Shown: positions 1-64,000 of the stretch, piece by piece
Numbering within the stretch: position 1 is the stretch's first letter
How the letters are laid out: every line of letters starts with the position of its first letter
NCBI GenBank assembly: GCA_033759635.1
Contig: GCA_033759635.1_4528.1
Origin: a phage
Reading direction: 5' to 3' (one strand)
Length of the DNA: 64,000 bases
The notes under the pieces: generated by a model
The model's database searches: none
What the model was told of the DNA's origin: nothing
What the model saw: only the letters and a program-made list of their open reading frames with translations
Program-made: the position numbers and the translations under genes

Positions 1-317
1 TTTATTTCAAATGTTTCAAACTCTTCGGTGTATCTCCAATCAGACTGCTCAAATCCCTCCGCTGCTGTAGCCACACGCATCATATATGTTGTTAATGAAT
101 TTAAACCAGACTCAAAGAAATTGTTATCAGCGGTATATCCTAAATTAGTCCATCTATAGCTATTACGGGGAATTGCTTCCCCATTAGCTGTTTTGGTCTC
201 AGCTATTTCCACAAAATAGTAGAAATTAGCGCCAACCTCATCCCAGCGAATTTGAACTTGGTTTGCGGACAATTTAGATAATCTGAGACTCGTGACTGCT
301 GGCGCTTTTACTGTCAT
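1..317 (-). CDS. 7: baseplate wedge protein gp7, N-terminal fragment (gene runs off the left edge)
   Basis: Minus-strand reading frame open to the window edge; ATG at 315-317 overlaps the gp6 stop (ATGA); hand translation begins MTVKAPAVTSLRLSKLSANQVQIRWD; lies downstream of gene 6 as in T4. Confidence 0.6.
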   Translation of the reverse strand, partial: MTVKAPAVTSLRLSKLSANQVQIRWDEVGANFYYFVEIAETKTANGEAIPRNSYRWTNLGYTADNNFFESGLNSLTTYMMRVATAAEGFEQSDWRYTEEFETFEI

Positions 318-2284
318 TGTGAAATAGGCTCCAAATCTATGGTTAAATATTGTGGACGTAAGTCATTTTCAAATACAATTAATGACCCGTCTTTAGTAAA
401 GATAACATCATCAGCTGGGTCTGAATAGAGTTCAATAGTTTGAACTTCAAATCTATCGGAAGTTAAATCAATTTTAGCTATATTCCAATAAATTGAATCA
501 GCCGGATAATTTACTTCACCTATAGAGTAATATTTGTTTCTTCCGTCCGTAACATGAAGTTTATTAAAATCGTCACCAGTATATGGTTGAATATAAGCAT
601 TTTCTATAACGTCGCCATCTGCAAACGGGCCAATAATAACTTGTCCAATGCCACGGTCATTTCTATCTGAACCTACAATGCGAACGTCGTATTTAATAGT
701 AGCTTCCGTTTCAGGGTCAACGCGTAAACTATCAAATGAAAACACGTTAGATTCTAATGTTCTATCTTTAATCTGGTTATTGTATTTAATACCTGTTTCA
801 GGTGTTTTGTAGAAGTTCTGTACCTCGCGAACCATTTGAATAGTCGCAGACGAACCAATGATAGAAATATCTGCGTCATCGACATACGTTAGCATTTTAG
901 ATTTTGCGAATGACGAGTTAAAAATTTCCACGTCTTCAATATAATACCGGTCGATTTTATTAATAATTTGGCCTTCTAACCATTGTTCAGATTCCTGTAA
1001 TTTGTTCAATGCATACGTAACGCGAATATTCATTTTAATAAACAAATAATCAGGAGAAATAACAACAGGAGTTATCGTCCCTAAGTTATACTCATTAAGA
1101 TAATTTTTAATATCGTCTCGTTGGACGGAAGTCAAATATAACCCAGACTTAGGTTTAGCAGCAATAAATGCGTACCCAGGCTTAGATGAATCCGTAAATG
1201 TCTGAACCGCTTGAATAATAGAACCAAATCGTTCAGAGACGAATGTGTCGTAATCTGTCGCAGTCACACATCGTTGTTGAGTTTCGCGTTTAATTGTACC
1301 TAATTCACGGATACGTTCAATATCTTCAGGGTCGCCACCGCCATCCGCACCAACGAAGTCAGGGTTATTACTTGGGTTTTCATTAATTCCAATAACTGTG
1401 ATATTAGCTAATGTATCAGCATAAGAGAATCCTACTGCACCATTTGCTTCAGCACCATTAGTAGAAATATATTCAATTACGATTTTAGAACCCTGGACAG
1501 GTTTAAGGCCGCCAACGTAGTTAGATGTTAAAGCACCTTCTGATGTGTTAATAGAGATTTCACCTTCACCAAAATAAAATTCAGTGTTCCCGTCAACAGT
1601 TTCTCGCATATAATAAATGGTTGAAGTAGAACCAGCATGAACCATCGATTTGCGAGTCCAGTTAATCCATTCTGCTCCGTCAACATACAATTTAACCAAA
1701 TTACGGTCAATGTTCTTATCACGAATAATGATAGGTTTTAATTTATCAAATGTTAATTCAGTACGAACAATACGTCCCTGAGCTAACCTAAGACGTGGGA
1801 AATATTGATTATTTTTGTCTTTAACTACAATGACGTCTTCTGTGGAAACAAAGTTATATGGATTTACAGAAGTACCTTTAGCATACGCCAGGAAACGAGT
1901 ACCACGTGGAATAGTGATATAGTTTCTATTTAATGCATCCGTACATGTGAGCATAATTTCTGTTTGTGCTGCCGATTTAGATGAAGGCAGGTATCCGTTA
2001 TCTTGAGCCGCTTGTACAACAGAGCTACGCAAGTTTGCAGTGCGCATAAAGCTTTCATACACCGCACTATTACTGAACTGTTGGATATAAAGAGTATTAT
2101 ATGCTAAAAGGTCGCACAATACGTTTAAACGCGAACCTTCAAAATCATAATCAAGAAATTCATTCTGCCCATTAAGCCATTCGATAATGTTCTGTTTGAT
2201 TTCGGCAAATGTGCCCCCGATAAAAATCTCGGGAATAGCATTCGCTGTTCGGGTTAATTGATAATTTACAGGAGTGTTTGCCAT
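314..2284 (-). CDS. 6: baseplate wedge protein gp6
   Basis: ORF 314..2341; start moved to internal Met (MANTPVNYQLTRT...), giving 656 aa, T4 gp6-like size and N-terminus; synteny 53-5-5.4-6-7. Confidence 0.8.
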   Translation of the reverse strand: MANTPVNYQLTRTANAIPEIFIGGTFAEIKQNIIEWLNGQNEFLDYDFEGSRLNVLCDLLAYNTLYIQQFSNSAVYESFMRTANLRSSVVQAAQDNGYLPSSKSAAQTEIMLTCTDALNRNYITIPRGTRFLAYAKGTSVNPYNFVSTEDVIVVKDKNNQYFPRLRLAQGRIVRTELTFDKLKPIIIRDKNIDRNLVKLYVDGAEWINWTRKSMVHAGSTSTIYYMRETVDGNTEFYFGEGEISINTSEGALTSNYVGGLKPVQGSKIVIEYISTNGAEANGAVGFSYADTLANITVIGINENPSNNPDFVGADGGGDPEDIERIRELGTIKRETQQRCVTATDYDTFVSERFGSIIQAVQTFTDSSKPGYAFIAAKPKSGLYLTSVQRDDIKNYLNEYNLGTITPVVISPDYLFIKMNIRVTYALNKLQESEQWLEGQIINKIDRYYIEDVEIFNSSFAKSKMLTYVDDADISIIGSSATIQMVREVQNFYKTPETGIKYNNQIKDRTLESNVFSFDSLRVDPETEATIKYDVRIVGSDRNDRGIGQVIIGPFADGDVIENAYIQPYTGDDFNKLHVTDGRNKYYSIGEVNYPADSIYWNIAKIDLTSDRFEVQTIELYSDPADDVIFTKDGSLIVFENDLRPQYLTIDLEPISQ

Positions 2285-2292
2285 TTTAATTC

Positions 2293-2586
2293 CTATTTTA
2301 TAAAGACTTTTGACGAGGCCTGAGAAACAGTATCCCCGCATGAAATTGGGTCAGCCATTTGAACGGCCTTTTTACCGGTGACGTATACTTTAGATGTACG
2401 AGGTTCAGTAACACCTCCATGAGTCTCGTATGGTTTTTTAATTTCTGTATGAGGTGTTATTTGGTCTCCTGCTACAAGAACAGGAATACCGCCGGTGAAT
2501 ACTTTAGATTGAGAAGCATTAATTACTGTAGGAGGCCATGCTTCATGGCCTGTTGTAACGCACTGGTCGTAACTTAATCCAGACAT
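2293..2586 (-). CDS. 5.4: PAAR-repeat baseplate spike tip protein gp5.4
   Basis: ORF 2293..2640 trimmed to internal Met (MSGLSYDQC...), 97 aa; small Gly/Cys/His-rich protein directly downstream of gene 5 as in T4. Confidence 0.65.
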
Positions 2587-2588
2587 TT

Positions 2589-3104
2589 TTATGGCCTCGC
2601 ATAAACGTAGTTTCGTAATTGTTGAGCCCATTTGCTCCAATTTCCTACTATAGTTTTTGTATAAACCTTAGTAAGAGTTTTTTGTACCGGAGCTGGCGGA
2701 GGTTCTGTACTAGAGTCACTTCTTGAGCCGCCTGATGAACCTTCTTCTTGGTAGTTATAAATCATTTCAACCGTATAACTAAACACTTTACGAAGATTCT
2801 GAGGAGCTCTCCACAAATATAACTGTGCGGATTCATCTTTCGGTAAATCATCCCATGAAGATGCAGTTTTAAAATCATCATTTAATCGATATTTCAATGC
2901 ATCAGAAGAAAAGCTAAACACACTTTCATATGTTCCATATAAACGATTACCATCTACCGTAATGCCTTGTGTCGGTTCATAATCTGTTATATTTATTGAC
3001 ACTAAAGTTTCGGACGTTTCTAGCTGAGGAGTAAAAAGGACGTCAATAGACGCCCCTTCTATGTCTTCTCCTAAGTCGGTATTTAAAGGAAGTATTTGTG
3101 CCAT
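2589..3104 (-). CDS. hypothetical protein in gene 5.1 position
   Basis: 171-aa ORF between gene 5 and 5.4; no recognisable motif. Confidence 0.5.
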
Positions 3105-3107
3105 ATA

Positions 3108-4841
3108 TTACCCAATATCAATACGAGATCCGTCAACAGTATATTGTCCTGAAGCTATTGAGCTCATTGTAGTCATTGTCTCAGACCAATTGCCAGCAAC
3201 AGTCATATCAACATTACCATTGACAGTCCATTTAACATTACCATTGACAGTATAGTCATGATTCCCTTCAACTTGAGTCTTAGCATCACCTTTAACAAGA
3301 ATATCTGCATTTCCGTCAACAACTATTTTGATATTGCCCTTAACGTAAAGAGTTCCATCGCCTTCAACAGTTTTAGTTTGGTTACCACGAATAAAGATTG
3401 TGTCGCTGCCATCTATTTGATGGAGGCGGTCTGCCATGTTATAATATATTTCATTAGCACCAACGTTAACAAGTTTATCACCAGAAATCAAGAAGTTCCC
3501 ATCGCCATTAGTGATGTCAAAAAGGTCTTCTACAGTTTTACGAGTACGACGACCGGATGGAGAAACTTCCTCATATGACCCTGTCGGATGAACTAAGCGA
3601 TAACGTTCATTACCTGGAGTGTCGTCAAACTCTTGGATATGTCCGCTTTCTGTTTCCATAGCATGAACATACGGGTATTCACCACGATAACTTGATTCCG
3701 GTTCTTTAAAAAGGATACGTGAATCTAATGGAACAGGAGGACTAGCCGGATCTTCTGGATCTGTATTTCTAGTAACTAAATCGGCACCAACACCAGGCGA
3801 AGGTGGTGTTTTAACAGGAACACCGTATGATTCCATGTTACCAGTTAAAATAATTGTTGTTACGCGTGAAGCACGTCCTTTAGTCTGTTGGAACCATAAC
3901 GAATCACGCCCAGATTTGTATGCAGTTTTCCAATCGCCTGCGGCCATTGCTTTAAGCATAGTATTGAATTTTGCTACACCGCCAACACCCATTTGGAAGC
4001 ACATGTTTTCTAATGCCATTTGGCGAGACCTATTCATTTTGGCATAAACAGGACCTACTTTAGAATTAGAACGAATATCTTTCTGCATCTTAGCAAGGTC
4101 TTTCTCAAATAACGCTGTTGCTTCTTCTAATGTAATAGTCCCGGGATTTCCTGTTACTTCACGCCCTACTTGATCAGATAACAATTTATTAATTCGAGTC
4201 ATGTCTCGGGTCTTTTCCATTACGATAAGGTGTCCAATACCTACTGTAGGATACCCTAGATGGTCCCAATACACTTTATCACGAAGTCCTTCGTCACGAC
4301 GTAACATTTCTGTTATTGTAAAATTAGGGTCATCATCTTCTGGAATATTTGCTAAATCTGTATCATCCGGGTTTATACCATAATCCAAGTTGTTATCTTG
4401 AATTACGTTAGAGTTTGAATAATAACCAGCTTCACCACCTTGGTTTAATACGTTCGTATCATTACCTAAACGTCGCGGATATTGGCCAGTCGGGTCTGAA
4501 AAACCTTCAAGTCTATTAGGCTTTTCACGTACGATTCCGCCGTATGTACCAAGTACAATCCCGTTTGTTTTCCATTTGTCTAAGAAATGACCGTATACTC
4601 GAGTTCCTTCAACAGGACCTGTAACAGAACCACCAATACCTGAAATTGATGCAGACGTAATAGGTTGAATAACAGTCATCCACGGAAGTTTTTCTGTAGG
4701 AATACCTTGTACATCACCTTGTGCTCTCTGTGCTGGATGAAGACCAACGACTCGAACTCGAACTCGCCCTTGTTTTAATGGGTCCATTCTGTCCTCAACA
4801 ACACCCACGAACCAATTAAGGCTACTGCTAATCATTTCCAT
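3108..4841 (-). CDS. 5: baseplate central spike / tail lysozyme gp5
   Basis: 577 aa; central T4-lysozyme-like domain (GYPTVGIGHL...) and C-terminal repeated VxGxxxV beta-helix repeats (VKGDAKTQVEGNHDYTVNGNVKWTVNGNV); T4 gp5 is about 575 aa. Confidence 0.9.
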   Translation of the reverse strand: MEMISSSLNWFVGVVEDRMDPLKQGRVRVRVVGLHPAQRAQGDVQGIPTEKLPWMTVIQPITSASISGIGGSVTGPVEGTRVYGHFLDKWKTNGIVLGTYGGIVREKPNRLEGFSDPTGQYPRRLGNDTNVLNQGGEAGYYSNSNVIQDNNLDYGINPDDTDLANIPEDDDPNFTITEMLRRDEGLRDKVYWDHLGYPTVGIGHLIVMEKTRDMTRINKLLSDQVGREVTGNPGTITLEEATALFEKDLAKMQKDIRSNSKVGPVYAKMNRSRQMALENMCFQMGVGGVAKFNTMLKAMAAGDWKTAYKSGRDSLWFQQTKGRASRVTTIILTGNMESYGVPVKTPPSPGVGADLVTRNTDPEDPASPPVPLDSRILFKEPESSYRGEYPYVHAMETESGHIQEFDDTPGNERYRLVHPTGSYEEVSPSGRRTRKTVEDLFDITNGDGNFLISGDKLVNVGANEIYYNMADRLHQIDGSDTIFIRGNQTKTVEGDGTLYVKGNIKIVVDGNADILVKGDAKTQVEGNHDYTVNGNVKWTVNGNVDMTVAGNWSETMTTMSSIASGQYTVDGSRIDIG

Positions 4842-5416
4842 TATGCAATCTCCATCTCACGAATCAAATCAGTAATAAACGAGTTTATATCTTCTTTTGC
4901 AACAATTTTTATTTTACGAAGTTTTTCATTATCTAATATTGCCGCTTCATAAGTATCTACTGCAGCTAAAGGTCCTTTATATTGCGGATACTTACGAGCT
5001 TCATCACCTTTATCATACCACACTAAAGGCTCGTCTGGATATGAAACTAAATTGTAAAATTTCTCACGGTTATCGTTAATATGGTAAAGAATTTGGTCTC
5101 CGCCAGCATTTGCATATTTCTGAATAGACGCTTGATACGCTGCTTCCTGAGATGTAATCCAACCATAATACGGATCATAGTTATCATTACACATCAAAAG
5201 GACCCAGTATAATTGAGGGTTGCCATAAATTATGTTTGCTAGTTCTTCAGGACGTGGAGAGCCTTTAATATAATAAGAACGTAATCTATAATTGGCAGCA
5301 ACACGTTTAAAGTACTCTTTATAGTTACGAAATATGTCTGTCATAGGAATAGTAGGTGCATTCTTATTAATGGTTTTAGCACTATACCCTATTGGGTCGA
5401 AGAATGTAAATAACAA
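4841..5416 (-). CDS. 53: baseplate wedge protein gp53
   Basis: 191-aa ORF immediately upstream of gene 5 on the same strand; size and position match T4 gp53. Confidence 0.65.
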   Translation of the reverse strand: MLFTFFDPIGYSAKTINKNAPTIPMTDIFRNYKEYFKRVAANYRLRSYYIKGSPRPEELANIIYGNPQLYWVLLMCNDNYDPYYGWITSQEAAYQASIQKYANAGGDQILYHINDNREKFYNLVSYPDEPLVWYDKGDEARKYPQYKGPLAAVDTYEAAILDNEKLRKIKIVAKEDINSFITDLIREMEIA

Positions 5417-5443
5417 GATAGTCTCCTTCCAATATGAAATTGG

Positions 5444-5451
5444 TATAAATA
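5444..5451 (+). promoter_or_regulatory. T4-type late promoter (TATAAATA) for genes 4/2
   Basis: Exact TATAAATA about 27 nt upstream of the gene 4 ATG, in the divergent intergenic region. Confidence 0.5.
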
Positions 5452-5458
5452 ATAATAC

Positions 5459-5466
5459 TATTTATA
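5459..5466 (-). promoter_or_regulatory. T4-type late promoter (TATAAATA on minus strand) for genes 53-5-6-7
   Basis: tatttata on the plus strand is TATAAATA on the minus strand, upstream of gene 53. Confidence 0.45.
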
Positions 5467-5477
5467 AGGAGGACAAC

Positions 5478-5927
5478 ATGGCCTACTCTGGTAAATGGGT
5501 CCCGAAAAATTTAAAAAAATACCGTGGAGACCATACCAAAATAACGTATCGTTCAAACTGGGAAAAATTCTTTTTCGAATGGTTGGATAAAAATCCGGAA
5601 ATTATTGCATGGGGTAGTGAAACAGCCGTAATTCCATATTTTTGTAATGCTGAAGGTAAGAAACGTCGATACTATATGGACATATGGATGAAAGATGCAT
5701 CAGGTCAAGAGTTCTTTGTAGAAATAAAACCAAAGAAAGAAACTCAACCACCTATTAAGCCTGCAAATCTTACGACCGCAGCAAAGAAACGTTATATGAA
5801 TGAAATATACACCTGGTCTGTGAACTGCGACAAATGGAAAGCTGCTTCTGCTGTCGCAGAAAAGAGAAATATAAAATTTCGAGTTCTAACCGAAGACGGA
5901 CTTAGGAAACTCGGATACAAGGGGTAA
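5478..5927 (+). CDS. 4: head completion protein gp4
   Basis: ORF 5334..5927 trimmed to the Met preceded by AAGGAGG ([17 protein letters not shown]...), 149 aa; T4 gp4-like size and N-terminus. Confidence 0.75.
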
Positions 5928-5929
5928 TT

Positions 5930-6751
5930 ATGAGCATATTCCAAATTATATCTGAAGGCGTACAAGCCCCTAAGATTGCTCAGTCTATGAATGAAAGAAA
6001 ATGGATTGAGATAGGATTAGAATACAAGAAAGCTAAAGAGAAAGGAATCACTGCAAAAGCATTTGCAGAATCAAAAGGAATAAAATACTCGTCGTTTACA
6101 TCTGCAATGTCTAGATATGCATCATCTATTAAGACTGCACAGAAAATTGAAACGCTTGAATCTAAACCTAAAAATAAACTCAATAAGCAAGAACGTCAAC
6201 TTCTGATGATAAACTCGTTTCGCAGTTCAATACGAGAAAAGATTAGAAATGAAGGCGCAGCAGTAAACAACAAATCATCTAAGTGGTTTGTTGAAACAAT
6301 TAAGAAAAGTGTAAAAGGTCATAAAGTAGTCAAGCCTACGCCAGGCAAAATTTATACTTACGTGTATGATGCTAAACATAAAGATACTCTGCCGTATTGG
6401 GACAGATATCCTTTGATTATTTATTTAGGATTAGGTAAACATAATTTGATGTACGGGTTAAACTTGCACTATATCCCACCTAAAGCACGTCAACAGTTTC
6501 TTGAAGAATTGCTGAAGCAATACGCTAGCACAACTACTATTACTAATAACACAAAGTTGAAGATAGACTGGAGCAAGGTGAAAGGATTTCAAGGTGCTGA
6601 CAAAATGATTAAAGCATACCTGCCAGGCCACATTAGAGGAACAATAACAGAAATCGCTCCTAAAGACTGGGCTAACATAATCATGTTACCTACTCAGCAA
6701 TTTATGTCAAAAGGAAAACGTTTCTCTGCGAATACTGTTTGGAAATCTTAA
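5930..6751 (+). CDS. 2: DNA end protector protein gp2
   Basis: 273 aa (T4 gp2 is 274 aa); basic protein; synteny 4-2-3-1. Confidence 0.7.
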
Positions 6752-6853
6752 TTCTATTCTCTTCCGTTCTTCTGATATTCTGTTGAACCGGATTAATGGA
6801 AGAGACCTAAAACCATTATACTGTATTTTTATTAAAGCGTTTTTGAGGTGCTT

Positions 6854-7438
6854 ATGACTCGTCCAACGAGACAGATTTTTAACCAAACAAATATAACAAA
6901 CTTTGTTGTGGATATCCCAGATAGTACACGAACTTCAGGTTTTGTGCTCAATGCCCAAACGGCACCATTGCCAGGTGTGAGAATTCCTGTTGTTGAAACT
7001 GTGACAGGCACAATGGGGCTAGGGCGTGCAATGCGTGCAGGCACAACATTTGAATATGACCCTTTTATTGTACGATTTATAGTTGATGAAGACATGACGT
7101 CCTGGATGAACATGTATAAATGGATGCTCAGCACTAATAACTATATAACCGGACATAATACGGCCCATGCTGATGGTCCTGAGTTTGTTACTTTGCACAT
7201 TTTAAACAACAATAAGACTGAAGTCGTTTTGACGGCAAATTTCTATAAACCATGGATTTCCGATTTGAGCGAAATTGAATTTAGTTACACTGAAGATTCT
7301 GATCCTGCCGTTACGTGCGTAGCAACTATTCATTACGCGTATATGACGATAGAAAAAGACGGTGAAGTCATTGTATCTCAACAACCACGTCAGGCTGCCG
7401 AATCTAAATCCATTTCTAGACACCCTTCCTTGCGTTAA
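6854..7438 (+). CDS. 3: tail completion and sheath stabiliser protein gp3
   Basis: ORF 6848..7438 with ATG at 6854 after GAGGTG (MTRPTRQIF...); synteny. Confidence 0.65.
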   Translation: MTRPTRQIFNQTNITNFVVDIPDSTRTSGFVLNAQTAPLPGVRIPVVETVTGTMGLGRAMRAGTTFEYDPFIVRFIVDEDMTSWMNMYKWMLSTNNYITGHNTAHADGPEFVTLHILNNNKTEVVLTANFYKPWISDLSEIEFSYTEDSDPAVTCVATIHYAYMTIEKDGEVIVSQQPRQAAESKSISRHPSLR

Positions 7439-7492
7439 TCGCTTCTAGCTCCGTATGTTATAATCACTCATAAATTATATGAGGAAAAACCT

Positions 7493-8227
7493 ATGGAGCT
7501 AATCTTTTTAAGTGGCATCAAACGTAGTGGTAAAGACACTACTGCTGATTACATCAATTCAAACTTTAAATCCGTAAAATACCAATTAGCATATCCAATT
7601 AAAGACGCTCTAGCAATAGCCTGGGGGCGTAGACATGCCGAAAACCCTGATGTATTCACAGAGTTGAAATACGAATACTTTGAAGGCATTGGATACGACC
7701 GTGAAACACCATTAAATCTCAATAAGTTGGATGTTATTGAATTATTGGAAGAAGCGCTAATTTATTTACAAAGTCAATATTTACCAATTAATAATGTTAA
7801 AGTATTATCATCGTTAGAAGGTGGATACTCATATCTAGATATTAAACCGTACGAAGCCCTGCGTGAAGCTATAAATAATATCAACGACACATGGTCGATC
7901 CGCCGTCTTATGCAAGCCCTCGGTACGGATGTTGTCGTTAATTTATTTGACCGTATGTATTGGGTTAAGCTTTTTGCATTAAACTATATGGATTATATTG
8001 GAAGTGATTTCGATTACTATGTTGTGACCGATACACGCCAAGTCCATGAAATGGAAACCGCTAGAGCGATGGGTGCTACAGTTATTCATGTGGTTCGCTC
8101 TGGTACGGAATCCACCGATAAACATATTACAGAAGCTGGGTTGCCTATTGAAGAAGGCGACTTAGTTATTACAAACGACGGCTCGTTAGAAGAGCTTTAT
8201 TCTAAAATTGAAAAAATCTTAAGGTAA
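7493..8227 (+). CDS. 1: deoxynucleoside monophosphate kinase gp1
   Basis: 244 aa beginning MELIFLSGIKRSGKDTTADY (gp1-type phosphate-binding loop); T4 gp1 is 241 aa. Confidence 0.85.
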   Translation: MELIFLSGIKRSGKDTTADYINSNFKSVKYQLAYPIKDALAIAWGRRHAENPDVFTELKYEYFEGIGYDRETPLNLNKLDVIELLEEALIYLQSQYLPINNVKVLSSLEGGYSYLDIKPYEALREAINNINDTWSIRRLMQALGTDVVVNLFDRMYWVKLFALNYMDYIGSDFDYYVVTDTRQVHEMETARAMGATVIHVVRSGTESTDKHITEAGLPIEEGDLVITNDGSLEELYSKIEKILR

Positions 8228-8231
8228 TAAA

Positions 8232-8917
<686 letters not shown>

Positions 8918-8930
8918 TTTTCACAAAACA

Positions 8931-8965
8931 GTTTACATAAAGATGATGGTGTGTTACTATCATCC
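8931..8965 (+). promoter_or_regulatory. early promoter cassette with stem-loop (PeSL-type)
   Basis: GTTTAC (-35), 18-nt spacer, TGnTACTAT extended -10 flanked by inverted repeat gatgat/atcatc; upstream of 8995. Confidence 0.5.
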
Positions 8966-8994
8966 TATCAAATAAACAGCCTCAAGGAAATAAA

Positions 8995-9282
8995 ATGAAA
9001 ACCTATAAAGAATTTATATCACCTGTTGCTAACGTTTCTACTCTGACCGAAGCATCCCTTACTTCTGAAGTTATTAAAACAAATAAAGGACGTGAGGGTA
9101 AACCAATGATTAGTCTGGTTGACGGTGAAGAAGTAAAAGGTACTGTTTACTTAGGGGACGGATGGTCTGCTAAGAAAGATGGCGCTACTATTGTTATCTC
9201 TCCGGCTGAAGAGACTGCACTGTTTAAAGCTAAGCACATTTCTGTAGCTCAGCTTAAAATTATTGCAAAAACTCTTCTGTAA
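8995..9282 (+). CDS. internal-protein-like head protein with capsid targeting sequence
   Basis: N-terminus MKTYKEFIS resembles the T4 internal-protein targeting sequence MKTYQEFIAE; 95 aa; sits where T4 ipI lies. Confidence 0.6.
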   Translation: MKTYKEFISPVANVSTLTEASLTSEVIKTNKGREGKPMISLVDGEEVKGTVYLGDGWSAKKDGATIVISPAEETALFKAKHISVAQLKIIAKTLL

Positions 9283-9285
9283 GTA

Positions 9286-9323
9286 GTTTACATGCCGATA
9301 GGACTATGTTATAGTAGTCCTAT
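9286..9323 (+). promoter_or_regulatory. early promoter cassette with stem-loop (PeSL-type)
   Basis: GTTTAC then ATAGGACTA-tgTTATAGT-TAGTCCTAT: 9-bp inverted repeat bracketing an extended -10. Confidence 0.55.
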
Positions 9324-9353
9324 CAAAACAAAATGAGTAAATGGAGAAATAAA

Positions 9354-9539
9354 ATGAAACGCGCTGAACTGATTCGTAATGTTGCTGTAGTAATTGCTTC
9401 AATGGCTTTTAGCTTTTCGATGTTTGTAGGATTCATTTGTGGACTACTGACAACAACAGAAAATTCTATCTCATTGGTAGTAGCATTTCTAATCGGCTTA
9501 ATCGCTATCGTTATGGATAAAATTGCAAAAGGTGAGTAA
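9354..9539 (+). CDS. small membrane protein
   Basis: ORF 9333..9539; second ATG has a GGAG RBS; one long hydrophobic stretch. Confidence 0.5.
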   Translation: MKRAELIRNVAVVIASMAFSFSMFVGFICGLLTTTENSISLVVAFLIGLIAIVMDKIAKGE

Positions 9540-9902
9540 ATGAAATATCATGTATATGCAGATTTTGAAGCAAATCCTTCTAAAGACCCTGATTGTCTTT
9601 TGATACGCAGACCATTTGATTCAGCAGCTCAAGCATGGGCTTGGATTAAATCTAAATCGCCTGGTTATATGTTCTTTGAAGTAGTCGATGACAATGGTAC
9701 ACTGCATCCAGAACCTACAGAAACTATTAATTTCCTTCTGTTTGCTGGTTACGACTGTTATCCTCTTGGCGGTATTGACGATCTTGTTGCTACAGGAAAA
9801 ACTGTTGAAGCTCTTCGCGAAATTTATAAAAACGCGGAAGAAAATTTTGACTGGTATCATATTGTTGATGCTCATACCTTTGAAATGGTGGAACATTCAT
9901 GA
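9540..9902 (+). CDS. hypothetical protein
   Basis: 120-aa ORF, start overlaps previous stop; no motif recognised. Confidence 0.5.
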   Translation: MKYHVYADFEANPSKDPDCLLIRRPFDSAAQAWAWIKSKSPGYMFFEVVDDNGTLHPEPTETINFLLFAGYDCYPLGGIDDLVATGKTVEALREIYKNAEENFDWYHIVDAHTFEMVEHS

Positions 9903-10189
9903 TTCTTTATGCTAAAGTATCGTCCATTGAGAACGGATATGAAAGCGACCAACGTGCAGCTAAAGCACTAGTTGATGACTATGGTATTCTGACTAACTTT
10001 GAGGTTGAAAAGGTTTATATCGACCGTTCGTCTTCGCAAGTTAAATTACTCTGTGAAGACGATAAATTTAACACAGTTAACTTTGATTTCTTTATTGAAA
10101 CAGAAAAAGGCCCTCTTGAATATGATATTTTCAAGAATCCTTTGAAATTACGTTGCATTGAATATAATTACATTAATATGGTACGGTGA
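9899..10189 (+). CDS. hypothetical protein
   Basis: 96-aa ORF with ATGA overlap to the upstream gene. Confidence 0.5.
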   Translation: MILYAKVSSIENGYESDQRAAKALVDDYGILTNFEVEKVYIDRSSSQVKLLCEDDKFNTVNFDFFIETEKGPLEYDIFKNPLKLRCIEYNYINMVR

Positions 10190-10193
10190 GTAA

Positions 10194-10709
10194 ATGAATA
10201 TTTGTTTAGGCAGTACAATCCCTAAAGGTTACGTAATTGATGTCACTACTTCGGAAAATGACGGCGACAACTATAAAACCAAAACATTATTTGGTGTAGA
10301 AGAGCATGAGCTCCAACAGTTTAAATATCTCTTGAAGAAATTTAAGAGTCGTCATTCTAGCACTAAAGCTGAACGTTACTGTGGTAATACACCATTCAGT
10401 GATTGCTCGCTTATTATCTACGAATATCTGGTTGAAGGACTGTTCTCAGACCATCTTTATCCAGAATTCATTAAAAAGGTCTTTGATATTGAAGTTGACC
10501 TCGGTAATAAATCTGAAGAAGACGAATCACGTGTATTTGACCTGTTCCGTGAGAATGGATATTTAGTATCAGAAGGTCTCATTGATATTCTTGGCCATGC
10601 TTCCGAATATTATGATTATGATTTCTTGCGTGTAGTTGAATGTGTTGAATTTGCTTATATTGAAGAAGAAATCGTTTTGCCGACTGTTAAAATGATTGAT
10701 TTGCTTTAA
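10194..10709 (+). CDS. hypothetical protein
   Basis: 171-aa acidic ORF; no motif recognised. Confidence 0.5.
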   Translation: MNICLGSTIPKGYVIDVTTSENDGDNYKTKTLFGVEEHELQQFKYLLKKFKSRHSSTKAERYCGNTPFSDCSLIIYEYLVEGLFSDHLYPEFIKKVFDIEVDLGNKSEEDESRVFDLFRENGYLVSEGLIDILGHASEYYDYDFLRVVECVEFAYIEEEIVLPTVKMIDLL

Positions 10710-10788
10710 GAATTATGTGTTATTATTAATTCATACCCTCTATTACCAAAGGTGCTCTAAAGTGCCTTTCATAATAGAAAGTTATTTA

Positions 10789-10862
10789 GGCCCTGTAGCT
10801 CAACGGTTAGCAGCAGTCCCCTCATAAGGGAAAGGTTACCAGTTCGAATCTGGTCTGGGTCA
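10789..10862 (+). tRNA. tRNA with CAU anticodon (Met, or Ile if lysidine-modified)
   Basis: Hand-folded cloverleaf: acceptor GGCCCUG/CUGGGUC (one U-U mismatch), anticodon stem UCCC/GGGA with loop CUCAUAA, T-arm ACCAG-UUCGAAU-CUGGU; CCA not encoded. Confidence 0.65.
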
Positions 10863-10868
10863 TATATT

Positions 10869-10945
<77 letters not shown>

Positions 10946-10963
10946 ACTTTAAGTGAGGAAAAT

Positions 10964-11308
10964 ATGAAAGGCAATGTTTATCTGGTAGTTCATGATTTAA
11001 CGTTTTATTTTAACGAATATGATACAGTTATTTCTCATCGATTGATTAATTCGCTGTATCAGCATGCCGATTACATCTATGTTCAAAATGAATTTGGTCA
11101 TTGGAAGTTCATTAAAAACCGTTCCGGGTTAACTAGTTTTGAATACTTTGACCGTAAAGACCTTTTAAACGAAATCCCATTGCAACATCGGTTTCAGAAA
11201 CGCGAATCATTATATTATTGCCGTCATATACCAAACGCCGAATGTGTTGATGAAGCAATTAATCTATGGCGTAGACGTAGAGAACAAATTGATGATATGC
11301 CAAAATAA
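10964..11308 (+). CDS. hypothetical protein
   Basis: ORF 10916..11308 overlaps tRNA-Arg; trimmed to the Met with GAGGAA RBS (MKGNVYLVVHDL...). Confidence 0.5.
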   Translation: MKGNVYLVVHDLTFYFNEYDTVISHRLINSLYQHADYIYVQNEFGHWKFIKNRSGLTSFEYFDRKDLLNEIPLQHRFQKRESLYYCRHIPNAECVDEAINLWRRRREQIDDMPK

Positions 11309-11309
11309 G

Positions 11310-11618
11310 AAGCCGGGTCGCTACCGGCAAGTCGTCGGACTGATGTTCCCTGAGTAAGGACTGGTCTTAATAAATCTTTATGATTCGTTAATATCCCCTT
11401 ACATCACAGCAGAAACGGCGCACAGAATTATCGATTCGAGGAAATATCTTTGCCGTAAGCCGAGTAGCGTTTTTGACGGAACGTTCGGATATGGTCGAGA
11501 TATGGCCTTTTAAAAATATTGAGTAGCGTCAACTGCTTAATAACCGGGTTCGAATCCCGGCGTTTCGTACAAACACTTGCCTTAGCAGGTGGAACCCCGA
11601 CAAGGTTACCGCAAGGCT
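11310..11618 (+). ncRNA. ORF-free structured region downstream of the tRNAs; candidate small stable RNA(s)
   Basis: About 300 nt with no plausible plus-strand ORF; contains a perfect T-arm-like element CCGGG-TTCGAAT-CCCGG and a 7-bp acceptor-like pairing (CGGAACG/CGTTTCG), but no clean anticodon arm could be folded; ends in a strong terminator. Confidence 0.3.
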
Positions 11619-11619
11619 T

Positions 11620-11648
11620 AGCCCCTTCCGAAAGGTTGGGGCTTTTTT
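11620..11648 (+). terminator. rho-independent terminator (repeated cassette, copy 1)
   Basis: AGCCCC-ttccgaaaggtt-GGGGCT followed by TTTTTT. Confidence 0.7.
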
Positions 11649-11692
11649 GCATAATAATAAATAGATAAGTTAATTAACTTAGGAAAAGTAAC

Positions 11693-12157
11693 ATGAAATC
11701 ATATGCAGAATTTTTGACTGAACAATCTAGTTCAGATGTAAAAGCCGCTGCGATTGCAGCAATTCAAGCAGGTAAATATTCTTACAAAGACGCCTCTGAT
11801 GAAGAACGTTTCCGTTTTATTAGAGATTTTAAAGCCGAAGGTTTTACTAATGCTAATACTGTTAGCCGAGTTTTTAAAAGCCTAGCTGCATCAGGTGAAT
11901 TGTTCCAGAAAGCTACAGGTAAAGCACCAGCACCAAAAGCGGACCCTAAAGCAGCTCAAGAAAAAAATATCGCCAAAGGAATTATTTCTAAGTATGAAGC
12001 AATTCTTAAAGAACTTTTGGTAATCAAAACTGAAGGTCAGAAACTAGCTCGAGCACATAGCTTCAAAGATAATCCTCACGCTCATAGCCTTGAGTATGTT
12101 GAAGATATCCAAAAACTTATTAAAGACCGTATCTGGTCTGCTAAGCAAATTAAATAG
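11693..12157 (+). CDS. internal-protein-like protein with capsid targeting sequence
   Basis: N-terminus MKSYAEFLTEQ (targeting-sequence-like); 154 aa, Ala/Lys-rich. Confidence 0.5.
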   Translation: MKSYAEFLTEQSSSDVKAAAIAAIQAGKYSYKDASDEERFRFIRDFKAEGFTNANTVSRVFKSLAASGELFQKATGKAPAPKADPKAAQEKNIAKGIISKYEAILKELLVIKTEGQKLARAHSFKDNPHAHSLEYVEDIQKLIKDRIWSAKQIK

Positions 12158-12162
12158 TAGAA

Positions 12163-12190
12163 AGCCCCTTCCTTACGGTTGGGGCTTTTT
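12163..12190 (+). terminator. rho-independent terminator (repeated cassette, copy 2)
   Basis: AGCCCC-ttccttacggtt-GGGGC + TTTTT; near-identical to copies at 11620 and 27026. Confidence 0.7.
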
Positions 12191-12223
12191 GGCATCTAGG
12201 GCATAAAAATATTTCATAAAGAT

Positions 12224-12260
12224 GTTTACTTCTTCCCTAGATGTGTTACTATAGACCTAT
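12224..12260 (+). promoter_or_regulatory. early promoter cassette (GTTTAC ... TGTTACTAT)
   Basis: GTTTAC -35 and extended -10 TGTTACTATAG about 20 nt upstream of the 12281 start. Confidence 0.5.
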
Positions 12261-12280
12261 CAAAACATGAGGAAAATGTT

Positions 12281-12586
12281 ATGAGTCTTTACACTGAACT
12301 GAATAAAAAATCTGAAGAATCTGCTGAAACTATTTTTAAAAACGTGCAAAAGCGTATTTTAGAAAAGATGTATAACACCGCAGCTAAAGGTGAAAAATCT
12401 TGCCGGTTTCCGATGAGGTGTTCTTCAGATTTATGCGCAAACACTATTGAATGGCTGGAAAGTGAAGGTCTTACGGTAGAGAAAAACCCGGCGACTTCTA
12501 TTGATAGCGAATCATATATTAGTATTTCTTGGGATAAACCTCGTACGAATGAAGGACACTACAAGTTGTTAAGTTGGAAAAATTAA
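12281..12586 (+). CDS. hypothetical protein
   Basis: 101-aa ORF with AGGAAA RBS. Confidence 0.5.
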   Translation: MSLYTELNKKSEESAETIFKNVQKRILEKMYNTAAKGEKSCRFPMRCSSDLCANTIEWLESEGLTVEKNPATSIDSESYISISWDKPRTNEGHYKLLSWKN

Positions 12587-12655
12587 AAATAATGATGTAC
12601 AAGCACCAAGGATGGTGATACTATAGACTTATCAACTACAGTGGAGTAAACAAAA

Positions 12656-12819
12656 TGACTACTTTAATTATTTGGTTCGATGAAAATGAAGAAACATACT
12701 GTGTGAATATTGGTGAAAGCCCAATGCCTGAATTTGAATCCTCAGATAAAAACTCTGTTGTATCTTGGGCCGAAGGTTATAAAGCAGCTAAAGGTGATGT
12801 TGAAATAATTTACATCTAA
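12656..12819 (+). CDS. small hypothetical protein (54 aa)
   Basis: Hand-translated MTTLIIWFDENEETYCVNIGESPMPEF...; GGAG RBS; preceded by a promoter-like cassette; below the ORF-track size cutoff. Confidence 0.4.
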
Positions 12820-12866
12820 GTAAGTTTATGTTATAGTAATCACATCAAATCAAGAGGAGAAACAAA

Positions 12867-13094
12867 ATGGCTACAGTTAGTATTGATGTCGTTGATTATG
12901 AATACACTGAAGAAGTTATTCGCAACCGTCACCCTGAAGTTCGTATCGATTCAGTCCAAGATTCCAAGTTTTGGACAACTGAGCTTAATCTGAGTGGTCC
13001 TTATGAAGCTGTTAAGAAGTTCATGGTTGAAGAATACTGCGAAGGCATGCACCCCGAAGACGCTAAGTTTTATGTCAATTTGATTAAAAAATAA
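12867..13094 (+). CDS. hypothetical protein
   Basis: 75-aa ORF with AGGAGA RBS. Confidence 0.5.
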   Translation: MATVSIDVVDYEYTEEVIRNRHPEVRIDSVQDSKFWTTELNLSGPYEAVKKFMVEEYCEGMHPEDAKFYVNLIKK

Positions 13095-13130
13095 TTTACA
13101 AACTCTTGAGAGCAGAGTATAATGCTCTCA
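13095..13130 (+). promoter_or_regulatory. early promoter cassette with stem-loop (PeSL-type)
   Basis: TTTACA -35; inverted repeat TGAGAGCA/TGCTCTCA bracketing GAGTATAAT; near-identical copy at 42931. Confidence 0.55.
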
Positions 13131-13163
13131 TGGATAATAAACCACCAATTGAAAGGTAATAAT

Positions 13164-13757
13164 ATGAACACACTGAAGAAACTTGTTGAATTCATCCGCA
13201 CTAAACTGGGCACTGCTATGGCTAAAAATCTGACTGTAGAAGAACAGTATAACGCAGCTGCAGATAAGTTGATTACTCAAATCAAAGAACTAAAAACGGC
13301 TTCTGTTAAATCTATTAATGAAGAAAAACGTATTCGCGAACTTGTTAATGAAAAGAACAAGCAAGCCGCTTCTAAGGAACGTGAAATTCGTAAGCTCCTG
13401 GCTGAAGGACAAGATGTTACCATGCATGCTAAGCTTGGTCTTCTGTATCGTCGAACTGCCGAACAACTTAATACAAAAGCTGACGGGTACGCCGCTATGC
13501 GAATTGAAATTGCTCGTAAGGTGGTTGAACTTGATGATGCTCGTCAGAATTTGGCAATCAAACTCGAATACATCCGCGAAACTCGAGCAGCCAATGCCCT
13601 TGGTATCTCTACGGCTGATGATGTGATCGAAATTGCTGCACTGACTAAGGTTGATATCGAAGACACTCTGACTCGTGTTGAAACATTCAATGGCACTCCA
13701 GCTGGTGTCGAAACCACTTCTGCTGATGTACAAGAATATATTAACTCTTTGAAATAA
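13164..13757 (+). CDS. coiled-coil protein (possibly PspA-like)
   Basis: ORF 13122..13757 trimmed to [10 protein letters not shown]...; long heptad-rich helical sequence; the PspA resemblance is by eye only. Confidence 0.45.
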
Positions 13758-13765
13758 AATAATAT

Positions 13766-13788
13766 GGAGGACTCCGGTCCTCCTTTTG
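13766..13788 (+). terminator. rho-independent terminator
   Basis: GGAGGAC-tccg-GTCCTCC followed by TTTT. Confidence 0.6.
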
Positions 13789-13806
13789 GATAATAAAGGA
13801 GTTAAC

Positions 13807-14409
13807 ATGCGAAACCAAAATAATGATATTGACTCAATGTTCGAAGAGTTCCGAGATAAGGTAAATCCACCTACGTCTTTAGTTGATTCATTACGATATG
13901 TTTCAACCGGACGTAAATGGTACTGGTCGTCTTCTTATGAGACCACCGAGAAAACGGCTAGCCATAGCAGAAAATCTTTATTAGCCCCAGGTATTATGAT
14001 TCATGATATCGGAGCTATTGCTAAACTAGTTGCAGACCATGATATTAGATTCACTGATTTCGTTGCTCCTACGTGGTCTGTTTGTTGTTTAAACACTGAA
14101 TGGGAATATATCAGCGAACGCTCTGAAGATTATTATGGTTTTAGAGATAAGCTTCTGAGGTCTAATATGTTTTATATCGATACAGAAGTTCTAGTCGATA
14201 ATAAAAAATACTACTTTACGTTAATCGTCGATTCTGAAACTATGTATGAAGGCAAGCCTTTGCTTAAGAGAGTTGATGCTTTAAGTGCTATTGATGCGCT
14301 TTATGAAACTATGGTTGTTAGTCCTAATTTCACTAACAATTTAATCCTTGAGCAATTTATTATGGAATGTAGAGAATATGTCAAAGCCAACCCTATACAT
14401 GCCAAGTAA
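13807..14409 (+). CDS. hypothetical protein
   Basis: ORF 13786..14409 trimmed to the Met after AAGGAG (MRNQNNDIDSMF...). Confidence 0.5.
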   Translation: MRNQNNDIDSMFEEFRDKVNPPTSLVDSLRYVSTGRKWYWSSSYETTEKTASHSRKSLLAPGIMIHDIGAIAKLVADHDIRFTDFVAPTWSVCCLNTEWEYISERSEDYYGFRDKLLRSNMFYIDTEVLVDNKKYYFTLIVDSETMYEGKPLLKRVDALSAIDALYETMVVSPNFTNNLILEQFIMECREYVKANPIHAK

Positions 14410-14773
14410 GCCCTGGGCGTATGAATACAAGCGTAAATTAATCCCAAATGAAGTACTATTTGGCCCTATTTTAGCTTTAGCATTTTTAATCTTTATGATT
14501 ATAGGAGCCGTTTTAGATTTTAGTGAAGTTATATCGTCTGATGCAGCATTTTCATTAATGTTTGTCGCACCACTTATTGTACCGTTTTTATTAATGCCTA
14601 TTAACTGGATGGGATATTGGTACCAAGGACGTCATCACAGGGCCCGATTAAGAGAATGGAAAGTTCAGTGCGCAAAAGCCCAAGCTCAGTATGATGAAGC
14701 TGTTAAAAAGTATGAATATGAAGAAGCTATGGAATTCGTTAAGGAAATAAGATGCAAAAGCCTTAACTCTTAA
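14348..14773 (+). CDS. membrane protein (start uncertain)
   Basis: Two hydrophobic segments; true start probably at an internal Met (14378 or 14399) because the 5' end overlaps the previous gene. Confidence 0.45.
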   Translation: MSNLLWNVENMSKPTLYMPSKPWAYEYKRKLIPNEVLFGPILALAFLIFMIIGAVLDFSEVISSDAAFSLMFVAPLIVPFLLMPINWMGYWYQGRHHRARLREWKVQCAKAQAQYDEAVKKYEYEEAMEFVKEIRCKSLNS

Positions 14774-14814
14774 CCGTATGGCCTTCTCTTGGTGAGAACA
14801 TTCTAATTTTTATT

Positions 14815-15111
14815 ATGAGTATTGGCATGGGATTTGCCTTTGGATTAGTTGGATTTATTATTGACGGCGTTGTGTTAGGATTTATAGGGAACACTGGTGG
14901 ATTCACAGATCAATGGCAGGACTTACGGTATACCCAAGCCTTTGCATCCATCGCATCATTTTGTACTGTAGTCTATTTTTACTACAATTTTATAAACCAT
15001 AACAAGAAAAATAAAAAAGTTTACGCTTCTCAAATGATTAGTTATAATGAACTCCTAGCTAGACGTGAAAATGAAACAATCGAAAACTTTATTAAGGAAT
15101 GTAGAAAATGA
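14815..15111 (+). CDS. small membrane protein, ENFIKECR-tail family (copy 1)
   Basis: N-terminal TM segments; C-terminus ...ENFIKECRK shared with the 17257 and 18250 products. Confidence 0.55.
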   Translation: MSIGMGFAFGLVGFIIDGVVLGFIGNTGGFTDQWQDLRYTQAFASIASFCTVVYFYYNFINHNKKNKKVYASQMISYNELLARRENETIENFIKECRK

Positions 15112-15413
15112 GTAAGATTATTGAAATTAAAGTACCAGAGTTTAATGATGCCAAATCCGCTTCAGATGCAATTTATAAACTTCTGAATCAAGCTGAACGT
15201 ATCGAAGAAGAAGCTACAAAGATTGCAGACCAATATGCAGTATCGTTTTCTGTAGGTGATTATGGTAGCGGTCGTACTTATTATCCTAAGGGTGAAATCG
15301 TATCCCAGTGGATGAAAGATGAAATTGAAAATAATGGCGGCGATGTTAAGCGTGAAGGTAATGGATACGTTATTACTGAAGGTGCTTGGGTTTCATCTTC
15401 TGCGTTGTGCTAA
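15108..15413 (+). CDS. hypothetical protein, WVSSSxxC-tail family (copy 1)
   Basis: 101 aa ending GAWVSSSALC; shares a YGxGxTYY motif with the next gene. Confidence 0.5.
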   Translation: MSKIIEIKVPEFNDAKSASDAIYKLLNQAERIEEEATKIADQYAVSFSVGDYGSGRTYYPKGEIVSQWMKDEIENNGGDVKREGNGYVITEGAWVSSSALC

Positions 15414-15422
15414 GGAATCATT

Positions 15423-15695
15423 ATGTCTAAAGAACAAACCGAACTGGCTGAAGCTGTAGCAAAAATCTATGCAGCTATTGAGGCTGCCAAAGAAATTGCT
15501 GATAAACAAAACACAACATTCGACTTGTATCCAGCTTATGGTATGGGTGGAACGTATTATTCTCCTGGATTCTTGAAAAAAGAACTTGAGCATTATACCG
15601 AACAAGGCAATCCGAATTGGGCCACTGTCAACCAACACTCATATTACACCAGCCTCGAATCAGGTGGTTGGGTTGCATCTTCTATGGAATGCTAA
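15423..15695 (+). CDS. hypothetical protein, WVSSSxxC-tail family (copy 2)
   Basis: 90 aa ending GGWVASSMEC. Confidence 0.5.
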   Translation: MSKEQTELAEAVAKIYAAIEAAKEIADKQNTTFDLYPAYGMGGTYYSPGFLKKELEHYTEQGNPNWATVNQHSYYTSLESGGWVASSMEC

Positions 15696-15704
15696 GGAAA
15701 TCAT

Positions 15705-15902
15705 ATGTCTCGTGAATTAGATTGTGCTGTACGTACGGCAGTAGCTGCTCTGGAAAACCTGTTCCAAATTGCAACAGAAGAACGCGAAGAAGTTACATTA
15801 TGGATTGAAGATAACGCAGGTCTGAATCTCCAGGACGCGATCTCATTATCCCACAATAGTATCACTGTTCAAGGCTGGGTATCATCTAGTTATTCTTGCT
15901 AA
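15705..15902 (+). CDS. hypothetical protein, WVSSSxxC-tail family (copy 3)
   Basis: 65 aa ending QGWVSSSYSC. Confidence 0.5.
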   Translation: MSRELDCAVRTAVAALENLFQIATEEREEVTLWIEDNAGLNLQDAISLSHNSITVQGWVSSSYSC

Positions 15903-15906
15903 AACA

Positions 15907-15944
15907 GTTTACAACAAGATAGGGCTATGTTATAGTAGTCCTAT
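15907..15944 (+). promoter_or_regulatory. early promoter cassette with stem-loop (PeSL-type)
   Basis: GTTTAC + ATAGGGCTA-tgTTATAGT-TAGTCCTAT. Confidence 0.55.
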
Positions 15945-15952
15945 CAAATTAA

Positions 15953-16204
15953 ATGGAGACAACAATGGTTTATTACGAAAGTATCGGAACCGAAGTAGTT
16001 GCTAAAACTATTACTCGTGAAAAGTTTGCAAAGATATTCGATATGCGTTATAAAAAATCTGAACACAAAGGCATCCGATTCGAAGATGCGCACTGTACAA
16101 TTTGCCCTTATAATGAAGACATAAACGGCACAATCGTTCCATTGGTAGAGGCTTCACATGACGACCTCTGGGATGAATATAATATCGCATGTCGCGAAAT
16201 TTAA
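15953..16204 (+). CDS. hypothetical protein
   Basis: 83-aa ORF following a promoter cassette. Confidence 0.5.
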   Translation: METTMVYYESIGTEVVAKTITREKFAKIFDMRYKKSEHKGIRFEDAHCTICPYNEDINGTIVPLVEASHDDLWDEYNIACREI

Positions 16205-16229
16205 GTAATCTAAATTCGAGGAAAATATT

Positions 16230-17186
16230 ATGATGTTAGTTATTGGTTCTCGTGCACTTCACTATCACGGTCTTATTGATTCTAGCGCTATCAAAAATAG
16301 TGATTGGGACTTTATTGCGGACCAATGTTCTTGGAATGCATTCAAAAATCAAATGATGGGTGTATATGTTCACCAAGATAACCCTGGTGTCCAAGTTTTC
16401 AAATGTTTCCATAATGGACGCGAAACTCATTTTGAAGCATACATCGTTCCGGCTATCACTAACGTTCGCGAACTAGTCGGTGAACTCACTCCTGAAGATT
16501 TCACGTCTTCTTATGACCTTTTAAAATACGCCAAGAAAAATTTGACTAAAGACCGTTTGAACGGGTTTTACTGGGCAACTCCTGAGATATGTCTTGCAAT
16601 TAAGATGTCTCATCGTTTCAAGAAAAATAATCCATTCTTTTTAAAGACTATGAACCATATTCAGTATCTTCGTGGTAAAGGTGTTACACTGGACGATGAA
16701 CTTACTGAAATTATGCTGAAACGCCAGAAAGAAACCTTGAACTATGCTCACCCAGTTCTTGACACTTCTAAAAGCGCATTCTTTAAAGATGACATCTATA
16801 CGTATGACCATGATACTATTCACGAAGCCATTGCACTAACAGACCGTCCAGCGTATACATTTTATATGAAAGATGGTTCTGAAGTCATGACCTCACGCGA
16901 GAAGTTCGAATCATTACCAGAAATGGTCAAATTAGCCGGCGTATACGAAGAATCATGTGTACTAGCGTTAGAACGTTCTCAGATTCCTAATAACTTTGAA
17001 ATCCATCCACGTGATAGTTTTATGATGGCATTAGAAAAAGTCTGTACTTCAATCACGTCAGGCTGGTTCCGTGAATACGCTTGGGAAAACTACAGCAAAG
17101 TTGTAAGTATGTACCAAAGCTTAGGACATGACGATTATGTAAAACGTTTTAAACAAAATTTCCATATGGTAAAACCTTTCAAATAA
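16230..17186 (+). CDS. hypothetical protein, possible Pol-beta-type nucleotidyltransferase fold
   Basis: 318 aa; N-terminus IGSRALHYHGLIDSSAIKNSDWDF resembles the hG[GS]...DxD minimal nucleotidyltransferase motif, but spacing is longer than canonical. Confidence 0.4.
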   Translation: MMLVIGSRALHYHGLIDSSAIKNSDWDFIADQCSWNAFKNQMMGVYVHQDNPGVQVFKCFHNGRETHFEAYIVPAITNVRELVGELTPEDFTSSYDLLKYAKKNLTKDRLNGFYWATPEICLAIKMSHRFKKNNPFFLKTMNHIQYLRGKGVTLDDELTEIMLKRQKETLNYAHPVLDTSKSAFFKDDIYTYDHDTIHEAIALTDRPAYTFYMKDGSEVMTSREKFESLPEMVKLAGVYEESCVLALERSQIPNNFEIHPRDSFMMALEKVCTSITSGWFREYAWENYSKVVSMYQSLGHDDYVKRFKQNFHMVKPFK

Positions 17187-17198
17187 TTTCGCAAAACT

Positions 17199-17236
17199 GT
17201 TTACACAATTATAGGACTATGTTATAGTAGTCCTAT
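17199..17236 (+). promoter_or_regulatory. early promoter cassette with stem-loop (PeSL-type)
   Basis: GTTTAC + ATAGGACTA-tgTTATAGT-TAGTCCTAT (same cassette as at 9286). Confidence 0.55.
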
Positions 17237-17256
17237 TAAAACATGAGGAGAATATT

Positions 17257-17562
17257 ATGAAATTAGGCGAAACCAACCGAATTGGTCTTTTAACTATATT
17301 TGTATCACTTTTTTACGTAGCTCTTTCTGTTGCAGTATTACAAAAGGCTTACGATATGGATGGTGTTCCTGGTTTTGTATTCTTATCACCATTTTTATTA
17401 TTCGTCGGGGCTTTGTTATTATATGCCACGACTAGTTTTGACCATAACGTCTGGGTTAATTATAAATGTAAATTGTCTGAAGAAGAACACGCAGAAGCTC
17501 GTAAAAAAACTATTGAATCTACCAATCTAGAAAATTTCATTAAAGAATGTCGAGGAAAATAA
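17257..17562 (+). CDS. small membrane protein, ENFIKECR-tail family (copy 2)
   Basis: Two TM segments; C-terminus ...LENFIKECRGK. Confidence 0.55.
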   Translation: MKLGETNRIGLLTIFVSLFYVALSVAVLQKAYDMDGVPGFVFLSPFLLFVGALLLYATTSFDHNVWVNYKCKLSEEEHAEARKKTIESTNLENFIKECRGK

Positions 17563-17563
17563 T

Positions 17564-18250
17564 ATGAATAGTTCTAAAGTGTTTAATAGTCAAGCTCGTG
17601 CAGTAGGTGGTTTTGCTCATAACGTACAAAATGACCAAATCAAAAATGAACCAATGTTCTTTAACTGTGATTTGAGTTTTGCTTGGGATAACGGCGGTCC
17701 TATTACTCGTAGCTTTATTGCCAATCTCCCAATTGATTGGACTAATCAACATGTTGTATTTGATTCTCGGGTTCATATGCTGATGCCTGGTTGGTATCCT
17801 GCTATTCCTGGATATCACCATGACGATGTTCCTCGCCCTGATATTCCAGTCTGCCAACACTTTATTACTGCAGGACAACCTGACTATGATAACCCTCGTT
17901 ACCATTCTGAACATATTCTTGGTCTTGTTAACGCTGACGTGTGTCCTACTCATTTTGCAACAGGAACTGCAGAGTTCAGTCAGATTCCTGATGGCGAACT
18001 TATCTATCGCCAATGGCACAAAGAAGTCCTCGAAAAAATTGAAAAAGGTGAACTAGAGAAATGGGAAGCTCCAGACCGTACTCTTCTTCAGTTTGATTGG
18101 CAAACATGGCACACTGGTTCTCGTGCAATTAGTAATGGATGGCGTTGGTTCGGACGTGTATCTCGTAATACAGACCGAGTTAAAAAGATTACCAATGAAA
18201 TTCGTGTCAATGCCCAAGTTTATCTGGAATTCCCTATGGAAGGCTGGTAA
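17564..18250 (+). CDS. hypothetical protein (His/Cys-rich)
   Basis: 228-aa ORF; several HxD/HH/Cys clusters suggest metal binding, but no family recognised. Confidence 0.5.
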   Translation: MNSSKVFNSQARAVGGFAHNVQNDQIKNEPMFFNCDLSFAWDNGGPITRSFIANLPIDWTNQHVVFDSRVHMLMPGWYPAIPGYHHDDVPRPDIPVCQHFITAGQPDYDNPRYHSEHILGLVNADVCPTHFATGTAEFSQIPDGELIYRQWHKEVLEKIEKGELEKWEAPDRTLLQFDWQTWHTGSRAISNGWRWFGRVSRNTDRVKKITNEIRVNAQVYLEFPMEGW

Positions 18251-18741
18251 TGATTAACAAAACATATTGGTCTAATATTGTCGACGGCAATGAAGGTATT
18301 TCATACTATTCAGTAGATTGGACAGGATGTCCATCCTACTTAGTGAAACGTATTTGTCAAGAATTTAAAATCGACCAGCCAGCAGGTATTATCGTGAACA
18401 GATACATTAATGGATATCAACCTATCGATGAAGTAATACGAACAACTCAAGCTGATCTTGAAAAGTTTTTCAATAAGTGTCAATGGATAACAGGATGGAT
18501 TATATTTGTACCGTCGGTATGGTTTTTTAGTACTAAAGTAAGTGCCTTTGCCATACCAGATATTATCGCTATCTTATTAGCATCTACTATCGTAAGTATT
18601 ATTGGTGGTATTATTGGTGGAGGTACTATAGGCATCATTATTAATCTTGTTAAAAGTAGTTTACAGGAACGTAAAGACAAGATAAAGGCCAAGAATAATG
18701 AAGTTGAACGTTTTATTACCGAATGCAGGAATTTGAGATGA
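18250..18741 (+). CDS. membrane protein, ENFIKECR-tail family (copy 3)
   Basis: TM segments with a GG-rich helix (IIGGIIGGGTIG); C-terminus ...VERFITECRNLR. Confidence 0.5.
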   Translation: MINKTYWSNIVDGNEGISYYSVDWTGCPSYLVKRICQEFKIDQPAGIIVNRYINGYQPIDEVIRTTQADLEKFFNKCQWITGWIIFVPSVWFFSTKVSAFAIPDIIAILLASTIVSIIGGIIGGGTIGIIINLVKSSLQERKDKIKAKNNEVERFITECRNLR

Positions 18742-18974
18742 GTATAGCAATTTACATTAAATCAGAATCATGTGATAGTTATCTGTACACATATGATAAA
18801 GATGTGTCAGAAGAAAAAATCAAAGACAACCTTAATACGGACCTTGATTTGTTCCGTCCTATTGCAGATTACAAACTTGCGGTCTCTAATAGTGAAAGTC
18901 CATCTAAAGAAACGCGCATTGAAGAATTTATGTCCGAATTAATGGCCAAATCATGGGACCGAGATGATGAGTAA
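18738..18974 (+). CDS. hypothetical protein
   Basis: ORF 18723..18974 trimmed to the Met with AGGA RBS (MSIAIYIKSE...). Confidence 0.45.
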   Translation: MSIAIYIKSESCDSYLYTYDKDVSEEKIKDNLNTDLDLFRPIADYKLAVSNSESPSKETRIEEFMSELMAKSWDRDDE

Positions 18975-19422
18975 GAAAAATAAAGTGAAAGAGATATCAG
19001 CTGGTATTATCTTCATGACAAAAGATAAAGAATTATTCATGGGGCGTGTAACTGGTTCTAGTCCTAAAGGTTCTTTAGCTCATCGGTGGGATATTCCTAA
19101 AGGCCGTGTCGAACCTGGCGAATCTCCTATTGAAGCCGCTATTCGTGAATGCGAAGAAGAAACTGGGTTTACACAATATGACCCTGCCTTCCTGAAAGAC
19201 CTAGGTGAACATAATTACTCAGACAATAAGAATATTCATCTGTTCCTATATACCATCCCTGTAGAGCACGAGCAATTCAGAAACAGTGTTTGTAATTCCT
19301 ATCATACATTCCCGGACGGACGACAGATTCCTGAATTTGATGCATTCGCTTTAATTAAACCTTCTCAATGGGAATATGTAATGGGCAAATCATTATATAA
19401 GGTGCTCACTACCCTCCTATAA
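18964..19422 (+). CDS. nudE: Nudix hydrolase (NudE-like)
   Basis: Nudix box GRVEPGESPIEAAIRECEEETGF; 152 aa; next to lysozyme e as T4 nudE (e.1) is. Confidence 0.8.
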   Translation: MMSKKNKVKEISAGIIFMTKDKELFMGRVTGSSPKGSLAHRWDIPKGRVEPGESPIEAAIRECEEETGFTQYDPAFLKDLGEHNYSDNKNIHLFLYTIPVEHEQFRNSVCNSYHTFPDGRQIPEFDAFALIKPSQWEYVMGKSLYKVLTTLL

Positions 19423-19430
19423 GTAATAAA

Positions 19431-19454
19431 TACCTCCTATAAACGTGGGAGGTA
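19431..19454 (+). promoter_or_regulatory. RBS-sequestering hairpin upstream of lysozyme gene e
   Basis: TACCTCC-tataaacgtg-GGAGGTA; the right arm contains the Shine-Dalgarno GGAGG, 5 nt before the e ATG. Confidence 0.5.
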
Positions 19455-19456
19455 TT

Positions 19457-19945
19457 ATGAATATATTTGAAATGCTTCGTAATGACGAAGGTCTTAGACT
19501 GACTTTATACAAAGACACTGAAGGCTTTTGGACGATTGGCATAGGCCATTTAGTAACAAAGAACCCGTCTTTAGCCGTAGCTAAAGCTGAACTTGACAGA
19601 ATGATCGGTCGTAAATGCAACGGTACAATTACCCTTGATGAGGCTGAAAAGCTATTTAATGAAGACGTTGATAAAGCCGTTCGCGGGATCTTGGGTAATG
19701 CTAAACTTAAACCGGTATATGATTCTTTAGATGCGGTTCGTCGATGTGCATTGGTCAATATGGTCTTCCAAATGGGTGTATCAGGCGTCGCCGGTTTTAC
19801 TAATTCTCTTCGTATGCTTCAACAGAAACGTTGGGATGAAGCGGCAGTAAATTTAGCCCAATCTAAATGGTATCGTCAGACACCTAATCGCGCGAAACGC
19901 GTAATCTCAACATTTAAAACAGGAACTTGGAAAGCGTATATATGA
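19457..19945 (+). CDS. e: endolysin (T4 lysozyme, gene e)
   Basis: [32 protein letters not shown]... is colinear with T4 lysozyme including catalytic Glu11/Asp20/Thr26 context; 162 aa. Confidence 0.95.
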
Positions 19946-20223
19946 AAACATACAGTGAATTTTTATCAGAATCTATTCTTAACGAAGCTACTGACACATT
20001 TGCAACTAAGCTAGGTGCAGCTTTGGTCGAAGCCGAAAGTCTATTAGCACGTATTTCTGAACTTGCTAGTAAGATAGATACTCGCAAATTTGAGCGCACC
20101 AGTGATATCGTTAAGCTTGAAGCACTGTTGCGTATGTGCGATAAACCGGAAGAAATCGCTAAGAACGGCTCGCTGATGAAACAACGTCTTGAAAAATATA
20201 TTTCAGGCGCTTCAGAAAAATAG
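19942..20223 (+). CDS. internal-protein-like protein with capsid targeting sequence
   Basis: ORF 19927..20223 trimmed to [11 protein letters not shown]...; targeting-sequence-like N-terminus; adjacent to e as T4 ipIII is. Confidence 0.55.
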
Positions 20224-20224
20224 T

Positions 20225-20278
20225 GTTTACTTCCTCCAAGGGTTTTGATACTATACATTCATCAACTACTTGGAGGAA
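20225..20278 (+). promoter_or_regulatory. early promoter cassette with long-range inverted repeat
   Basis: GTTTAC; TTCCTCCAAG ... CTTGGAGGAA inverted repeat bracketing GATACTATA; the right arm carries the RBS of denV. Confidence 0.5.
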
Positions 20279-20281
20279 ATT

Positions 20282-20695
20282 ATGACTCGTATCAATTTAA
20301 CACTTGTTTCTGAACTGGCCGACCAACATCTTATGGCTGAGTATCGTGAATTACCTCGTGTATTCGGTGCAGTCCGTAAACATGTTCAAAACGGTAAACG
20401 TGTAAAGGATTTTAAAATCTCTCCAACATTTATCTTAGGCACGGGTCACGTAACATTCTTTTACGACAAACTCGAATTTTTACGTTTACGCCAAATCGAG
20501 CTAATCGCTGAATGTTTGAAACGTGGTTTCAAAATCAAGGACACGACTGTCCAGGATATTTCCGACATCCCTGCCGAATTTCGTAATAATTATGTCCCGT
20601 CCGAAGCGTCCATTGCGATAAGTCAAGCACGCTTAGATGAAAAAATTGCTCAACGTCCGACTTGGTACAAATACTATGGTAAATCAATTTACTAA
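20282..20695 (+). CDS. denV: endonuclease V, pyrimidine-dimer DNA glycosylase (DenV)
   Basis: [34 protein letters not shown]... colinear with T4 endonuclease V; 137 aa. Confidence 0.95.
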
Positions 20696-20701
20696 GGAAA
20701 A

Positions 20702-20962
20702 ATGAAAATGTATCAAGAATTTATCACTGAAGCAGATGCCAAAGGTCCTAAATTTAAAGTTAAAGCTTTCATTGGTGATGCCGAAGACTTTGGCTCATTA
20801 AAACGTAATGGGTATTCTTTCTTAGGTGGCGATGGTAAAGAAATCAACACCTATGCAAAACGTAGTGAAATTGCTTATGTTGTAGTAAATCCTAAAGTAG
20901 ATGTTGACGATATTGGATACGATTTTAACAACTTCGGAATTATTTCTGGCGGTAAAGCTTAA
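20702..20962 (+). CDS. internal-protein-like protein with capsid targeting sequence
   Basis: N-terminus MKMYQEFITEA; 86 aa. Confidence 0.55.
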   Translation: MKMYQEFITEADAKGPKFKVKAFIGDAEDFGSLKRNGYSFLGGDGKEINTYAKRSEIAYVVVNPKVDVDDIGYDFNNFGIISGGKA

Positions 20963-21026
20963 ATTGTTTACGCTTAAGTATTAATATGGTATAATTACTC
21001 TATCAAAACAAACAAGGAAACAAAAA

Positions 21027-21329
21027 ATGAAAACATATCAAGAATTTATTACTGAAGCGCGAGTGAGTGCAGGTAAATTAGAAGCCGCTATAAATAAAAA
21101 GGCCCATTCATTTCATGATTTGTCCGATAAAGACCGTAAGAAACTTGTAAGCCTTTATATTGACAAAGAGCGTATTCTCGCTCTTCCTGGCGCTAATGAA
21201 GGTAAACAGGCCAAGCCTTTGAATGCTGTCGAAAAGAAAATTGATAACTTTGCTTCTAAATTCGGTATGTCTATGGATGACCTTCAGCAAGCGGCTATCG
21301 AAGCAGCTAAAGTAATTAAAGGTAAATAA
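21027..21329 (+). CDS. internal-protein-like protein with capsid targeting sequence
   Basis: N-terminus MKTYQEFITEA (near-consensus targeting sequence); 100 aa. Confidence 0.6.
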   Translation: MKTYQEFITEARVSAGKLEAAINKKAHSFHDLSDKDRKKLVSLYIDKERILALPGANEGKQAKPLNAVEKKIDNFASKFGMSMDDLQQAAIEAAKVIKGK

Positions 21330-21442
21330 CAGTTTACTTTCTCCTAGAATTGTGATAGTATATTCATAATTACTTAGAGGGGTAAATACAGAAATGGACA
21401 ATTCATGCGCCACGGAATGGCCCAACCTAAAAGAGAAACTAA

Positions 21443-21982
21443 ATGAGAACATTTTTAACTGGTCCTTATCTATCCCTGATGAATGCTTTTACACACCATT
21501 CTGATGCTAGAGTAGAAGAAATTTGTAAGAACGGTTATGCCCCACCATTTGAAGACGTACTCAAGCAGTACTGTACACTTCGTTTAGACGGCGGCAGACA
21601 ATCCGGTAAATCAATTGCTGTGACTAATTTTGCTGCTAATTGGTTGTATGATGGCGGAACAGTTATTGTTCTTTCTAATACTTCAGCTTACGCTAAAATT
21701 TCTGCCGGCAACATTGAAAAAGAATTTTCTCGATATTCTAGCGATGATATTCGATTCCGTTTATTTACTGATTCTGTCCGTAGTTTTATTGGTAATGAAG
21801 GACATAAATTCCGTGGATTAACGCTTTCTCGTATTCTGTACATAATTGACGAGCCTATTAAAGCTCCTGATATGGATAAGATTTACGACATCCATATTAA
21901 AACAGTCCAACACTGTTGCAAAAGCAAATATTGCATCGGTGGTATTGCTCGTCCTCAATTTTTTGTGATTGGAATGCAATGA
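21443..21982 (+). CDS. hypothetical P-loop protein
   Basis: Walker-A-like GGRQSGKS; 179 aa. Confidence 0.45.
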   Translation: MRTFLTGPYLSLMNAFTHHSDARVEEICKNGYAPPFEDVLKQYCTLRLDGGRQSGKSIAVTNFAANWLYDGGTVIVLSNTSAYAKISAGNIEKEFSRYSSDDIRFRLFTDSVRSFIGNEGHKFRGLTLSRILYIIDEPIKAPDMDKIYDIHIKTVQHCCKSKYCIGGIARPQFFVIGMQ

Positions 21983-22287
21983 TGACCACTATTGAAGTTT
22001 TTGAGCATTGTTATAACAGCCCAGTATGTAATAAAAGGGCCCTTGTAGAAAATTATGAGATTTACCATTTTAAACCTAAACGATACCGTTTGACTAAAGG
22101 TCCGTTCGCAGGGCAGCAGGTTCTTTGTACTGCTCCTAATGCACGGTTGATGACTAGTATTCCGCATTTCAAAATGGAATTTATTGATGGGCCATTTAAG
22201 GGATTAATAACTCAAAGTTTAATGGCGTTTAATTCCGATCCATTTTTGATTAAAGAAAAATCTTGGATAAATTTATTTTCTAATTGA
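21979..22287 (+). CDS. hypothetical protein
   Basis: ORF 21916..22287 trimmed to the Met overlapping the previous stop (MMTTIEVFEH...). Confidence 0.45.
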   Translation: MMTTIEVFEHCYNSPVCNKRALVENYEIYHFKPKRYRLTKGPFAGQQVLCTAPNARLMTSIPHFKMEFIDGPFKGLITQSLMAFNSDPFLIKEKSWINLFSN

Positions 22288-22293
22288 GGTTAT

Positions 22294-22656
22294 ATGAAAG
22301 CATATCAAATTCTTGAAGGTGAACATAAAGGCACTATTTATTTTGAAGACTGTACTCAAGCCCGGATTATTGTCTCTAAGACTTTTAAAGAAGACGCTAT
22401 TGTAGATCCAGAAATTTTCTACGGTTTGAATGCTCGTGAAATTGAAATTGAACATCAACCTAAAGTTAAAATTGAAGGTGGTCAACACCTGAACGTTAAC
22501 GTTCTGCGTCGCGAAACTCTGGAAGATGCAGTTAAGCATCCAGAAAAATATCCGCAGCTGACCATCCGTGTATCCGGTTATGCAGTTCGCTTTAACTCTC
22601 TGACTCCGGAACAGCAGCGCGACGTTATCGCTCGTACCTTTACCGAGAGTCTATAA
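22294..22656 (+). CDS. autonomous glycyl-radical cofactor (GrcA/YfiD-like)
   Basis: C-terminal glycyl-radical domain ...[29 protein letters not shown]; about 120 aa, the size of E. coli GrcA and T4 Y06I. Confidence 0.8.
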
Positions 22657-22880
22657 TGGCTAAATTGATTATAGAAGGGTCTGAAGATGTTTTAAAATGT
22701 TTTGCCGCCTGGTTTAGTTGCTCAGGCGAGCAATCATTCATTGAAGCATTTAGAATGGGTGATATTACTGGAAACTATCCGACAACTGATATCACTGTAC
22801 GTGGATATGGTATTAATGAGCCTATCCAATTGGTCGAATATGACCTTGCCACAGATGAGGAAATTCCTTATGTCGATTGA
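22656..22880 (+). CDS. hypothetical protein
   Basis: 74-aa ORF, ATGA-coupled to the GrcA-like gene. Confidence 0.45.
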   Translation: MAKLIIEGSEDVLKCFAAWFSCSGEQSFIEAFRMGDITGNYPTTDITVRGYGINEPIQLVEYDLATDEEIPYVD

Positions 22881-23136
22881 AGATATTAAAGGCTACAAGC
22901 CACATACCGACGATAAAATCAGTAAAGTGAACGCTATTAAAGATGCAGAAGTCCGTCTTGGATTGATGTTTGATGCTCTGATTGAAGAAGCATATATCTT
23001 AAAAGAAAATGAAACAGAGCAACAAACCAAAGAAGATATGGATGCAGTGCAGGCTCTTAAGTATGCTAAGCAACATCTAAAAGAAGCTAGTATGTGGGCT
23101 TGTCGTGCGGTATTTCAACCAGAGGAAAAATACTAA
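22870..23136 (+). CDS. hypothetical protein
   Basis: Taken from long ORF 22702..23136 at the internal Met ([12 protein letters not shown]...) to avoid overlap. Confidence 0.45.
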
Positions 23137-23435
23137 TGGCTCAAATCCTATCAGGCTTTGGAACTCATTATGAAGCATCTCGACGCATAACTGAAAGCAA
23201 TCCTTTTGGCCTTGTTCCGAAGCACAAGAAAATTCAAAGCCTTGATGACTTTGAGAATCGCCTATGGGCCCTCTTTAATGAGTACAAGGCATATCTGAAA
23301 GAAGACGCTGACGATTGTCTTGAAGAAGATGAGATTGCGTATTACGAACAACGCCTTGAACAGCTCAAGAACTTCCACCAGGTTCGTGACGAAGTATCTA
23401 AAGCAGTTAAAAAGTTAATTCCTTTCAAAGAGTAG
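23136..23435 (+). CDS. hypothetical protein
   Basis: ORF 23094..23435 trimmed to MAQILSGFG...; TAATG coupling. Confidence 0.45.
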
Positions 23436-23485
23436 TTTACTTCTCCTCTAGTTGTGTTACTATAGACCTGTCAACTAGAGGAGAA
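23435..23485 (+). promoter_or_regulatory. early promoter cassette with long-range inverted repeat
   Basis: GTTTAC; TTCTCCTCTAGTTG ... CAACTAGAGGAGAA bracketing TGTTACTATAG; right arm includes the regB RBS. Confidence 0.5.
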
Positions 23486-23491
23486 ATCAAA

Positions 23492-23950
23492 ATGACTATC
23501 AATTCAGACGTTTTTATCCGCCGTAATAAACTCCGTCGAATCTTTGAAACGGAGTTCCGCAAAATAAATGCCGGTATAAAAGATGCTGCAAAGTCTCTTG
23601 GACTACCAGGCTTTCATATCAAGTATTCTCAACATCTCTTAGATCGTGCCATCCAGAGAGAAATAGATGAGAATTACGTTTTTGAATTATTTCGTAAAGT
23701 AAAAAATCATGTTAAAGAAGTTGCAGAATTTTTATCAATGCCGGCACGTCCAGATGTTGATGAAGATTTTGTCGAAGGTGTCGAATATCGCCCAGGCCGT
23801 TTAGAAATAACTGATGGAAATCTTTGGTTAGGACTTACAGTCTGTCGCGAAAATCCAGCATTCAAAATGAAGACTCTTCAATGTAGAATGGCTATTATTA
23901 ACAGTAAACGACTACCAGGAAAAGCTTCTAAAGCAGTGATTAAAATCTAG
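23492..23950 (+). CDS. regB: RegB site-specific endoribonuclease
   Basis: MTINSDVFIRRNKLRR...KYSQHLLDRAIQREIDE...GVEYRPGRLEITDGNLWLG... matches T4 RegB as recalled from memory (not searched); 152 aa. Confidence 0.8.
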   Translation: MTINSDVFIRRNKLRRIFETEFRKINAGIKDAAKSLGLPGFHIKYSQHLLDRAIQREIDENYVFELFRKVKNHVKEVAEFLSMPARPDVDEDFVEGVEYRPGRLEITDGNLWLGLTVCRENPAFKMKTLQCRMAIINSKRLPGKASKAVIKI

Positions 23951-23958
23951 AGGTAAAC

Positions 23959-24501
23959 ATGAGAAAAGCACTACTCGCTGGTCTATTTGCTCTTTCGTTA
24001 TCAGCACATAGCTCCGAGCATACTTTTAGTAATGTCCAACTCGATAACTTGAATTATGCTTATCAGTTTGGGGAACAGTTTTCTAAGGACGGAAAATTTA
24101 AAACGCATGAAAATATGCATAAGAAAGGACTTGGATACATAATGGCCGCAATACTATGGCAAGAATCATCTGCCGGTATTAATCTTAAAGATAAGAAAGG
24201 TCACCATGCGTATGGAATGTTCCAAAATTATCTACCGACAATGAGGGCAAGAATTAACCAGCTTGGTTATAATATGTCTGATGCCCAAATTAAGAAAATG
24301 CTATCTAAGCGGTCTAATTCGGCCAGATGGGCTTATATCGAATTTTCTTATTGGTTAAATATACATAACGGGGATATAAGAAAAGCTATATCCTCATATA
24401 ATGCGGGGTGGAAGACAAGTGCTGGAAGTAAATATGCTTCTGAAGTCCTAGAAAAGGCTAATTACCTTAAATCAAATAAACTACTGGAAATAAAAGAATG
24501 A
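23959..24501 (+). CDS. exported lytic transglycosylase (SLT domain)
   Basis: N-terminal signal peptide; SLT motifs in order: ES (LWQESSAG), GLMQ-like (YGMFQ), AYNAG-like (SYNAGW). Confidence 0.65.
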   Translation: MRKALLAGLFALSLSAHSSEHTFSNVQLDNLNYAYQFGEQFSKDGKFKTHENMHKKGLGYIMAAILWQESSAGINLKDKKGHHAYGMFQNYLPTMRARINQLGYNMSDAQIKKMLSKRSNSARWAYIEFSYWLNIHNGDIRKAISSYNAGWKTSAGSKYASEVLEKANYLKSNKLLEIKE

Positions 24502-24845
24502 CCAAAATGTTAGCTTTAATAGTTGGCTTGGTTTCATTTAACGCTCTTGCTAATACTACATATACTGATGTAACGGAGTATACAAACAGAACGGCGTCTG
24601 ATTATTGTGGTAAAAGTCAAGAGTGTAAAGTAGATTTTTCACAAAAATTGTTATATGCGTATAAAGACGGAGAAAAAGATGGGGCGTCTAGTAGGTTCAA
24701 GGCGTCTACCTTAATTAAAAGATACTATAAAAAATGGCAAATATTAGAATGCTCGGTGGCGGAACCTAAAGATAAGGCAGCATGCAATTCTATGGTGGAC
24801 CGTCTAGTTGACTCTTATACTAGAGGACTTGCAGCAAGTGATTAA
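24498..24845 (+). CDS. exported Cys-containing protein
   Basis: Signal peptide (MTKMLALIVGLVSFNALA), four Cys; ATGA-coupled to the transglycosylase gene. Confidence 0.5.
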   Translation: MTKMLALIVGLVSFNALANTTYTDVTEYTNRTASDYCGKSQECKVDFSQKLLYAYKDGEKDGASSRFKASTLIKRYYKKWQILECSVAEPKDKAACNSMVDRLVDSYTRGLAASD

Positions 24846-25305
24846 AAACTATATCAAGGGCGATATTGTCGCCCTGTTTTCTAAAGGTAATAATATTGCT
24901 CATGGGTGCAATTGTTTTCATACAATGGGTGCCGGTGTAGCAGGTCAATTGGCAAAGGCTTATCCAAAAATTTTAGAAGCCGATAAACTTCAAACCGAAT
25001 TCGGAGACGAGTCTAAACTCGGGACTTATTCGGTTTATGAAAAATATTTTAAGACCCATAAAGCTTATTGCTTTAATCTTTATACACAGTTTGAGCCGGG
25101 ACCTAATTTTGAGTACTCTGCTTTAATGAATTGTATAATAGAATTAAATGAATTCGGAAAAAATAAGATAACAAAGCCTGTAATTTATATGCCAAGAATT
25201 GGTGCAGGTATTGGTGGTGGAAACTGGGATGTCATCGAAGAGATTTTAGATACGTATTCCACTAAACTAGAAATTGTGATTGTTGATTGGGAACCATTGT
25301 TATGA
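24808..25305 (+). CDS. macro domain protein (putative ADP-ribose binding/hydrolase)
   Basis: Macro-domain signature N-x-A-x(5)-G-x-G-V-x-G (NIAHGCNCFHTMGAGVAGQLAKAYP); track start is TTG at 24808, GTG at 24838 is an alternative. Confidence 0.6.
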   Translation: MTLILEDLQQVIKNYIKGDIVALFSKGNNIAHGCNCFHTMGAGVAGQLAKAYPKILEADKLQTEFGDESKLGTYSVYEKYFKTHKAYCFNLYTQFEPGPNFEYSALMNCIIELNEFGKNKITKPVIYMPRIGAGIGGGNWDVIEEILDTYSTKLEIVIVDWEPLL

Positions 25306-25514
25306 ATGTGCATTATCCTCACCCGTATGACCCAAAGAATAAAGCAGTTATTATTCGTGAATGGGAAGAAATTCGTCAGACTAAGTGTCCTATTAATAGT
25401 CCACATGATGTCGATAAAGACTACATTGGAACATTCGTTGAATATACCTTTATTGATAAGAAAGGTCGTAAACAGCATGTAGAAGAATACTGCTTAAAGG
25501 TGACATGGTTATGA
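25302..25514 (+). CDS. hypothetical protein
   Basis: ORF 25287..25514 trimmed to MNVHYPHPYD... Confidence 0.45.
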   Translation: MNVHYPHPYDPKNKAVIIREWEEIRQTKCPINSPHDVDKDYIGTFVEYTFIDKKGRKQHVEEYCLKVTWL

Positions 25515-25696
25515 GTTTAAGTAAAGAACAAAAAGACAAACTCTTTTCTCTTATCCATGAAGTTATGGATAAAAATAGCGAATTGGAAAAAGTTTGTAAT
25601 GAATGTGGTCCTTTTAATACTGACGAATACGAAGAACTGTGTAAAGATTTTGACGATAAAGAGCAAGAACTTATTGATTATATAAATTCATTATGA
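25505..25696 (+). CDS. small acidic hypothetical protein
   Basis: 63 aa; similar in size and composition to the next ORF. Confidence 0.45.
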   Translation: MVMSLSKEQKDKLFSLIHEVMDKNSELEKVCNECGPFNTDEYEELCKDFDDKEQELIDYINSL

Positions 25697-25890
25697 TTAC
25701 TCGCGAACAAAAGAACGAAATATTATTTTTAGTTGGTGAAATTATTAGTTTAGAAAAGGATTTGTCTTTTGAAATATCTTCTGAATATGGAGATGCCGAA
25801 ACATATTACGAATTAGTAAAATCTATCAATAAAGCTGAAAATGATTTAGAAACATATTTAGAAAATTTAACTAAGGACTCTTATGGCTAG
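25693..25890 (+). CDS. small acidic hypothetical protein
   Basis: 65 aa, ATGA-coupled. Confidence 0.45.
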   Translation: MITREQKNEILFLVGEIISLEKDLSFEISSEYGDAETYYELVKSINKAENDLETYLENLTKDSYG

Positions 25891-26464
25891 TTTAATTTTT
25901 ACCTATGCCGCTATGAACGCTGGTAAGTCTGCTTCATTACTTACTGCCGCACATAACTATAAAGAACGTGGCATGGGTGTATTAGTTCTTAAACCTGCTA
26001 TTGATACTCGAGATTCAAAAGGTGAAATAGTCTCTCGTATTGGTATTCGTCAGGATGCCAATATAATTACAAAAGACATGGACATCTTTGAATTCTATAA
26101 ATGGGCTGCAGCACAAAAGGATATTCATTGTGTATTTGTTGACGAAGCTCAGTTCTTAACTACTGAAAAGGTGTATCAACTTAGTCGTATTGTTGACGTA
26201 TACAATGTGCCAGTAATGGCATATGGACTACGAACAGATTTTAAAGGTAATCTATTTGAAGGTTCTCAAGCATTAATGGCTATTGCCGATAAGCTTGTTG
26301 AACTTAAAGGTGTCTGTCATTGCGGTAAAAAGGCCACAATGGTAGCTAGAGTCACGGAAGATGGACTTCCAATTACAGATGGTGGACAAATTGAAATTGG
26401 TGATACCGATAGATACGTGTCATTATGCCGGAAGCATTGGAATGATTTGACAGGGATGTTATAA
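25883..26464 (+). CDS. tk: thymidine kinase
   Basis: P-loop YAAMNAGKS, VDEAQF, C-terminal Zn-ribbon CHCGKKA...CRKH; 193 aa as T4 Tk. Confidence 0.9.
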   Translation: MASLIFTYAAMNAGKSASLLTAAHNYKERGMGVLVLKPAIDTRDSKGEIVSRIGIRQDANIITKDMDIFEFYKWAAAQKDIHCVFVDEAQFLTTEKVYQLSRIVDVYNVPVMAYGLRTDFKGNLFEGSQALMAIADKLVELKGVCHCGKKATMVARVTEDGLPITDGGQIEIGDTDRYVSLCRKHWNDLTGML

Positions 26465-26491
26465 ATACTAATATCTAACCAAGAGGTATAT

Positions 26492-26704
26492 ATGCAGCAA
26501 TTAAACGAAAGACAACTTCGTAATCTTACTGTAACCCAATTGGATGAAATCCGAAGAGAATTAGGACATTCTATTTCTCATTTAAATGAGGATATCCGTC
26601 AAACTGGTTCTAAAGCTGATTATACACGCAAGCGCAAGCTGGAAAAATACCTCACAGATGTTAAGGCCGTCCAAAGGCGAAAAATAAATACTGGCCAAAA
26701 TTAA
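26492..26704 (+). CDS. hypothetical protein
   Basis: 70-aa basic ORF between tk and rI. Confidence 0.45.
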
Positions 26705-26716
26705 CAGGAGGCCTAT

Positions 26717-27019
26717 ATGGCCTTAAGAGCGATAGCTGTCATAGCGATGCTGGGGTTTTTTGCAGCAACAACTCCTATCGTTGGTACTGCACATATTGAC
26801 CCATATTTTGATAACTTTATGGAATCAGGGATTAAAAACGTATATACTTTGTTTGAAATTCAAAATGTCGAGAATTCTGAAAAATTCTATAAGTATATGG
26901 CAAAGCATTACAAAAATAGCCCCTGTGATGATGCATTTGAATGTCATGAACAAGGCATAAAAACTGCCAGACAATTTGCTGAGTTCATGAAAATAAAATT
27001 AGAGCCTACATCTATCTAA
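26717..27019 (+). CDS. rI: RI lysis-inhibition antiholin
   Basis: N-terminal signal-anchor-like segment then DPYFDNFMESGIKNVYTLFE...SPCDDAFEC..., colinear with T4 RI as recalled from memory; 100 aa; next to tk as in T4. Confidence 0.8.
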   Translation: MALRAIAVIAMLGFFAATTPIVGTAHIDPYFDNFMESGIKNVYTLFEIQNVENSEKFYKYMAKHYKNSPCDDAFECHEQGIKTARQFAEFMKIKLEPTSI

Positions 27020-27025
27020 TTTACT

Positions 27026-27053
27026 AGCCCCTTCCTTATGGTTGGGGCTTTTT
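27026..27053 (+). terminator. rho-independent terminator (repeated cassette, copy 3)
   Basis: AGCCCC-ttccttatggtt-GGGGCT + TTTT, followed by ggcatcta as in copy 2. Confidence 0.7.
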
Positions 27054-27064
27054 GGCATCTATCA

Positions 27065-27116
27065 GTTTACTTCTCCTCAGGTTGTGTTATAGTAGTCCTT
27101 ACTTACTAGAGGAGAA
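27065..27116 (+). promoter_or_regulatory. early promoter cassette with long-range inverted repeat
   Basis: GTTTAC; TTCTCCTC ... GAGGAGAA bracketing TGTTATAGT. Confidence 0.5.
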
Positions 27117-27120
27117 CGTT

Positions 27121-27300
27121 ATGACACGTAAAGAAAAGATTTCTAAGTTGATGTTTTTGATTGAAGAGTACGCTAATGCGGTATCTGATTGGGAAAATGC
27201 TCATGGTTGCGAAGATGGAGACATCGACATTAACAGAGCTATGAAAAAGATGGCCGACGCCCACACTGAATTGCAAATGTATGTTAACGAGATTATGTGA
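27121..27300 (+). CDS. hypothetical protein
   Basis: ORF 27052..27300 trimmed to MTRKEKISKL... downstream of the promoter. Confidence 0.45.
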   Translation: MTRKEKISKLMFLIEEYANAVSDWENAHGCEDGDIDINRAMKKMADAHTELQMYVNEIM

Positions 27301-27307
27301 GGATATT

Positions 27308-27514
27308 ATGCTTTACGATTATACTGGAAAATCTGAAGACGGTGTGCTTGAACTTTTACCTGAAAGCGCTGAAGATGATGATATGGTGGCAATGTTTTGT
27401 AAAAATGGTCCTGGGGATAAGGGATGGATTTATCTTCGCCAAGAAAATGACCTAATTGTTTTAGACCCAAAACAAGTTGAAGAACTTTATCAACATTTAA
27501 AACACAATCGGTAG
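27308..27514 (+). CDS. hypothetical protein
   Basis: ORF 27281..27514 trimmed to MLYDYTGKSE... with GAGGA RBS. Confidence 0.45.
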   Translation: MLYDYTGKSEDGVLELLPESAEDDDMVAMFCKNGPGDKGWIYLRQENDLIVLDPKQVEELYQHLKHNR

Positions 27515-27551
27515 TTTACATCTTGGTAGGACTATGTTATAGTAGTCCTAC
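27514..27551 (+). promoter_or_regulatory. early promoter cassette with stem-loop (PeSL-type)
   Basis: GTTTAC + GGTAGGACTA-tgTTATAG-TAGTCCTACC (10-bp arms). Confidence 0.55.
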
Positions 27552-27572
27552 CAAAACAAACGGAGAACAAAA

Positions 27573-27683
27573 TGAAACTTTTGCTTATCGCTTATGTTGT
27601 AGTACAATACAATTATCCGATGTTTACTTATAACATGGTAAACGGCATAGTGAATCTTATTGAAACGAGTATGGTAAAATGAC
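27573..27683 (+). CDS. very small hydrophobic ORF (36 aa)
   Basis: MKLLLIAYVVVQYNYPMF...; GGAG RBS directly after the promoter cassette; below track cutoff. Confidence 0.3.
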
Positions 27684-27858
27684 CCGTGAACAAGCTAATA
27701 AATTGATGGACCTTATCCGTGACCTACGTGAAGCCGATTCAGATTTGAATGATGTAGCTTATCACGCGGTAAATGATAACGGAGACTTTTATGAAAATCA
27801 GGTTGATGCGTGCCAGAATGCTTTGGTGAATTTTGTTGAAACTTTAATTGGTGAATAA
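27679..27858 (+). CDS. small hypothetical protein (59 aa)
   Basis: MTREQANKLMDLIRDLREADSDL...; ATGA-coupled; below track cutoff. Confidence 0.4.
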   Translation: MTREQANKLMDLIRDLREADSDLNDVAYHAVNDNGDFYENQVDACQNALVNFVETLIGE

Positions 27859-27859
27859 T

Positions 27860-28390
27860 ATGAAAATTGTAATTGAAACAACCGAGTTGTTTGGTGATTT
27901 ATGTATCGAAAAACGTGGTTATGTGTATGTTCTGACACAAGAAGATGATTCTGTTACTATTCTTCCTATGGAACTGGACAAGATTTTGAAACTCAATCCG
28001 CCAGGCCATGCATCTGTAATTAACATCGATGAAGACCTTCAAGTTCGTTTTTATCACGGTCTTTATAGTGGGGTTAATATCGAAACAGAAGATGAATGCC
28101 TTTCTATTAATAATTGGAAAACATTCGTCACTAAGGTGAAAGAATTAATGGAATCTGAAACAGCCAAAAAGGCCAAACTTCAATGGGCTAAATGCCGTAA
28201 TGCTTTTATTACAAATCAGGACCGCCCTGACTATACAACGGTCCTAGGCGTTAATCCTTCTTATGAAGATGGCGATGTTGTAGTTATTCGCCAAATTGAT
28301 GACCTTCGTCAACATATCGTTACATTAGACAAAGATGAAGCAGTTGCTCTTAAAGCTTATCTCGATTCTATTATCCCAACTTTGAAATAA
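27860..28390 (+). CDS. hypothetical protein
   Basis: ORF 27848..28390 trimmed to MKIVIETTEL... Confidence 0.5.
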   Translation: MKIVIETTELFGDLCIEKRGYVYVLTQEDDSVTILPMELDKILKLNPPGHASVINIDEDLQVRFYHGLYSGVNIETEDECLSINNWKTFVTKVKELMESETAKKAKLQWAKCRNAFITNQDRPDYTTVLGVNPSYEDGDVVVIRQIDDLRQHIVTLDKDEAVALKAYLDSIIPTLK

Positions 28391-28399
28391 GGAATTATT

Positions 28400-28873
28400 A
28401 TGATTATCAATGAAAACTCTTGGCACTTTAAAATTTATGCCGCGTTTAATAGTACATGGAATCGTCCGAAAACGTTGTGTGCTTATTTTTGGAAAACGTT
28501 TCTCCCGGTATTGTTTGTTTCGATTATTGGATTTGCGATTTTAGCAGCGGCCACAATCGTTGGCCATGAAATTTTAACTAAATTCTTTGTCTTTAGTAGT
28601 TTATGGTCATTGGTTCCGGCCTCAATTGGTGTAGGTGTTTTATTCATTGCATTATGTGTTGGTATTTCTATAGTTTTAGTATTAGGCATACCGTGGCTAA
28701 TCGACTTATATAGAGAGCGGAAGTATTATAAAGAAATTGAGCTCATTGCGCAAAACCAAGAACGAATTAAAAATGGACTTGAGCCTATTGAACGTAAGAA
28801 ATCATTAATAGGTGAATACCTTAAAGCTCGTAAAGAAAAAGTCTGTCCTACTCTTGAATATAAGGCTAAATAA
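28400..28873 (+). CDS. membrane protein
   Basis: Three predicted TM segments, charged C-terminal tail. Confidence 0.5.
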   Translation: MIINENSWHFKIYAAFNSTWNRPKTLCAYFWKTFLPVLFVSIIGFAILAAATIVGHEILTKFFVFSSLWSLVPASIGVGVLFIALCVGISIVLVLGIPWLIDLYRERKYYKEIELIAQNQERIKNGLEPIERKKSLIGEYLKARKEKVCPTLEYKAK

Positions 28874-29859
28874 TGAAAACGATTGTTAAGGCTTACTTTG
28901 GTAGCCACCTTTATGGAACGTCTACTCCTGAATCTGACGTTGATTTTAAAGAAATTTATGTCCCTCATGCTCGTGATATTTTGACCGGTAACGTTAAAGA
29001 ACATATGAGCAAGAACACGAATAACACATCTTCTAAGAACACAAAAGACGACGTAGACCATGAGTTGTATAGTCTCAAATATTTCTTTAAACTAGCTGCA
29101 GATGGTGAAACCGTCGCATTAGATATGCTTCACACTCCACCGAGTCTAGTAGTTAAATCTGATTTGCCTGATGTATGGAAGTATATTCAAGATAACAGAT
29201 CTCGTTTCTATACCACTAACATGAAATCTTATTTAGGGTATGTCCGTAAGCAAGCTTCTAAATATGGCGTCAAGGGTTCTCGTCTGGCTGTTCTCCGCCA
29301 AGCCCTTAAACGTTCTAATGAATGGGGACAATACTTTGACAACGGTGCAGTAATTCGTTTATCACATATGAAGAATGTTCTGCCTATAGGTGAATTTGCT
29401 TCGTGGATTGAAACCGAAAACGAGAAAACAGGTAAGCAAACATTCTATAATCTGTTAGACCGTAAATTCCAAGACACGTTAACCAATAAAGAGTTCAATG
29501 CCATCCTGGTTAAACTGGAAGAGAACTATGGTGAACGTGCTCGTAAGGCAGAAGCTAACGAAGGTATTGATTGGAAAGCATTGAGTCATGCATGCCGTGG
29601 TGGACTTCAGCTCTTAGAAATTTACAAAACCGGCGACCTGGTTTACCCGCTTCAGGATGCTCCATTTATTCTCGATGTTAAGCTTGGTAAACATACGTTT
29701 AAAACCGTACAGGAATTCTTAGAAGATATCGTTGACCAAGTTGAACATGCCGCAGAACAAGCCGCTAAGAACGGTATGCAGCAAAAAGTAGATATGAGTT
29801 TCTGGGATGACTTCCTTGAGCAAGTCTACTTAGAAAACCACAATTCATACTATAAATGA
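28873..29859 (+). CDS. Pol-beta-superfamily nucleotidyltransferase-fold protein
   Basis: N-terminal FGSHLYGTSTPESDVDF (G-S...D-x-D) with a downstream acidic strand (GETVALDML); 328 aa with a helical C-terminal half. Confidence 0.5.
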   Translation: MKTIVKAYFGSHLYGTSTPESDVDFKEIYVPHARDILTGNVKEHMSKNTNNTSSKNTKDDVDHELYSLKYFFKLAADGETVALDMLHTPPSLVVKSDLPDVWKYIQDNRSRFYTTNMKSYLGYVRKQASKYGVKGSRLAVLRQALKRSNEWGQYFDNGAVIRLSHMKNVLPIGEFASWIETENEKTGKQTFYNLLDRKFQDTLTNKEFNAILVKLEENYGERARKAEANEGIDWKALSHACRGGLQLLEIYKTGDLVYPLQDAPFILDVKLGKHTFKTVQEFLEDIVDQVEHAAEQAAKNGMQQKVDMSFWDDFLEQVYLENHNSYYK

Positions 29860-29860
29860 T

Positions 29861-29878
29861 AAGGGCCTTCGGGCCCTT
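29861..29878 (+). terminator. GC hairpin with UUCG tetraloop (terminator-like)
   Basis: AAGGGCC-ttcg-GGCCCTT immediately after the stop; weak T-tract. Confidence 0.4.
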
Positions 29879-29966
29879 TAGGGGGTCAAAATATTTTTAA
29901 AAAGTAGTGTACATGCTTTTAGGATATGTTATTATAGGACCTATCAAAACAAGAGGAGAAAACAAA

Positions 29967-30185
29967 ATGAAAACCAAAATGTTAGAAATGATTCGTGAAG
30001 CTGGTGATAAAGGTCTTATGGTTAACACTCGTAATGCAGACCAACGTCAAGCATTCGGTGAACTGAAATCTAAAGGTCTGGTTAAAGCATCCTTGGGAAT
30101 CGGTAATGCATTACGAGTCACTTTGACTCCTGCCGGTAAAGCAGTGTTCTTTCAACCTCTTACCAAAAAATCTCGTCGCAAATAA
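29967..30185 (+). CDS. small basic protein
   Basis: ORF 29907..30185 trimmed to MKTKMLEMIREAGDKG... (AGAGGAGAA RBS); 72 aa. Confidence 0.45.
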   Translation: MKTKMLEMIREAGDKGLMVNTRNADQRQAFGELKSKGLVKASLGIGNALRVTLTPAGKAVFFQPLTKKSRRK

Positions 30186-30255
30186 TTGTTTACTTTTGCT
30201 TTAAACATGTTATTATAGACCTATCGAAACGAAATGAGTAAATTTGGAGAATAAA

Positions 30256-31236
30256 ATGTTCAACGTTCAGATCAAAAAAGGTATCTATCGTAATAACGAA
30301 ATCTCTGGTTCTTATGTTGCCACAAAGACATGGTTCCCGGCAAAGCTTAATCCTGAATGTTCCCACTTAGGTGACGGTAAAATTTTCGTTATGATTGATG
30401 GTTCTGAACGTGGAGTATGGGTCTTCAAATCAGACATCGTAATGGAAGGAGTTGAGACATCACCAGTTGCAGTTGTTGAAAGCACTGAAGATATGAAAAC
30501 TCGTATCAACAAACGCTTTAAAGTAATGAACATGATGACGAATGGCATTATTGATGGCAAAATTCGTTCACTCATTATTTCAGGTGCAGCTGGTATTGGT
30601 AAGACGTATTCTCTGGATAAAGCACTTAATAATGCTAATGATAACGGTTTCATCAAATACAAAAGCATTAATGGTAAAATCTCTGGTATTGGCCTTTACG
30701 AACAACTTTGGCTCAACCGTGATGAAGACAGCGTTCTCTTAATCGATGACGTTGACGTATTCTCAGATATGGACATCCTGAACCTTCTTAAAGCAGCATT
30801 AGATACCGGAGATAAACGCAAAGTTTGTTGGAGCACTGCGTCATCTTATCTCGAGGATAAGGGTATTGATAAAGAATTTGAGTTTGAAGGTACTATCGTT
30901 TTCATTACAAACGTTGATATCGATAAAGAGTTAGAACGGGGTTCGAAACTTGCTCCACACCTTCAAGCTTTAGTATCTCGTTCAGTGTATCTCGACCTTG
31001 GAGTACACTCTAATGAAGAGATTATGGTTCGAGTTGAAGATGTAATATTATCTACTGACATGATGCAGAAACGTGGTCTGACGGATGCAGAAACGTATAA
31101 AGCATTGTCCTGGATGAAGGCTAACGTATCTCGTCTTCGCAATGTATCATTACGTACGGCTCTTTATGTAGCAGATTTTATTTCAACTGATAAAGATGGT
31201 TGGGAAGAAATCTCGGAAGTTACTTTACTGAAATAA
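30256..31236 (+). CDS. P-loop ATPase (AAA-like)
   Basis: Walker A GAAGIGKT and Walker B LLIDDVD; 326 aa. Confidence 0.55.
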   Translation: MFNVQIKKGIYRNNEISGSYVATKTWFPAKLNPECSHLGDGKIFVMIDGSERGVWVFKSDIVMEGVETSPVAVVESTEDMKTRINKRFKVMNMMTNGIIDGKIRSLIISGAAGIGKTYSLDKALNNANDNGFIKYKSINGKISGIGLYEQLWLNRDEDSVLLIDDVDVFSDMDILNLLKAALDTGDKRKVCWSTASSYLEDKGIDKEFEFEGTIVFITNVDIDKELERGSKLAPHLQALVSRSVYLDLGVHSNEEIMVRVEDVILSTDMMQKRGLTDAETYKALSWMKANVSRLRNVSLRTALYVADFISTDKDGWEEISEVTLLK

Positions 31237-31374
31237 GCTTATAGGAAGTTCTGAGGTAACAAAAGCCATAAAGATGAATAATCATATGGCTTACCTCAAA
31301 GAAGGACACCAGGAACCTACTGAGGGCATAGAAATATTTAAAAATAATGATGTACAAATCAAAGAGGATATGTT

Positions 31375-31662
31375 ATGGATTTTATGCAAAAAATTAAAGC
31401 CGCAGTCGAACTCTATGCACATCGTATGGTTAGTTCTACGATGAAATATAGCGAGGAAGTTCGCCAGGACTCTTCCTTGAAAGGAAAAACTAAAGCCTTA
31501 ATTACCTTAGATCGTTTGCAAAAGAATGCCATAGAGATGCTCCAGTACGACAAGAGTGTATATAAGAAAGAACAGGAAGAGAAACTTAAATCTGAAAAAT
31601 TACAAAAAATCCCGAAGTCTGTTTGGTTCAGTGGAAAAAATACTGAAAAAAGTTTCTTTTAG
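31375..31662 (+). CDS. hypothetical protein
   Basis: 95-aa Lys/Glu-rich ORF. Confidence 0.45.
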   Translation: MDFMQKIKAAVELYAHRMVSSTMKYSEEVRQDSSLKGKTKALITLDRLQKNAIEMLQYDKSVYKKEQEEKLKSEKLQKIPKSVWFSGKNTEKSFF

Positions 31663-31664
31663 TT

Positions 31665-31699
31665 GTTTACAAGGTCTATGGTTATGTTATTATAGACCT
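31665..31699 (+). promoter_or_regulatory. early promoter cassette with stem-loop (PeSL-type)
   Basis: GTTTAC + AGGTCTAT-ggttatgTTATTAT-ATAGACCT. Confidence 0.5.
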
Positions 31700-31720
31700 A
31701 TCAACTACTGGAGGTAAAAC

Positions 31721-32248
31721 ATGAACGCTAAAGATATTTTCAACCTGGTAAATTATAACGACGGTAAATTTAAATCTGAAGCACAAAGCAAGTTCTTTAA
31801 TGACGTTGCTTATGATAACGAGATTACCGTGGACGGAGGTCAGATTTTCAAATCTCGCTGGAATTGGATTGTTATCATCGATTCAGTTGGAATTGTGGAA
31901 GTCTACAAAAACACTAACAAAAAACGTACATTATTCTGGTCTCGTGAAACTAACGAGCAGTACAAAAAGGATAAAGCGTCTCGTTTATCCAAAGTAACCC
32001 AGGAAGATATCGAGTTTATCAAGAAAGATATCGAGATGTACGAAAATTTAATCGCTGAAGACCAGGCAGTACTCGACAAGTTTGATGAAATTAAAGCTTC
32101 TCGTGAAATCCCTGACTTCATGAAAGAAACAGTAAACGAACGATACGCTCTCACTTCAGAACGTATTGCAAACTATACAAAACAGAAAGCAGAACGTATT
32201 AGTACTCTTCGGAAATTTGAAGAACGTTTAAAGACGGTTCACGCATAA
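31721..32248 (+). CDS. hypothetical protein
   Basis: 175-aa ORF after the promoter cassette. Confidence 0.5.
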   Translation: MNAKDIFNLVNYNDGKFKSEAQSKFFNDVAYDNEITVDGGQIFKSRWNWIVIIDSVGIVEVYKNTNKKRTLFWSRETNEQYKKDKASRLSKVTQEDIEFIKKDIEMYENLIAEDQAVLDKFDEIKASREIPDFMKETVNERYALTSERIANYTKQKAERISTLRKFEERLKTVHA

Positions 32249-32310
32249 ACGCTTTACCCAAGGACGGGTTATAATGGTTTTGAGTTCCAATTCAATCTGA
32301 GGAAATAGTT

Positions 32311-33306
32311 ATGAGCATTACATCTGATGCGGTAAAACATGAAATTAACGGTTTATGTGCTTCACAGATTAAAGTGTGGTTTAAAGACCATAACGATCGC
32401 AGAGCACTTAATTATGAGCAAATTGCTATCCAAGTTCATCAATTACTGACTAGTAAATTTGATTTTCATATGCCGCCTGAAATCTATACTAATCTGCCGC
32501 GAGCACTTATTAAAGCGTGTAAAGGTTATGGAAAATCAATGGCTGATGGAATCTTCAGCGCGCTGAATAAACTTAACGTTCTGTCGATGATTAACTCTAA
32601 CAATATCCTGCGTAATCTAGGACGTACTGATTTGTTCGGTCGTGAACAGTGTAAAATGCCTTTGAAATGGATTGTTGCTCATCTTAACGAGAACCAAACA
32701 CGTTTTATGGCCGTAACAGCACGTTTACAAATGGGCCTAGATCGTCAGATGAACTTTAAAACTCATCCACGTTATTCAGGTTCAACAGACTTTTATAAAT
32801 GCGAGCTTCAAAAGGTCGCTGGCAAAACTGTCTTAGTAGTTCGTGTAACGTTTGAAGGACGACGTCAAGGATATTTTGACCTAATCGGCTCTGGTCTTAA
32901 ACATTGTGGATTTATCGACGAAGTTGATATCAAGCGAGACGGCATTGGATACCGTATTGGGTATGTTTGTACTCTTAAAGAAGAGATTTCAGGACCAGCT
33001 CCAGGACTAAAAGACGTTAGATATAAAGACGAGCTCGTTGAAGAAATAAAAGAAGTTGAATATGATATCAACCAAGAAGATGCTCTTAAAGACCTTATTG
33101 ATGAACTGAACCAAGATGTTATTCCTGTTCAGAAATTTGAATCAAAACATGCTGAGCAAATCAAATACTTTGAAGCTTTGATTAACGAACTTAATGTAAC
33201 TATTCAACAGACTGACGATGAAATCTCACGATTAGCAGGCTTAAATGGTAAAAATAAAACAGAACGAGCTAATCTTATTCAAGTAGTAAAACTTCTTAAG
33301 GAATGA
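32311..33306 (+). CDS. hypothetical protein with C-terminal coiled coil (331 aa)
   Basis: Globular N-terminal region plus about 70-aa heptad-rich C-terminus. Confidence 0.5.
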   Translation: MSITSDAVKHEINGLCASQIKVWFKDHNDRRALNYEQIAIQVHQLLTSKFDFHMPPEIYTNLPRALIKACKGYGKSMADGIFSALNKLNVLSMINSNNILRNLGRTDLFGREQCKMPLKWIVAHLNENQTRFMAVTARLQMGLDRQMNFKTHPRYSGSTDFYKCELQKVAGKTVLVVRVTFEGRRQGYFDLIGSGLKHCGFIDEVDIKRDGIGYRIGYVCTLKEEISGPAPGLKDVRYKDELVEEIKEVEYDINQEDALKDLIDELNQDVIPVQKFESKHAEQIKYFEALINELNVTIQQTDDEISRLAGLNGKNKTERANLIQVVKLLKE

Positions 33307-33335
33307 TGTACAACCAAGGATGGTTGGAGTATAAT
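33307..33335 (+). promoter_or_regulatory. early promoter cassette with stem-loop (PeSL-type)
   Basis: TGTACA + CAACCA-agga-TGGTTG hairpin + GAGTATAAT; near-identical copy at 34326. Confidence 0.55.
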
Positions 33336-33361
33336 AAATTTTTCAACATGAGGAATATAAA

Positions 33362-34321
33362 ATGGCTTTTATTACACGTAGAGAACTTATCAAAGAATTT
33401 ACCTCGAACGCATATACTCCAGGACCTAATCCTATCCGTATGCCTGTAAAAACTCCTGAAGAGATTGAGGAAGTCTGTTCGTATTATGGGATTACTTCTC
33501 GTATGTTTACTCAATTTGAATGTGTTACTAACACGCCCGTTAAAGAGTTCATTAAAAATGGTGAGTTCAGCCGTTTACTAGCCAAACAGAAACTTCGTAA
33601 TTTTTGTATTGGCGGTGAAGGACAATATTTCGCTAAGCAGTTCCGGAATAACCTTAACAATCTGATGGCCATTGCTTCTCGTATTCGTCCTCAAGCAATT
33701 AACATGAAACATTTGAAATATACTTACGATAAGTTGGAAATCATGGTTATCAGTGAGAACGAGTTCACTCTCACGTATAAACCTAAGAACGATAACGTTG
33801 CTCGTGTATTCCACCAAGCGTTAGAAGTTTTAGGTGATAATATCCACCAGATTAAAGCAATTTATTCTCGTGAGCTTAATATTATCGACCCTATCAAGAA
33901 TAAGGGCCATATCGCTATCCAGGCTCGTGTATCTATTGGTAAAAAGGTTCCTGCGCCATGGTGGCACAAAGACTCTGAATACTATCAAAATCTTAAAAAG
34001 GAAAATGCAACGTTCGAAGGCAATATCACAGCAACACCAGTCGGTAATGCAGAGGTTCTAAGCGCATATTCTCCGACACAACCCGGTATGTTTAAAGGTT
34101 TGCCAAATGTGTGCAAACTGTCGGCAGTAAAACTAAATGTTTCTAATGACCTTCTTCCGGCCGAAGATTATCATTACAACCAAATCAAGGCTACTGTAGA
34201 CCAACTGTCCGTTGAACTTGACAAAGCACAAGCTAAGCTTCGTGATGCTCAAAGTGTTGTAACGAATCTCCAGTTGCAGTACTCTAAACTTTTTAACGCA
34301 ATGAATGCGTTAAAATCATAA
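33362..34321 (+). CDS. hypothetical protein with C-terminal coiled coil (319 aa)
   Basis: Same architecture as neighbours; C-terminus ATVDQLSVELDKAQAKLRDAQSVVTNLQLQY. Confidence 0.5.
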   Translation: MAFITRRELIKEFTSNAYTPGPNPIRMPVKTPEEIEEVCSYYGITSRMFTQFECVTNTPVKEFIKNGEFSRLLAKQKLRNFCIGGEGQYFAKQFRNNLNNLMAIASRIRPQAINMKHLKYTYDKLEIMVISENEFTLTYKPKNDNVARVFHQALEVLGDNIHQIKAIYSRELNIIDPIKNKGHIAIQARVSIGKKVPAPWWHKDSEYYQNLKKENATFEGNITATPVGNAEVLSAYSPTQPGMFKGLPNVCKLSAVKLNVSNDLLPAEDYHYNQIKATVDQLSVELDKAQAKLRDAQSVVTNLQLQYSKLFNAMNALKS

Positions 34322-34325
34322 AACG

Positions 34326-34355
34326 GTTTACAACCAAGGATGGTTGGAGTATAAT
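34326..34355 (+). promoter_or_regulatory. early promoter cassette with stem-loop (PeSL-type)
   Basis: GTTTAC + CAACCA-agga-TGGTTG + GAGTATAAT. Confidence 0.55.
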
Positions 34356-34383
34356 GAATCTATCTTAACGAGAGGAAAATATT

Positions 34384-35334
34384 ATGACACGTTCACATTA
34401 CATTGAATACTTTGCCGGTCTTATCGCTAACGTTCATGCCCAGCGTGCTGTTGGTGCACTAGGATTTGATGTTCCACACCGAGATGTAGTAAGTGGTATT
34501 CTTCGCGATTTTGGTACATACACAGGTCAAGAAAATCATATCTGTAAAGATACTCAGAATGCGTATTCTCATTCATTAGGGACACTGCTTCAATGGTTCA
34601 AACGTTCTCGTTTATTATCTTCTACTGTAGCTCGCGATAACATTAAAAACTTTATGAAACCGAGCTTTATTAAATCTGTGACATCTAAAACTGATTTGGT
34701 TGAATTCACTATTATTAATGATGTTAAAAAGACTCATTTGGCTGATTGGTTATCTACCATTCCTGAAACTAAATTCGCTGATAAATTTGCTTGTGAATTC
34801 AATAACCAAGTGAATATGCTTTTTAAACATTCTCGTAAATTATTCACGGGCGGTGATGGTCGTACAAATAAAGTTCATGTTAAAGATTGGGTTACTGCAG
34901 TATTCAAACCGACCGGTAATGGTAACGCATCATTATCAATTGATATCCAGGTTCCTTATTACTACTCACGTAATCTCGGTACCATGAAAGCTGAAGAAAT
35001 TAATAAGCATAACAAAACCGTTCGTTCATTGTCTTATAAACTTATTACATTGTTAGAGACTATGGATGTTGTTGAAACGTTCGACGAATCCGAAGATAAC
35101 GGTTCAATGTTATACAGTTCTCGCACCCGAATTAAGCTGAAGAACCCTAACGAGTATAAACTTAAGACTATTAAAGAACCTAAAGTAGAAAAAGTTGACA
35201 ACTTGAGCGAAGAACGTGAATATCTCAAATCTCGTCTGAAAGAAGTCGAAGCCCAGATTAAAGAACAGACTAAATCGTTAAAAGCTCTGAATGCGAAAGC
35301 GGACGGTTTACGAAATGCCATTGAGGTGTTATAA
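34384..35334 (+). CDS. hypothetical protein with C-terminal coiled coil (316 aa)
   Basis: C-terminus EEREYLKSRLKEVEAQIKEQTKSLKALNAKADGLRNAIEVL. Confidence 0.5.
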   Translation: MTRSHYIEYFAGLIANVHAQRAVGALGFDVPHRDVVSGILRDFGTYTGQENHICKDTQNAYSHSLGTLLQWFKRSRLLSSTVARDNIKNFMKPSFIKSVTSKTDLVEFTIINDVKKTHLADWLSTIPETKFADKFACEFNNQVNMLFKHSRKLFTGGDGRTNKVHVKDWVTAVFKPTGNGNASLSIDIQVPYYYSRNLGTMKAEEINKHNKTVRSLSYKLITLLETMDVVETFDESEDNGSMLYSSRTRIKLKNPNEYKLKTIKEPKVEKVDNLSEEREYLKSRLKEVEAQIKEQTKSLKALNAKADGLRNAIEVL

Positions 35335-35639
35335 TGAAACTACGTCTTTTAGAGGATATTGATATGAGCACTAATCATGGCTTGGTTAAGTTTATTGACG
35401 ATAGTTCAAAGATTGAATTTGTTCAGCGAGATAAAATCCACGGTGAAGAAGAGTTCGTTCCTCCAGCATGGAACGAAATAATGAAAATGGTTGAACGACG
35501 TGAAAATGCTGCCAAATCAGCAGCAAAACATCCATGCCCGAAATGTGGAACTATCCAAGTCCAACTGGTTAACTGGACCACTGATAACTTGAAATTGAAA
35601 TGCCGTAAATGCTTCCACAAATTTGAGAGAATATTATAA
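35334..35639 (+). CDS. zinc-ribbon protein
   Basis: CPKCG...CRKC C-terminal Cys4 pair; 101 aa. Confidence 0.5.
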   Translation: MKLRLLEDIDMSTNHGLVKFIDDSSKIEFVQRDKIHGEEEFVPPAWNEIMKMVERRENAAKSAAKHPCPKCGTIQVQLVNWTTDNLKLKCRKCFHKFERIL

Positions 35640-36052
35640 TGAGATATAGCCTTCGTTGTTTTATCGCAGCTTTAGTTTTTGCCATTATTCCATTCATTTG
35701 GAACAGTCAGAATACTTACATGGAAACTAAAGTAATTCCTGTGGAGGTAGTGGAATTAATCTCAGGCCAATCTACAGGAAAATATTCTAAATTAGAATTT
35801 ATTGCAGTCTATAAAGATGAGCAAGGACGAGTTTTTGACAGGCGTGTATCACCGTCGTTTTATACGCTTCTGAATAAAGGTGATACGATAGCTATAGAAA
35901 TTCGTGAGATGGATATCAAACAAACTACTAAAGATAACTTGATTTGGTTCTTTGGTACAGTGTTGTTGGTTTCTATCTGTATCACAGGTTTTATTACATG
36001 TATTGTATTTGGCATTGCATATTTAATCGATGAAAGGAAAAATAATGTTTAA
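35639..36052 (+). CDS. membrane protein
   Basis: N- and C-terminal TM segments; 137 aa. Confidence 0.5.
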   Translation: MRYSLRCFIAALVFAIIPFIWNSQNTYMETKVIPVEVVELISGQSTGKYSKLEFIAVYKDEQGRVFDRRVSPSFYTLLNKGDTIAIEIREMDIKQTTKDNLIWFFGTVLLVSICITGFITCIVFGIAYLIDERKNNV

Positions 36053-36308
36053 AGTGTACGGGTATGACTCTACTATTCATAAATGCATTTATTGTGATAA
36101 TGCGAAACGATTGCTGACTGTTAAGAAACAGCCATTCGAATTCATTAATGTTATGCCAGAAAAAGGTGTTTTTGATGATGAGAAAATTGCTGAGCTTCTG
36201 GTTAAGCTTGGACGTGAATCACAAGTTGGATTGACTATGCCTCAAGTATTTGCTCCTGATGGAAGTCATATTGGTGGATTTGACCAACTACGAGAATATT
36301 TTAAATGA
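36045..36308 (+). CDS. nrdC: glutaredoxin/thioredoxin NrdC
   Basis: ORF 36030..36308 trimmed to MFKVYGYDSTIHKCIYCDNAKRLL... (CxxC active site); 87 aa, colinear with T4 NrdC. Confidence 0.9.
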   Translation: MFKVYGYDSTIHKCIYCDNAKRLLTVKKQPFEFINVMPEKGVFDDEKIAELLVKLGRESQVGLTMPQVFAPDGSHIGGFDQLREYFK

Positions 36309-36601
36309 GTATTGATTTAACTTTCCCGGGCCCTTATGATCAGGGCGAATTAGAAGCTTTGTTATATCAAGAAATGCGTTCTCGTGCTAAGAACGATATC
36401 CAATATGCTATCGATAATCCATGGGGTGAATTTCATATATTAATGGGTAATCGAATCATCGGTGTCCAATGGCGATTCGTTGGCCTTGAGGCTGAGGACT
36501 ATGAAGAAAACGAGCACGGTGTCTGGATTCCTGTTGGTGAATACCACTGGGAATACGGTGGTCCTGACTTCGAAGTTTCCTGTGCATGGGTAGAACAATA
36601 A
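36305..36601 (+). CDS. hypothetical protein
   Basis: 98-aa ORF, ATGA-coupled. Confidence 0.45.
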   Translation: MSIDLTFPGPYDQGELEALLYQEMRSRAKNDIQYAIDNPWGEFHILMGNRIIGVQWRFVGLEAEDYEENEHGVWIPVGEYHWEYGGPDFEVSCAWVEQ

Positions 36602-36619
36602 ACTGCGAGAATATTTTAA

Positions 36620-36955
36620 ATGAACGATATTGATTTCGCCAAAGCATATAAATTTGTAGCAACTCTTCTCGGACCTGACGCTCCTACTAAGCTTGAAGTT
36701 TTAAATTCTATTCCGACTTCATTGGTTCGAGATGCTGAAATATGGACATGGGACGACTCGGCTGTTTGTGAAGATCTGTACATTCTGATGAATGACATGA
36801 TGGTTAAAAAGCCTGAAACAATGGTTACTATTACTGTTGAAGAATATAATCGCCTGCAAGCCATTGAAGAGCTTCTGTGGAACATTGAATGTGACCTGCC
36901 GTCAGGGCTAGAATCCTGGATTGATTATGAAGAGCTCAATAAACTCCGGGGTTAA
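36620..36955 (+). CDS. hypothetical protein
   Basis: 111-aa acidic ORF. Confidence 0.45.
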   Translation: MNDIDFAKAYKFVATLLGPDAPTKLEVLNSIPTSLVRDAEIWTWDDSAVCEDLYILMNDMMVKKPETMVTITVEEYNRLQAIEELLWNIECDLPSGLESWIDYEELNKLRG

Positions 36956-37083
36956 ACCGTGGTATTCTGCTCGATGGGAGACTGTCGAGCCAGACGTCGA
37001 AACGGTTTACAACGACGAAGAACCATGTTATGATGAACCTTCAATAAATGAATTAATTGATATGGAAATGGGAAGAGATTATT

Positions 37084-37254
37084 ATGCAAGTTAAATTATT
37101 GTACCGTTTATTAAAAAATGGCAAGCATGATTGGTATTTGCTTATTAAAACCGATCCGAATTTTTTCTCTGGACAACCATTTACAGTTCGTCCTACTAAA
37201 CGTCAGCTTCGCAAAGCTAAACGTTCTCATCGTAACTTTTATAGAGAATATTGA
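37084..37254 (+). CDS. small basic hypothetical protein
   Basis: ORF 37057..37254 trimmed to MQVKLLYRLLKNG... Confidence 0.4.
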   Translation: MQVKLLYRLLKNGKHDWYLLIKTDPNFFSGQPFTVRPTKRQLRKAKRSHRNFYREY

Positions 37255-37255
37255 T

Positions 37256-37669
37256 ATGAATATTTCTGAAACTCGCGGTAAATGGTTCAAGATTGTTAAA
37301 GAAGACGAAGAACTACAAGACAAGTTTCCTGAATTAAAGAAAGGAACAATCATCAAGGTAATTGGTACTACTACCGAAGATGGTTATGGCGACCATGGCA
37401 TTATCGAAGTGATGTTGAACACAGGTGAGAAACTTTGCATCTATGACCGTGATACTTCTCTTTGGTGCTTCTGGGAATCCCATTCAATAGATGAACTCGA
37501 AGAAATTGACCAAGTAGTTTGTGATGGTGGACTTGTTGAATTCGAAGGTGAACGTATTTCTTATGCTTTAGCTAAATTAGCTGGTCAAGAAAATAATGAC
37601 GGTTATGAAGGTAATCTGATGCAAGCCGCAGCGGAATACATTGAATATTTAGAAAGACGTTTAAGTTAA
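37256..37669 (+). CDS. hypothetical protein
   Basis: Internal Met of ORF 37118..37669 (MNISETRGKWFKIV...); 137 aa. Confidence 0.45.
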   Translation: MNISETRGKWFKIVKEDEELQDKFPELKKGTIIKVIGTTTEDGYGDHGIIEVMLNTGEKLCIYDRDTSLWCFWESHSIDELEEIDQVVCDGGLVEFEGERISYALAKLAGQENNDGYEGNLMQAAAEYIEYLERRLS

Positions 37670-37704
37670 TAAATACCCTTATCTATTTAAGGTAAGGGTT
37701 TATT

Positions 37705-38178
37705 ATGTTATTATCTGGCAAATTATACAAAGAAGAAAAACAAAAATTTTATGATGCACAGAACGGTAAGTGTCCTATTTGCCACCGTGAATTAGACCCT
37801 GATGTTCAAGGTAACCATCTTGACCACGACCACGAGTTAAACGGGCCAAAAGCCGGTAGAGTTCGTGGATTACTCTGTAATCTGTGCAACGCAGCAGAAG
37901 GCCAAATGAAGCATAAGTTCAACCGTTCTGGTCTTAAAGGTCAAAACGTTGATTACCTCGAATGGCTTGAAGCTCTTCTTGCTTATTTGAAACAAGATTA
38001 TTCTGATAATAATATCCATCCTAATTTTGTTCCAGACAAAACTAAAGAGTTCTCAAGACTAGGTAAAGAGGAAATGATGGCTGAGATGCTTCAAAGAGGA
38101 TTTGAATATAATGAATCTGATACTAAAACACAATTAATAGCTTCATTCAAAAAGCAGCTTAGAAAGAGTTTAAAATGA
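37705..38178 (+). CDS. 49: endonuclease VII (Holliday junction resolvase, gp49)
   Basis: MLLSGKLYKEEKQKFYDAQNGKCPICHREL...HLDHDHELNGPKAGRVRGLLCNLCNAAEG... colinear with T4 EndoVII; 157 aa. Confidence 0.95.
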   Translation: MLLSGKLYKEEKQKFYDAQNGKCPICHRELDPDVQGNHLDHDHELNGPKAGRVRGLLCNLCNAAEGQMKHKFNRSGLKGQNVDYLEWLEALLAYLKQDYSDNNIHPNFVPDKTKEFSRLGKEEMMAEMLQRGFEYNESDTKTQLIASFKKQLRKSLK

Positions 38179-39992
38179 AAATTGAAAAAGAAATTGAAGG
38201 ATTAATTCATAAAACTAATAAAGATCTTTTAAACGAGAATGCTAATAAAGATTCTCGTGTTTTTCCAACTCAACGGGACCTTATGGCTGGTATTGTGTCT
38301 AAGCACATTGCCAAAAATATGGTCCCGTCTTTTATTATGAATGCGCATGAAAGCGGAATCATTCACATGCATGATATTGATTATTCTCCTGCTCTTCCGT
38401 TTACTAATTGTTGTTTAGTCGATTTAAAGGGGATGCTTGAGAATGGATTTAAATTAGGCAATGCTCAAATTGAAACGCCTAAATCGATTGGTGTTGCTAC
38501 TGCAATTATGGCACAAATTACTGCACAAGTTGCTTCCCATCAGTATGGCGGAACTACATTTGCGAATGTCGATAAAGTTCTTTCTCCTTATGTTAAACGT
38601 ACATACGCTAAACATGTTGAAGATGCAGAAAAATGGCAAATACCAGACATTCTGAATTATGCTCAATCTAAAACAGAAAAAGACGTATACGATGCATTCC
38701 AAGCTTATGAATATGAGGTAAATACTCTTTTTAGTTCAAACGGTCAAACTCCTTTTGTTACCATAACATTTGGAACAGGAACTGATTGGACTGAACGAAT
38801 GATTCAGAAGGCAATTCTTAAAAACCGCATTAAAGGTCTTGGTCGTGATGGAATAACTCCTATTTTTCCTAAACTTGTTATGTTTGTTGAAGAAGGTGTT
38901 AATCTTTATAAAGATGATCCGAACTATGATATTAAACAACTTGCGTTAGAATGTGCAAGCAAAAGAATGTATCCTGACATTATTTCGGTTAAGAATAATA
39001 AAGCTATTACTGGTTCTTCAGTTCCGGTTTCTCCAATGGGCTGCCGTAGTTTCTTGAGTGTATGGAAAGATTCGACTGGTAATGAAATTCTTGATGGACG
39101 CAATAATCTTGGTGTTGTAACATTGAATCTTCCTCGCATCGCGTTAGATTCTTATATTGGAACACAGTTCAATGAACAGAAATTTGTTGAGCTATTTAAT
39201 GAACGAATGGATCTGTGCTTTGAAGCCTTGATGTGTAGAATTAGTTCCTTAAAAGGAGTTAAAGCGACTGTTGCTCCTATTCTTTACCAAGAAGGTGCAT
39301 TCGGGGTTCGTCTTAAACCTGATGACGACATAATTGAGTTATTTAAAAACGGTAGAAGTTCAGTGTCTTTAGGATACATTGGTATTCACGAATTGAATAT
39401 TCTTGTCGGACGTGATATTGGACAAGAAATTTTAACTAAAATGAATGCTCATCTTAAACAGTGGACCGAAAGAACTGGATTTGCTTTTAGTTTGTATTCT
39501 ACTCCTGCTGAAAACTTGTGTTATCGTTTCTGTAAACTCGACACAGAAAAATATGGAAGTGTAAAGGATGTTACTGATAAAGGCTGGTATACTAATAGTT
39601 TCCATGTTTCAGTAGAAGAAAATATTACTCCGTTTGAAAAGATTTCTCGTGAAGCGCCATATCATTTCATTGCGACAGGTGGTCACATTTCTTATGTTGA
39701 ACTTCCTGATATGAAAAATAACCTAAAAGGTCTTGAGGCTGTATGGGATTATGCTGCACAACATTTAGATTATTTTGGTGTTAATATGCCAGTAGATAAG
39801 TGTTTTACATGTGGAAGTACCCATGAAATGACTCCTACTGAAAACGGATTTGTTTGTTCAGTTTGTGGAGAAACTGATCCTAAAAAGATGAACACAATAA
39901 GAAGAACATGCGGCTATCTGGGAAATCCGAACGAACGCGGATTTAATCTCGGTAAAAATAAAGAAATAATGCATAGGGTTAAACACCAATGA
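38175..39992 (+). CDS. nrdD: anaerobic ribonucleoside-triphosphate reductase NrdD (uninterrupted)
   Basis: 605 aa; C-terminal glycyl-radical motif RRTCGYLG and Zn-ribbon Cys (CFTCGS...CSVCG). Confidence 0.9.
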   Translation: MKIEKEIEGLIHKTNKDLLNENANKDSRVFPTQRDLMAGIVSKHIAKNMVPSFIMNAHESGIIHMHDIDYSPALPFTNCCLVDLKGMLENGFKLGNAQIETPKSIGVATAIMAQITAQVASHQYGGTTFANVDKVLSPYVKRTYAKHVEDAEKWQIPDILNYAQSKTEKDVYDAFQAYEYEVNTLFSSNGQTPFVTITFGTGTDWTERMIQKAILKNRIKGLGRDGITPIFPKLVMFVEEGVNLYKDDPNYDIKQLALECASKRMYPDIISVKNNKAITGSSVPVSPMGCRSFLSVWKDSTGNEILDGRNNLGVVTLNLPRIALDSYIGTQFNEQKFVELFNERMDLCFEALMCRISSLKGVKATVAPILYQEGAFGVRLKPDDDIIELFKNGRSSVSLGYIGIHELNILVGRDIGQEILTKMNAHLKQWTERTGFAFSLYSTPAENLCYRFCKLDTEKYGSVKDVTDKGWYTNSFHVSVEENITPFEKISREAPYHFIATGGHISYVELPDMKNNLKGLEAVWDYAAQHLDYFGVNMPVDKCFTCGSTHEMTPTENGFVCSVCGETDPKKMNTIRRTCGYLGNPNERGFNLGKNKEIMHRVKHQ

Positions 39993-40459
39993 ATTATGAT
40001 AGATTTTATCCTTGCGATTTTGTGAATGGCCCTGGTTGCAGGGTCGTTCTTTTCGTTACAGGTTGTTTGCATAAATGCGAAGGGTGTTATAATAAATCAA
40101 CATGGAATGCTAGAAATGGTATTCCATTCACTGGTGAAACACTAGAACAATTAATTGAATGTTTGAATAATGATTATATAGAAGGATTAACTATAACCGG
40201 AGGAGACCCTCTCTATCCTGATAACCGAGATGTTATTCACTCTGTAGTTCAAACTATTAAAAATCTTTATCCCAATAAAAGCATTTGGTTGTGGACAGGA
40301 TATACGTTTGAAGATATTAAACAACTAGAAATGCTTAAATATGTTGATGTTATTATTGATGGGAAGTATGAGAAAAATCTTCCGACCAAAAAACTGTGGC
40401 GAGGATCAGATAATCAGCGACTTTGGTCAAATACCGATGGGGTGTGGAAACATGATTAA
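39989..40459 (+). CDS. nrdG: anaerobic RNR activating protein NrdG (radical SAM)
   Basis: CxxxCxxC (CLHKCEGCYN) radical-SAM cluster motif; 156 aa; ATGA-coupled to nrdD. Confidence 0.85.
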   Translation: MNYDRFYPCDFVNGPGCRVVLFVTGCLHKCEGCYNKSTWNARNGIPFTGETLEQLIECLNNDYIEGLTITGGDPLYPDNRDVIHSVVQTIKNLYPNKSIWLWTGYTFEDIKQLEMLKYVDVIIDGKYEKNLPTKKLWRGSDNQRLWSNTDGVWKHD

Positions 40460-40573
40460 ATTGAATTACATTATGGACACTATAAATGATATGATTTTTC
40501 ATTTTGGCCCAGAATTTTATTCGCAATATAGTTTAGTGCTTATCAATGCTTGGTTAATTAATTAAGGGTAAAT

Positions 40574-40789
40574 ATGTATAAATTTCGTAAAGGTTTAGCT
40601 GATTTTCTTACAACTGTAACGTTCTTTTTGTTTATGGCAGTTGGAGCTATTTTTCTTATTCCTTTTACTGGTGTATTTTTCGTGATTAGTTTAATTTCTC
40701 CAGAAAAGGGCTTATCTTCTAATGAGTTCAATGAGCGTCTGGATAAAATTACTAACAAACTGAATTCTGTTCTTGATAAAAAGGCTTAA
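40574..40789 (+). CDS. small membrane protein
   Basis: 71 aa, two hydrophobic segments. Confidence 0.45.
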   Translation: MYKFRKGLADFLTTVTFFLFMAVGAIFLIPFTGVFFVISLISPEKGLSSNEFNERLDKITNKLNSVLDKKA

Positions 40790-40791
40790 TT

Positions 40792-41109
40792 ATGATTAGT
40801 TTTGAGCGGTATGTAGTAGAGAGTTGGAATGGGTTTGATATGTTCGGTAATGACTATTATTTTTACGAATGTAATCTAAATCCTAGTTTTTGGGCTGGAC
40901 GTGAACGAGATCTCGAAGAAATTAATGCTCGCGCCGAATTGTTAGGTGAACTGCCTACAGTTTATTTTACATTTGATGAATCCGGCTTCGTTATCCAGGT
41001 TTATTTTCCTGAAGAAAACTCTGGTGAGGATTCGGTTAATCCTCCTTATTGGGCTTACCAAGGAATTATTTCTCGTGGAACAAAACTCGAACTTAAAGAA
41101 CAAGATTGA
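40792..41109 (+). CDS. hypothetical protein
   Basis: 105-aa aromatic-rich ORF; its stop overlaps the start region of the glutaredoxin-like frame. Confidence 0.5.
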   Translation: MISFERYVVESWNGFDMFGNDYYFYECNLNPSFWAGRERDLEEINARAELLGELPTVYFTFDESGFVIQVYFPEENSGEDSVNPPYWAYQGIISRGTKLELKEQD

Positions 41110-41398
41110 AATTTATGGCATCCCTGAAGAAGTTGGACGTTGTCCAGGATGTTATACTGTTACAAAACTTTTAAAGGAGCTCAATGCTCCTTATACATTT
41201 TATAAAGTCCTCACTAATAATGGTAAGATTGAATATGACCGTCCTTTAATCGTATCTCTTGCTAAACGTGCAGGATTCACTTCACTTAATATTCGTTATC
41301 CTGTCATATTTTTAAATGATAAGAAACAAAAGAATATTGCAGAGTTTAAAAAGTCCTTGATTTCATTAGGATATGACTCTGATATCATAGAAGATTGA
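41105..41398 (+). CDS. glutaredoxin-like redoxin (NrdH-like) with no canonical start codon
   Basis: Frame encodes KIEIYGIPEEVGRCPGCYTV... (CPGC redox motif), but the first in-frame codon after the upstream stop is ATT; the only ATG/GTG starts lie 130-160 nt upstream inside the preceding gene and give an implausible N-terminus. Confidence 0.45.
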   Translation: MEIYGIPEEVGRCPGCYTVTKLLKELNAPYTFYKVLTNNGKIEYDRPLIVSLAKRAGFTSLNIRYPVIFLNDKKQKNIAEFKKSLISLGYDSDIIED

Positions 41399-41421
41399 CC
41401 AGGTGCCGCCTGGTCTTCTTT
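41397..41421 (+). terminator. rho-independent terminator
   Basis: GACCAGG-tgccg-CCTGGTC followed by a T-rich tract. Confidence 0.55.
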
Positions 41422-41563
41422 ATCTCATTTCTAATATAATCCATTGGAATCTTCACTTCACTATCTCCTTGTGCCCCTCTCAAATCAAAAATATTTTCAT
41501 AAAACAGTTTACATCCTCGATAGATATGTTAAGATTAAACCATCTGCTATAGAGGAAAACAAA

Positions 41564-41746
41564 ATGACAATTGAAGATAAAGAAATTAAGGTTGACCAGT
41601 ACTATTCTGTCAACGGTAATGCAGTACAGATAACCAGAGTTTCAAGCCTGGATGTTTGGTACCGTTCAATCAAATATCCGGAAATTGGTGAAATGCTTTG
41701 TGACCGTAGTATCTTCTGTTCAATTGCGAAGGAAATTAAGCCATGA
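41564..41746 (+). CDS. small hypothetical protein
   Basis: Internal Met of ORF 41444..41746 with GAGGAAAA RBS (MTIEDKEIKV...). Confidence 0.45.
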   Translation: MTIEDKEIKVDQYYSVNGNAVQITRVSSLDVWYRSIKYPEIGEMLCDRSIFCSIAKEIKP

Positions 41747-41991
41747 TTAGTTTAGATTCAAAGAAGGTTGTTCTAACCCTTAAAGTTAATGATGAGCATC
41801 CGGTATTCATTACCATTTCTGATTTGCATGTTGAAATTGCTAATGACGTTCGTACTTATCAAGCAAATAAAACTCAATGGGACTATATCCCAATGTTGAC
41901 GCTTACTCAGCGTTTAGAATCAATCGGACTTAAAGACCTTTCAGTAAGTGAAGTGAATTTTATCAAACGCATTGTATCAATCAACCTCTGA
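41743..41991 (+). CDS. hypothetical protein
   Basis: 82-aa ORF, ATGA-coupled. Confidence 0.45.
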   Translation: MISLDSKKVVLTLKVNDEHPVFITISDLHVEIANDVRTYQANKTQWDYIPMLTLTQRLESIGLKDLSVSEVNFIKRIVSINL

Positions 41992-41998
41992 GGTACTT

Positions 41999-42292
41999 AT
42001 GGGTAAAACATATCGTCGTAAAGATTTGAAAGTTCGCGATTACGACTATTTTGGTAAGCGTAAAGCTCCTGATGGTGTTAGCCACAAAGACATGGTTGAA
42101 AACATCTTCCGCTCAGATAAATGGAAACGTATGAAAGGCGTTGATTCTGAAGTCAAGAATGAAATGAATCGACAACTCCGCAAAGAAGTTCGTAAGTTGA
42201 AAAAAGATGTTTACAGTAAAGAAGATTATGATTATAATACTTCTCATACTGAAGCCAAACGTAAAGCTAACGAATGTTATCGTTACAGTTGA
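41999..42292 (+). CDS. basic hypothetical protein
   Basis: ORF 41972..42292 trimmed to MGKTYRRKDLK...; Lys/Arg-rich. Confidence 0.45.
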   Translation: MGKTYRRKDLKVRDYDYFGKRKAPDGVSHKDMVENIFRSDKWKRMKGVDSEVKNEMNRQLRKEVRKLKKDVYSKEDYDYNTSHTEAKRKANECYRYS

Positions 42293-42299
42293 GGAAATT

Positions 42300-42434
42300 A
42301 TGAATATCAAACGAATGCTTTTTAAGCAGGGATTATATACTTTAAATGTTAATCCAAAGGGTGATACAACTAAATGGTCTGTAAATGACTGGATTAAGTT
42401 CATCGATGAAAATGGGGCATGGAACACAAAATGA
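42300..42434 (+). CDS. small hypothetical protein (44 aa)
   Basis: Internal Met of ORF 42207..42434 (MNIKRMLFKQ...), GAGGAAA RBS. Confidence 0.35.
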   Translation: MNIKRMLFKQGLYTLNVNPKGDTTKWSVNDWIKFIDENGAWNTK

Positions 42435-42631
42435 ATCCTGAAAATATTGTGTCATGGCAACTTCGTGAAGAACGTGCAGAATTCTTTGCCAATATGAAAC
42501 TCAACGGTGTTGAGGATGAAGACTTTTTACGCTGGTTCTGGATTTACAAATACAAAGAATGCCAACATGCTGTGCTATTGACTTGCGCAATTATGTACGA
42601 AGGCTGGAAAGGCGCTAAAAAGTTCGGTTAA
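42431..42631 (+). CDS. hypothetical protein
   Basis: ORF 42419..42631 trimmed to MNPENIVSWQ... Confidence 0.4.
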   Translation: MNPENIVSWQLREERAEFFANMKLNGVEDEDFLRWFWIYKYKECQHAVLLTCAIMYEGWKGAKKFG

Positions 42632-42686
42632 TAGTTTATGATGGTAGGAAGATAACACTTCTTCCTACCAATTTGAGGAGAATATC

Positions 42687-42926
42687 ATGGAACAAGAATT
42701 AGACATTATTACATCGAAAAAACGTCTTGAAGTTGTAGTGAATGGCTCAACTATTAAGTTTGTATATGACACTTTAACTGATGCTATTACCGTTAGTTGT
42801 GGTGGAAAGGCTTTTAGTCTAGATTCTACTGAAAACAAATACCCGTTCTATAAAGGTATCTTTGATATGGGTGTTGATATCAGTGTTCGTCAAGCAAACT
42901 ATTTACATTATCTTATCACTAAATAA
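42687..42926 (+). CDS. hypothetical protein
   Basis: 79-aa ORF after an inverted-repeat cassette (GGTAGGAAG ... CTTCCTACC). Confidence 0.45.
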   Translation: MEQELDIITSKKRLEVVVNGSTIKFVYDTLTDAITVSCGGKAFSLDSTENKYPFYKGIFDMGVDISVRQANYLHYLITK

Positions 42927-42930
42927 CGCA

Positions 42931-42962
42931 CAAACTCTTGAGAGCAGAGTATAATGTTCTCA
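42931..42962 (+). promoter_or_regulatory. early promoter cassette with stem-loop (PeSL-type)
   Basis: CTTGAGAGCAGAGTATAATGTTCTCA; near-identical to the cassette at 13095. Confidence 0.5.
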
Positions 42963-42992
42963 TTGGATAATAAAATAACCGAGGAAAATAAT

Positions 42993-43325
42993 ATGTCTAC
43001 TAAAATCAAAAACGTAGTGAACTCTTTCGCTTTCGATAAAGTTGTTAGTCTTCTAGAAAAAGGTGGTATTGTTACTCCTCAAGTTCTTGACGCGTGGGAA
43101 TTCCGTCTTTATGAAATCATGCAAAAACACGACCAGAAAATTGGACGTAATTCTATTCGTGAAATTCTAGTACAATATATTCTTTCTGAATTTGACGTTG
43201 CTGCATTTGGTGTTGAATCTAAAGCTTATCAGAAACATGAAATCTCTGAAAAGACTATCCGTCGTATGAAAAATCAACGTAAGAAAAAATTCGTTGACCT
43301 GAAAATTGTTAAGGCGGTAAAATGA
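42993..43325 (+). CDS. hypothetical protein
   Basis: ORF 42954..43325 trimmed to MSTKIKNVVN... Confidence 0.45.
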   Translation: MSTKIKNVVNSFAFDKVVSLLEKGGIVTPQVLDAWEFRLYEIMQKHDQKIGRNSIREILVQYILSEFDVAAFGVESKAYQKHEISEKTIRRMKNQRKKKFVDLKIVKAVK

Positions 43326-43549
43326 GCGTATTAACAGAAACTTTGATTAATGACCTGCGTCTAGCTGGTTACGAAGTTGGTACAAATAGCCTAGGTCTTC
43401 CTCAGATTGAAGGGTCTGGATTTATCCTAGAATATGAATTCAAACAATGGTGGTTATATGCTACGGTTGACGATGCGTTGAATATCGATTTCGTTGACCA
43501 ATTTGATTCGCTGGATGCTGCCTTATTTGCAGCAAAGGAAATAGAATGA
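43322..43549 (+). CDS. hypothetical protein
   Basis: 75-aa acidic ORF, ATGA-coupled. Confidence 0.45.
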   Translation: MSVLTETLINDLRLAGYEVGTNSLGLPQIEGSGFILEYEFKQWWLYATVDDALNIDFVDQFDSLDAALFAAKEIE

Positions 43550-43638
43550 AACTATCTCGAATCGCTATAACCGAAGAAAAGTTTGGTGAATTTTAAGTCG
43601 ACAACTTTATAAAAGTTATGTATCTTTGATAGTATCTC

Positions 43639-43683
43639 GTGCTTTAAGATAGGTCTCTAAATATTATGATATAATAGACCTAT
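43639..43683 (+). promoter_or_regulatory. middle-type promoter (MotA-box-like GCTTTA) with stem-loop, upstream of gene 55
   Basis: gtGCTTTAag about 30 nt upstream of tatgatATAAT; inverted repeat ATAGGTCT/AGACCTAT brackets the -10. Confidence 0.45.
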
Positions 43684-43704
43684 GAATTGAGCCAAGAGGT
43701 ACTT

Positions 43705-44262
43705 ATGACTGAACAAAAACCTAAAAATAACTATGTGAATAATAAAGAGCTTCTCGCCGCTATAATCGAGTGGAAAAAGGAGCTCTTAAATAATAAAGAC
43801 CCAAACAAAATTATTCGTCAGAATGATACCATCGGTTTAGCAATTATGCTTATCGCCGAAGGCCTGTCTAAACGTTTCAACTTTTCAGGATATACCCAGT
43901 CTTGGAAGCAGGAGATGATTGCAGATGGGATTGAAGCCTCTATTAAGGGACTTCATAATTTCGACGAAACTAAGTACAATAACCCACATGCATACATAAC
44001 TCGAGCTTGTTTTAATGCTTTTGTCCAACGTATCAAAAAAGAACGTAAGGAAGTTGCAAAGAAATATAGTTACTTCGTTCATAATGTCTACGACAGTCAT
44101 GACGATGATATGGTAGCGTTGGTAGATGAAACGTTTATTCAAGACATCTACGATAAAATGACGCATTATGAAGAATCCGCTTATAAAGCTCCTGGGGCTG
44201 AAAAGAAGGAAGTTGTTAGCGATTCGCCTAGTTTGGATTTTTTATATGAGGATGACAATTGA
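43705..44262 (+). CDS. 55: late-transcription sigma factor gp55
   Basis: ORF 43687..44262 trimmed to [25 protein letters not shown]...; 185 aa as T4 gp55; synteny nrdD-nrdG-...-55. Confidence 0.8.
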
Positions 44263-44461
44263 TATCTCTAACTACTTAGAAGAACCTTTTGACGAAGCAA
44301 TCCCTTATTTGGTAAAACTGTTGGGTCGAGAATTTAAAATTAATTTTGACATCGACCCTTTGAACCCACATGACGTGTCATTTTCGATAAATGGGACTCC
44401 AGTTGAGTACGAGTTCTGTATTGAAGAGGATGGACGTTTTTATTTTAATTTAATGAGATAA
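44246..44461 (+). CDS. small hypothetical protein (start uncertain)
   Basis: ORF 44168..44461 largely overlaps gene 55; only the 3' part from Met 44246/44252 is plausible. Confidence 0.35.
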
Positions 44462-44462
44462 T

Positions 44463-44786
44463 ATGACTACCGAGATTATTGAAAATAAAGAAGCAGAAGA
44501 TGCAGTAGCTAAAATGCTACAAGAAATCCAAAAGAAAAATGAAGCTGAAGCACGTAAAAAATCCGAAAAGATTCTTAAAAAGAATCGTTTTGAACTAAAC
44601 CGTCTTTATGCACATGCTCAAGAAGCAGCAATTCAAAACAACTTCGAAGCTTACGAATATGCTATTAAGAAATCTCGGGATATTCTACGACAACCATACA
44701 ATGACAAGTTAATTAAAATCCAGTGGGTTACTACTCGTCAGGCTATTGAGGACATCATTAATGGCGCTAGTTCAAACAAAGTTTAA
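44463..44786 (+). CDS. hypothetical protein
   Basis: 107-aa Lys/Glu-rich helical ORF. Confidence 0.45.
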   Translation: MTTEIIENKEAEDAVAKMLQEIQKKNEAEARKKSEKILKKNRFELNRLYAHAQEAAIQNNFEAYEYAIKKSRDILRQPYNDKLIKIQWVTTRQAIEDIINGASSNKV

Positions 44787-44967
44787 ACGTCTGAAGCTGA
44801 ACGCAGGGTTCTCCCTTAAATTGGGAGGTCCTCTTTGTGTTAAAATTTCTGAAAAGGAATATCACGACGGTTCTATTACAGAAATTTGTCCGCCTATTGT
44901 AAAGGCAGACCCAAAACAACTCGTGTGGGTCGATTCATTTCAAGTTAAGAAATGGTGGAAACGATGA
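44746..44967 (+). CDS. hypothetical protein (start uncertain)
   Basis: 73-aa ORF overlapping the previous gene by about 40 nt. Confidence 0.35.
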   Translation: MRTSLMALVQTKFKRLKLNAGFSLKLGGPLCVKISEKEYHDGSITEICPPIVKADPKQLVWVDSFQVKKWWKR

Positions 44968-45006
44968 TAGAAATTGATTTAGGCATTTTCTGAGAGGTGC
45001 TTATGC

Positions 45007-45180
45007 ATGACGAACATCCCGACTTCTGAAAATTTCGATAAAATCCGTAAAGGCAAAGCAGAAAGAATGAGACGTTTTAAAGAGACTTATGATAAAGCTA
45101 AAGCCGAAGGAACTATTACGTACAAGCCAATTCGATTTAAAAGTTCAAATGAGCCTCTGTACGGTGTACTATGTGGATAG
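45007..45180 (+). CDS. small hypothetical protein (57 aa)
   Basis: MTNIPTSENFDKIRKGKAERMRRFKETYDKAKAEG...; GAGG RBS; followed directly by a terminator; below track cutoff. Confidence 0.4.
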   Translation: MTNIPTSENFDKIRKGKAERMRRFKETYDKAKAEGTITYKPIRFKSSNEPLYGVLCG

Positions 45181-45204
45181 GAACTCTTCGGAGTTCCTTT
45201 TTTG
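45179..45204 (+). terminator. rho-independent terminator
   Basis: AGGAACTC-ttcg-GAGTTCCT followed by TTTTTT. Confidence 0.7.
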
Positions 45205-45249
45205 CTTTATAAACGGATGATAGAATGAATTAACTAATGAGGAAATAAT

Positions 45250-46269
45250 ATGAAAATTTTGCACTTAGGCGACTTCCATATCGGAGTCAAACAAGACGAC
45301 CCATGGGTTCAAGATATTCAACGTGATGGTATTCGACAAGCAATTGAATACTCTAAGAAACACGGGATTAAAACTTGGATTCAGTACGGTGATTGGTTTG
45401 ATGTCCGTAAAGCAATAACACATCGTACAATGGAATTCAATCGTGAAATCGTTGATATGATTTCTAAAGCAGGCATTCACGTTCATGTCACGATAGGAAA
45501 CCATGACATGGCGTTTAAGAATACAATAACACCTAACACTGTTTCTGAATTGTTAACTCAATTTGAAAACTTTACTATTTACGAACATCCAACTACTGTA
45601 GATTTTGACGGATGTCTGATTGATATCGTTCCATGGATGTGTGAAGAAAATACAGGTGAAATCTTAGAGCACATCAAGACTTCTTCTGCTGCGTATTGTG
45701 TTGGTCACTGGGAACTGAACGGCTTTTATTTCTATAAAGGAATGAAGTCTCATGGGCTTGAACCCGATTTCTTAAAGACATATAAACAAGTCTGGTCTGG
45801 CCACTTCCACACAATCTCTGAAGCTGCTAACGTCAAATATATTGGGACACCATGGACCCTTACTGCAGGTGACGAGAACGACCCACGTGGATTCTGGGTA
45901 TTTGACACTGATGTTGAACGTATGGAATTTATTCCTAATGAAACAACATGGCATCGACGAATCACTTATCCATTTAAAGGCAAAATCAATTATTCTGATT
46001 ATACTAATCTAGCCGTACGTGTTATAGTATCAGAAATTGATTCAGAGTTGACTAAGTTTGAATCTGAACTTGAAAAAGTAGTTCACTCTCTTCGTATGGT
46101 TTCTAAAGTTGATAACAGTGTTGAATCTGATGACGACCAGGAAATCGAGATTAAATCACTTCAAGATATCATTAAAGAATATATTGACGCGATTCCAGAT
46201 ATCTCAGACGAAGACAGAGAAGCGCTGGTCAAATATTCCAACGAACTTTATATTGAGGCAACACAATGA
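45250..46269 (+). CDS. 47: recombination endonuclease subunit gp47 (Mre11/SbcD-like)
   Basis: Phosphoesterase motifs (LHLGDFH, GNHD, GHWE/GHFH); 339 aa as T4 gp47. Confidence 0.9.
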   Translation: MKILHLGDFHIGVKQDDPWVQDIQRDGIRQAIEYSKKHGIKTWIQYGDWFDVRKAITHRTMEFNREIVDMISKAGIHVHVTIGNHDMAFKNTITPNTVSELLTQFENFTIYEHPTTVDFDGCLIDIVPWMCEENTGEILEHIKTSSAAYCVGHWELNGFYFYKGMKSHGLEPDFLKTYKQVWSGHFHTISEAANVKYIGTPWTLTAGDENDPRGFWVFDTDVERMEFIPNETTWHRRITYPFKGKINYSDYTNLAVRVIVSEIDSELTKFESELEKVVHSLRMVSKVDNSVESDDDQEIEIKSLQDIIKEYIDAIPDISDEDREALVKYSNELYIEATQ

Positions 46270-46523
46270 CTTTAGATGAATTTAATAATGCTGGGCTCGG
46301 GCTTGAAGTTGAAATAGACGTTAAAGATGATGATGGATTCGAGAACACTATCAAGTATTGGATTGAGCCATTACGCGTTGAAGGCAATGAAGTTAAAGCC
46401 GTTCATGTCTGTACCGACTGGGCTATTGAATTTAGCTTTAATATAATGGACAACGATACTCCTGGCTCTATTCTTAAAATGGCTGAAGCATGTATCAAGG
46501 ATGCGTATAATGACGAAGACTGA
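46266..46523 (+). CDS. hypothetical protein
   Basis: 85-aa acidic ORF between 47 and 46. Confidence 0.45.
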   Translation: MTLDEFNNAGLGLEVEIDVKDDDGFENTIKYWIEPLRVEGNEVKAVHVCTDWAIEFSFNIMDNDTPGSILKMAEACIKDAYNDED

Positions 46524-46749
46524 TTATGAAATCCATCGTCATGAATTTAGTATTGGTGACGGTTATATTGGTATCGTTGAATGGACTGAGAATTACGAGG
46601 AGACAACTCCTCGTTTCTTTGGAACAATGTATGTTACCTGTGAGTACGCACCGGGTGTTGTTATGTATGCAGAACTAGATGAATATTTTGCTGATAGAGA
46701 TGACATGTTAAAATATGTAGAGGACTTCATTCGAAGAGAATACATATGA
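46501..46749 (+). CDS. hypothetical protein
   Basis: 82-aa ORF, coupled to gene 46. Confidence 0.45.
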   Translation: MRIMTKTDYEIHRHEFSIGDGYIGIVEWTENYEETTPRFFGTMYVTCEYAPGVVMYAELDEYFADRDDMLKYVEDFIRREYI

Positions 46750-48434
46750 AATCATTTAAATTAAATCGTGTTCGTTATCAAAACATCATGTCGGTAGGTG
46801 GGAATCCTATTGATATCCAATTAGATAAAGTCCAAAAGACATTAATCACCGGTAAAAATGGCGGTGGTAAATCTACGATGTTAGAAGCCATCACTTTCGG
46901 ACTTTTCGGTAAACCATTTCGTGATGTTAAGAAAGGACAAATCATTAATAGCACGAACAAGAAAGAGCTCTTAGTTGAGCTTTGGATGGAATTCGATGAT
47001 AAAAAATACTTCATTAAACGTGGCCAAAAGCCCAATATTTTCGAAATCTCCGTTGACGGTGTTCGTCTTGATGAATCTGCCAGCAGTCGTGACTTCCAAG
47101 AAGAATTTGAACGTAGCATCGGAATGTCATACGCGTCTTTTAAACAGATCGTTGTGCTTGGGACGGCAGGGTATACCCCTTTCATGGCTCTTAGCACCCC
47201 TGCTCGCAGAAAACTTGTCGAAGACCTTTTAGAAGTTGGCACACTCGCTGAAATGGATAAAATCAATAAGTCTCAAGTTCGAGAACTTAATTCCCAGGGA
47301 CAAGTTCTCGATGCCAAGAAAGATGGTGTTATCCAACAAATTAAGATTTATAATGAGAATATCGAACGTCAAAAGAAATTATCTGGTGATAATGTAGCGC
47401 GTCTACAGAATATGTATGACGACCTAGCCAAAGAAGCTCGTTCATTAAAATCAGAAATTGAAGAAGCTAACGAGCGTCTACTTAATATCGTTCTTGACGA
47501 AGACCCTACTGAGGCATTCAACAAGATAGGACAAGAAGCATTCTTGATTAAATCTAAAATTGACTCATATAACAAAGTTATTAAGATGTATCATGATGGC
47601 GGTACATGTCCTACTTGTGCATCACAGTTGCACCAGGGTGATCCTATTGTCTCTAAGATTACCGATAAGCTTCATGAATGTAATCACTCATTCGAGCAAC
47701 TTACCTGTCACAGAGATAATCTGAGTGTCCTAGTGGACGAATATAGAGCTAATGTTAAGACTAAGCAGGACCTTGCATCTGATATTCGTACCAAGAAACA
47801 AGCAATGATTGCCACTATTGATAAAGCTAAGAAAGTTAAAGCTGCAATAGAGCAAGCCTCGGCAGAATTTATCGACCATGCCGATGAGATAGCTTTGCTT
47901 CAAAAAGAACTTGATAAAATCATTAAAACAAAATCAGATATCGTTCTTGAAAAATACCATCGTGGTATTATCACAGATATGTTAAAAGATTCTGGTATTA
48001 AAGGTGCTATCATTAAAAAATATGTGCCTCTGTTCAACAAGCAGATTAACCATTATCTTAAAATCATGGAAGCTGATTACGTGTTTTCTATTGATGAAGA
48101 ATTCAATGAATCTATAAAATCACGTGGCCGTGAAGAGTTCAGTTATGCTTCATTTAGTCAAGGTGAAAAGGCACGTATCGATATCGCATTGTTGTTTACA
48201 TGGCGAGATATTGCTGAAAAAGTCTCTGGTGTTAGAATCAATACATTAATTATGGACGAAGTCATGGATTCCGCGACTGATTCTGAAGGTATTAAAGCTA
48301 TTTCAACAATTCTTAACTCTCTAACCGATGCAAACGTGTTTATAATTAGTCACAGAGACCATGACCCACAAGCTTATGGACAACATCTTCAAATGAGCAA
48401 AGTTGGACGATTTACTGTGATGACTGTTTCATAA
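46746..48434 (+). CDS. 46: recombination endonuclease subunit gp46 (Rad50/SbcC-like ATPase)
   Basis: Walker A GKNGGGKST, central coiled coil with CPTC zinc hook, signature SQGEKARIDIAL, Walker B LIMDEV; 562 aa. Confidence 0.9.
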   Translation: MKSFKLNRVRYQNIMSVGGNPIDIQLDKVQKTLITGKNGGGKSTMLEAITFGLFGKPFRDVKKGQIINSTNKKELLVELWMEFDDKKYFIKRGQKPNIFEISVDGVRLDESASSRDFQEEFERSIGMSYASFKQIVVLGTAGYTPFMALSTPARRKLVEDLLEVGTLAEMDKINKSQVRELNSQGQVLDAKKDGVIQQIKIYNENIERQKKLSGDNVARLQNMYDDLAKEARSLKSEIEEANERLLNIVLDEDPTEAFNKIGQEAFLIKSKIDSYNKVIKMYHDGGTCPTCASQLHQGDPIVSKITDKLHECNHSFEQLTCHRDNLSVLVDEYRANVKTKQDLASDIRTKKQAMIATIDKAKKVKAAIEQASAEFIDHADEIALLQKELDKIIKTKSDIVLEKYHRGIITDMLKDSGIKGAIIKKYVPLFNKQINHYLKIMEADYVFSIDEEFNESIKSRGREEFSYASFSQGEKARIDIALLFTWRDIAEKVSGVRINTLIMDEVMDSATDSEGIKAISTILNSLTDANVFIISHRDHDPQAYGQHLQMSKVGRFTVMTVS

Positions 48435-48469
48435 ACGCTTTAACACGATGTGGTTATAATGACCACATC
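48435..48469 (+). promoter_or_regulatory. middle-type promoter (GCTTTA box) with stem-loop
   Basis: aacGCTTTAac then GATGTGGT-TATAAT-GACCACATC. Confidence 0.45.
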
Positions 48470-48488
48470 AAATTAAATGGAGAACAAC

Positions 48489-48677
48489 ATGGAGTATTCA
48501 ACCGGACAACATCTTCTCGTTGTCCCTGAAATTAAAAAATATGTTTTGACCAATACGTTTTCAGGTGAAGAACATATTGTTACTGAACAAATGCTCAAAT
48601 CTGCTTTTAAAGATGAGTATAATAAAATAATGTCTAATCGCAATTCCGCATGGACAGTTACTGACTTCTACGAATAA
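48489..48677 (+). CDS. hypothetical protein
   Basis: ORF 48477..48677 trimmed to the Met with GGAG RBS (MEYSTGQHLL...). Confidence 0.45.
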   Translation: MEYSTGQHLLVVPEIKKYVLTNTFSGEEHIVTEQMLKSAFKDEYNKIMSNRNSAWTVTDFYE

Positions 48678-48689
48678 GAGAGAAATAAT

Positions 48690-49106
48690 ATGTTTACTAC
48701 TGCTAAAGGTTTCACTGCTGCTGATCTGAAAGTTACTTCTATCCGTACTGACGCTAACCCGCATAACCATAATCGTGTTCGTAAAGCATGGGTCCTGCAT
48801 TGTGATGACGCAAGTGCTAAAAAGCTTCAATCTTTGCCACAAGAAACTCGTTTTATGATTTATGGTTTTATTGATAACGATGTATCTGATATGTGGATTC
48901 ATCTGATGCGTAAGCACTATAAAGATTCTATTGAAGCCGGCGGGAAAATCGTTCTTGATAAAGACGGTTCTGAGCGTCTAGAAGATTTCTATTGTGTTGA
49001 TGCCGACGAACAACTAATCGCAGCCGGCGAAATTGTTGCTTCTAAAATTCCAGAATATATTGAATCACTGCCTGAAGCTATTAAAAAGCAGATGGTTGCT
49101 GCTTGA
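48690..49106 (+). CDS. hypothetical protein in rpbA position
   Basis: 138 aa; sits between gene 46 and gene 45 where T4 has rpbA; no motif checked. Confidence 0.35.
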   Translation: MFTTAKGFTAADLKVTSIRTDANPHNHNRVRKAWVLHCDDASAKKLQSLPQETRFMIYGFIDNDVSDMWIHLMRKHYKDSIEAGGKIVLDKDGSERLEDFYCVDADEQLIAAGEIVASKIPEYIESLPEAIKKQMVAA

Positions 49107-50001
49107 TAATTATGAATTTAATATATCTTATAACCTTTTATAATCGTGAGATTAAAAATGAATACCCTTGTTATTATATAGGTTCTAAAGTTTCGTGTCA
49201 TTTTAATGGAAAGGATATTATTGAAGATTCTACCGGTAAAATATATACCGGTAGTGTTAATTCCTCGTATTCTCCTTTATATAACAGATTAATAGACCAA
49301 GGCGAATATTCTGTAAAATTTTAGGCGAAACCACATTAGACCCTAGAAGAATAGAAAGACTATTCCAACTCAATGTTAAAGCCGTTTCAAATGAAAAATA
49401 TTTTAATAAGGCTTATGCTAACGAGAAGTCTAGAATATCAGCTAAAGGATATGCACCGTATAAAAATTTAAAAACAGGCAAAATAGTAAAACTTTCTAAA
49501 AACGAAATAAACGAAGATTACGTCGGTGTTAGAAAAAATTGCAAATTGTCGGAGAATCATTTAAACGCAATTAGAGAATTTCAAAAAACATATTGGACCA
49601 AAGAACGAAGAGAGAAAGTTTCTATTCGTTCTAAAAAAATGTTTAGCGATAGAGATTTTGCTTTAAAATTTAAAGATATAATGAATTCTCCTAATGTTAA
49701 AGATAAAATAAAAATATCTAAAACATTGTATTGGTCTAAACCTGAAAATAGAGCAAAGGCCTCTATCGCAGCTTCGAAAAGAAATGCAACCAAAGAATTT
49801 AAGGATAAATTCAGAAAATCTAAAGCTAGAGGTACATGGATATTTCATGAACAAAAATTAAAGGAATTGTGGATTGCTTTAGGAAAACCAAGTTATATTA
49901 CATTTAGAAAACATGCAATTCAGCATGGTTTTAATGATGAATCATACCAAGGTGCTATCCGGTCTTGGACAAATTATTATGCTAATAGGAAACCTAAATG
50001 A
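49103..50001 (+). mobile_element. free-standing GIY-YIG homing endonuclease gene (seg-like), split by a frameshift
   Basis: ORF 49103..49324 carries the GIY-YIG N-terminus (LIYLITF...YYIGS); a second frame is open from about 49285 to 50001 and carries repeated basic S/K motifs (REKVSIRSKK, RAKASIAASKR) typical of homing-endonuclease DNA-binding tails; locally AT-rich; lies between gene 46 and gene 45. Confidence 0.5.
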
Positions 50002-50684
50002 AACTTAGTCGTGAAACCGTAAATATTCTGAAAAACTTCGCTTCTATTAACTCTGGCATTCTGCTGAGTCAAGGTAAATTTATTATGACTCGTGCAGTTA
50101 ATGGCACCACTTATGCGGAAGCAAATATCTCTGATGAAATTGATTTTGACGTAGCACTTTATGATTTGAATAGCTTCTTAAGCATTTTGAGTCTAGTGTC
50201 TGACGATGCTGAAATTTCAATGCACACTGATGGTAATATTAAAATTGCAGATACACGTTCCACAGTTTATTGGCCTGCCGCTGACAAGAGCACCATTGTT
50301 TTTCCTAATAAGCCAATTCAATTCCCAGTGGCTTCTGTGATTACTGAAATTAAAGCCGAAGACCTTCAACAATTGCTTCGAGTTTCACGTGGTCTCCAAA
50401 TTGATACAATTGCTATTACAAATAAAGATGGTAAAATTGTTATCAATGGTTACAATAAAGTTGAAGATTCTGGCTTGACTCGTCCTAAGTATTCTTTGAC
50501 TCTTACCGATTATGATGGTTCTAACAACTTTAACTTCGTAATCAATATGGCTAATATGAAAATCCAGCCAGGTAACTATAAAGTAATGCTGTGGGGAGCT
50601 GGTGATAAAGTTGCAGCCAAGTTTGAAAGCTCTCAAGTAAGTTATGTTATTGCAATGGAAGCCGATTCTACTCACGACTTCTAA
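49998..50684 (+). CDS. 45: sliding clamp gp45
   Basis: 228 aa, identical in length to T4 gp45; synteny 45-44-62-regA-43. Confidence 0.9.
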   Translation: MKLSRETVNILKNFASINSGILLSQGKFIMTRAVNGTTYAEANISDEIDFDVALYDLNSFLSILSLVSDDAEISMHTDGNIKIADTRSTVYWPAADKSTIVFPNKPIQFPVASVITEIKAEDLQQLLRVSRGLQIDTIAITNKDGKIVINGYNKVEDSGLTRPKYSLTLTDYDGSNNFNFVINMANMKIQPGNYKVMLWGAGDKVAAKFESSQVSYVIAMEADSTHDF

Positions 50685-50759
50685 GTCAAAGCTTTACGTT
50701 TAATGTAGTACGATTATGGAGGAGAAATCCTCCAGATTAATGATAATGAGGAAAATTAC

Positions 50760-51722
50760 ATGATTACTATCAATTCCAAAGAACACATTCTAGAACAGAA
50801 ATATCGTCCTTCTTCCATTGACGAATGTATTCTGCCTGCGTATGACCATGAAACATTCAAGTCTTTAGTATCTAAAGGAAAACTTCCTCATATTATTTTA
50901 CACTCTCCATCTCCTGGTACAGGTAAAACAACCGTAGCAAAAGCATTATGTAATGATATCAATGCCGAAATGATGTTCGTCAACGGTTCTGATTGTAAGA
51001 TTGATTTTGTGCGTGGTCCGTTAACTGCATTCGCTCGTTCAGTCTCAATGGAAGGCAAGCCTAAAGTTATTGTTATTGATGAATTTGACCGTAGTGGCCT
51101 CGCCGAATCACAACGTCACCTTCGTACATTCATGGAAGAATTCTCTAGTAACTGCTCTATTATTATCACTGCTAACAATATTGATGGAATTATTGAACCA
51201 TTACGTAGCCGTTGTCGAGTTATCGAATTCGGACGTCCGACTGAAGAAGATAAAATCTCGATGATGAAGAAAATGATTCATCGTATGGTTGAAATCTGTA
51301 AGAACGAAAATATCGAAATCGCTGATATGAAAGTTGTTGCAGCTCTGGTTAAAAAGAATTTCCCGGACTTTCGTCGTACAATTGGCCAATTAGACCAGTA
51401 CTCGTCTAAAGGTGTTCTTGATGCAGGTATTCTGTCTATCGTAACTAATGACCGTGGCACAGTCTCTGATGTTATCGAAGCAATGAAGAACAAAAATATC
51501 AAACAGCTTCGTGCATTAGCTCCAAAATATGCTGCAGATTATTCATGGTTCATCGATAAATTAGTTTCAGAATGTTACGACCAAGTTGCACCTGGTAAAA
51601 GTATTATTTCGCTTTACGAAATTGCAGGCGAAAATAATAAGTTTCATGGACTAGCAAGTAATATTGAATTACATGTTATGTATATGCTTCTTCAACTGAC
51701 CTGTGAACTGACTTGGAAATAA
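50760..51722 (+). CDS. 44: clamp loader large subunit gp44 (AAA+)
   Basis: Walker [11 protein letters not shown], Walker B VIVIDEFD, sensor SRC; 320 aa. Confidence 0.9.
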
Positions 51723-51723
51723 T

Positions 51724-52287
51724 ATGAACTTATTCGATGATGACGTCCAGCTTAACGAGCACCAAATTGCATGGAAGTCTAATGACGCTGATGCGATTCA
51801 AAAATGTGCTGATATGTTTAAAGAAAAACCTGAGAATGAATTCTTTAAAATCATTAATGCTATTAATGAAAAGAAATCTATGTCAATTGCTCAGGTCGAC
51901 TACTCAAAATTTATGGTTGAGAACTCATTATCCCAGTTCCCAGAATGTATGCCAGCCGTTTACATGATGAACTTAGTCGGTTCTGAATTAAGTGATGAAG
52001 CGCACTTCAACTATATGATGGCGGCAATTCCACGTGGTCGTCGATTCTCTAAATGGGCTAAACTAGTCGAAGACACTTCAGAGTTACTAGTTATCAAACT
52101 GTTGATGAAACATTACACAATCAACATGAACGATGCTACCGAGTATAAGCGGCTCCTTGAAAAAAATAACAAGTTGCCAATAGTCCTTAAAGAACTGAAG
52201 GCCATGGTCACTGATGAATTTCTCAAAGAAGTTACTAAAAACGTAAAAGAACAAAAACAATTTAAAAAATTAGCATTGGAATGGTAA
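51724..52287 (+). CDS. 62: clamp loader small subunit gp62
   Basis: 187 aa immediately after gene 44, as in T4. Confidence 0.8.
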
Positions 52288-52289
52288 AA

Positions 52290-52658
52290 ATGATTGAAAT
52301 TAAATTGAAGAACCCTGAAGATTTTCTTAAAGTCAAAGAGACTTTGACCCGTATGGGCATCGCTAATAACAAAGATAAAGTCCTTTACCAGTCTTGTCAT
52401 ATCCTCCAAAAGCAAGGTAAATATTACATCGTCCACTTTAAAGAAATGCTGCGTATGGACGGGCGTCAGGTTGATATTGATGGTGAAGACTATCAGCGAC
52501 GTGATTCGATTGCTCAGTTGCTTGAAGACTGGGGATTAATTGTTATTGAAGACTCTGCTCGTGAAGATCTGTTTGGCCTGACTAATAACTTCCGTGTTAT
52601 CTCTTTTAAACAGAAAGATGACTGGACTTTGAAAGCAAAATATACAATTGGTAATTAA
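52290..52658 (+). CDS. regA: translational repressor RegA
   Basis: ORF 52281..52658 trimmed to MIEIKLKNPEDFLKVKETLTRMGIANNK...; 122 aa as T4 RegA. Confidence 0.85.
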   Translation: MIEIKLKNPEDFLKVKETLTRMGIANNKDKVLYQSCHILQKQGKYYIVHFKEMLRMDGRQVDIDGEDYQRRDSIAQLLEDWGLIVIEDSAREDLFGLTNNFRVISFKQKDDWTLKAKYTIGN

Positions 52659-52663
52659 AGCAA

Positions 52664-52683
52664 TGGGACTTCGGTCCCATTTG
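52664..52683 (+). terminator. UUCG-tetraloop hairpin (terminator-like) overlapping the gene 43 promoter region
   Basis: TGGGAC-ttcg-GTCCCA followed by TTT and GGAGTATAAT. Confidence 0.4.
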
Positions 52684-52739
52684 GAGTATAATAATTTCAT
52701 CAACAAACAAAAGACAATAACTCGTCTAAAGGAAATTAA

Positions 52740-55451
52740 ATGAAAGAATTTTACTTAACGGTTGAACAGATTGGTGATTCAATTTTTGAACGTTACATCG
52801 ATTCTAATGGCCGTGAACGTACTCGTGAAGTAGAATATAAACCATCACTGTTTGCTCATTGTCCAGAAAGTCAGGCTACGAAATATTTCGATATCTACGG
52901 TAAGCCGTGTACTCGTAAGTTGTTCGCTAATATGCGTGATGCCTCCCAATGGATTAAACGCATGGAAGATATAGGACTTGAAGCACTTGGCATGGACGAT
53001 TTCAAATTGGCGTATTTGTCTGACACTTATAACTATGAAATCAAATACGACCATACAAAAATTCGTGTGGCTAACTTCGACATCGAAGTAACATCTCCGG
53101 ATGGGTTCCCTGAGCCGTCACAAGCAAAACATCCGATTGATGCTATCACCCATTATGACTCAATTGACGACAGGTTCTACGTATTTGATCTATTGAATTC
53201 TCCGTATGGTAATGTAGAAGAATGGTCTATCGAAATTGCGGCTAAGCTTCAAGAACAAGGTGGTGATGAAGTTCCATCCGAAATTATCGATAAAATCATT
53301 TATATGCCGTTCGATAACGAAAAAGAATTGTTGATGGAATATCTCAACTTCTGGCAACAGAAAACTCCTGTCATTTTGACTGGATGGAACGTTGAGTCAT
53401 TTGATATTCCATATGTGTATAACCGAATCAAGAATATTTTTGGCGAATCTACTGCGAAACGTTTATCACCACATCGTAAAACTCGTGTTAAAGTTATCGA
53501 AAACATGTATGGTTCTCGTGAAATCATTACATTGTTCGGTATCTCTGTTCTTGATTACATTGACCTTTACAAAAAATTCTCTTTTACCAATCAACCGTCG
53601 TATTCTCTGGATTACATTTCAGAATTTGAATTGAACGTTGGTAAACTGAAATATGACGGCCCTATTTCTAAGCTTCGTGAAAGCAATCACCAACGATATA
53701 TTTCTTATAACATTATCGACGTGTATCGTGTATTGCAAATTGATGCTAAGCGTCAGTTCATCAACTTGAGTTTGGACATGGGTTATTATGCTAAGATACA
53801 GATTCAATCTGTGTTTAGCCCAATTAAAACATGGGATGCTATTATTTTTAATAGCCTTAAAGAGCAGAACAAGGTGATTCCACAAGGTCGTTCTCACCCG
53901 GTTCAACCTTATCCTGGCGCTTTTGTTAAGGAACCTATTCCAAATCGATACAAATATGTAATGAGTTTCGACCTTACATCTCTGTATCCAAGTATTATTC
54001 GCCAAGTGAATATTAGCCCGGAAACAATAGCAGGAACGTTTAAAGTAGCTCCATTGCATGATTATATTAACGCAATCGCTGAACGTCCTTCAGATGTGTA
54101 CAGCTGCTCTCCTAATGGCATGATGTATTATAAAGACCGTGATGGTGTAGTTCCAACTGAAATCACTAAGGTCTTTAATCAACGTAAAGAACATAAAGGT
54201 TATATGCTTGCGGCTCAACGTAATGGTGAAATAATTAAAGAGGCATTGCATAATCCTAATCTTTCTGTTGACGAACCATTAGATGTTGATTATCGTTTCG
54301 ACTTCAGTGATGAGATTAAAGAAAAGATTAAAAAGTTGTCTGCTAAATCTCTTAATGAAATGTTGTTTAGAGCTCAACGTACTGAAGTTGCAGGTATGAC
54401 TGCACAGATTAACCGTAAATTGCTCATCAACTCGCTTTATGGTGCACTTGGAAACGTTTGGTTCCGTTATTATGATTTGCGTAATGCTACTGCAATCACA
54501 ACATTCGGGCAAATGGCTTTACAGTGGATTGAACGTAAAGTTAATGAATATCTGAATGAAGTTTGTGGTACAGAAGGTGAAGCTTTCGTTCTTTATGGTG
54601 ATACAGACTCTATTTACGTATCTGCTGATAAAATTATCGATAAGGTTGGTGAATCTAAATTCCGTGATACCAACCATTGGGTAGACTTCTTAGATAAGTT
54701 CGCACGTGAACGTATGGAACCGGCTATTGATAGAGGTTTCCGTGAAATGTGTGAATACATGAATAATAAGCAACATTTGATGTTCATGGACCGAGAAGCT
54801 ATCGCTGGTCCTCCGCTCGGTTCTAAAGGTATTGGTGGATTCTGGACTGGTAAGAAACGTTATGCATTAAACGTGTGGGATATGGAAGGAACCAGATACG
54901 CTGAGCCTAAACTTAAAATCATGGGTCTAGAGACTCAGAAATCTTCGACCCCTAAAGCAGTACAGAAAGCTCTTAAAGAATGTATTCGTCGTATGCTTCA
55001 AGAAGGTGAAGAATCATTACAAGAATATTTTAAAGAGTTTGAAAAAGAATTCCGTCAATTGAATTATATTAGCATCGCGTCGGTATCTTCTGCGAATAAC
55101 ATTGCTAAATATGATGTAGGTGGATTCCCTGGTCCCAAATGCCCGTTCCATATTCGTGGAATTCTGACATATAACCGAGCTATCAAAGGTAATATTGATG
55201 CTCCACAAGTTGTAGAAGGTGAAAAAGTATACGTTCTGCCTTTACGTGATGGAAACCCGTTCGGTGATAAATGTATCGCATGGCCTTCTGGTACGGAAAT
55301 CACCGATTTAATCAAAGATGATGTACTTCATTGGATGGACTATACTGTTCTCCTTGAGAAGACATTTATTAAACCACTTGAAGGATTCACAACAGCAGCT
55401 AAACTCGATTACGAGAAGAAAGCATCTCTGTTCGATATGTTTGATTTTTGA
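52740..55451 (+). CDS. 43: DNA polymerase gp43 (family B)
   Basis: 903 aa; exonuclease motifs (FDIEV), polymerase motifs (DxxSLYPS, KxxxNSxYG, YGDTDS). Confidence 0.95.
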   Translation: MKEFYLTVEQIGDSIFERYIDSNGRERTREVEYKPSLFAHCPESQATKYFDIYGKPCTRKLFANMRDASQWIKRMEDIGLEALGMDDFKLAYLSDTYNYEIKYDHTKIRVANFDIEVTSPDGFPEPSQAKHPIDAITHYDSIDDRFYVFDLLNSPYGNVEEWSIEIAAKLQEQGGDEVPSEIIDKIIYMPFDNEKELLMEYLNFWQQKTPVILTGWNVESFDIPYVYNRIKNIFGESTAKRLSPHRKTRVKVIENMYGSREIITLFGISVLDYIDLYKKFSFTNQPSYSLDYISEFELNVGKLKYDGPISKLRESNHQRYISYNIIDVYRVLQIDAKRQFINLSLDMGYYAKIQIQSVFSPIKTWDAIIFNSLKEQNKVIPQGRSHPVQPYPGAFVKEPIPNRYKYVMSFDLTSLYPSIIRQVNISPETIAGTFKVAPLHDYINAIAERPSDVYSCSPNGMMYYKDRDGVVPTEITKVFNQRKEHKGYMLAAQRNGEIIKEALHNPNLSVDEPLDVDYRFDFSDEIKEKIKKLSAKSLNEMLFRAQRTEVAGMTAQINRKLLINSLYGALGNVWFRYYDLRNATAITTFGQMALQWIERKVNEYLNEVCGTEGEAFVLYGDTDSIYVSADKIIDKVGESKFRDTNHWVDFLDKFARERMEPAIDRGFREMCEYMNNKQHLMFMDREAIAGPPLGSKGIGGFWTGKKRYALNVWDMEGTRYAEPKLKIMGLETQKSSTPKAVQKALKECIRRMLQEGEESLQEYFKEFEKEFRQLNYISIASVSSANNIAKYDVGGFPGPKCPFHIRGILTYNRAIKGNIDAPQVVEGEKVYVLPLRDGNPFGDKCIAWPSGTEITDLIKDDVLHWMDYTVLLEKTFIKPLEGFTTAAKLDYEKKASLFDMFDF

Positions 55452-55491
55452 TATAATGCCAAGGACGGCCAACTAATTAAATGAGAGAAAT

Positions 55492-56127
55492 ATGAAAACT
55501 ACTCCTATTACTATCGCTATTGACGCAATCATAAAACAAGCTTCTTCTTTGGCCGCTATGGCCAAAGTAATTAGTCAAAACCCTGCTCGTTATAATGCTA
55601 TTCTAGAAACTCTTCGACGCCCAGGACTGAGTAATTATGAAAGTCGTGTAATTATTACAGGTGTCGGTAAGAATGCTAATATCGCAACTAAAGCTTCCGA
55701 GACTTTTGCTTCATTGGGTATTCCTAGCATGTATTTGAACACCGGGCATTATTCTCATGGTGACGCAGGATTTATTGCACCTAATGATGTATTAGTTCAC
55801 ATCAGTCGTTCTGGTAAGACTGAAGAAATGATAGGTGTTGCTAAACATCTTCGTATGATTCGTCCTCAGGTTAAACAGATTCTGTTACATTGTAACCCTG
55901 ACATTCCACAAGAATACGAAGCTCTTTTTGATTATACGTTCTGTACCGGTATCGCGGTAGAAGTTGACGAGAACTCTTTAGCTCCGACAATGTCCACTAC
56001 ATTGTTGTTAGCGCTTATCGATACGTTCGCTATCAACCTTTCGTCTGAACGTGGATTTACCTCTAATGATTTCCTTAAGTTCCATCCAGGCGGTGCACTA
56101 GGTGCCATGTTACGAGGCGAGCAATGA
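55492..56127 (+). CDS. SIS-domain sugar-phosphate isomerase (KdsD/KpsF-like arabinose-5-phosphate isomerase core, no CBS domains)
   Basis: VIITGVGKNANIATKASETFASLGIPSMYLNTGHYSHGDAGFIAPNDVLVHISRSGKTEEM and C-terminal LAPTMSTT...FHPGGALGAMLRG align by eye with the KdsD SIS domain. Confidence 0.7.
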   Translation: MKTTPITIAIDAIIKQASSLAAMAKVISQNPARYNAILETLRRPGLSNYESRVIITGVGKNANIATKASETFASLGIPSMYLNTGHYSHGDAGFIAPNDVLVHISRSGKTEEMIGVAKHLRMIRPQVKQILLHCNPDIPQEYEALFDYTFCTGIAVEVDENSLAPTMSTTLLLALIDTFAINLSSERGFTSNDFLKFHPGGALGAMLRGEQ

Positions 56128-56267
56128 AAGCAATAACAATAGGACTTTTACTATTGATGCTTGTCATGACTATCTACTGGAGCTTAACGGCTCCAGTAAT
56201 GATTCCGACTCTTATAATCGGATGGATTATGATTGGACTACAAGCAAAGTATGAATGCTTTAACTAG
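56124..56267 (+). CDS. small hydrophobic membrane protein (47 aa; possibly Imm-like)
   Basis: MKAITIGLLLLMLVMTIYWSLTAPVMIPTLIIGWIMIGL...; ATGA-coupled to the SIS gene; sits where T4 imm lies. Confidence 0.35.
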   Translation: MKAITIGLLLLMLVMTIYWSLTAPVMIPTLIIGWIMIGLQAKYECFN

Positions 56268-56308
56268 AATAGTGTACAATACTCCTACTTACCAATGAGG
56301 ACCACAAC

Positions 56309-57997
56309 ATGAAAAAAGCTGTTATTCTTGGTGCTGGATTAGCAACTCGTTTATATCCAATTACTCACCATATTCCTAAGGTGCTTGTTAACTATAAACA
56401 AGACACTATTCTGAGCAATTTGTATACAATTTATTCTGACCTTGGCGCAGATGAAATTATTGTAGTAGTTCATTCAAAATTTGCTGAAACTGTTCGAGCT
56501 TATTGTGAGCAAGAAGGGTTCAATGTGACTATTCGTACAGTTGATGAAGCGTATGGTTCTGCTTATGCTCTTGCTAAATTACACAAAGATTTAGACGGCC
56601 ATAACGTAATTGTTAACTGGTGTGATATTATTCCTGATTTTGGTTCATGGTCTTGGAATGTTAACGCAATCTATGTTAAGGGTGATGAATGTCGATATAA
56701 TTTCGATGGTGAAAATATCACTAACGTAGGTTCAACTGGTGGTAATGTTGTAGGAATTTATCAGTTCAAAGACTGGGAATTCTATATGGGTTCTACTGAT
56801 GAGGAAATTCATGAATACTGCAAAGGACGTGATTTCGTAGAATTCCTTTACAGCGGCGCATTCAATAAATCAGAGCTTATGAATATCATCGACCTTGGTG
56901 ATATGCCTAAACTTGAAAAAGCTCATGAAGTTCGTGAACTTAATCGTAGTTTTAATGCAGTTGAAATTGGTGAAGAAACGGTAACAAAGATTGCTTTAAC
57001 AGAACAGGGCGTTGCACTTCAAAAAGATGAAGTCAATTGGTATAAGAAAGTTAAATCAGATTCAGTTCCACGGATTGTAAGTTATCATCCTGGCGGCCAC
57101 TTTATTATGGAACGCATTAAAGGTAAGCCGGCATTTGAATATATTAAATCCAAATCAAGTCTTGCTCGTCCACAAATTGTTGATGCAATTTTAGATGCAC
57201 TGAAATTCAGCACAGACATGTATTTTGTAAGTCCTGAAACTGTTCGTCGTGATTTCACTAAAGAATTCTATACGAAAGTTATTGATCGTTGTGAAAGTAT
57301 TCAACCATTGATTGATTCATTTGGTAAAATCACACATGTGAACTACACTAAGATTGGACGTCTGAAGCCAATGCTGAAGCAAGCTTTAGAACATCTTATT
57401 CGTTATCATACCCGTTCTCAGGGACAGTACTCTGTTATTCATGGTGACCCGAACTTCAGTAATACTATGATTACTGATAACGGCGAAGTCAAGTTTATCG
57501 ACCCTCGTGGATATTTTGGCGAAACCAAGATTTACGGGCCAAAATTGTACGATGAAGCTAAAGTGCTTTATGCTGTTTCAGGTTATGATGAATTCAATGC
57601 TAATCCGACCTGGGGACAGTTTACTATTGATGAAACAACTTGTAATGTGACTATTAACATCAATCCATTAATTTACAAATATGGAAAGATGAGTTCGTTT
57701 AACGAGTATCATCATTTGGCGGTGGCAATTATCTGGATTGCATTAGGTGGTTATTTCAAGAATAATCCACTTAAAGCGGTAGCCGCATATTATAAAGGTA
57801 TGGAACTTCTGACTAAGCAATTACGCAACATGGGCCGTGTACTTCAAGACGGCTCTATTAGTTATGACGTAGCAGGACCTGTAACGGCTACTCTGATTAC
57901 AAAAAATCCTGGTAAATGGGTACTAACTGATAAAGAAACTGGTGTTTCCTATCGTCCAATCGGTGGCGATATCACTCATCAATGGGAACGAATCTAA
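56309..57997 (+). CDS. bifunctional sugar-1-phosphate nucleotidyltransferase / sugar kinase (protein-kinase-like fold)
   Basis: N-terminus ILGAGLATRLYPITHHIPKVLV matches the RmlA/GlmU-type G-x-G-x-R...K motif; C-terminal half has the Brenner motif HGDPNFSN and the IDPRG metal-binding motif of APH/choline-kinase-type kinases; 562 aa. Confidence 0.65.
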   Translation: MKKAVILGAGLATRLYPITHHIPKVLVNYKQDTILSNLYTIYSDLGADEIIVVVHSKFAETVRAYCEQEGFNVTIRTVDEAYGSAYALAKLHKDLDGHNVIVNWCDIIPDFGSWSWNVNAIYVKGDECRYNFDGENITNVGSTGGNVVGIYQFKDWEFYMGSTDEEIHEYCKGRDFVEFLYSGAFNKSELMNIIDLGDMPKLEKAHEVRELNRSFNAVEIGEETVTKIALTEQGVALQKDEVNWYKKVKSDSVPRIVSYHPGGHFIMERIKGKPAFEYIKSKSSLARPQIVDAILDALKFSTDMYFVSPETVRRDFTKEFYTKVIDRCESIQPLIDSFGKITHVNYTKIGRLKPMLKQALEHLIRYHTRSQGQYSVIHGDPNFSNTMITDNGEVKFIDPRGYFGETKIYGPKLYDEAKVLYAVSGYDEFNANPTWGQFTIDETTCNVTININPLIYKYGKMSSFNEYHHLAVAIIWIALGGYFKNNPLKAVAAYYKGMELLTKQLRNMGRVLQDGSISYDVAGPVTATLITKNPGKWVLTDKETGVSYRPIGGDITHQWERI

Positions 57998-58383
57998 TGC
58001 ACCGTGTAGAAAACATGCTTAATCTTTGTTTTGATGTCGATGATTGTATAACAGAGTGGAATAACAATCGTGATTACGTGAACTTCAAACCAGACGTCGA
58101 AATGGTGTCTGCCATTAATGCCCTGTATGATGCAGGGCATACCATAACGCTTTACACTGCTCGTGGTATGAAGTCAGTAGGTCCTGGTCGTATAGCAATT
58201 GACATTCTCCCAAGTCTGATTCAGAACTTGGCAAACATTGGCTTGAAGTACCATAATTTGCTAACACATAAACCAGTATATGATTGGATTATCGACGACA
58301 AAGCTATGCGTCCTGACGAATTCAAAGCTCTTATGAATAAAGGCGAATTCGAAACATTTAAATCATATAAACCGAATCTATAA
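57997..58383 (+). CDS. HAD-superfamily phosphatase
   Basis: ORF 57982..58383 trimmed to the TAATG-coupled Met; HAD motif I FDVDDCIT, motif II LYTARG, motif IV IIDDKA. Confidence 0.6.
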   Translation: MHRVENMLNLCFDVDDCITEWNNNRDYVNFKPDVEMVSAINALYDAGHTITLYTARGMKSVGPGRIAIDILPSLIQNLANIGLKYHNLLTHKPVYDWIIDDKAMRPDEFKALMNKGEFETFKSYKPNL

Positions 58384-58437
58384 TAATTTAAGTAAGACCT
58401 GCAAAAACCATCGCATCAATTAACGCGAGATGCAAAA

Positions 58438-59598
58438 ATGAATACTTTTAAAATCGGAACGAATTTTGATTTAGCTCTTCTTGATAAAATCGTAGAGCTC
58501 AATAAAACTTATCCTAATAGCTTGATAAACGAAGTATACGGCTCTACAAGAGAAATGGCTTTTGTAGCAGCCAGACCTGATTTTAGGCTTCCTGACGTTG
58601 ACAAAAAGATGTTAGAAGATTACGTTAAACGTTGTAACGAATTAGGTATTTGCTTTAACTATACACTCAACACGATAAATCCTGGTTCAAAAAGAGAACT
58701 AGTCGAGTGGAAGAAGAAAGCTATTCAGGATTATGTTCAGTATCTTTGGTCAATAGGCGTATGGCGTATTACTATCGCTAACCCTGTTGTTATGGAAATT
58801 GTTCGTGAAGTCAATAAAGACATTGAGATTGAAGTTTCAACAATTCTACATGTCGATGCTGTAACTCAAATAAAATACTTACATGACCAATACAATATCA
58901 AAAAGGTCTGCTGTGGAATTCATAAGAACCGTTCAGTTTCTTTCCTGAAGCGTGCAGCAGAGTTTTGCAATAAGAACAATATAATATTTGAAGTTCTTGT
59001 AAATGAGTTCTGTTCTAATGCTGGTAAAGGGTATACAACACATTGTAGTTATCGTGACTCTTGCTATATTTTCCATAGTACTGATGTTACAGCTGATGAT
59101 GCTAAATCCTTAAATGGATATCCAATGCAACACTGCATTAAAGCTCGTGATACAGACCCATTTAACTGGTTGAGAACTCGTTTTGTTCGTCCTCAAGATT
59201 TGAAACTTTATAATGATATTGGTATCACTCAATTCAAAGTTTCAGGACGTACAGGTAGCACAGACTACATTTTGAAAGTTCTTGAAGCATACGCTTCTGA
59301 AAAGTTTGAAGGTAATTTGTTAGAACTGTGGAAGCCTTTAGAGACTATTTTCACTCTTGAAAATGAAACTGAGTTTTCACATACAGTAAATATTGAAACC
59401 TCTTTGTTAGATGGCTTTTTAGAAAAAAGGTGGTTCAGACATCCAGATTTTGATTGTGCTAATGAAATCTGTGGATCAACGTGTACATATTGTGAAAGAT
59501 ATTATAAACGTCAATTATCTAAAAACGGGTTAGCAGAAAACTCTATATCTATTATTGATATAACTAACTCTGATGACGCTCTGAGGTACCCGGAATGA
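58438..59598 (+). CDS. Cys-rich protein, possibly peptidase-U32-family-like Fe-S enzyme
   Basis: 386 aa; clusters EFCSNAGKGYTTHCSYRDSCY and CANEICGSTCTYCERYY; the U32 resemblance is by eye only. Confidence 0.3.
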   Translation: MNTFKIGTNFDLALLDKIVELNKTYPNSLINEVYGSTREMAFVAARPDFRLPDVDKKMLEDYVKRCNELGICFNYTLNTINPGSKRELVEWKKKAIQDYVQYLWSIGVWRITIANPVVMEIVREVNKDIEIEVSTILHVDAVTQIKYLHDQYNIKKVCCGIHKNRSVSFLKRAAEFCNKNNIIFEVLVNEFCSNAGKGYTTHCSYRDSCYIFHSTDVTADDAKSLNGYPMQHCIKARDTDPFNWLRTRFVRPQDLKLYNDIGITQFKVSGRTGSTDYILKVLEAYASEKFEGNLLELWKPLETIFTLENETEFSHTVNIETSLLDGFLEKRWFRHPDFDCANEICGSTCTYCERYYKRQLSKNGLAENSISIIDITNSDDALRYPE

Positions 59599-59834
59599 TT
59601 TCTAGAAAAACTTTTAATCACCAACTTAATGAAGAGATTTTGACTATTAAACTGAACACTAACGAACAAATTCTTAAAAAGGCCCTTATGGGCCTGTTTG
59701 AAACTAAAGCGGCTAAAGCGATTAAAGAACCTGTTCAACTAGAATACTATGCCGACGCATTCCTTCATAGTGTCCTTGGAAGTATTGATGCCGAAGCTCT
59801 ACGTTATATCAACATCGCTAAGAAATTCAAATAA
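59595..59834 (+). CDS. hypothetical protein
   Basis: 79-aa ORF, ATGA-coupled. Confidence 0.45.
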   Translation: MISRKTFNHQLNEEILTIKLNTNEQILKKALMGLFETKAAKAIKEPVQLEYYADAFLHSVLGSIDAEALRYINIAKKFK

Positions 59835-59875
59835 GCTTTATGAATTGAGTATATAATAACTGTATTGAGGTAAAC

Positions 59876-60592
59876 ATGGGAAAACATAACACAATGAAAT
59901 ATATTAAAGCCGCAGATTTTCAATCCGCATTTAAAGCTGTCAATCGTGAAATTTTAGAAAACCCGGAATTCGTAACTGATTCTCGTATTGGACGTTGTAA
60001 TGAAATTGGGTCTATGACAGTAGTTGTTGACACTCCATCATCATTCAAAATGACCGACCCACGTATTAATCGCATCTCTTATGAATATGCTGAAGATTTC
60101 TGGAAGTTTATGATTTCTGGTGGTACTGATGCAGAAGAAGCATTTAAGGCATATCCTAATGTCGCTAAATTTATTTCTAAACCAAAATCAGATGTTTTGC
60201 CTGCAAACTTCAACACTTTCTACGGTCCTCGCATTGCGGCCCAATTACCAGCTCTTCTAAAAGAACTTAAAGAGAAACCTAACTCTCGAAGAGTTGTGTT
60301 CCAAATTCTAGAAAGTTCTGATCAGGCTTTGCTTGATTCGGACGAAACACTTGAATATCCATGTACTGACTCGGTAACTTATTATATTCGTGATGGTAAG
60401 CTTTATACTCACTGTCATATGCGTTCCCAGAACTGTGCTGTTGTTATGCAGTTGGATTTTTATCTCCAAGGAAAATTACTTCATTATATCGCTAACGAAT
60501 GTGGTGTAGAAGTTGGTGATTATACTCATACCATGGTAAGTGCCCATGTGTTTGAACGTGATTTTGATTATGTTAAAGGATTCCTTGACTAA
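59876..60592 (+). CDS. 42: thymidylate-synthase-fold pyrimidine hydroxymethylase (gene 42-like dCMP hydroxymethylase)
   Basis: 238 aa; RRVVFQIL and EYPCTDSVTYY...HCHMRSQN resemble the TS/dCMP-hydroxymethylase active-site region; sits between 43 and uvsX like T4 gene 42; lacks the TS-specific GPVYG motif. Confidence 0.55.
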   Translation: MGKHNTMKYIKAADFQSAFKAVNREILENPEFVTDSRIGRCNEIGSMTVVVDTPSSFKMTDPRINRISYEYAEDFWKFMISGGTDAEEAFKAYPNVAKFISKPKSDVLPANFNTFYGPRIAAQLPALLKELKEKPNSRRVVFQILESSDQALLDSDETLEYPCTDSVTYYIRDGKLYTHCHMRSQNCAVVMQLDFYLQGKLLHYIANECGVEVGDYTHTMVSAHVFERDFDYVKGFLD

Positions 60593-61491
60593 TGGCTATT
60601 TTCCGCGTACCAATCTTGAGTATGCGGTCTTATGAAACTGGACAGTATGCTATCCTTAAGGATGGCAACTTCCAACTTCATTTGCACCGTGCTAATCCAG
60701 GCGATGTGATTACATATCCACGTAATGCATCTGATATTAAAGAATGTGAACGTCTTTTCCCAGAATTTAAGTTTGTTCCATTATGGTATAAAGATAACGC
60801 GTATAACACTCGTAAATATTTCTGGTCTGAAAATGAATTTGTGGTTGATTCATTAATTGCTTATTATGATTGTGATTTTCTAATCACAGATATCACTGGA
60901 TATGATGGCGCTTTTGACGTAGAATTCAATTTCAATATCACTGCAGACCCTAATAAACCACGTTTTTATATTGATGAATTCTTAAAAACCGACATGTTGT
61001 CTGTTAATCGTTCACTTCAAACTACTGTGTTGAATGAACGTCAAAAAGAAGTGCTGGTTAACGCAGGTGCAGATGGTAATAAGATTATCGTAACGCAGAA
61101 AGTTATACGTCCTTCCGTCATGCAGCGTCTTGTAGGTGATTTGGCTCCTATTCATCTAGATGGTATTTTTCATCCATTTCGAATTAGTGACCCATGCTAT
61201 CGTTTTGAACAAGTTGTTGAATGCGCAATTCAATTAGGTCAACCGCTTTATATAACTGATCCAAATAATAGCTTCGACAGAAATAAGTATCCTGAAGAAG
61301 CGCTGATTCGAATTTTTAATCCAACTAAAACTGAGTACTATCAAATTCTTAAAGGACGTCCGAAGATTCAATATTTCGAAAATCCTGAAGAAGTATTCCA
61401 TCCAGGTCTTGGTGAGTTCATCTACTTTAATGCTTTAATTTCTTCGCCGTATAATATACCTAAATACGAAGATGTCGTAATCGAGGAATAA
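60592..61491 (+). CDS. hypothetical protein in the beta-glucosyltransferase position (candidate DNA glycosyltransferase)
   Basis: 299 aa, ATGA-coupled to the gene-42-like ORF; occupies the slot T4 beta-gt holds; no similarity to T4 beta-gt noticed. Confidence 0.3.
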   Translation: MAIFRVPILSMRSYETGQYAILKDGNFQLHLHRANPGDVITYPRNASDIKECERLFPEFKFVPLWYKDNAYNTRKYFWSENEFVVDSLIAYYDCDFLITDITGYDGAFDVEFNFNITADPNKPRFYIDEFLKTDMLSVNRSLQTTVLNERQKEVLVNAGADGNKIIVTQKVIRPSVMQRLVGDLAPIHLDGIFHPFRISDPCYRFEQVVECAIQLGQPLYITDPNNSFDRNKYPEEALIRIFNPTKTEYYQILKGRPKIQYFENPEEVFHPGLGEFIYFNALISSPYNIPKYEDVVIEE

Positions 61492-61492
61492 A

Positions 61493-62041
61493 ATGGCTAA
61501 AATTATTTTAGTAGATGGCCCGGATAATGCCGGTAAAACAACTTTCATTAATGACATAATGGAAATTAGTGAAAGATATGTAAAGATTGATTTCCCTAAA
61601 CGAACAGTTGATGGACGTTTCGATGTTAAGTCTCGAAATGAAGTTGGTTGTTTCGAAACGATGTTGAATTATTTAGACCCTACTAAGATTTATCTGTTAG
61701 ACCGTGGATATATTAGTAACTGGGTTTATGGACGTATTCGACAAGATGCGGACTCGGTTCTTGACGTTTATGAACAGGACTATGTTCGTCTTTGCCAAAA
61801 CCATGATGTGTTCACAATTATTTTAACACGTAACGAAATGACTGAAAGTTTTGAAGACGACCTTATTACTTTGTCTTCATTCGGTTTTAATACAGTCATT
61901 TCACATTTTGAAGAGTTTGCAATTCATAACAAAATCCAAACATATCAATTACTTAATCATGATGGTGCTAACAAAGTTATAGGATTTAATGCAAGCGAAC
62001 GTAATGGTTTGATTACAGAAATCATCAAATGGGCTCGTTAA
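61493..62041 (+). CDS. thymidylate-kinase-like P-loop nucleotide kinase
   Basis: P-loop VDGPDNAGKTT and DRGY lid-like motif; 182 aa. Confidence 0.5.
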   Translation: MAKIILVDGPDNAGKTTFINDIMEISERYVKIDFPKRTVDGRFDVKSRNEVGCFETMLNYLDPTKIYLLDRGYISNWVYGRIRQDADSVLDVYEQDYVRLCQNHDVFTIILTRNEMTESFEDDLITLSSFGFNTVISHFEEFAIHNKIQTYQLLNHDGANKVIGFNASERNGLITEIIKWAR

Positions 62042-62139
62042 GAGCCATTTAAAGTTTTAAATGCTGTATAACCCTTAGTATATAATCATCTTATCTTTTA
62101 AACATGAGTAAAATATAATGATGCCTATGGAAAAATACA

Positions 62140-63312
62140 ATGTCTGATTTAAAATCTCGTCTGATTAAAGCTTCTACTTCTAAAATGACTGCAGACTTGA
62201 CTAAGTCTAAGCTGTTTAATAATCGTGATGAAGTCCCTACTCGTATTCCGATGTTGAATATTGCACTAGGTGGTGCTCTGAATGCAGGATTGCAATCAGG
62301 CTTGACTATTTTTGCTGCACCTTCTAAACATTTTAAAACATTGTTTGGACTAACTATGGTTGCAGCTTATATGAAGAAATATAAAGATGCAATCTGTTTG
62401 TTCTATGACTCAGAATTCGGTGCTTCAGAATCTTATTTTCGTTCAATGGGTGTCGATTTAGACCGTGTAGTTCATACTCCTATTCAATCTGTCGAACAAC
62501 TTAAAGTTGATATGACTAATCAGCTTGACGCTATTGAACGCGGTGATAAAGTTATTATCTTTATCGATTCAATCGGTAATACTGCATCTAAGAAAGAAAC
62601 CGAAGATGCATTGAACGAGAAAGTCGTAGGTGATATGTCTCGTGCTAAGGCACTTAAATCTCTTTTCCGTATTGTAACTCCTTATCTGACTATTAAAGAT
62701 ATTCCATGTGTTGCAATCAACCATACAGCAATGGAAATCGGCGGATTGTATCCTAAAGAGATTATGGGCGGTGGTACAGGTATTCTTTATTCTGCCAACA
62801 CGGTATTTTTTATCTCTAAACGTCAGGTTAAAGAAGGTACAGAATTGACCGGTTATGACTTCACGTTGAAAGCGGAAAAATCTCGTACAGTTAAAGAGAA
62901 ATCTACTTTCCCGATCACGGTTAATTTTGATGGCGGTATTGACCCATTCAGTGGCTTGTTAGAAATGGCAACTGAAATTGGTTTTGTAGTTAAGCCTAAA
63001 GCCGGGTGGTATGCTCGTGAATTCCTTGACGAAGAAACAGGCGAAATGATTCGTGAAGAGAAATCATGGCGTGCTAAAGCTACTGATTGTGTAGAATTCT
63101 GGGGACCTTTGTTTAAACATAAGCCTTTCCGAGATGCAATTGAAACTAAATATAAACTAGGTGCTATCTCTTCTATTAAAGAAGTTGATGACGCTGTTAA
63201 CGACCTTATTAATTGCAAAGCAACAACTAAAGTTCCTGTTAAAGCTTCTGATGCTCCGTCTGCAGCAGATATTGAAAACGACCTTGACGAAATGGAAGAT
63301 TTCGATGAATAA
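62140..63312 (+). CDS. uvsX: UvsX recombinase (RecA-like)
   Basis: MSDLKSRLIKASTSK..., Walker A PSKHFKT, Walker B IIFIDSIG; 390 aa as T4 UvsX. Confidence 0.95.
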   Translation: MSDLKSRLIKASTSKMTADLTKSKLFNNRDEVPTRIPMLNIALGGALNAGLQSGLTIFAAPSKHFKTLFGLTMVAAYMKKYKDAICLFYDSEFGASESYFRSMGVDLDRVVHTPIQSVEQLKVDMTNQLDAIERGDKVIIFIDSIGNTASKKETEDALNEKVVGDMSRAKALKSLFRIVTPYLTIKDIPCVAINHTAMEIGGLYPKEIMGGGTGILYSANTVFFISKRQVKEGTELTGYDFTLKAEKSRTVKEKSTFPITVNFDGGIDPFSGLLEMATEIGFVVKPKAGWYAREFLDEETGEMIREEKSWRAKATDCVEFWGPLFKHKPFRDAIETKYKLGAISSIKEVDDAVNDLINCKATTKVPVKASDAPSAADIENDLDEMEDFDE

Positions 63313-63646
63313 TCTCGATGATTTAAATCTAGAAATCGTTGATGAATCCCCTTCTTCGGAAGGGGAAGACATTCGCAAAGAACGAGTGTTTAATGAATCT
63401 CTTAAAATTATCCGTTCAGCAATGGAAAATGTCATTCAAGAGATTCTGATTACACTTGAAGACGGTTCTCATCATATAGTCTATATTACAAAACTAGACT
63501 GGGTTGATGGTAAAATCGTAATGGACTTTGCAGTTCTTGACCAGGACAGAAAAGCAGAACTTGCACCACATGTTGAAAAATGTGTTACAATGCAGGTACA
63601 ACAAGCTTTTAATGAACGAACCAAGAAAAAATTTAAATTCTTTTAA
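63305..63646 (+). CDS. 40: head vertex assembly chaperone gp40
   Basis: Internal Met of ORF 63161..63646 overlapping the uvsX stop (MNNLDDLNLEIVDESP...); 113 aa; T4 order uvsX-40-41. Confidence 0.7.
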   Translation: MNNLDDLNLEIVDESPSSEGEDIRKERVFNESLKIIRSAMENVIQEILITLEDGSHHIVYITKLDWVDGKIVMDFAVLDQDRKAELAPHVEKCVTMQVQQAFNERTKKKFKFF

Positions 63647-63655
63647 GGAGTTATC

Positions 63656-64000
63656 GTGGTAGAAATTATTTTGTCTCATCTCGTATATGACCAGGCTTAT
63701 TTTTCTAAGGTCTGGCCTTATATGGATTCTGATTACTTTGAGCGTGGACCGGCAAAAAATGTCTTTAAAATTATAAAGAACCACGTTAACGAATATAACG
63801 CAATGCCATCCATTAATGCATTAAAGGTGGCTTTAGATAACAGTTCTTTAACTGAAGCCGAATATAAAGGAACTTCAGACTTAATTGAAAAATTGGCTGA
63901 TACTCCTGAAGACCACGAATGGTTGGTTAAAGAAACTGAGAAATATGTCCAGCAAAAAGCGATGTATAATGCTACATCCAAAATCATTGAGATTCAGTCT
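63656..64000 (+). CDS. 41: replicative DNA helicase gp41, N-terminal fragment (runs off the right edge)
   Basis: GTG start after GGAG; translation VVEIILSHLVYDQAYFSKVWPYMDSDYFERGPAKN... matches the T4 gp41 N-terminus as recalled. Confidence 0.8.
   Translation, partial: MVEIILSHLVYDQAYFSKVWPYMDSDYFERGPAKNVFKIIKNHVNEYNAMPSINALKVALDNSSLTEAEYKGTSDLIEKLADTPEDHEWLVKETEKYVQQKAMYNATSKIIEIQS

Follow-up and report, generated by a model that had tools for sequence, protein, structure and literature searches.

Background

PeSL and PmSL cassettes of T4-type phages have already been described (Arbiol 2010, PMC2839356; Comeau 2014, PMC4122927), and for RB49 and phi1 the formation of mini-circles between such cassettes was demonstrated (PMC2839356). 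T4 NrdC.5 counteracts the Dsr1 sirtuin (SIR2 NADase) defence, and nrdC.5 restores the plating of T4 on dsr1+ cells (Srikant, Guegler and Laub 2022, PMC9391042). In the same study, the T4 orthologs of the three genes treated here (A, B and C) were found to be non-essential and deletable (PMC9391042), and the neighbouring Gp49.2 counters OLD (PMC13096335). PnrdC.7, which starts at 53325, is one of the T4 middle promoters already identified; the distance between MotA box and -10 box is given as 12±1 bp (PMC2988021).

Prior publications cover the genes, one function and the concept of the cassettes, and the present analysis leaves the current understanding in place. New here is the proposed unification of the nrdC.3-.6 superfamily, which is a modest point; the rest is mostly known biology. 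The neighbouring gene pin is a counter-defence gene as well, and T4 NrdC.3, NrdC.4 and NrdC.6 (PF26897, PF26899) are not known to have been characterised.

Identity of the locus and its genes

The window, i.e. the whole stretch of 64,000 nucleotides that was analysed, is by its sequence that of an RB69-like (Mosigvirus) T4-type phage; the phages CCU7 and Shf125875 showed 99% nucleotide identity to it. At the locus, three adjacent ORFs are located on the plus strand, each with a GAGGA-type Shine-Dalgarno sequence ahead of it:

32311-33306, plus strand: gene A, 331 aa, ortholog of T4 nrdC.6 (PHROG 2257)
33362-34321, plus strand: gene B, 319 aa, ortholog of T4 nrdC.5 (Pfam DUF7235, PF23882)
34384-35334, plus strand: gene C, 316 aa, ortholog of T4 nrdC.3 and paralog of T4 nrdC.4

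Sequence comparison showed that A, B and C correspond to the T4 accessory genes nrdC.6, nrdC.5 and nrdC.3 in their RB69-type form. For gene A, a BLASTP identity of 30% to T4 NrdC.6 (E 6e-18) and a match of 3e-127 to PHROG 2257 were determined, and its homologs carry the precomputed Pfam assignment PF26899. Together with a position downstream of nrdC.8 that is conserved by synteny among relatives, this places A in the NrdC.6 family, for which tblastn returned 742 phage records, T-even-type without exception. Gene B showed 25% identity to T4 NrdC.5 (BLASTP E 1e-11) and matched PF23882 with an E of 9e-121 and 403 bits (cut-off 30) over profile positions 1-307 of 307, and is accordingly a full-length member of the NrdC.5/DUF7235 family above the gathering score. 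Gene C is 57% identical to T4 NrdC.3 and matches PHROG 1435 at 7e-102; it ends with a stop codon that overlaps the start codon (ATG) of the nrdC.2 homolog, and it belongs to the NrdC.3/NrdC.4 family (PF26897 / PHROG 1435). The sole result of a Pfam search with the three proteins was the DUF for B. Annotations as 'thioredoxin' in GenBank were rejected, since a thioredoxin domain was absent in Pfam.

Promoter cassettes

According to the original prediction, each gene stands behind its own promoter cassette, two of which are identical. The following cassettes were located:

32250-32275, plus strand: cassette of A, with MotA-box-like CGCTTTA (32250-32256), hairpin ACCC-aaggac-GGGT (32256-32269) and -10 box TATAAT (32270-32275)
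33302-33344, plus strand: cassette of B, with -35 box TGTACA (33307-33312), 17-nt spacer, GGAG and -10 box TATAAT (33330-33335)
34322-34364, plus strand: cassette of C, with -35 box TTTACA (34327-34332), hairpin as in B (34331-34346) and -10 box TATAAT (34350-34355)
12591-12633, plus strand: third, diverged cassette copy (variant at 12604), AATGATGTACAAG-CACCA-agga-TGGTG-ATACTATAG, downstream of a 101-aa ORF (family D11)

The repeat before B and C is clearly observable. The 25-mer CAACCAAGGATGGTTGGAGTATAAT was found at two positions only, 33311 and 34331, compared to zero expected occurrences in shuffles, and the similarity of both cassettes extends to 43 nt at 86% identity. Both contain what, judged by their boxes, are near-consensus sigma-70 early promoters, with 10/12 matching positions for B and 11/12 for C, the latter being the best within 29-39 kb. 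The cassette of A (CGCTTTA-N13-TATAAT) differs from the others, being a MotA-type middle promoter with a related hairpin, so that the predicted identity holds for two cassettes and does not extend to a common type for all three. Its counterpart in T4 is GCTTTA-taccaaggatgg-TATAAT upstream of nrdC.7, and by this match the promoter of A is the ortholog of the mapped MotA/AsiA-dependent middle promoter PnrdC.7. Since the nrdC.7-like membrane gene is located downstream in the window, i.e. moved compared to T4, the PnrdC.7-type promoter drives A directly.

A hairpin of the type CCA-AGGA-TGG lies inside all three promoters, directly before the -10 box. In the cassette of B it reads CAACCA-agga-TGGTTG (33311-33326), is located within the spacer and is present in the minimum-free-energy fold. 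An interpretation of the hairpin as intrinsic terminator was unsupported, since the U-tract is absent and the terminator scan made no call. As a separate observation, GGAGUAUAAUA partially matches the RegB site GGAGRAYARAA, which is speculative.

The identical cassettes could also have arisen when an ordinary early promoter was recently duplicated locally or copied by gene conversion, with the hairpin as a by-product that has no role in recombination or at the RNA level. This would be in line with the 40-60 nt of near-identical sequence that early promoters throughout the window have in common, with the unexceptional stability of the hairpin (z of -1.6 to +1.1) and with the sharing of AATGATGTACAA by three sites, which was barely above chance. 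However, cassettes of different genes and genera show covariation in the stem (89% of cells paired, compensatory changes in 4/6 pairs), while the loop and the CCA/TGG core are fixed, and the hairpin is embedded in early-type and MotA-type promoters alike. Furthermore, the cassettes coincide with gene gain/loss, indel and replacement junctions, a 65-nt direct repeat (B tail plus cassette) is found on both sides of gene B in phage moha, and the mini-circles of RB49 and phi1 formed between such cassettes (PMC2839356). A simple promoter duplication is therefore regarded as rather unlikely. In the preferred interpretation, the cassettes would supply 40-65 nt of homology at gene boundaries that would permit loss, gain or exchange of array members.

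This slot is not the only place where the cassettes occur: an exact third copy follows dexA in a related genome, and the variant at 12604 lies within the window itself. Moreover, the cassette is followed by an nrdC.3-type gene in the window, but in Yersinia P8 and Dhakavirus phages by one of the nrdC.4 type.

Gene content of the slot and proposed function

The content of the slot varies among related genomes. Across T4-like phages, the nrdC.3-.6 slot contains 1 to 4 members, including pseudogenes and deletions, and pseudogenised or deleted members of the array recur in relatives. Karamvirus, Jiaodavirus and Gelderlandvirus phages contain single-copy bridging genes in the slot. In moha, P8 and UGJNEcP3, a small ORF lies between A and B; its interpretation as a remnant paralog was rejected, as the ORF encodes a hydrophobic membrane peptide. 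Between the window phage and T4, the array genes are 25-57% identical, compared to 78-83% for the flanking nrdC.8 and nrdC.10. Across B and C, 9 columns are invariant, none of them of a typical catalytic type.

Since T4 NrdC.5 neutralises Dsr1, hardly any polar residue is invariant among the families, and the genes can be dispensed with and evolve fast, A, B and C would most likely represent a tandem array of early/middle expressed counter-defence binders. Taken as a whole, the locus is best explained by RB69-type nrdC.6/.5/.3 paralogs that act as immune-neutralising binders behind promoter-hairpin cassettes, an explanation which we consider fairly probable. By this mechanism, the proteins would bind without enzymatic activity and be made during the first minutes of infection, and each paralog would neutralise a different host immune protein. 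The C-terminal helix described below probably oligomerises or docks to a common partner, while the variable parts probably give the target specificity.

Alternatively, the paralogs could serve host takeover or phage physiology (nucleoid, transcription, nucleotide metabolism, membrane), in which case the anti-Dsr1 effect would be a special case or indirect. Functional data exist for one member alone, the genes are located among those of nucleotide metabolism (nrdC, nrdD, tk), and many T4-like genera have retained the family at one and the same genome position, all of which would be compatible with a physiological role. Against such a role stand the dispensability of the genes, which were repeatedly pseudogenised or deleted, a divergence far faster than that of the flanking genes, the copy number of 1 to 4 and neighbours that include proven counter-defence genes. 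All these features are typical of arms-race genes, and a role in host takeover is considered unlikely compared to the immune-neutralising binders.

Relationship and architecture of the three proteins

In accordance with the original prediction, which had noted no mutual identity by eye, pairwise BLASTP of A, B and C gave no similarity (best E 0.18, 4.5 and 3.6), and word-index homolog searches with the three proteins returned close relatives only. Remote homology, in contrast, was detected at the level of profiles. For B versus C, hhalign gave 91% (P 1e-6) with a score of 53.7 compared to 14.5±2.0 for the column-shuffled null; for A versus B+C, it gave 69.5% (P 4e-5, 206 columns) with a score of 41.7 compared to 13.3±1.9. 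Both scores lie 15-20 sd above their nulls, and the matches span 157-206 columns, including the non-coiled N-terminal region. The profiles of nrdC.3 and nrdC.4 matched with 98%, and reciprocal hmmsearch between them reached 1e-15. In a library-wide search of 1.8 billion proteins, the profile of the C family found T4-type NrdC.5 at an E of 5.7e-9. As this exhaustive HMM search gave 7 matches, the family is narrow. The profile of nrdC.8, used as negative control for hhalign, scored within the null range; for the same reason nrdC.8 was rejected as a short family member, an idea prompted by a Foldseek match to a 175-aa protein. Altogether, profile homology beyond the compositional null was found for all families, with a weaker link for A than between B and C.

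The proteins share a common plan. An N-terminal helical region with two co-linear motif helices (LSxxxAxxxLxNF ... FRxNxxxLxAxAxRL) is followed by a small beta-hairpin/helix/beta unit, a disordered, hypervariable linker of 20-40 aa and a C-terminal amphipathic heptad helix, the extreme end of which carries the motif LxxA(I/L)xxLK, conserved in all nrdC.3-.6 families. The C-terminal regions are located as follows:

33076-33303, plus strand: C-terminal helical region of A, aa 256-330, heptad-significant 281-310, ending ...ERANLIQVVKLLKE
34160-34318, plus strand: C-terminal heptad helix of B, aa 267-319, ending ...YSKLFNAMNALKS
35182-35331, plus strand: C-terminal heptad helix of C, aa 267-316, ending ...ADGLRNAIEVL

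The call of a coiled coil rests on a crude, home-made heptad score, which exceeded 100 shuffles at A 281-310, B 267-319 and C 267-316 and, apart from one internal helix in C, only at the C-termini. By this score, hydrophobic a/d periodicity over at least four heptads was found in proline-free helices. The prediction of three consecutive proteins of 316-331 aa with the same architecture was thus borne out, as a heptad-rich helix ends each of them, but the helix comprises about 30-55 aa and not the 60-70 aa that had been proposed for a coiled coil.

The AlphaFold2 models were of low confidence, with a mean pLDDT of 51.5 for A (5-sequence alignment) and 55.4 for C (31 sequences). The C-terminus was modelled as a single helix 275-315 in C (pLDDT 66-80) and as broken helices 256-330 in A. 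In these two independent models of low confidence, the secondary-structure elements follow the same order; the predicted globular region of 250 aa is supported at this level only, and the models do not carry it further. When B and C were jointly aligned with MAFFT, the SRLLS motif came out misaligned, and this alignment was excluded from structure prediction. With the low-confidence models of A and C, Foldseek gave TM-scores of 0.2-0.4 and matched solely T4-like phage proteins of about 300-370 aa, with E5EYP0 common to both. Foldseek against the PDB gave no significant match for these models (best E 2.4e-3, TM 0.21), and neither did sequence and profile searches of the PDB or a search of NCBIfam return a match.

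Based on these data, the nrdC.3,.4,.5 and.6 families appear to be members of a single paralog superfamily, deeply diverged and restricted to T4-like phages, in which the link of A to B and C depends on profile statistics (69.5% probability) and on models of low confidence. The paralogs are older than the split of the T-even genera, and A, B and C share their architecture because they are very old paralogs. The idea of a cassette-driven diversification had to be abandoned, since the paralogs predate this split and the cassettes do not generate protein diversity.

That A, B and C are unrelated accessory proteins with independent functions, which converged in length and in a C-terminal amphipathic helix, is considered improbable. 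The missing pairwise BLAST similarity, the assignment to three separate PHROGs and Pfam families, the spurious similarity readily yielded by coiled-coil-like tails and the low confidence of the structure models could be explained in this way. Convergence, however, does not account for profile matches of this length and distance from the shuffled nulls, for the library-wide match that ties nrdC.3 to nrdC.5, for intermediate sequences that bridge the families, for the agreement of co-linear motifs and secondary-structure order, or for the nrdC.8 control remaining in the null range.

Finally, a structural or virion-associated role of A, B and C found no support and can practically be dismissed. 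Fibrous and scaffold proteins commonly have a long C-terminal helix, but the genes lie in the early nrdC-49 hyperplastic region and are transcribed from promoters of the sigma-70 early and MotA middle types, their T4 orthologs can be deleted and are not essential (PMC9391042), and similarity to structural proteins was absent in Pfam, PHROGs and PDB searches.

Implications

If the assumption of immune-neutralising paralogs holds, the proven anti-Dsr1 protein would be the entry to a family with 1-4 copies in most T4-like phages, of which family A alone comprises more than 700 GenBank phage records. The other members would be candidate inhibitors of other bacterial immune systems and could explain part of the host-range differences among therapeutic T4-like phages. 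The conserved C-terminal helix offers a concrete handle for pull-downs and truncations. A further-reaching version would be a modular counter-defence platform, in which constant motif helices and the LxxA(I/L)xxLK helix are joined to recognition parts that evolve fast, a different sensor (SIR2/NADase-type included) is disabled by each paralog, and the hairpin cassettes act as integron-like exchange sites between co-infecting phages; in this full form, the idea is unlikely to apply.

Comparison with known systems

Compared to T4, the genes corresponding to NrdC.3/.4/.6 show the same order and orientation between nrdC.8 and nrdC.2, while T4 nrdC.4 has no counterpart in the window. The reference nrdC.6 of T4 is frameshifted and has no in-frame C-terminal helix, unlike A of the window.

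The cassettes resemble PeSL/PmSL cassettes in their intergenic order of stop codon, stem-loop, sigma-70 early (TTTACW-N17-TAYWAT) or Mot-box promoter, SD and ATG, as well as in their repetition in hyperplastic regions and their location at indel/replacement junctions. The promoters are positioned as in PeSL cassettes, with TGTACA-17-TATAAT for B, TTTACA-17-TATAAT for C and CGCTTTA-13-TATAAT for A, and repetition and junctions were likewise observed in the present data. A terminator/attenuator stem-loop just upstream of the promoter was not found in the window cassettes. In the classical PeSL, the stem-loop lies upstream of the -35 box, whereas here it lies between the -35 and -10 boxes, adjoining or overlapping the latter, and has a short stem (4-8 bp), a fixed AGGA loop and no U-tract. 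Since the hairpins are thermodynamically unremarkable and have no U-tract, a terminator function of the PeSL type is doubtful for them. A covarying hairpin within ordinary early and middle promoters is a small, testable addition to the PeSL story.

Gene B resembles T4 NrdC.5 in belonging to the same Pfam family over its full length, in its genome position in the early region and in the motif of the C-terminal helix (...SKL(F/N)NA(M/L)NAL). It differs in having its own early promoter, while T4 nrdC.5 directly follows nrdC.6 with no cassette. As the identity is only 25%, the specificity of B, and even an anti-Dsr1 activity, may differ from that of T4 NrdC.5.

With the T-even anti-defence islands (dmd-tifA-adfA; pin, 49.2 anti-OLD), the locus has in common small, non-essential early genes of varying content, several members of which counter specific host defences. 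In contrast to these islands, which comprise unrelated genes, the window contains tandem paralogs of a single family.

Genes A, B and C and their surroundings

The array consists of three consecutive ORFs, referred to as A, B and C:

32311-33306, + strand: gene A, ORF of 331 aa, GAGGA-type ribosome-binding site
33362-34321, + strand: gene B, ORF of 319 aa, GAGGA-type ribosome-binding site
34384-35334, + strand: gene C, ORF of 316 aa, GAGGA-type ribosome-binding site

The interval of interest starts exactly at the ATG of A and ends exactly at the stop of C, and many RB69-like (Mosigvirus) coliphages are 97-99% identical over this region. Based on synteny and sequence, the neighbourhood corresponds to the hyperplastic region of T4 from nrdC.11 to gene 49. 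The T4 orthologs are nrdC.6 for A (30% identity, E 6e-18), nrdC.5 for B (25%, E 1e-11) and nrdC.3 for C (57%, E 2e-118); B also matches Pfam DUF7235 (E 9e-121). A fourth T4 gene of similar size, nrdC.4, lies between nrdC.5 and nrdC.3 and is absent in the window. Since nrdC.8 and nrdC.10, which flank the array, remain 78-83% identical to T4, sequence evolution is much faster in the array genes than around them.

The nrdC.10 homolog (30244-31236) encodes a P-loop/AAA-type ATPase, for which Pfam gives weak STAND/AAA_22 matches. Unlike the narrow A/B/C family, it is conserved well outside the T-even phages: Vibrio, Xanthomonas and jumbo Klebsiella/Erwinia phages have versions with 37-82% identity. 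A homolog of the T4 membrane protein nrdC.7 (41% identity) was found at 35639-36052, after nrdC.2 and just before nrdC, whereas the T4 gene is flanked by nrdC.8 and nrdC.6. The gene has been transposed locally, leaving a PnrdC.7-type middle promoter in front of A.

The GenBank label "thioredoxin" on the array genes was rejected, as the Pfam matches comprise no thioredoxin domain; it is a carry-over from the gene names. In many records, phage ATK47 among them, all nrdC.x genes carry this name, including A, B, C and the AAA ATPase nrdC.10. Likewise, T4 49.2 is annotated as "ribonucleotide reductase", a name spread from the gene symbol without a supporting domain match, and nrdC.8 is treated as a nucleotide reductase even in a 2026 paper.

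Relationship of the three proteins

The original prediction described three ORFs without obvious mutual similarity, two of them behind identical cassettes (short promoter-plus-hairpin units). Both observations hold: pairwise BLASTP of A, B and C showed no similarity (best E 0.18, 4.5 and 3.6), and two exact copies of the 25-mer CAACCAAGGATGGTTGGAGTATAAT are present, at 33311 and 34331, where chance predicts none. Over 43 nt the two repeat units are still 86% identical.

A, B and C are most probably related to one another. The link between nrdC.3 and nrdC.4 is already visible by BLAST and reached 1e-15 in reciprocal HMM searches. In hhalign comparisons of profiles with 16-25 non-identical members per family, nrdC.3 and nrdC.4 were joined at 98%, the B and C families at 91% (P 1e-6, 157 columns), and the A family and the joint B+C profile at 69.5% (P 4e-5, 206 columns). 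The observed scores of 53.7 (B vs C) and 41.7 (A vs B+C) compare with 13-15 +/- 2 for column-shuffled target profiles (maximum 19-23, n=60) and 16-19 for reversed profiles, while the neighbouring nrdC.8 family, used as negative control, scored within the null range. When 1.8 billion representative proteins were searched exhaustively with an HMM of the C family, only seven hits emerged, including a T4-type NrdC.5 (E 5.7e-9) and an NrdC.4-type protein (5.8e-6).

In Karamvirus, Jiaodavirus, Gelderlandvirus and Lazarusvirus, further genera of T4-like phages, the same slot holds one single gene of 324-362 aa. The Karamvirus gene is matched by the A profile, those of Jiaodavirus and Gelderlandvirus by the B+C profile, and a direct match links the Karamvirus gene to the Jiaodavirus gene (P 1e-4). 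The family alignments are co-linear and run through two motif helices, namely LNKLNVLSMINSNNILRNL ... NQTRFMAVTARL in A, FSRLLAKQKLRNF ... FRNNLNNLMAIASRI in B and RSRLLSSTVARDNIKNF ... FNNQVNMLFKHSRKL in C, and all families have in common the extreme C-terminal pattern LxxA(I/L)xxLK.

Protein architecture

The AlphaFold2 models are of low confidence (mean pLDDT 51.5 for A, 55.4 for C), and the order of elements agrees between these two independent low-confidence models: N-terminal helices, a beta-hairpin, a helix, a further beta element, a disordered linker (A 219-255, C 253-274) and a C-terminal helix, which is unbroken in C (275-315, pLDDT 66-80) and broken in A (256-330). The modelled beta-hairpins coincide with hhalign-aligned columns. 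A simple heptad score exceeded shuffles only at A 281-310, B 267-319, C 267-316 and one internal helix of C. Accordingly, the proposed architecture of 250 aa followed by a C-terminal coiled coil was essentially right, but the heptad part is shorter than claimed (30-55 aa) and a hypervariable linker intervenes. Foldseek searches of viral models with A and C returned only unknowns of about 300-370 aa from T4-like phages, with E5EYP0 as one common target; fold and sequence searches of the PDB gave no match.

Possible function

A T4 clone without nrdC.5 did not plate on E. coli with the Dsr1 sirtuin defence, and plasmid-expressed nrdC.5 brought plating back (PMC9391042). This is the sole experimental datum for the array genes, and B is only 25% identical to that protein. 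Close by are pin, a Lon inhibitor, and 49.2, recently reported to inhibit OLD (PMC13096335). The array genes are dispensable and in flux: nrdC.4 is in pieces in phage a48 and one IMG/VR relative, nrdC.6 is deleted save for its last 45 codons in phage Pinarejo and frameshifted in the T4 reference, and nrdC.3 is absent from Dhakavirus and Yersinia P8-type phages. A counter-defence role gains contextual support from both the neighbours and this flux. No more than nine alignment columns are invariant in the B and C families, none of them catalytic-looking. From NrdC.5 acting against Dsr1, the counter-defence context and these columns, we infer that the array proteins are binding or inhibitor proteins whose targets are different components of host immunity. 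The terminal helix that all families conserve would then be there for oligomerisation or for a docking role that the proteins share.

The T4 frameshift, relative to other Tequatroviruses, lies at the 3' end of nrdC.6 (region 8067-8140 of the locus NC_000866 44000-58000). The conserved C-terminal helix (...ELNISIQQYDDEIFRLSGLSSKAKSEREKLIKIVDLLKS, then stop) is found in a different frame just before nrdC.5, and the annotated product of 275 aa ends in an unrelated tail.

Promoters and cassettes

That each gene lies behind its own promoter cassette is true of A, B and C, although the cassette of A belongs to a different promoter class. The sigma-70 promoters of B (TGTACA-17-TATAAT) and C (TTTACA-17-TATAAT, the best sigma-70 match of 10 kb scanned) both fit the T4/PST early consensus TTTACW-N17-TAYWAT (PMC4122927). 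The promoter of A, CGCTTTA-N13-TATAAT, contains a MotA box at the canonical distance of 12+/-1 bp from the -10 (PMC2988021). Its T4 ortholog, GCTTTA-taccaaggatgg-TATAAT upstream of nrdC.7, corresponds to PnrdC.7, a middle promoter with start site 53325 that was identified by experiment. Since the nrdC.7-like gene has moved downstream, a PnrdC.7-type promoter is predicted to drive A now.

Several observations point to the cassettes as markers of recombination junctions. In the window the GGAGTATAAT-type cassette stands before an nrdC.3-type gene, but in Yersinia P8 and Dhakavirus phages before one of nrdC.4 type. In phage moha, a 65-nt direct repeat (95% identical), made up of the 3'-terminal 22 nt of B and the cassette, lies on both sides of gene B. 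A third exact cassette copy follows dexA in a related genome, and a variant occurs at 12604 in the window. From this placement and the extra copies, the cassettes are general regulatory modules of hyperplastic regions and not specific to the A/B/C slot. Of the suggested cassette-driven diversification of one slot, the variable slot, the one architecture and the modular promoter cassettes stand, but the proteins are ancient paralogs rather than products of such diversification.

A hydrophobic, two-TM-like ORF of 66-71 aa lies between the nrdC.6-type and nrdC.5-type genes of moha, Yersinia P8 and Dhakavirus phages (moha 6975-7175; relatives' loci L005 6671-6886 and L006 6672-6872). It is absent in the window, where the deletion end point adjoins the B cassette.

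More than 15 early-promoter cassettes have 40-86 nt in common (GTTTAC...TGTTATAGTAGTCCTATCAAAAC...GGAG...ATG), including 9276-9371, 12798-12860, 15897-15992, 17189-17284 and 27504-27599. Many carry a 10-bp inverted repeat (GATAGGACTA ... TAGTCCTATC) on both sides of the -10 box; hairpins embedded in promoters thus seem to be a general trait of this phage, one that is not confined to the CCA-AGGA-TGG type. In three places (11620-11655, 12163-12198, 27026-27061) a GC-rich hairpin precedes a T-run (AGCCCCTTCC...GGTTGGGGCTTTTT); these are repeated intrinsic-terminator-like elements, two of which lie directly upstream of early-promoter cassettes. The 12-mer AATGATGTACAA, comprising stop codons and a TGTACA -35-like hexamer, recurs at three intergenic sites (12591-12602, 31346-31357, 33302-33313), a recurrence barely above chance statistically. 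The copy at 31346 has the SD and ATG of the nrdC.9 homolog right behind it, with no -10 box in between, similar to the "half PeSL" remnants that Comeau et al. reported.

A covarying hairpin

One small hairpin is common to the cassettes of A, B and C and is likewise found in those upstream of T4 nrdC.7, nrdC.4 and nrdC.3 as well as, in other genera, upstream of the nrdC.4-like genes. The AGGA loop and CCA/TGG core are fixed, while the outer stem varies by compensatory changes: CAACCA/TGGTTG, CATCCA/TGGATG, AGCCA/TGGCT, CTTCCA/TGGAGG, TGCCACA/TGTGGTA and TTATACCA/TGGTATAA. Among 11 distinct cassettes, 89% of cells were paired (slid controls <=41%), with double changes in 4/6 pairs.

Comparison with known systems

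Most elements are already known, namely the T4 ORFs, the Pfam DUFs, NrdC.5 against Dsr1, PnrdC.7 and the PeSLs (published early promoter-stem-loop cassettes of T4-type phages). To our knowledge, the literature searched describes neither the grouping of nrdC.3, nrdC.4, nrdC.5 and nrdC.6 into one superfamily that conserves a terminal helix nor a covarying hairpin within A/B/C-type promoters. Classical PeSL stem-loops precede the -35 and act as transcription terminators (PMC2839356); this hairpin differs in being weak, in having no U-tract and in lying within the promoter spacer.

Follow-up and report, generated by a model that had tools for sequence, protein, structure and literature searches.

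The stretch of phage DNA analysed here (the window, 64,000 nt) belongs to an RB69-like Mosigvirus of the T4 type, as established by comparison with phage records. Between rpbA and gene 45 it carries a segment with the hallmarks of a broken homing endonuclease gene. The features of this locus, in window coordinates, are the following:

46746-48434: gene 46, two genes upstream of rpbA, which is the upstream neighbour of the endonuclease segment in the rpbA/45 interval (open reading frame list and relatives' annotation)
48477-48677: 45.2, matching Pfam Gp45_2
48690-49106, plus strand: rpbA (gene 45.1), matching Pfam Phage_RpbA (E 5.6e-48) and annotated as RNA polymerase binding protein in all relatives
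49112-50001, plus strand: predicted SegG-like GIY-YIG homing endonuclease pseudogene, whole, 890 nt (the intact gene has 891 nt and encodes 296 aa)
49112-49324, plus strand: N-terminal fragment, an ORF of 70 aa in frame A, from ATG 49112 to TAG 49322-49324
49315-49318, plus strand: frameshift site, with four A residues in the window and five in ten relatives (multiple alignment)
49318-50001, plus strand: codons 71-296, shifted to the -1 frame; they encode Glu82 and Asn99 as well as a beta linker, six helical repeats and, at the C-terminus, a further helical domain
49546-50001, plus strand: TTG-started ORF of 151 aa covering the tail only, a frameshift artefact, identical to the NCBI 'hypothetical protein' ELX3919569.1
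49987-49992, plus strand: gene 45 Shine-Dalgarno sequence AGGAAA, within the last codons of the endonuclease gene (read from the sequence)
49998-50684, plus strand: gene 45, the sliding clamp (relatives' annotation; the identical locus in Logan matches Pfam DNA_PPF and gp45-slide_C)
50006-50023, plus strand: recoded 5' segment of gene 45 (nt 9-26), with 12 of 18 positions mismatched to RB69 (K5R, D6E, I8V, A9N)
Downstream of gene 45: genes 44, 62 and regA

The endonuclease gene is tightly packed between its neighbours. The rpbA stop codon lies 5 nt ahead of the endonuclease start codon, and at the other end the endonuclease TGA and the gene 45 ATG overlap as ATGA. In RB69 the rpbA-45 interval is a 42-bp spacer that holds the gene 45 ribosome-binding site and no endonuclease segment, with AAGGAAATAAAATG at the position equivalent to the AGGAAA Shine-Dalgarno sequence. 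A preliminary description of this DNA, made from the sequence alone, had placed a frameshifted GIY-YIG gene between genes 46 and 45 and had suggested comparing relatives that lack the insertion. The gene itself is confirmed, but its immediate neighbours are rpbA and gene 45, and the comparison shows that the cassette replaces the 42-bp spacer of RB69. Scans for promoters, terminators and late promoters found nothing beyond chance level. A hairpin with a 9-bp stem at 49230-49254 was rejected as a candidate element; it is due to two ACC-GGT codon pairs and is absent as a conserved feature in diverged alleles.

Three-frame translation reveals how the gene is divided. Whereas frame A closes after 70 codons, frame B, one base back from it, is open from 49285 to the TGA at 49999-50001 (239 codons), and the two overlap at 49285-49324. 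The gene is rich in A (0.41) and T (0.30), a composition at which about 9% of random codons are stops; by our own arithmetic the chance of 239 open codons is then ~1e-10, and the open stretch is therefore not a product of chance. GC content is 0.26-0.31 over 49000-49900, compared with 0.35-0.40 in the flanks. On all these points (one frame closing and another staying open for some 240 codons, the extent of the overlap, the AT-richness) the preliminary description was accurate. Its figure of 73 aa for the first ORF, in contrast, takes as start a TTG (49103) overlapping the stop codon of rpbA; the start annotated in relatives is ATG 49112, giving 70 aa. The first ATG, GTG or TTG codon in frame B is TTG 49546, with none earlier, and gene callers consequently report only the 151-aa ORF. 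According to the cluster table, the NCBI copy of this ORF sits in an 'E. coli' assembly; an exact look-up of contigs bearing the ORF returned no record, despite the NCBI accession in that table.

The cause of the split became apparent from the relatives. Across rpbA to gene 45 we found 199 matching phage records, ten of which bear the segment at ~98% identity. In AV109, AV114, AV118, AV116 and FL31 a single CDS of 891 nt, encoding 296 aa, occupies the same place. All ten relatives have GTAAAAATTTTAGG where the window has GTAAAATTTTAGG, so that in the multiple alignment a run of five A residues is reduced to four at 49315-49318. Restoring the missing A yields the peptide ...EYSVKILGETT..., continuous with the proteins of the intact relatives. 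Moreover, the BLASTP alignment of the repaired protein with T4 SegG runs uninterrupted over the junction of residues 70 and 71, showing on its own that the two frames were formerly one gene. Judged from these alignments, the window copy is a recently inactivated, freshly frameshifted pseudogene created by the loss of one A. Overall, we consider it very probable that a SegG-like homing endonuclease gene lies at the rpbA/45 site and that it is dead in this phage through a one-base loss from an A5 run; such inactivation is the ordinary fate of homing endonuclease genes.

The relationship to SegG comes from several comparisons. BLASTP aligns residues 1-136 of the repaired protein with T4 SegG at 38% identity (E 4e-16), and PHROG 7504, 'homing endonuclease', matches the same residues with E 2e-16; SegG itself is found by tblastn in many T4-type genomes. 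A profile search of 1.84 billion representatives defined a family of 228 members. In an 88-member alignment Y5, Y22, G24, Y45, S48, E82 and N99 are invariant, and I23 is nearly so. The window encodes I4-Y5 and Y22-I23-G24 in frame A, and its 70-aa fragment contains the motifs I-Y, Y-I-G-S-K and K-I-Y-T-G-S, and with them Y5, Y22, G24, Y45 and S48. The catalytic Glu and the downstream Asn expected of such an enzyme, E82 and N99, are encoded in the window only in the -1 frame.

Two departures from the canonical pattern deserve mention. The spacing from GIY to YIG is usually 10-11 residues and is 16 in this SegG-like protein. In I-TevI, the reference enzyme, the key residues are Arg27, Glu75 and Asn90; no invariant arginine equivalent to Arg27 was found in residues 25-60 of the 88-member alignment, where K26 and Y45-x-G47-S48 are conserved instead. 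T4 SegG, an active enzyme, presents the same pattern in the BLASTP alignment. The repaired protein gave no Pfam match at E values up to 1, including PF01541 (GIY-YIG) and PF19835, and no NCBIfam match. T4 SegG is also without a Pfam match, implying that the Pfam models do not cover this subclass, and the null result is therefore no argument against a GIY-YIG assignment. Only six of the 88 relatives matched SegE_GIY-YIG, all weakly and under the curated cut-off.

The C-terminal part of the protein was less readily classified. NUMOD3 is present in 64 of the 88 relatives, directly after the point equivalent to residue 153. No NUMOD3 (PF07460) match was obtained for the window protein or for three full-length homologues (49-63% identical), the best score being E 0.11 in a T4-type allele, and hhalign to the NUMOD3-bearing relatives covers residues 1-153 only. 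The NUMOD-like tail anticipated by the preliminary description is thus a feature of those 64 family members and only a putative one of the window protein, whereas the seg-type identity that it proposed stands, backed by the similarity to SegG, the PHROG match and a sporadic distribution (see below). A profile of the tail retrieves canonical PF01541 GIY-YIG proteins with similar helical repeats. Against PDB sequences, the 88-member profile matches the DNA-binding domain of I-TevI (1i3j), in the NUMOD3 region only (E 4e-4), and a profile from a four-member alignment found no match.

Structure prediction with AlphaFold was unusable when four sequences were supplied (pLDDT 57), and reached a pLDDT of 89 with the 88-sequence alignment. 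The protein has the alpha/beta fold of GIY-YIG enzymes, and its predicted tail consists of six helices at residues 148-236 and a helical domain at 242-291. A Foldseek search of the model against the PDB gave no match, and matches in BFVD were SegG (gp32.1) and other GIY-YIG or NUMOD homing endonucleases. On the strength of its sequence, we therefore assign the gene to the free-standing homing endonucleases of the T4 SegG subclass of GIY-YIG enzymes. By comparison with the family, the intact protein would begin with a nuclease domain, joined through a linker to a DNA-binding tail made of helices. The 70-aa product of the window retains the GIY and YIG strands, whereas Glu82, Asn99 and all DNA-binding parts are lost; without these residues and the tail, the window copy cannot be an active site-specific nuclease, and it lacks the intact reading frame of a functional Seg member.

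For T4 SegG, a free-standing enzyme of the GIY-YIG type, homing endonuclease activity has been shown by experiment; it cuts in gene 32, which adjoins its own gene, and segG contains gene 32 promoters (PMC2988022). The resemblance to the locus described here extends beyond the shared I-Y...YYIGSK...Y-x-(G/S)-S...E...YFN pattern. Both genes are free-standing, co-oriented with their neighbours and directly upstream of an essential replication gene, and both overlap or carry expression signals of that downstream gene (the gene 32 promoters in segG, the gene 45 Shine-Dalgarno sequence here); neither protein is recognised by Pfam PF01541. The two differ in their location, with SegG (gp32.1) encoded between genes 59 and 32 rather than between rpbA and gene 45, so that the presumed target differs, and in length, 210 aa against 296 aa for the intact form of the protein described here. 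The SegG tail has no detectable similarity to the helical-repeat tail, as the one significant alignment does not extend past residue 136 and the fragments beyond it fall short of significance. Finally, segG is intact and active, whereas the window copy is frameshifted. I-TevI, from the td intron of T4, shares the two-part architecture of an N-terminal nuclease joined by a linker to a DNA-binding tail, but is only 20% identical, has a GIY-YIG spacing of about 10 rather than 16, and is intron-encoded rather than free-standing. Its Arg27 has no alignable equivalent here, and the window protein itself, unlike I-TevI, shows no zinc finger or NUMOD3 match.

The window copy is not the only broken one. 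The multiple alignment of the ten relatives contains four further independent frameshifts, all of them in A-runs:

Around 49583: A6 to A7, in JM17 and FL18
Around 49633: A7 to A6, in G2285
Around 49633: A7 to A11, in AV115
Around 49710: A5 to A4, in AV111

Six of the eleven near-identical copies are therefore broken, each through a change in the length of a poly-A run. Over the same eleven sequences the gene has 7 substituted sites in 890 nt, and the flanks have ~60 substitutions and no indels. Two of the four further indels fall in AV phages, whose sequences come from the Illumina MiSeq platform (PMC10844046). Phage endonuclease genes often contain frameshifts, and this has been described as a signature of theirs (PMC10448857). 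The I-TevIII gene in T4 and the variable endonuclease genes of ICP1 are similar in occurring sporadically, as near-identical copies across diverged backgrounds, with frequent frameshifts or truncations (PMC10448857; PMC2790892). The present set differs from them in that each of the five inactivations changes the length of just one poly-A tract in a copy that is otherwise almost unchanged, which places it at a very early stage of decay. The simplest reading of these recurrent indels is that selection on an A-rich selfish gene was relaxed shortly after it had spread.

Could the missing A be a homopolymer error of sequencing or assembly, and the phage in fact possess an intact and active endonuclease gene? 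The indel does fall in an A5/T4 homopolymer pair, a classic location for such errors, and outside it the gene hardly differs from the intact alleles. In addition, gene 45, which is essential, is split in two in a record (G2469) from the same study as one of the frameshifted relatives, so some deposited T4-like genomes may contain errors. However, of ~100 conserved ORFs across the 64-kb window, not one shows a frameshift, as determined by tblastn with RB69 ORFs of at least 90 aa; this ORF-level comparison was used because a nucleotide indel scan against RB69 was too noisy at 2-8% divergence. (One candidate second frameshift, nrdC.5, is actually an intact 319-aa ORF with a divergent C-terminus.) The window contains 298 homopolymer runs of at least 5, ten of them in the endonuclease gene, so that a single random error would land there in ~4% of cases, and short-read platforms rarely miscall runs of 5. 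The Logan assembly of SRR24392125, made by an independent assembler although it may share reads with the source record, shows no difference over 6,213 bp, the A4 included, and the 70-aa product is called there in exactly this form. With no other conserved gene frameshifted and the same A4 in a second assembly, we favour a real mutation and regard an error as unlikely.

Accepting that the A4 is real, ribosomes programmed to shift by -1 at A-AAA-TTT-T, or slippage there during transcription, might still give rise to full-length enzyme. The direction required is indeed -1, tRNA-Lys on AAA could re-pair with the AAA at 49315-49317, one base back, and a stop codon follows two codons further on. Yet in every one of the ten close relatives the reading frame continues through the site, and in diverged alleles the same peptide is read in frame from other nucleotides (GTC AAA ATT TTA; GTT ACT ATC ATT), so a shift at this site is not conserved. 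The junction, at which the preliminary description had suggested looking for a slippery site, reads A AAA UUU and is not an X XXY YYZ heptamer, since tRNA-Phe in the A site would be left facing AUU. Folding of the next 99 nt is no better than that of shuffled sequences (z -0.55), and a run of four A residues is too short for efficient slippage by RNA polymerase. With no heptamer, no downstream structure and no conservation, we reject programmed frameshifting, which is so improbable as to be effectively excluded. The A-runs could alternatively be contingency loci, in which reversible slippage toggles a costly endonuclease and the window allele is in an 'off' phase. Five independent indels, all in A5-A7 runs and including both gain and loss at one A7 run, would fit this proposal, as would the excess of indels over substitutions noted above and the abundance of tracts (41% A, 10 runs of at least 5). 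The same pattern, however, is predicted if selection on an AT-rich gene has simply relaxed following a recent sweep; reversion is evident in no allele, the A-runs are not conserved in diverged alleles at the single site compared, and runs of A5-A7 mutate far more slowly than known phase-variable tracts. Nothing in the data calls for contingency loci, which we consider very improbable. Only slightly better odds attach to a broader and frankly speculative proposal, in which the poly-A tracts act as mutational switches that time and again turn a costly selfish nuclease off, and perhaps on again, or the 'off' allele yields a nuclease-free tail, for example the 151-aa ORF from 49546, that binds the gene 45 leader. 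The I-TevI DNA-binding domain, which represses its own promoter, would be the model for such a tail; if this were true, a tail-only protein could modulate clamp expression or protect the target site. Decay, which the preliminary description had listed beside a programmed frameshift and a sequencing indel, is accordingly the best supported of the three.

Returning to decay of a mobile gene, the distribution of the segment speaks to its mobility. It is carried by 10 of the 199 matching Mosigvirus-type records and is absent from RB69 and ~95% of the relatives. Alleles that are 57-62% identical occupy the same rpbA/45 site in 25 of ~500 T4-type records, and also in Gaprivervirus TH15. Between diverged alleles dN/dS is 0.14-0.23, which indicates that the family has been under selection for function over the long term. 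The eleven copies vary least in the insert (nucleotide diversity 0.0027) and in the 60 nt with which gene 45 begins (0.003), and more in rpbA (0.0275) and the remainder of gene 45 (0.0134). Such low diversity relative to the flanks marks the insert, as far as sequence diversity can tell, as a young cassette in older backgrounds.

The start of gene 45 appears to have travelled with the insert. After the recoded nt 9-26, gene 45 of the window differs from that of RB69 at nt 42, 45 and 57, and then not until ~nt 399. At an identity of at least 97%, the recoded segment turns up in the ten records with the insert and in no others, and insert-less Mosigviruses align to gene 45 from nt 27 on, at up to 100%. 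This strict linkage of the recoded 5' end to the insert leads us to infer a target within the 5' end of gene 45. By analogy with SegG cutting gene 32, gene 45 is the probable carrier of the putative target site.

These observations suggest how the cassette may have spread. The intact enzyme would be expected to cut endonuclease-less genomes of the RB69 type near the rpbA/gene 45 junction, most likely within the opening ~26 nt of gene 45. With a co-infecting genome that bears the endonuclease gene as the repair template, both the gene and the recoded gene 45 5' end would then be copied in, the latter presumably being a cutting-resistant allele that is co-converted with the endonuclease gene. 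The cassette has taken the place of the 42-bp spacer and itself now holds the gene 45 ribosome-binding site. A dead gene may persist at this position, both because it carries translation signals of the essential gene 45 and because it has had little time to erode.

A literature search for an endonuclease at the rpbA/45 site found no papers. The gene is a new and as yet unnamed member of a well-known kind, and the current understanding of homing endonucleases is unchanged by it. For annotation, the locus is split by gene callers into a 70-aa and a 151-aa 'hypothetical protein' and should be recorded as one SegG-like pseudogene. More broadly, it documents an unnamed Seg-type family at the rpbA/gene 45 junction in at least three genera of T-even phages, accompanied by a recoded start of the clamp gene. 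The set of eleven copies, six of them broken, gives an unusually clean view of the first step in the decay of an endonuclease gene. Together with this natural knock-out, the intact alleles of AV109 and FL31 make a ready pair for studying homing and marker exclusion by crossing phages of the RB69 type.

The insertion of the SegG-like GIY-YIG endonuclease gene between rpbA and gene 45 is accompanied by a change in the sliding clamp encoded by gene 45. Clamp residues 5-9 (window 50006-50023) read RETVN, as compared with KDTIA in RB69, and this difference is restricted to endonuclease-bearing phages. With the diverged T4-type allele at the same site, clamp residues 8-10 are also altered, reading LNI against TAL in T4; with the TH15 allele, Ala9 of the clamp is retained.

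In a separate observation, the essential gene 45 is split into two overlapping annotated CDSs in the insert-less Mosigvirus G2469 (MK327934.1, positions 1960-2701 of the extracted locus, L012); the locus exceeds its RB69 counterpart by 55 bp. The split and the extra length reflect either a duplication or insertion, or else an assembly problem of this record.

The endonuclease ORF itself contains one small repeat:

Window 49230-49254, within the endonuclease ORF: inverted repeat with a 9-bp perfect stem, CTACCGGTA...TACCGGTAG

Two Thr-Gly codon pairs (ACC GGT) give rise to the repeat, since ACCGGT is its own reverse complement. Conservation does not extend to the diverged alleles, and the repeat is therefore probably incidental.

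A related protein is found in the Gaprivervirus VR26 (KP007362.1 / NC_028957.1), where a 210-aa 'putative DNA endonuclease' adjoins gene 45 (about 30090-30169). It shares 63% identity with the intact 296-aa endonuclease, and may be a further truncated allele of the same family.

Window 46112-52324 (L018) matches a 42-kb Logan contig (run SRR24392125) at 100% identity, and the 151-aa tail ORF is the same as NCBI entry ELX3919569.1, which is labelled 'hypothetical protein [Escherichia coli]'. The source of the window's phage sequence therefore appears to be a whole-genome data set of E. coli. Elsewhere in the window, the nrdC.5 homologue (33362-34321) encodes 319 aa, as compared with 300 aa in RB69, from which its C-terminal ~50 residues diverge; the ORF is intact, with no frameshift.

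A further ORF lies nearby in three phages:

Positions 503-1219 of the G2285, FL31 and G2469 loci (L002, L010, L012), minus strand: ~717-nt ORF between gene 46 and 45.2

This ORF, annotated in FL31 as 'homing endonuclease', is absent from the window, where the equivalent site is 48434-48477. The interval between genes 46 and 45 looks like a hot spot for genes of the homing-endonuclease type.

Follow-up and report, generated by a model that had tools for sequence, protein, structure and literature searches.

A probable arabinosyl-5-hydroxycytosine DNA hypermodification cluster in an RB69-like phage, and a possible role for its U32-family protein

Introduction

Which modified base does a phage produce when the T4 interval made up of 43, imm.1, imm, 42, b-gt, segA and uvsX holds a different set of genes, and what would each gene contribute? 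In the phage DNA analysed here (64,000 nucleotides, called the window below) positions 55492-62041 carry nine co-directional genes on the + strand, flanked by DNA polymerase and uvsX. The first-pass annotation had compared this slot with that of T4, and the comparison stands. It had read the genes as a phage-encoded module for an activated sugar and DNA hypermodification, which published HY126 and RB69 work bears out (PMC13326640), and had left undecided whether these genes were already in the literature. They were: in 2018 they were proposed to form a UDP-arabinose module (PMC6024577), and in 2025-26 they were described as an arabinosylation cluster (Lee et al. NAR 2026, PMC13326640; also He et al. 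Nat Chem Biol 2026 and Mahler et al. Cell Host Microbe 2025), so the module is already known.

Results

All seven ORFs named in the first-pass annotation are present on the + strand at the positions it gave, between DNA polymerase and uvsX; two small genes, of 47 and 79 codons, were absent from it (Table 1). The family calls hold: SIS, NTP_transferase and Thymidylat_synt score above Pfam gathering, as does Peptidase_U32 for the Cys-rich 386-aa protein, and NCBIfam gives KpsF/GutQ and EcbF/BcbF capsule phosphatase matches. The genes had also been called translationally coupled. This is true of SIS/47-aa ORF, NTase-kinase/HAD, U32/79-aa ORF and TS/GT (ATGA or TAATG overlaps) and of GT/Tmk (gap of 1 nt), but not of the NTase/kinase, U32 and TS genes, which are preceded by gaps of 41-54 nt; two of these three gaps hold middle-promoter-like motifs. 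The MotA-box-like pattern GCTTYA-N10-13-TAYAAT was found 9 times in the window by pattern search, against 0.28 expected, and by comparison with the T4 consensus we read such motifs as putative T4-type middle promoters. Base composition is ordinary (GC 0.366 in the module versus 0.369 in the window).

Table 1. Module genes, flanking genes and promoter-like motifs, in window positions
Feature	Position	Strand	Evidence or remark
DNA polymerase	52740-55451		upstream flank of module
Putative SIS-only D-arabinose-5-phosphate isomerase, 211 aa, RB69 gp55 ortholog	55492..56127	+	Pfam SIS E 9.6e-10
47-aa hydrophobic two-TM ORF, RB69p054 ortholog	56124..56267	+	phrog_3610 E 4.5e-27; ATGA overlap with SIS stop
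MotA-box-like middle-promoter motif	56257..56280	+	upstream of NTase/kinase gene; pattern search
Putative bifunctional NTase/kinase, 562 aa, HY126 AfhE / RB69 gp52:53 ortholog	56309..57997	+	Pfam NTP_transferase
HAD-type phosphatase, HY126 AfhF / RB69 gp51 ortholog	57997..58383	+	NCBIfam TIGR01689 capsule biosynthesis phosphatase E 4e-13
U32-family Fe-S protein, Cys-rich, 386 aa, RB69 gp50 ortholog	58438..59598	+	Pfam Peptidase_U32 and fold
79-aa ORF, RB69 gp49 ortholog	59595..59834	+	phrog_8601 E 2e-50; ATGA overlap with U32 stop
MotA-box-like middle-promoter motif	59835..59857	+	upstream of dCMP hydroxylase gene; pattern search
Putative thymidylate-synthase-fold dCMP 5-hydroxylase (5hodCMP synthase), 238 aa, RB69 gp48 ortholog	59876..60592	+	Pfam Thymidylat_synt E 2.4e-15
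GT-B-fold glycosyltransferase, 299 aa, RB69 gp46:47 ortholog, proposed first DNA arabinosyltransferase	60592..61491	+	AF2 model, Foldseek
MotA-box-like middle-promoter motif	61432..61455	+	within GT gene 3' end, upstream of Tmk-like gene; pattern search
Tmk-like P-loop nucleotide kinase, 182 aa, RB69 gp45 ortholog	61493..62041	+	phrog_761 thymidylate kinase E 6e-45
uvsX	62140-63312		downstream flank of module

Identity of the module proteins to RB69 gp45-gp55 is 94-100% and to those of phage HY126 (Afh cluster) 98-100%, gene order from gp43 to uvsX is the same in both, and the DNA is 97% identical to >150 Mosigvirus genomes. DNA of RB69 and DLP3 carries mono- and poly-arabinosyl-5hoC (PMC13326640), and a second laboratory found the same ara-5hoC chemistry in Mosigvirus NP (PMC13390438); the base is ether-linked arabinosyl- and diarabinosyl-5-hydroxycytosine, a correction of the former 'arabinosyl-hmC' (PMC13326640, PMC13390438). 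With a probability of about 0.9 we therefore read the region, sugar and base branches included, as the arabinosyl-5-hydroxycytosine (ara-5hoC) hypermodification cluster of an RB69-like phage (Mosigvirus). Every activity given below for this phage is one that we infer by transfer from an RB69, HY126 or DLP3 protein. The window represents another isolate (∼97% DNA identity). Two of its genes, which sequencing errors break up in the RB69 reference, are intact, as is the 79-aa ORF, which is frameshifted in the HY126 record.

The sugar branch would begin with the SIS protein, which probably converts ribulose-5-P to D-arabinose-5-P. Its NCBIfam matches to KpsF/GutQ (E 9e-32) and KdsD (E 4e-30) are both below cut-off because it has no CBS pair. 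It matches the A5P isomerases 3etn, 5uqi and 2xhz of the PDB at E 1e-24 to 2e-18, its GVGKN, HGDAG, SGKTEE and HPGGALG motifs align with such enzymes, and it is 98% identical to RB69p055 and identical to its HY126 counterpart at 208 of 211 positions. The next protein is a fusion, as had been claimed: residues 3-99 match NTP_transferase (Pfam, 38.9 bits versus a cut-off of 21.2), with GAGLATRL at 8-15, and APH and other kinase families match weakly (Pfam, 16.8 bits), with a Brenner motif HGDPNFSN at 378-385 and IDPRG at 397-401. The gene, one of those split in the RB69 reference, is a single ORF here, and its product is identical to HY126 AfhE at 554 of 562 residues (98.6%). The HAD phosphatase (motifs DVDD, TAR and DDK) is identical to HY126 AfhF over the annotated length (128/128, 100%); the longest form of its ORF starts at 57982, and the RB69 and HY126 annotation uses the ATG at 57997, in the TAATG overlap.

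As He et al. 2026 are reported in PMC13326640, the C-terminal APH-like kinase of AfhE phosphorylates C1 of arabinose-5-P, its N-terminal domain makes UDP-arabinofuranose from arabinose-1-P and UTP, and AfhF takes the 5-phosphate off arabinose-1,5-bisphosphate. From these near-identical enzymes we infer that in the window phage the kinase domain would give arabinofuranose-1,5-bisphosphate, the phosphatase would remove its 5-phosphate to leave arabinose-1-P, and the nucleotidyltransferase domain would complete UDP-arabinofuranose. The AfhE and AfhF reports match the route foreseen in the first-pass annotation, D-arabinose made from ribulose-5-P by the logic of GmhA/HldE/GmhB. With the ADP-heptose pathway the module shares a SIS isomerase, an anomeric kinase whose substrate is a sugar phosphate, HAD removal of the distal phosphate and a nucleotidyltransferase, and, as in HldE, kinase and transferase are one protein. 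The two differ in sugar and nucleotide (pentose and UDP versus heptose and ADP) and in the kinase, which is APH-like here and ribokinase-like there; in the window fusion the transferase is N-terminal and the kinase C-terminal.

On the base, the first-pass annotation was mistaken: it had named a gene-42-like hydroxymethylase and hydroxymethylcytosine as acceptor. The TS homolog is only 25% identical to T4 gp42, where polymerase and UvsX reach 62% and 68% against T4. It is identical at 235 of 238 positions (98.7%) to PDB 9IQC/9IR2/9IQU, the HY126 enzyme, the three differences from 9IQC falling at the same positions as those from HY126, and 99% identical to RB69 gp48. Its signature E160, C163, N186 and D194 corresponds to ThyA L143E, C146, D169N and N177D. 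D169N, shared with RB69 and HY126, is present in the window enzyme and five other ara-5hoC phages, whereas T4 gp42 keeps Asp; Asn at this position is a marker of 5hodCMP synthases. RB69 gp48 makes 5-hydroxy-dCMP with oxygen from O2, requires reduced flavin and co-purifies with flavin, and alone is enough for 5hodC formation in E. coli; its product has a mass of 243 Da, which rises to 245 Da when 18O2 is supplied; T4 gp42, put through the same assay, yielded 5hmdC (PMC13326640).

That the enzyme is nevertheless a gene-42-type dCMP hydroxymethylase making hmC, which the NDP-arabinose of the module would turn into arabinosyl-hydroxymethylcytosine, is scarcely credible. It does occupy the gene-42 slot and retains, as gp42 does, the catalytic Cys and the dCMP-specifying Asp (ThyA 177), and the 2018 RB69 paper assigned ara-hmC (PMC6024577); but sequence identities and the Asn at 169 point the other way, two later papers call that assignment erroneous (PMC13326640, PMC13390438), and for RB69 arabinosyl-hmC is already refuted. 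By extension from this 99%-identical protein, the window enzyme would use O2 and a flavin that it binds loosely to hydroxylate dCMP at C5. A phage dNMP kinase encoded elsewhere and the host NDP kinase would carry the product to 5hodCTP, which the polymerase would insert instead of dCTP.

For the 299-aa protein, 295 of whose residues are identical in HY126, Pfam and NCBIfam searches gave no family, and blastp against T4 ORFs of the fetched region (beta-gt included) found no match at E 1e-3. Foldseek with its AF2 model (pLDDT 94.3) returned as top PDB matches the retaining GT MshA 3c4q (E 1e-6, TMq 0.59), HepE, 6kih and UDP-GlcNAc 2-epimerases. On the strength of the model we propose a GT-B fold and the role of first arabinosyltransferase acting on 5-hydroxycytosine; this role is a proposal in PMC13326640 too, and single GTs were inactive on 5hoC DNA in that work. 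The protein would link one arabinose to the 5-hydroxyl, another would be added by a second transferase, whose gene lies near rIIA outside the window, and the modified DNA would withstand restriction enzymes. The likeness to the T4 gene 42/alpha-gt/beta-gt system is that, in the same slot, dCMP is altered by a TS-fold enzyme ahead of replication and the hydroxyl so gained receives a sugar from a GT-B enzyme. In T4, however, the group is a hydroxymethyl made with methylene-tetrahydrofolate and water, rather than a hydroxyl made with flavin and O2, and the sugar comes from host UDP-glucose, not as arabinofuranose from a phage-made UDP-sugar.

The Tmk-like kinase accompanies the module in every lineage examined; it has weak NCBIfam dTMP-kinase matches only, a Walker A GPDNAGKT in its translation and 99% identity to RB69p045. 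The 47-aa ORF is identical in HY126 (47/47), and an ORF is annotated at the equivalent position in LC53, PM2 and PEi20. The 79-aa ORF fills the slot held by chorismate mutase in related phages. We rejected it as a chorismate mutase, given no CM_2 match and an hhalign probability of 0.3% against phage chorismate mutases, and these searches found no such gene in the window; Pectobacterium phage PM2 has both a 79-aa ORF homolog and a chorismate mutase.

Discussion

What the U32-family protein does is the more difficult question. Its conservation exceeds that of every other module protein (79-89% identity across genera, also above DNA polymerase), and nine cysteines are invariant among 121 aligned of its >200 homologs. 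In six lineages tested, its stop codon is overlapped by a chorismate mutase gene (Pfam CM_2), and the linkage occurs in 51 phage records; in Thanatos-2 the pair lies at another place in the cluster. In 12 unrelated metagenomic phage loci its neighbours are homologs of the 299-aa GT protein (GT299; 4 loci), NTase/kinase and SIS (2), DAHP-synthase/CM fusions (2), or dCMP deaminase, dNK or NT5C, with no TS homolog within the fetched stretch (up to 8 kb each side). In T4-like and unrelated phages alike it sits among GT299 homologs, Tmk-like kinases, dCMP deaminase, dNK, NT5C and dUTPase, where the start and stop codons of adjacent genes often overlap.

We tentatively suggest, at somewhat less than even odds, that this protein provides a second, O2-independent and prephenate-dependent route to the cytosine 5-hydroxyl. 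Every U32 function that has been characterised is a hydroxylation independent of O2 and linked to prephenate, and two of these act at C5 of a pyrimidine (PMC5727448, PMC6599085, PMC10990095), although in vitro hydroxylation by any U32 protein is so far not demonstrated in this literature. With RlhA (ho5C2501), TrhP (ho5U34) and UbiU-UbiV the phage protein shares the U32 domain and fold, and it conserves the Glu and two Cys that are indispensable to TrhP and RlhA; what the phage requires is likewise hydroxylation of a pyrimidine at C5, and a chorismate mutase gene is coupled in related phages. E. coli pairs an O2-dependent with a U32 enzyme in TrhO/TrhP and UbiI-H-F/UbiU-V, a parallel to the O2/flavin enzyme and U32 of the phage, with the same proposed product. 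The differences are considerable: identity to the E. coli paralogs is 17-20%, Cys spacing is C192-x10-C203-x5-C209-x23-C233 with an extra C-terminal CX4CX3CX2C in place of the canonical CX6CX15CX3-4C, the presumed substrate is a deoxynucleotide or DNA, and the window has no chorismate mutase. We know of no U32 member that acts on a deoxynucleotide or on DNA. DLP3 makes ara-5hoC with a cluster that, as listed, has no U32 gene (PMC13326640), and Dhakavirus VR5 (E. coli phage) and Acinetobacter phage Maestro have the pathway without U32; U32 is therefore not needed for the product.

It is unlikely, in our view, that U32 is not a hydroxylase but a reductase or accessory of the sugar or flavin branch, working on the pentose or the heterocycle or reducing flavin for the TS-fold hydroxylase. 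The only published label of RB69 gp50 is 'sugar or heterocycle reductase', and the hydroxylase does need reduced flavin (Lee et al., PMC13326640). The two invariant Cys clusters would suit electron transfer, and in one metagenomic locus U32 adjoins a DAHP_synth_1/KdsA-like gene and an epimerase. Against this, we know of no U32 family member that is a reductase, and the chorismate mutase linkage and the GT-U32 pairs lacking a TS homolog would go unexplained. Moreover, gp48 sufficed by itself for 5hodC in E. coli (PMC13326640), and 5hoC-arabinofuranose chemistry is identical in RB69, with U32, and DLP3, with none as listed, so no extra sugar or base chemistry remains for U32.

It is improbable that the location in a DNA cluster is incidental and the protein hydroxylates RNA (host or phage tRNA U34, or rRNA C2501) in the manner reported for TrhP and RlhA: the known nucleic-acid substrates of the family are RNAs only and the E/C/C triad is kept, but the RlhA DUF3656 and TrhP C-terminal regions are missing, the E. 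coli paralogs are distant, and the gene is embedded among deoxynucleotide and DNA-glycosylation genes in T4-like and unrelated phages. A true collagenase-type peptidase, as many phage records annotate it ('peptidase' or 'collagenase'), or a passenger gene that plays no part in modification, is hardly to be believed in view of the conservation and invariant cysteines described above and of RlhA and UbiU-V work that makes peptidase activity of the family doubtful.

Should U32 indeed be a second, O2-independent route to the 5-hydroxyl, DNA modification would be possible while a facultatively anaerobic host grows without oxygen.

Organization of the locus

Nine ORFs on the plus strand sit between the DNA polymerase gene and uvsX (see the table below). 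The first-pass annotation had described a module here from seven of them, and that observation is confirmed; the two small ORFs it missed are both members of conserved phage families. Its positional comparison with T4 was also right, as imm.1, imm, 42, beta-gt and segA occupy the same interval in T4. The translational coupling it proposed holds for several gene pairs that overlap by ATGA or TAATG, but three gaps of 41–54 nt interrupt the chain. Two of these three gaps contain a MotA-box-like middle-promoter motif. The pattern GCTTYA-N10-13-TAYAAT, which we take to be a MotA box plus –10 element as in T4 middle promoters, occurs nine times in the window versus 0.28 expected by chance, seven times on the plus strand. 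Only this type of pattern was enriched, while scans of the module for sigma-70 promoters and for terminators showed no enrichment versus shuffled sequences. Recent horizontal transfer or a compositional anomaly of the module was considered and dropped, since its GC content equals the window average.

Features of the locus, their coordinates in the window and identity of the encoded proteins to HY126 orthologs
Feature	Coordinates	Strand	Identical residues (HY126)
DNA polymerase gene	52740-55451		
SIS protein, 211 aa	55492-56127	+	208/211
Hydrophobic ORF, 47 aa	56124-56267	+	47/47
NTase/kinase fusion protein, 562 aa	56309-57997	+	554/562
HAD-like protein, 128 or 133 aa	57997 or 57982 to 58383	+	128/128
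Cys-rich U32 protein, 386 aa	58438-59598	+	384/386
ORF, 79 aa	59595-59834	+	
Thymidylate synthase (TS) homolog, 238 aa	59876-60592	+	235/238
GT299, 299 aa	60592-61491	+	295/299
P-loop (Tmk-like) protein, 182 aa	61493-62041	+	179/182
uvsX	62140-63312		
GCTTYA-N10-13-TAYAAT sites	6815, 32251, 38088, 42231, 48437, 49660, 56257, 59835, 61432		

The HAD gene has an ambiguous start: its longest ORF overlaps the upstream gene by 16 nt, while the internal ATG at 57997 (TAATG overlap), preceded by a GGGAA stretch 8–12 nt upstream, is the start annotated in RB69 and HY126. Phages LC53 and PEi20 (loci L001 and L008, both 4352-4990) have a homing-endonuclease gene, annotated as segC or putative endonuclease, between the HAD and U32 genes, which echoes T4 segA adjoining beta-gt. 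The 47-aa ORF has two hydrophobic stretches and overlaps the SIS stop codon by ATGA. It belongs to phrog_3610 (E 4.5e-27), and an ORF is annotated at its position in LC53, PM2 and PEi20; T4 carries the membrane protein Imm in the corresponding neighbourhood.

The region is a known Mosigvirus cluster

The 6.5-kb region has 97% DNA identity to more than 150 RB69-like (Mosigvirus) genomes. Gene content and order from gp43 to uvsX match one-to-one both RB69 (RB69p055 down to RB69p045) and HY126, with protein identities of 94–100% to RB69 orthologs and 98–100% to those of HY126. By these similarities the region is the already known Mosigvirus cluster for arabinosyl-5-hydroxycytosine (ara-5hoC), called gp45-55 in RB69 and Afh in HY126, and activities are assigned here by transfer from near-identical proteins: HY126 enzymes have been studied biochemically, while the window proteins are known from sequence. 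Prior description goes back to 2018, when the gene set was flagged as a candidate UDP-arabinose module (PMC6024577). The full ara-5hoC cluster was described in the literature of 2025–26, so this finding is already known, and all that its rediscovery adds is a correct annotation of the window and a corrected base chemistry.

The RB69 reference (locus L004) splits the NTase/kinase gene (2373-4059, p053/p052) and the glycosyltransferase gene (6656-7556, p047/p046). Each is one intact ORF in the window and likewise in every other relative examined, which agrees with the published sequencing errors in RB69 52/53 and 46/47. The second arabinosyltransferase (homolog of RB69 gp3/ORF003c), encoded near rIIA, would lie outside the 64-kb window by RB69 synteny.

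The base branch

The proposal of a gene-42-like hydroxymethylase producing arabinosyl-hmC is not borne out. The TS homolog is only 25% identical to T4 gp42, versus 62% for the flanking polymerase and 68% for UvsX. With E. coli ThyA numbering, its residues C163, N186, D194 and E160 align at positions 146, 169, 177 and 143. The catalytic Cys146 is thus kept, and position 177 is Asp as in gp42; Asp at this position gives dCMP specificity. Position 169 is Asn in the window, RB69, LC53, Thanatos-2, VR5 and Maestro and Asp in ThyA and gp42. D169N is a marker of 5-hydroxy-dCMP synthases, validated on nine further homologs (Lee et al., PMC13326640). By this signature the protein is of the 5-hydroxy-dCMP synthase type and not a gene-42 ortholog. 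It differs from PDB entries 9IQC, 9IR2 and 9IQU at three residues, the same three as versus the HY126 gene product, so these structures are of the HY126 enzyme.

Published chemistry agrees. The RB69 ortholog expressed in E. coli made 5-hydroxy-dC with oxygen derived from 18O2 and co-purified with flavin, while T4 gp42 in the same assay gave 5-hydroxymethyl-dC (PMC13326640). In RB69 DNA, 5-hydroxycytosine bears one or two arabinoses joined through an ether link (PMC13326640), and a second laboratory found the same base in Mosigvirus NP and called the earlier arabinosyl-hmC assignment erroneous (PMC13390438).

The sugar branch and glycosyl transfer

The other half of the first-pass proposal, an arabinose route through isomerase, anomeric kinase, phosphatase and nucleotidyltransferase by analogy with ADP-heptose, is supported by transfer from the near-identical HY126 proteins. 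The SIS protein scores above the Pfam SIS cut-off, its active-site motifs align with arabinose-5-phosphate isomerase structures 3etn and 5uqi, and it also matches 2xhz (E 2e-18). Its 211 aa comprise the SIS domain only, with no C-terminal pair of CBS domains, and its scores for full-length equivalogs are 105–111 bits versus cut-offs of 204–505. It therefore looks like a KdsD/GutQ-type arabinose-5-phosphate isomerase core and not like a full-length member. The N-terminus of the fusion protein (NTP_transferase, 38.9 bits versus a cut-off of 21.2; GAGLATRL at 8-15, the GxGxxTRL motif) is predicted to be a sugar-1-phosphate nucleotidyltransferase. Its C-terminus gives weak matches to kinase families (Pfam APH, 16.8 bits, below the 23.2 cut-off) and keeps the catalytic motifs HGDPNFSN (HxDxxxxN) and IDPRG (IDxxG); structural matches of the kinase domain have been published for the RB69 fusion protein (PMC13326640). 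The HAD-like protein has motifs DVDD (18-21), TAR (59-61) and DDK (105-107) and matches the EcbF/BcbF capsule-biosynthesis phosphatase family TIGR01689 at E 4e-13, below the family cut-off. According to the summary of He et al. 2026 given by Lee et al. 2026 (PMC13326640), HY126 AfhE first phosphorylates arabinose-5-P, giving the 1,5-bisphosphate, and at a later step forms UDP-arabinose; AfhF takes off the 5-phosphate.

Two Klebsiella phages (L005, L006) and Dhakavirus VR5 (L019) keep the NTase/kinase, HAD, Tmk-like, TS and glycosyltransferase genes and have no SIS isomerase; they presumably rely on host KdsD/GutQ for arabinose-5-P. The Tmk-like protein accompanies the module in every lineage examined, and in these same three phages its gene is found upstream of the U32 or TS gene rather than after the glycosyltransferase gene.

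GT299 matched no sequence family in Pfam or NCBIfam. Its AF2 model, built from a 40-homolog alignment (pLDDT 94.3), has two Rossmann-like domains, and the best solved structures found by Foldseek were MshA, HepE, sucrose-phosphate synthase and UDP-GlcNAc 2-epimerases (E 1e-6 to 6e-5, TM 0.4–0.6). The model thus predicts a GT-B fold, and GT299 is the arabinosyltransferase proposed in the literature to add the first sugar (PMC13326640).

A U32-family protein in the cluster

The Cys-rich protein has a Peptidase_U32 domain and fold. A PDB sequence search with it returned nothing at E up to 1, and fold search alone gave a PDB match, 5d88. Window residues E185, C192 and C209 share alignment columns with E162/C170/C177 of TrhP and E161/C169/C176 of RlhA, where this Glu and both Cys are essential (PMC6599085); they are invariant or nearly so in 41–121 homologs. 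Cysteines 158, 192, 203, 209 and 233 together with a C-terminal CX4CX3CX2C are invariant across 121 homologs, down to 48% identity. The canonical four-Cys Fe–S motif CX6CX15CX3-4C is not kept: the window spacing is C192-x10-C203-x5-C209-x23-C233, versus Cys at 169/176/193/232, 170/177/193/197 and 169/176/192/196 in E. coli members. Four invariant cysteines are available for an Fe–S cluster, whose binding is putative. Equivalence of C233 with UbiU C232 is not claimed, as their alignment columns are five positions apart.

The U32 protein is the best conserved in the module, with 79–89% identity in phages ranging from those of Klebsiella and Serratia to Thanatos-2, a distant Shewanella phage. For DNA polymerase the range is 72–83% across the seven T4-like relatives with this gene in the fetched locus (that of Thanatos-2 does not reach it), and for the sugar enzymes 44–72%. 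In six lineages tested, a small ORF overlapping the U32 stop codon is a chorismate mutase (CM; Pfam CM_2 above cut-off). Chorismate mutase makes prephenate. By tblastn the CM gene is found in 51 phage records, all in genera carrying U32, and all of the 40 matches listed coincide with or adjoin the TS-homolog gene, or the U32 gene in the case of Thanatos. In Thanatos-2 the U32–CM pair stands elsewhere in the cluster, as if both genes move together.

CM is absent from the window. Its 79-aa ORF in the same slot was considered as a diverged CM and rejected: there is no CM_2 match, the hhalign probability is 0.3%, and PM2 carries both genes. It had no Pfam match at E up to 10 and is 19–20% identical to the phage CMs. 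With no CM in the window and the 79-aa ORF being a different protein, prephenate would need host PheA/TyrA. In the HY126 record (L026, 8287-8409) a one-base insertion cuts this ORF to 40 aa, so either the ORF is dispensable or the record contains a sequencing error.

Homologs at 48–58% identity are carried by twelve metagenomic phage-like loci, half of which have DnaE-type polymerases and none a match to the T4-type polymerase of the window. U32 comes directly after a GT299-family gene in four of these loci (overlapping it in three), accompanies NTase/kinase and SIS homologs in two, and adjoins a DAHP-synthase/CM fusion in two and dCMP deaminase in two; in other loci its neighbours are NT5C, deoxynucleoside kinase or Tmk-like kinases. 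No TS homolog was found in any of the twelve (tblastn with window TS, E. coli ThyA and T4 gp42, up to 8 kb on each side), a search that covers the fetched stretch, so that a more distant TS gene on these contigs is possible.

Several of these loci have an arrangement of their own. In L010 (5447-7086) and L012 (7504-9083), from contigs of 466 and 60 kb with DnaE polymerase, a U32 homolog 55–56% identical to that of the window comes immediately after a gene for dCMP/cytidine deaminase and before a conserved ORF of 250 aa without family. This arrangement may point to a pathway for hydroxylated uracil or cytosine nucleotides in phages that are unrelated. The DAHP-synthase/CM fusion beside U32 in L025 (6503-7501) and L028 (9219-10316) joins entry into the shikimate pathway with the formation of prephenate in a single polypeptide; the L025 fusion sits within a cluster of NTase/kinase, Tmk-like, HAD and U32 genes. 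In L011 an additional U32 paralog, highly divergent at 22% identity and bearing a C-terminal Cys motif of its own, is encoded at 11227-12360, at a distance of 4 kb from the other; it is surrounded by genes for a radical-SAM protein, deoxynucleoside kinase, NT5C and a nucleoside deoxyribosyltransferase-like protein.

Possible functions of the U32 protein

Molecular oxygen is required by the published hydroxylase, yet the gut enterobacteria on which these phages prey frequently grow anaerobically. Under anoxia a phage would be stuck if it destroyed dCTP and could not produce 5hodCTP. T-even phages encode an anaerobic ribonucleotide reductase, a sign that they replicate in oxygen-poor hosts. Taken with the comparative evidence, the simplest reading is that the U32 protein gives the same 5-hydroxyl from prephenate without O2. 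It would be a C5-hydroxylase that depends on prephenate and not on O2, with a cytosine deoxynucleotide or the cytosine of DNA as its substrate, and would be supported by a phage CM in most non-Mosigvirus relatives; we hold this tentatively, at a probability of about 40%. These phages could then reach 5-hydroxycytosine in two ways, through the O2/flavin TS-fold enzyme in air and through U32 under anoxia, and on DnaE-type contigs with glycosyltransferase–U32 pairs and no TS homolog in the fetched stretch U32 would be the sole hydroxylase. The scheme mirrors the O2-dependent and prephenate-dependent host pairs TrhO/TrhP and UbiIHF/UbiUV.

Every characterised U32 function is an O2-independent, prephenate-linked hydroxylation (PMC5727448, PMC6599085, PMC10990095): RlhA is required for 5-hydroxycytidine in 23S rRNA, TrhP for 5-hydroxyuridine in tRNA, and UbiU–UbiV for anaerobic ubiquinone hydroxylations, with prephenate shown as the oxygen donor. 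Against a hydroxylase in the phage stand the absence of a CM from the window, the Dhakavirus and Acinetobacter phages, which run the pathway without U32, and the fact that in vitro reconstitution has not been achieved for any U32 enzyme. A strict rule under which U32 is present with facultatively anaerobic hosts and absent with aerobic ones was rejected: U32 is missing both from Acinetobacter phages and from Dhakavirus VR5, and as the latter infects E. coli, U32 is accessory rather than host-determined.

An unlikely though still appreciable alternative is a reductase or electron-transfer helper. RB69 gp50, the ortholog, appears in Lee et al. solely as a table entry, "sugar or heterocycle reductase", and is not discussed (PMC13326640). 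Their Discussion mentions other pyrimidine hydroxylation pathways for RNA, citing the RlhA paper, with no link to gp50 (PMC13326640). Hydroxylation of RNA, the activity reported for TrhP and RlhA, we consider quite improbable for the phage protein. A peptidase, as the domain name has it, or a mere passenger gene is very hard to credit. Our literature search found no paper linking U32 to phage cytosine or DNA hydroxylation; He et al. 2026 and Mahler et al. 2025 were outside its scope, and the idea may be in print.

Significance

The cluster explains how Mosigvirus and its relatives, a large group of coliphages that are candidates for therapy, shield their DNA against restriction enzymes and CRISPR nucleases, and it has also been proposed to account for the lack of gene exchange between RB69 and T4. 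Beyond what is already known of it, the U32 protein could be one testable lead. If the hydroxylase reading is true, it would extend the poorly understood U32 family from RNA and quinones to DNA, as the first of its enzymes to act on DNA precursors, and offer a tractable system for reconstituting U32 chemistry. The duality of O2-dependent and prephenate-dependent enzymes seen in TrhO/TrhP and UbiIHF/UbiUV would then exist in a virus, and U32-bearing and U32-lacking phages (e.g. Dhakavirus) would be expected to show oxygen-dependent differences in host range and in therapeutic performance.
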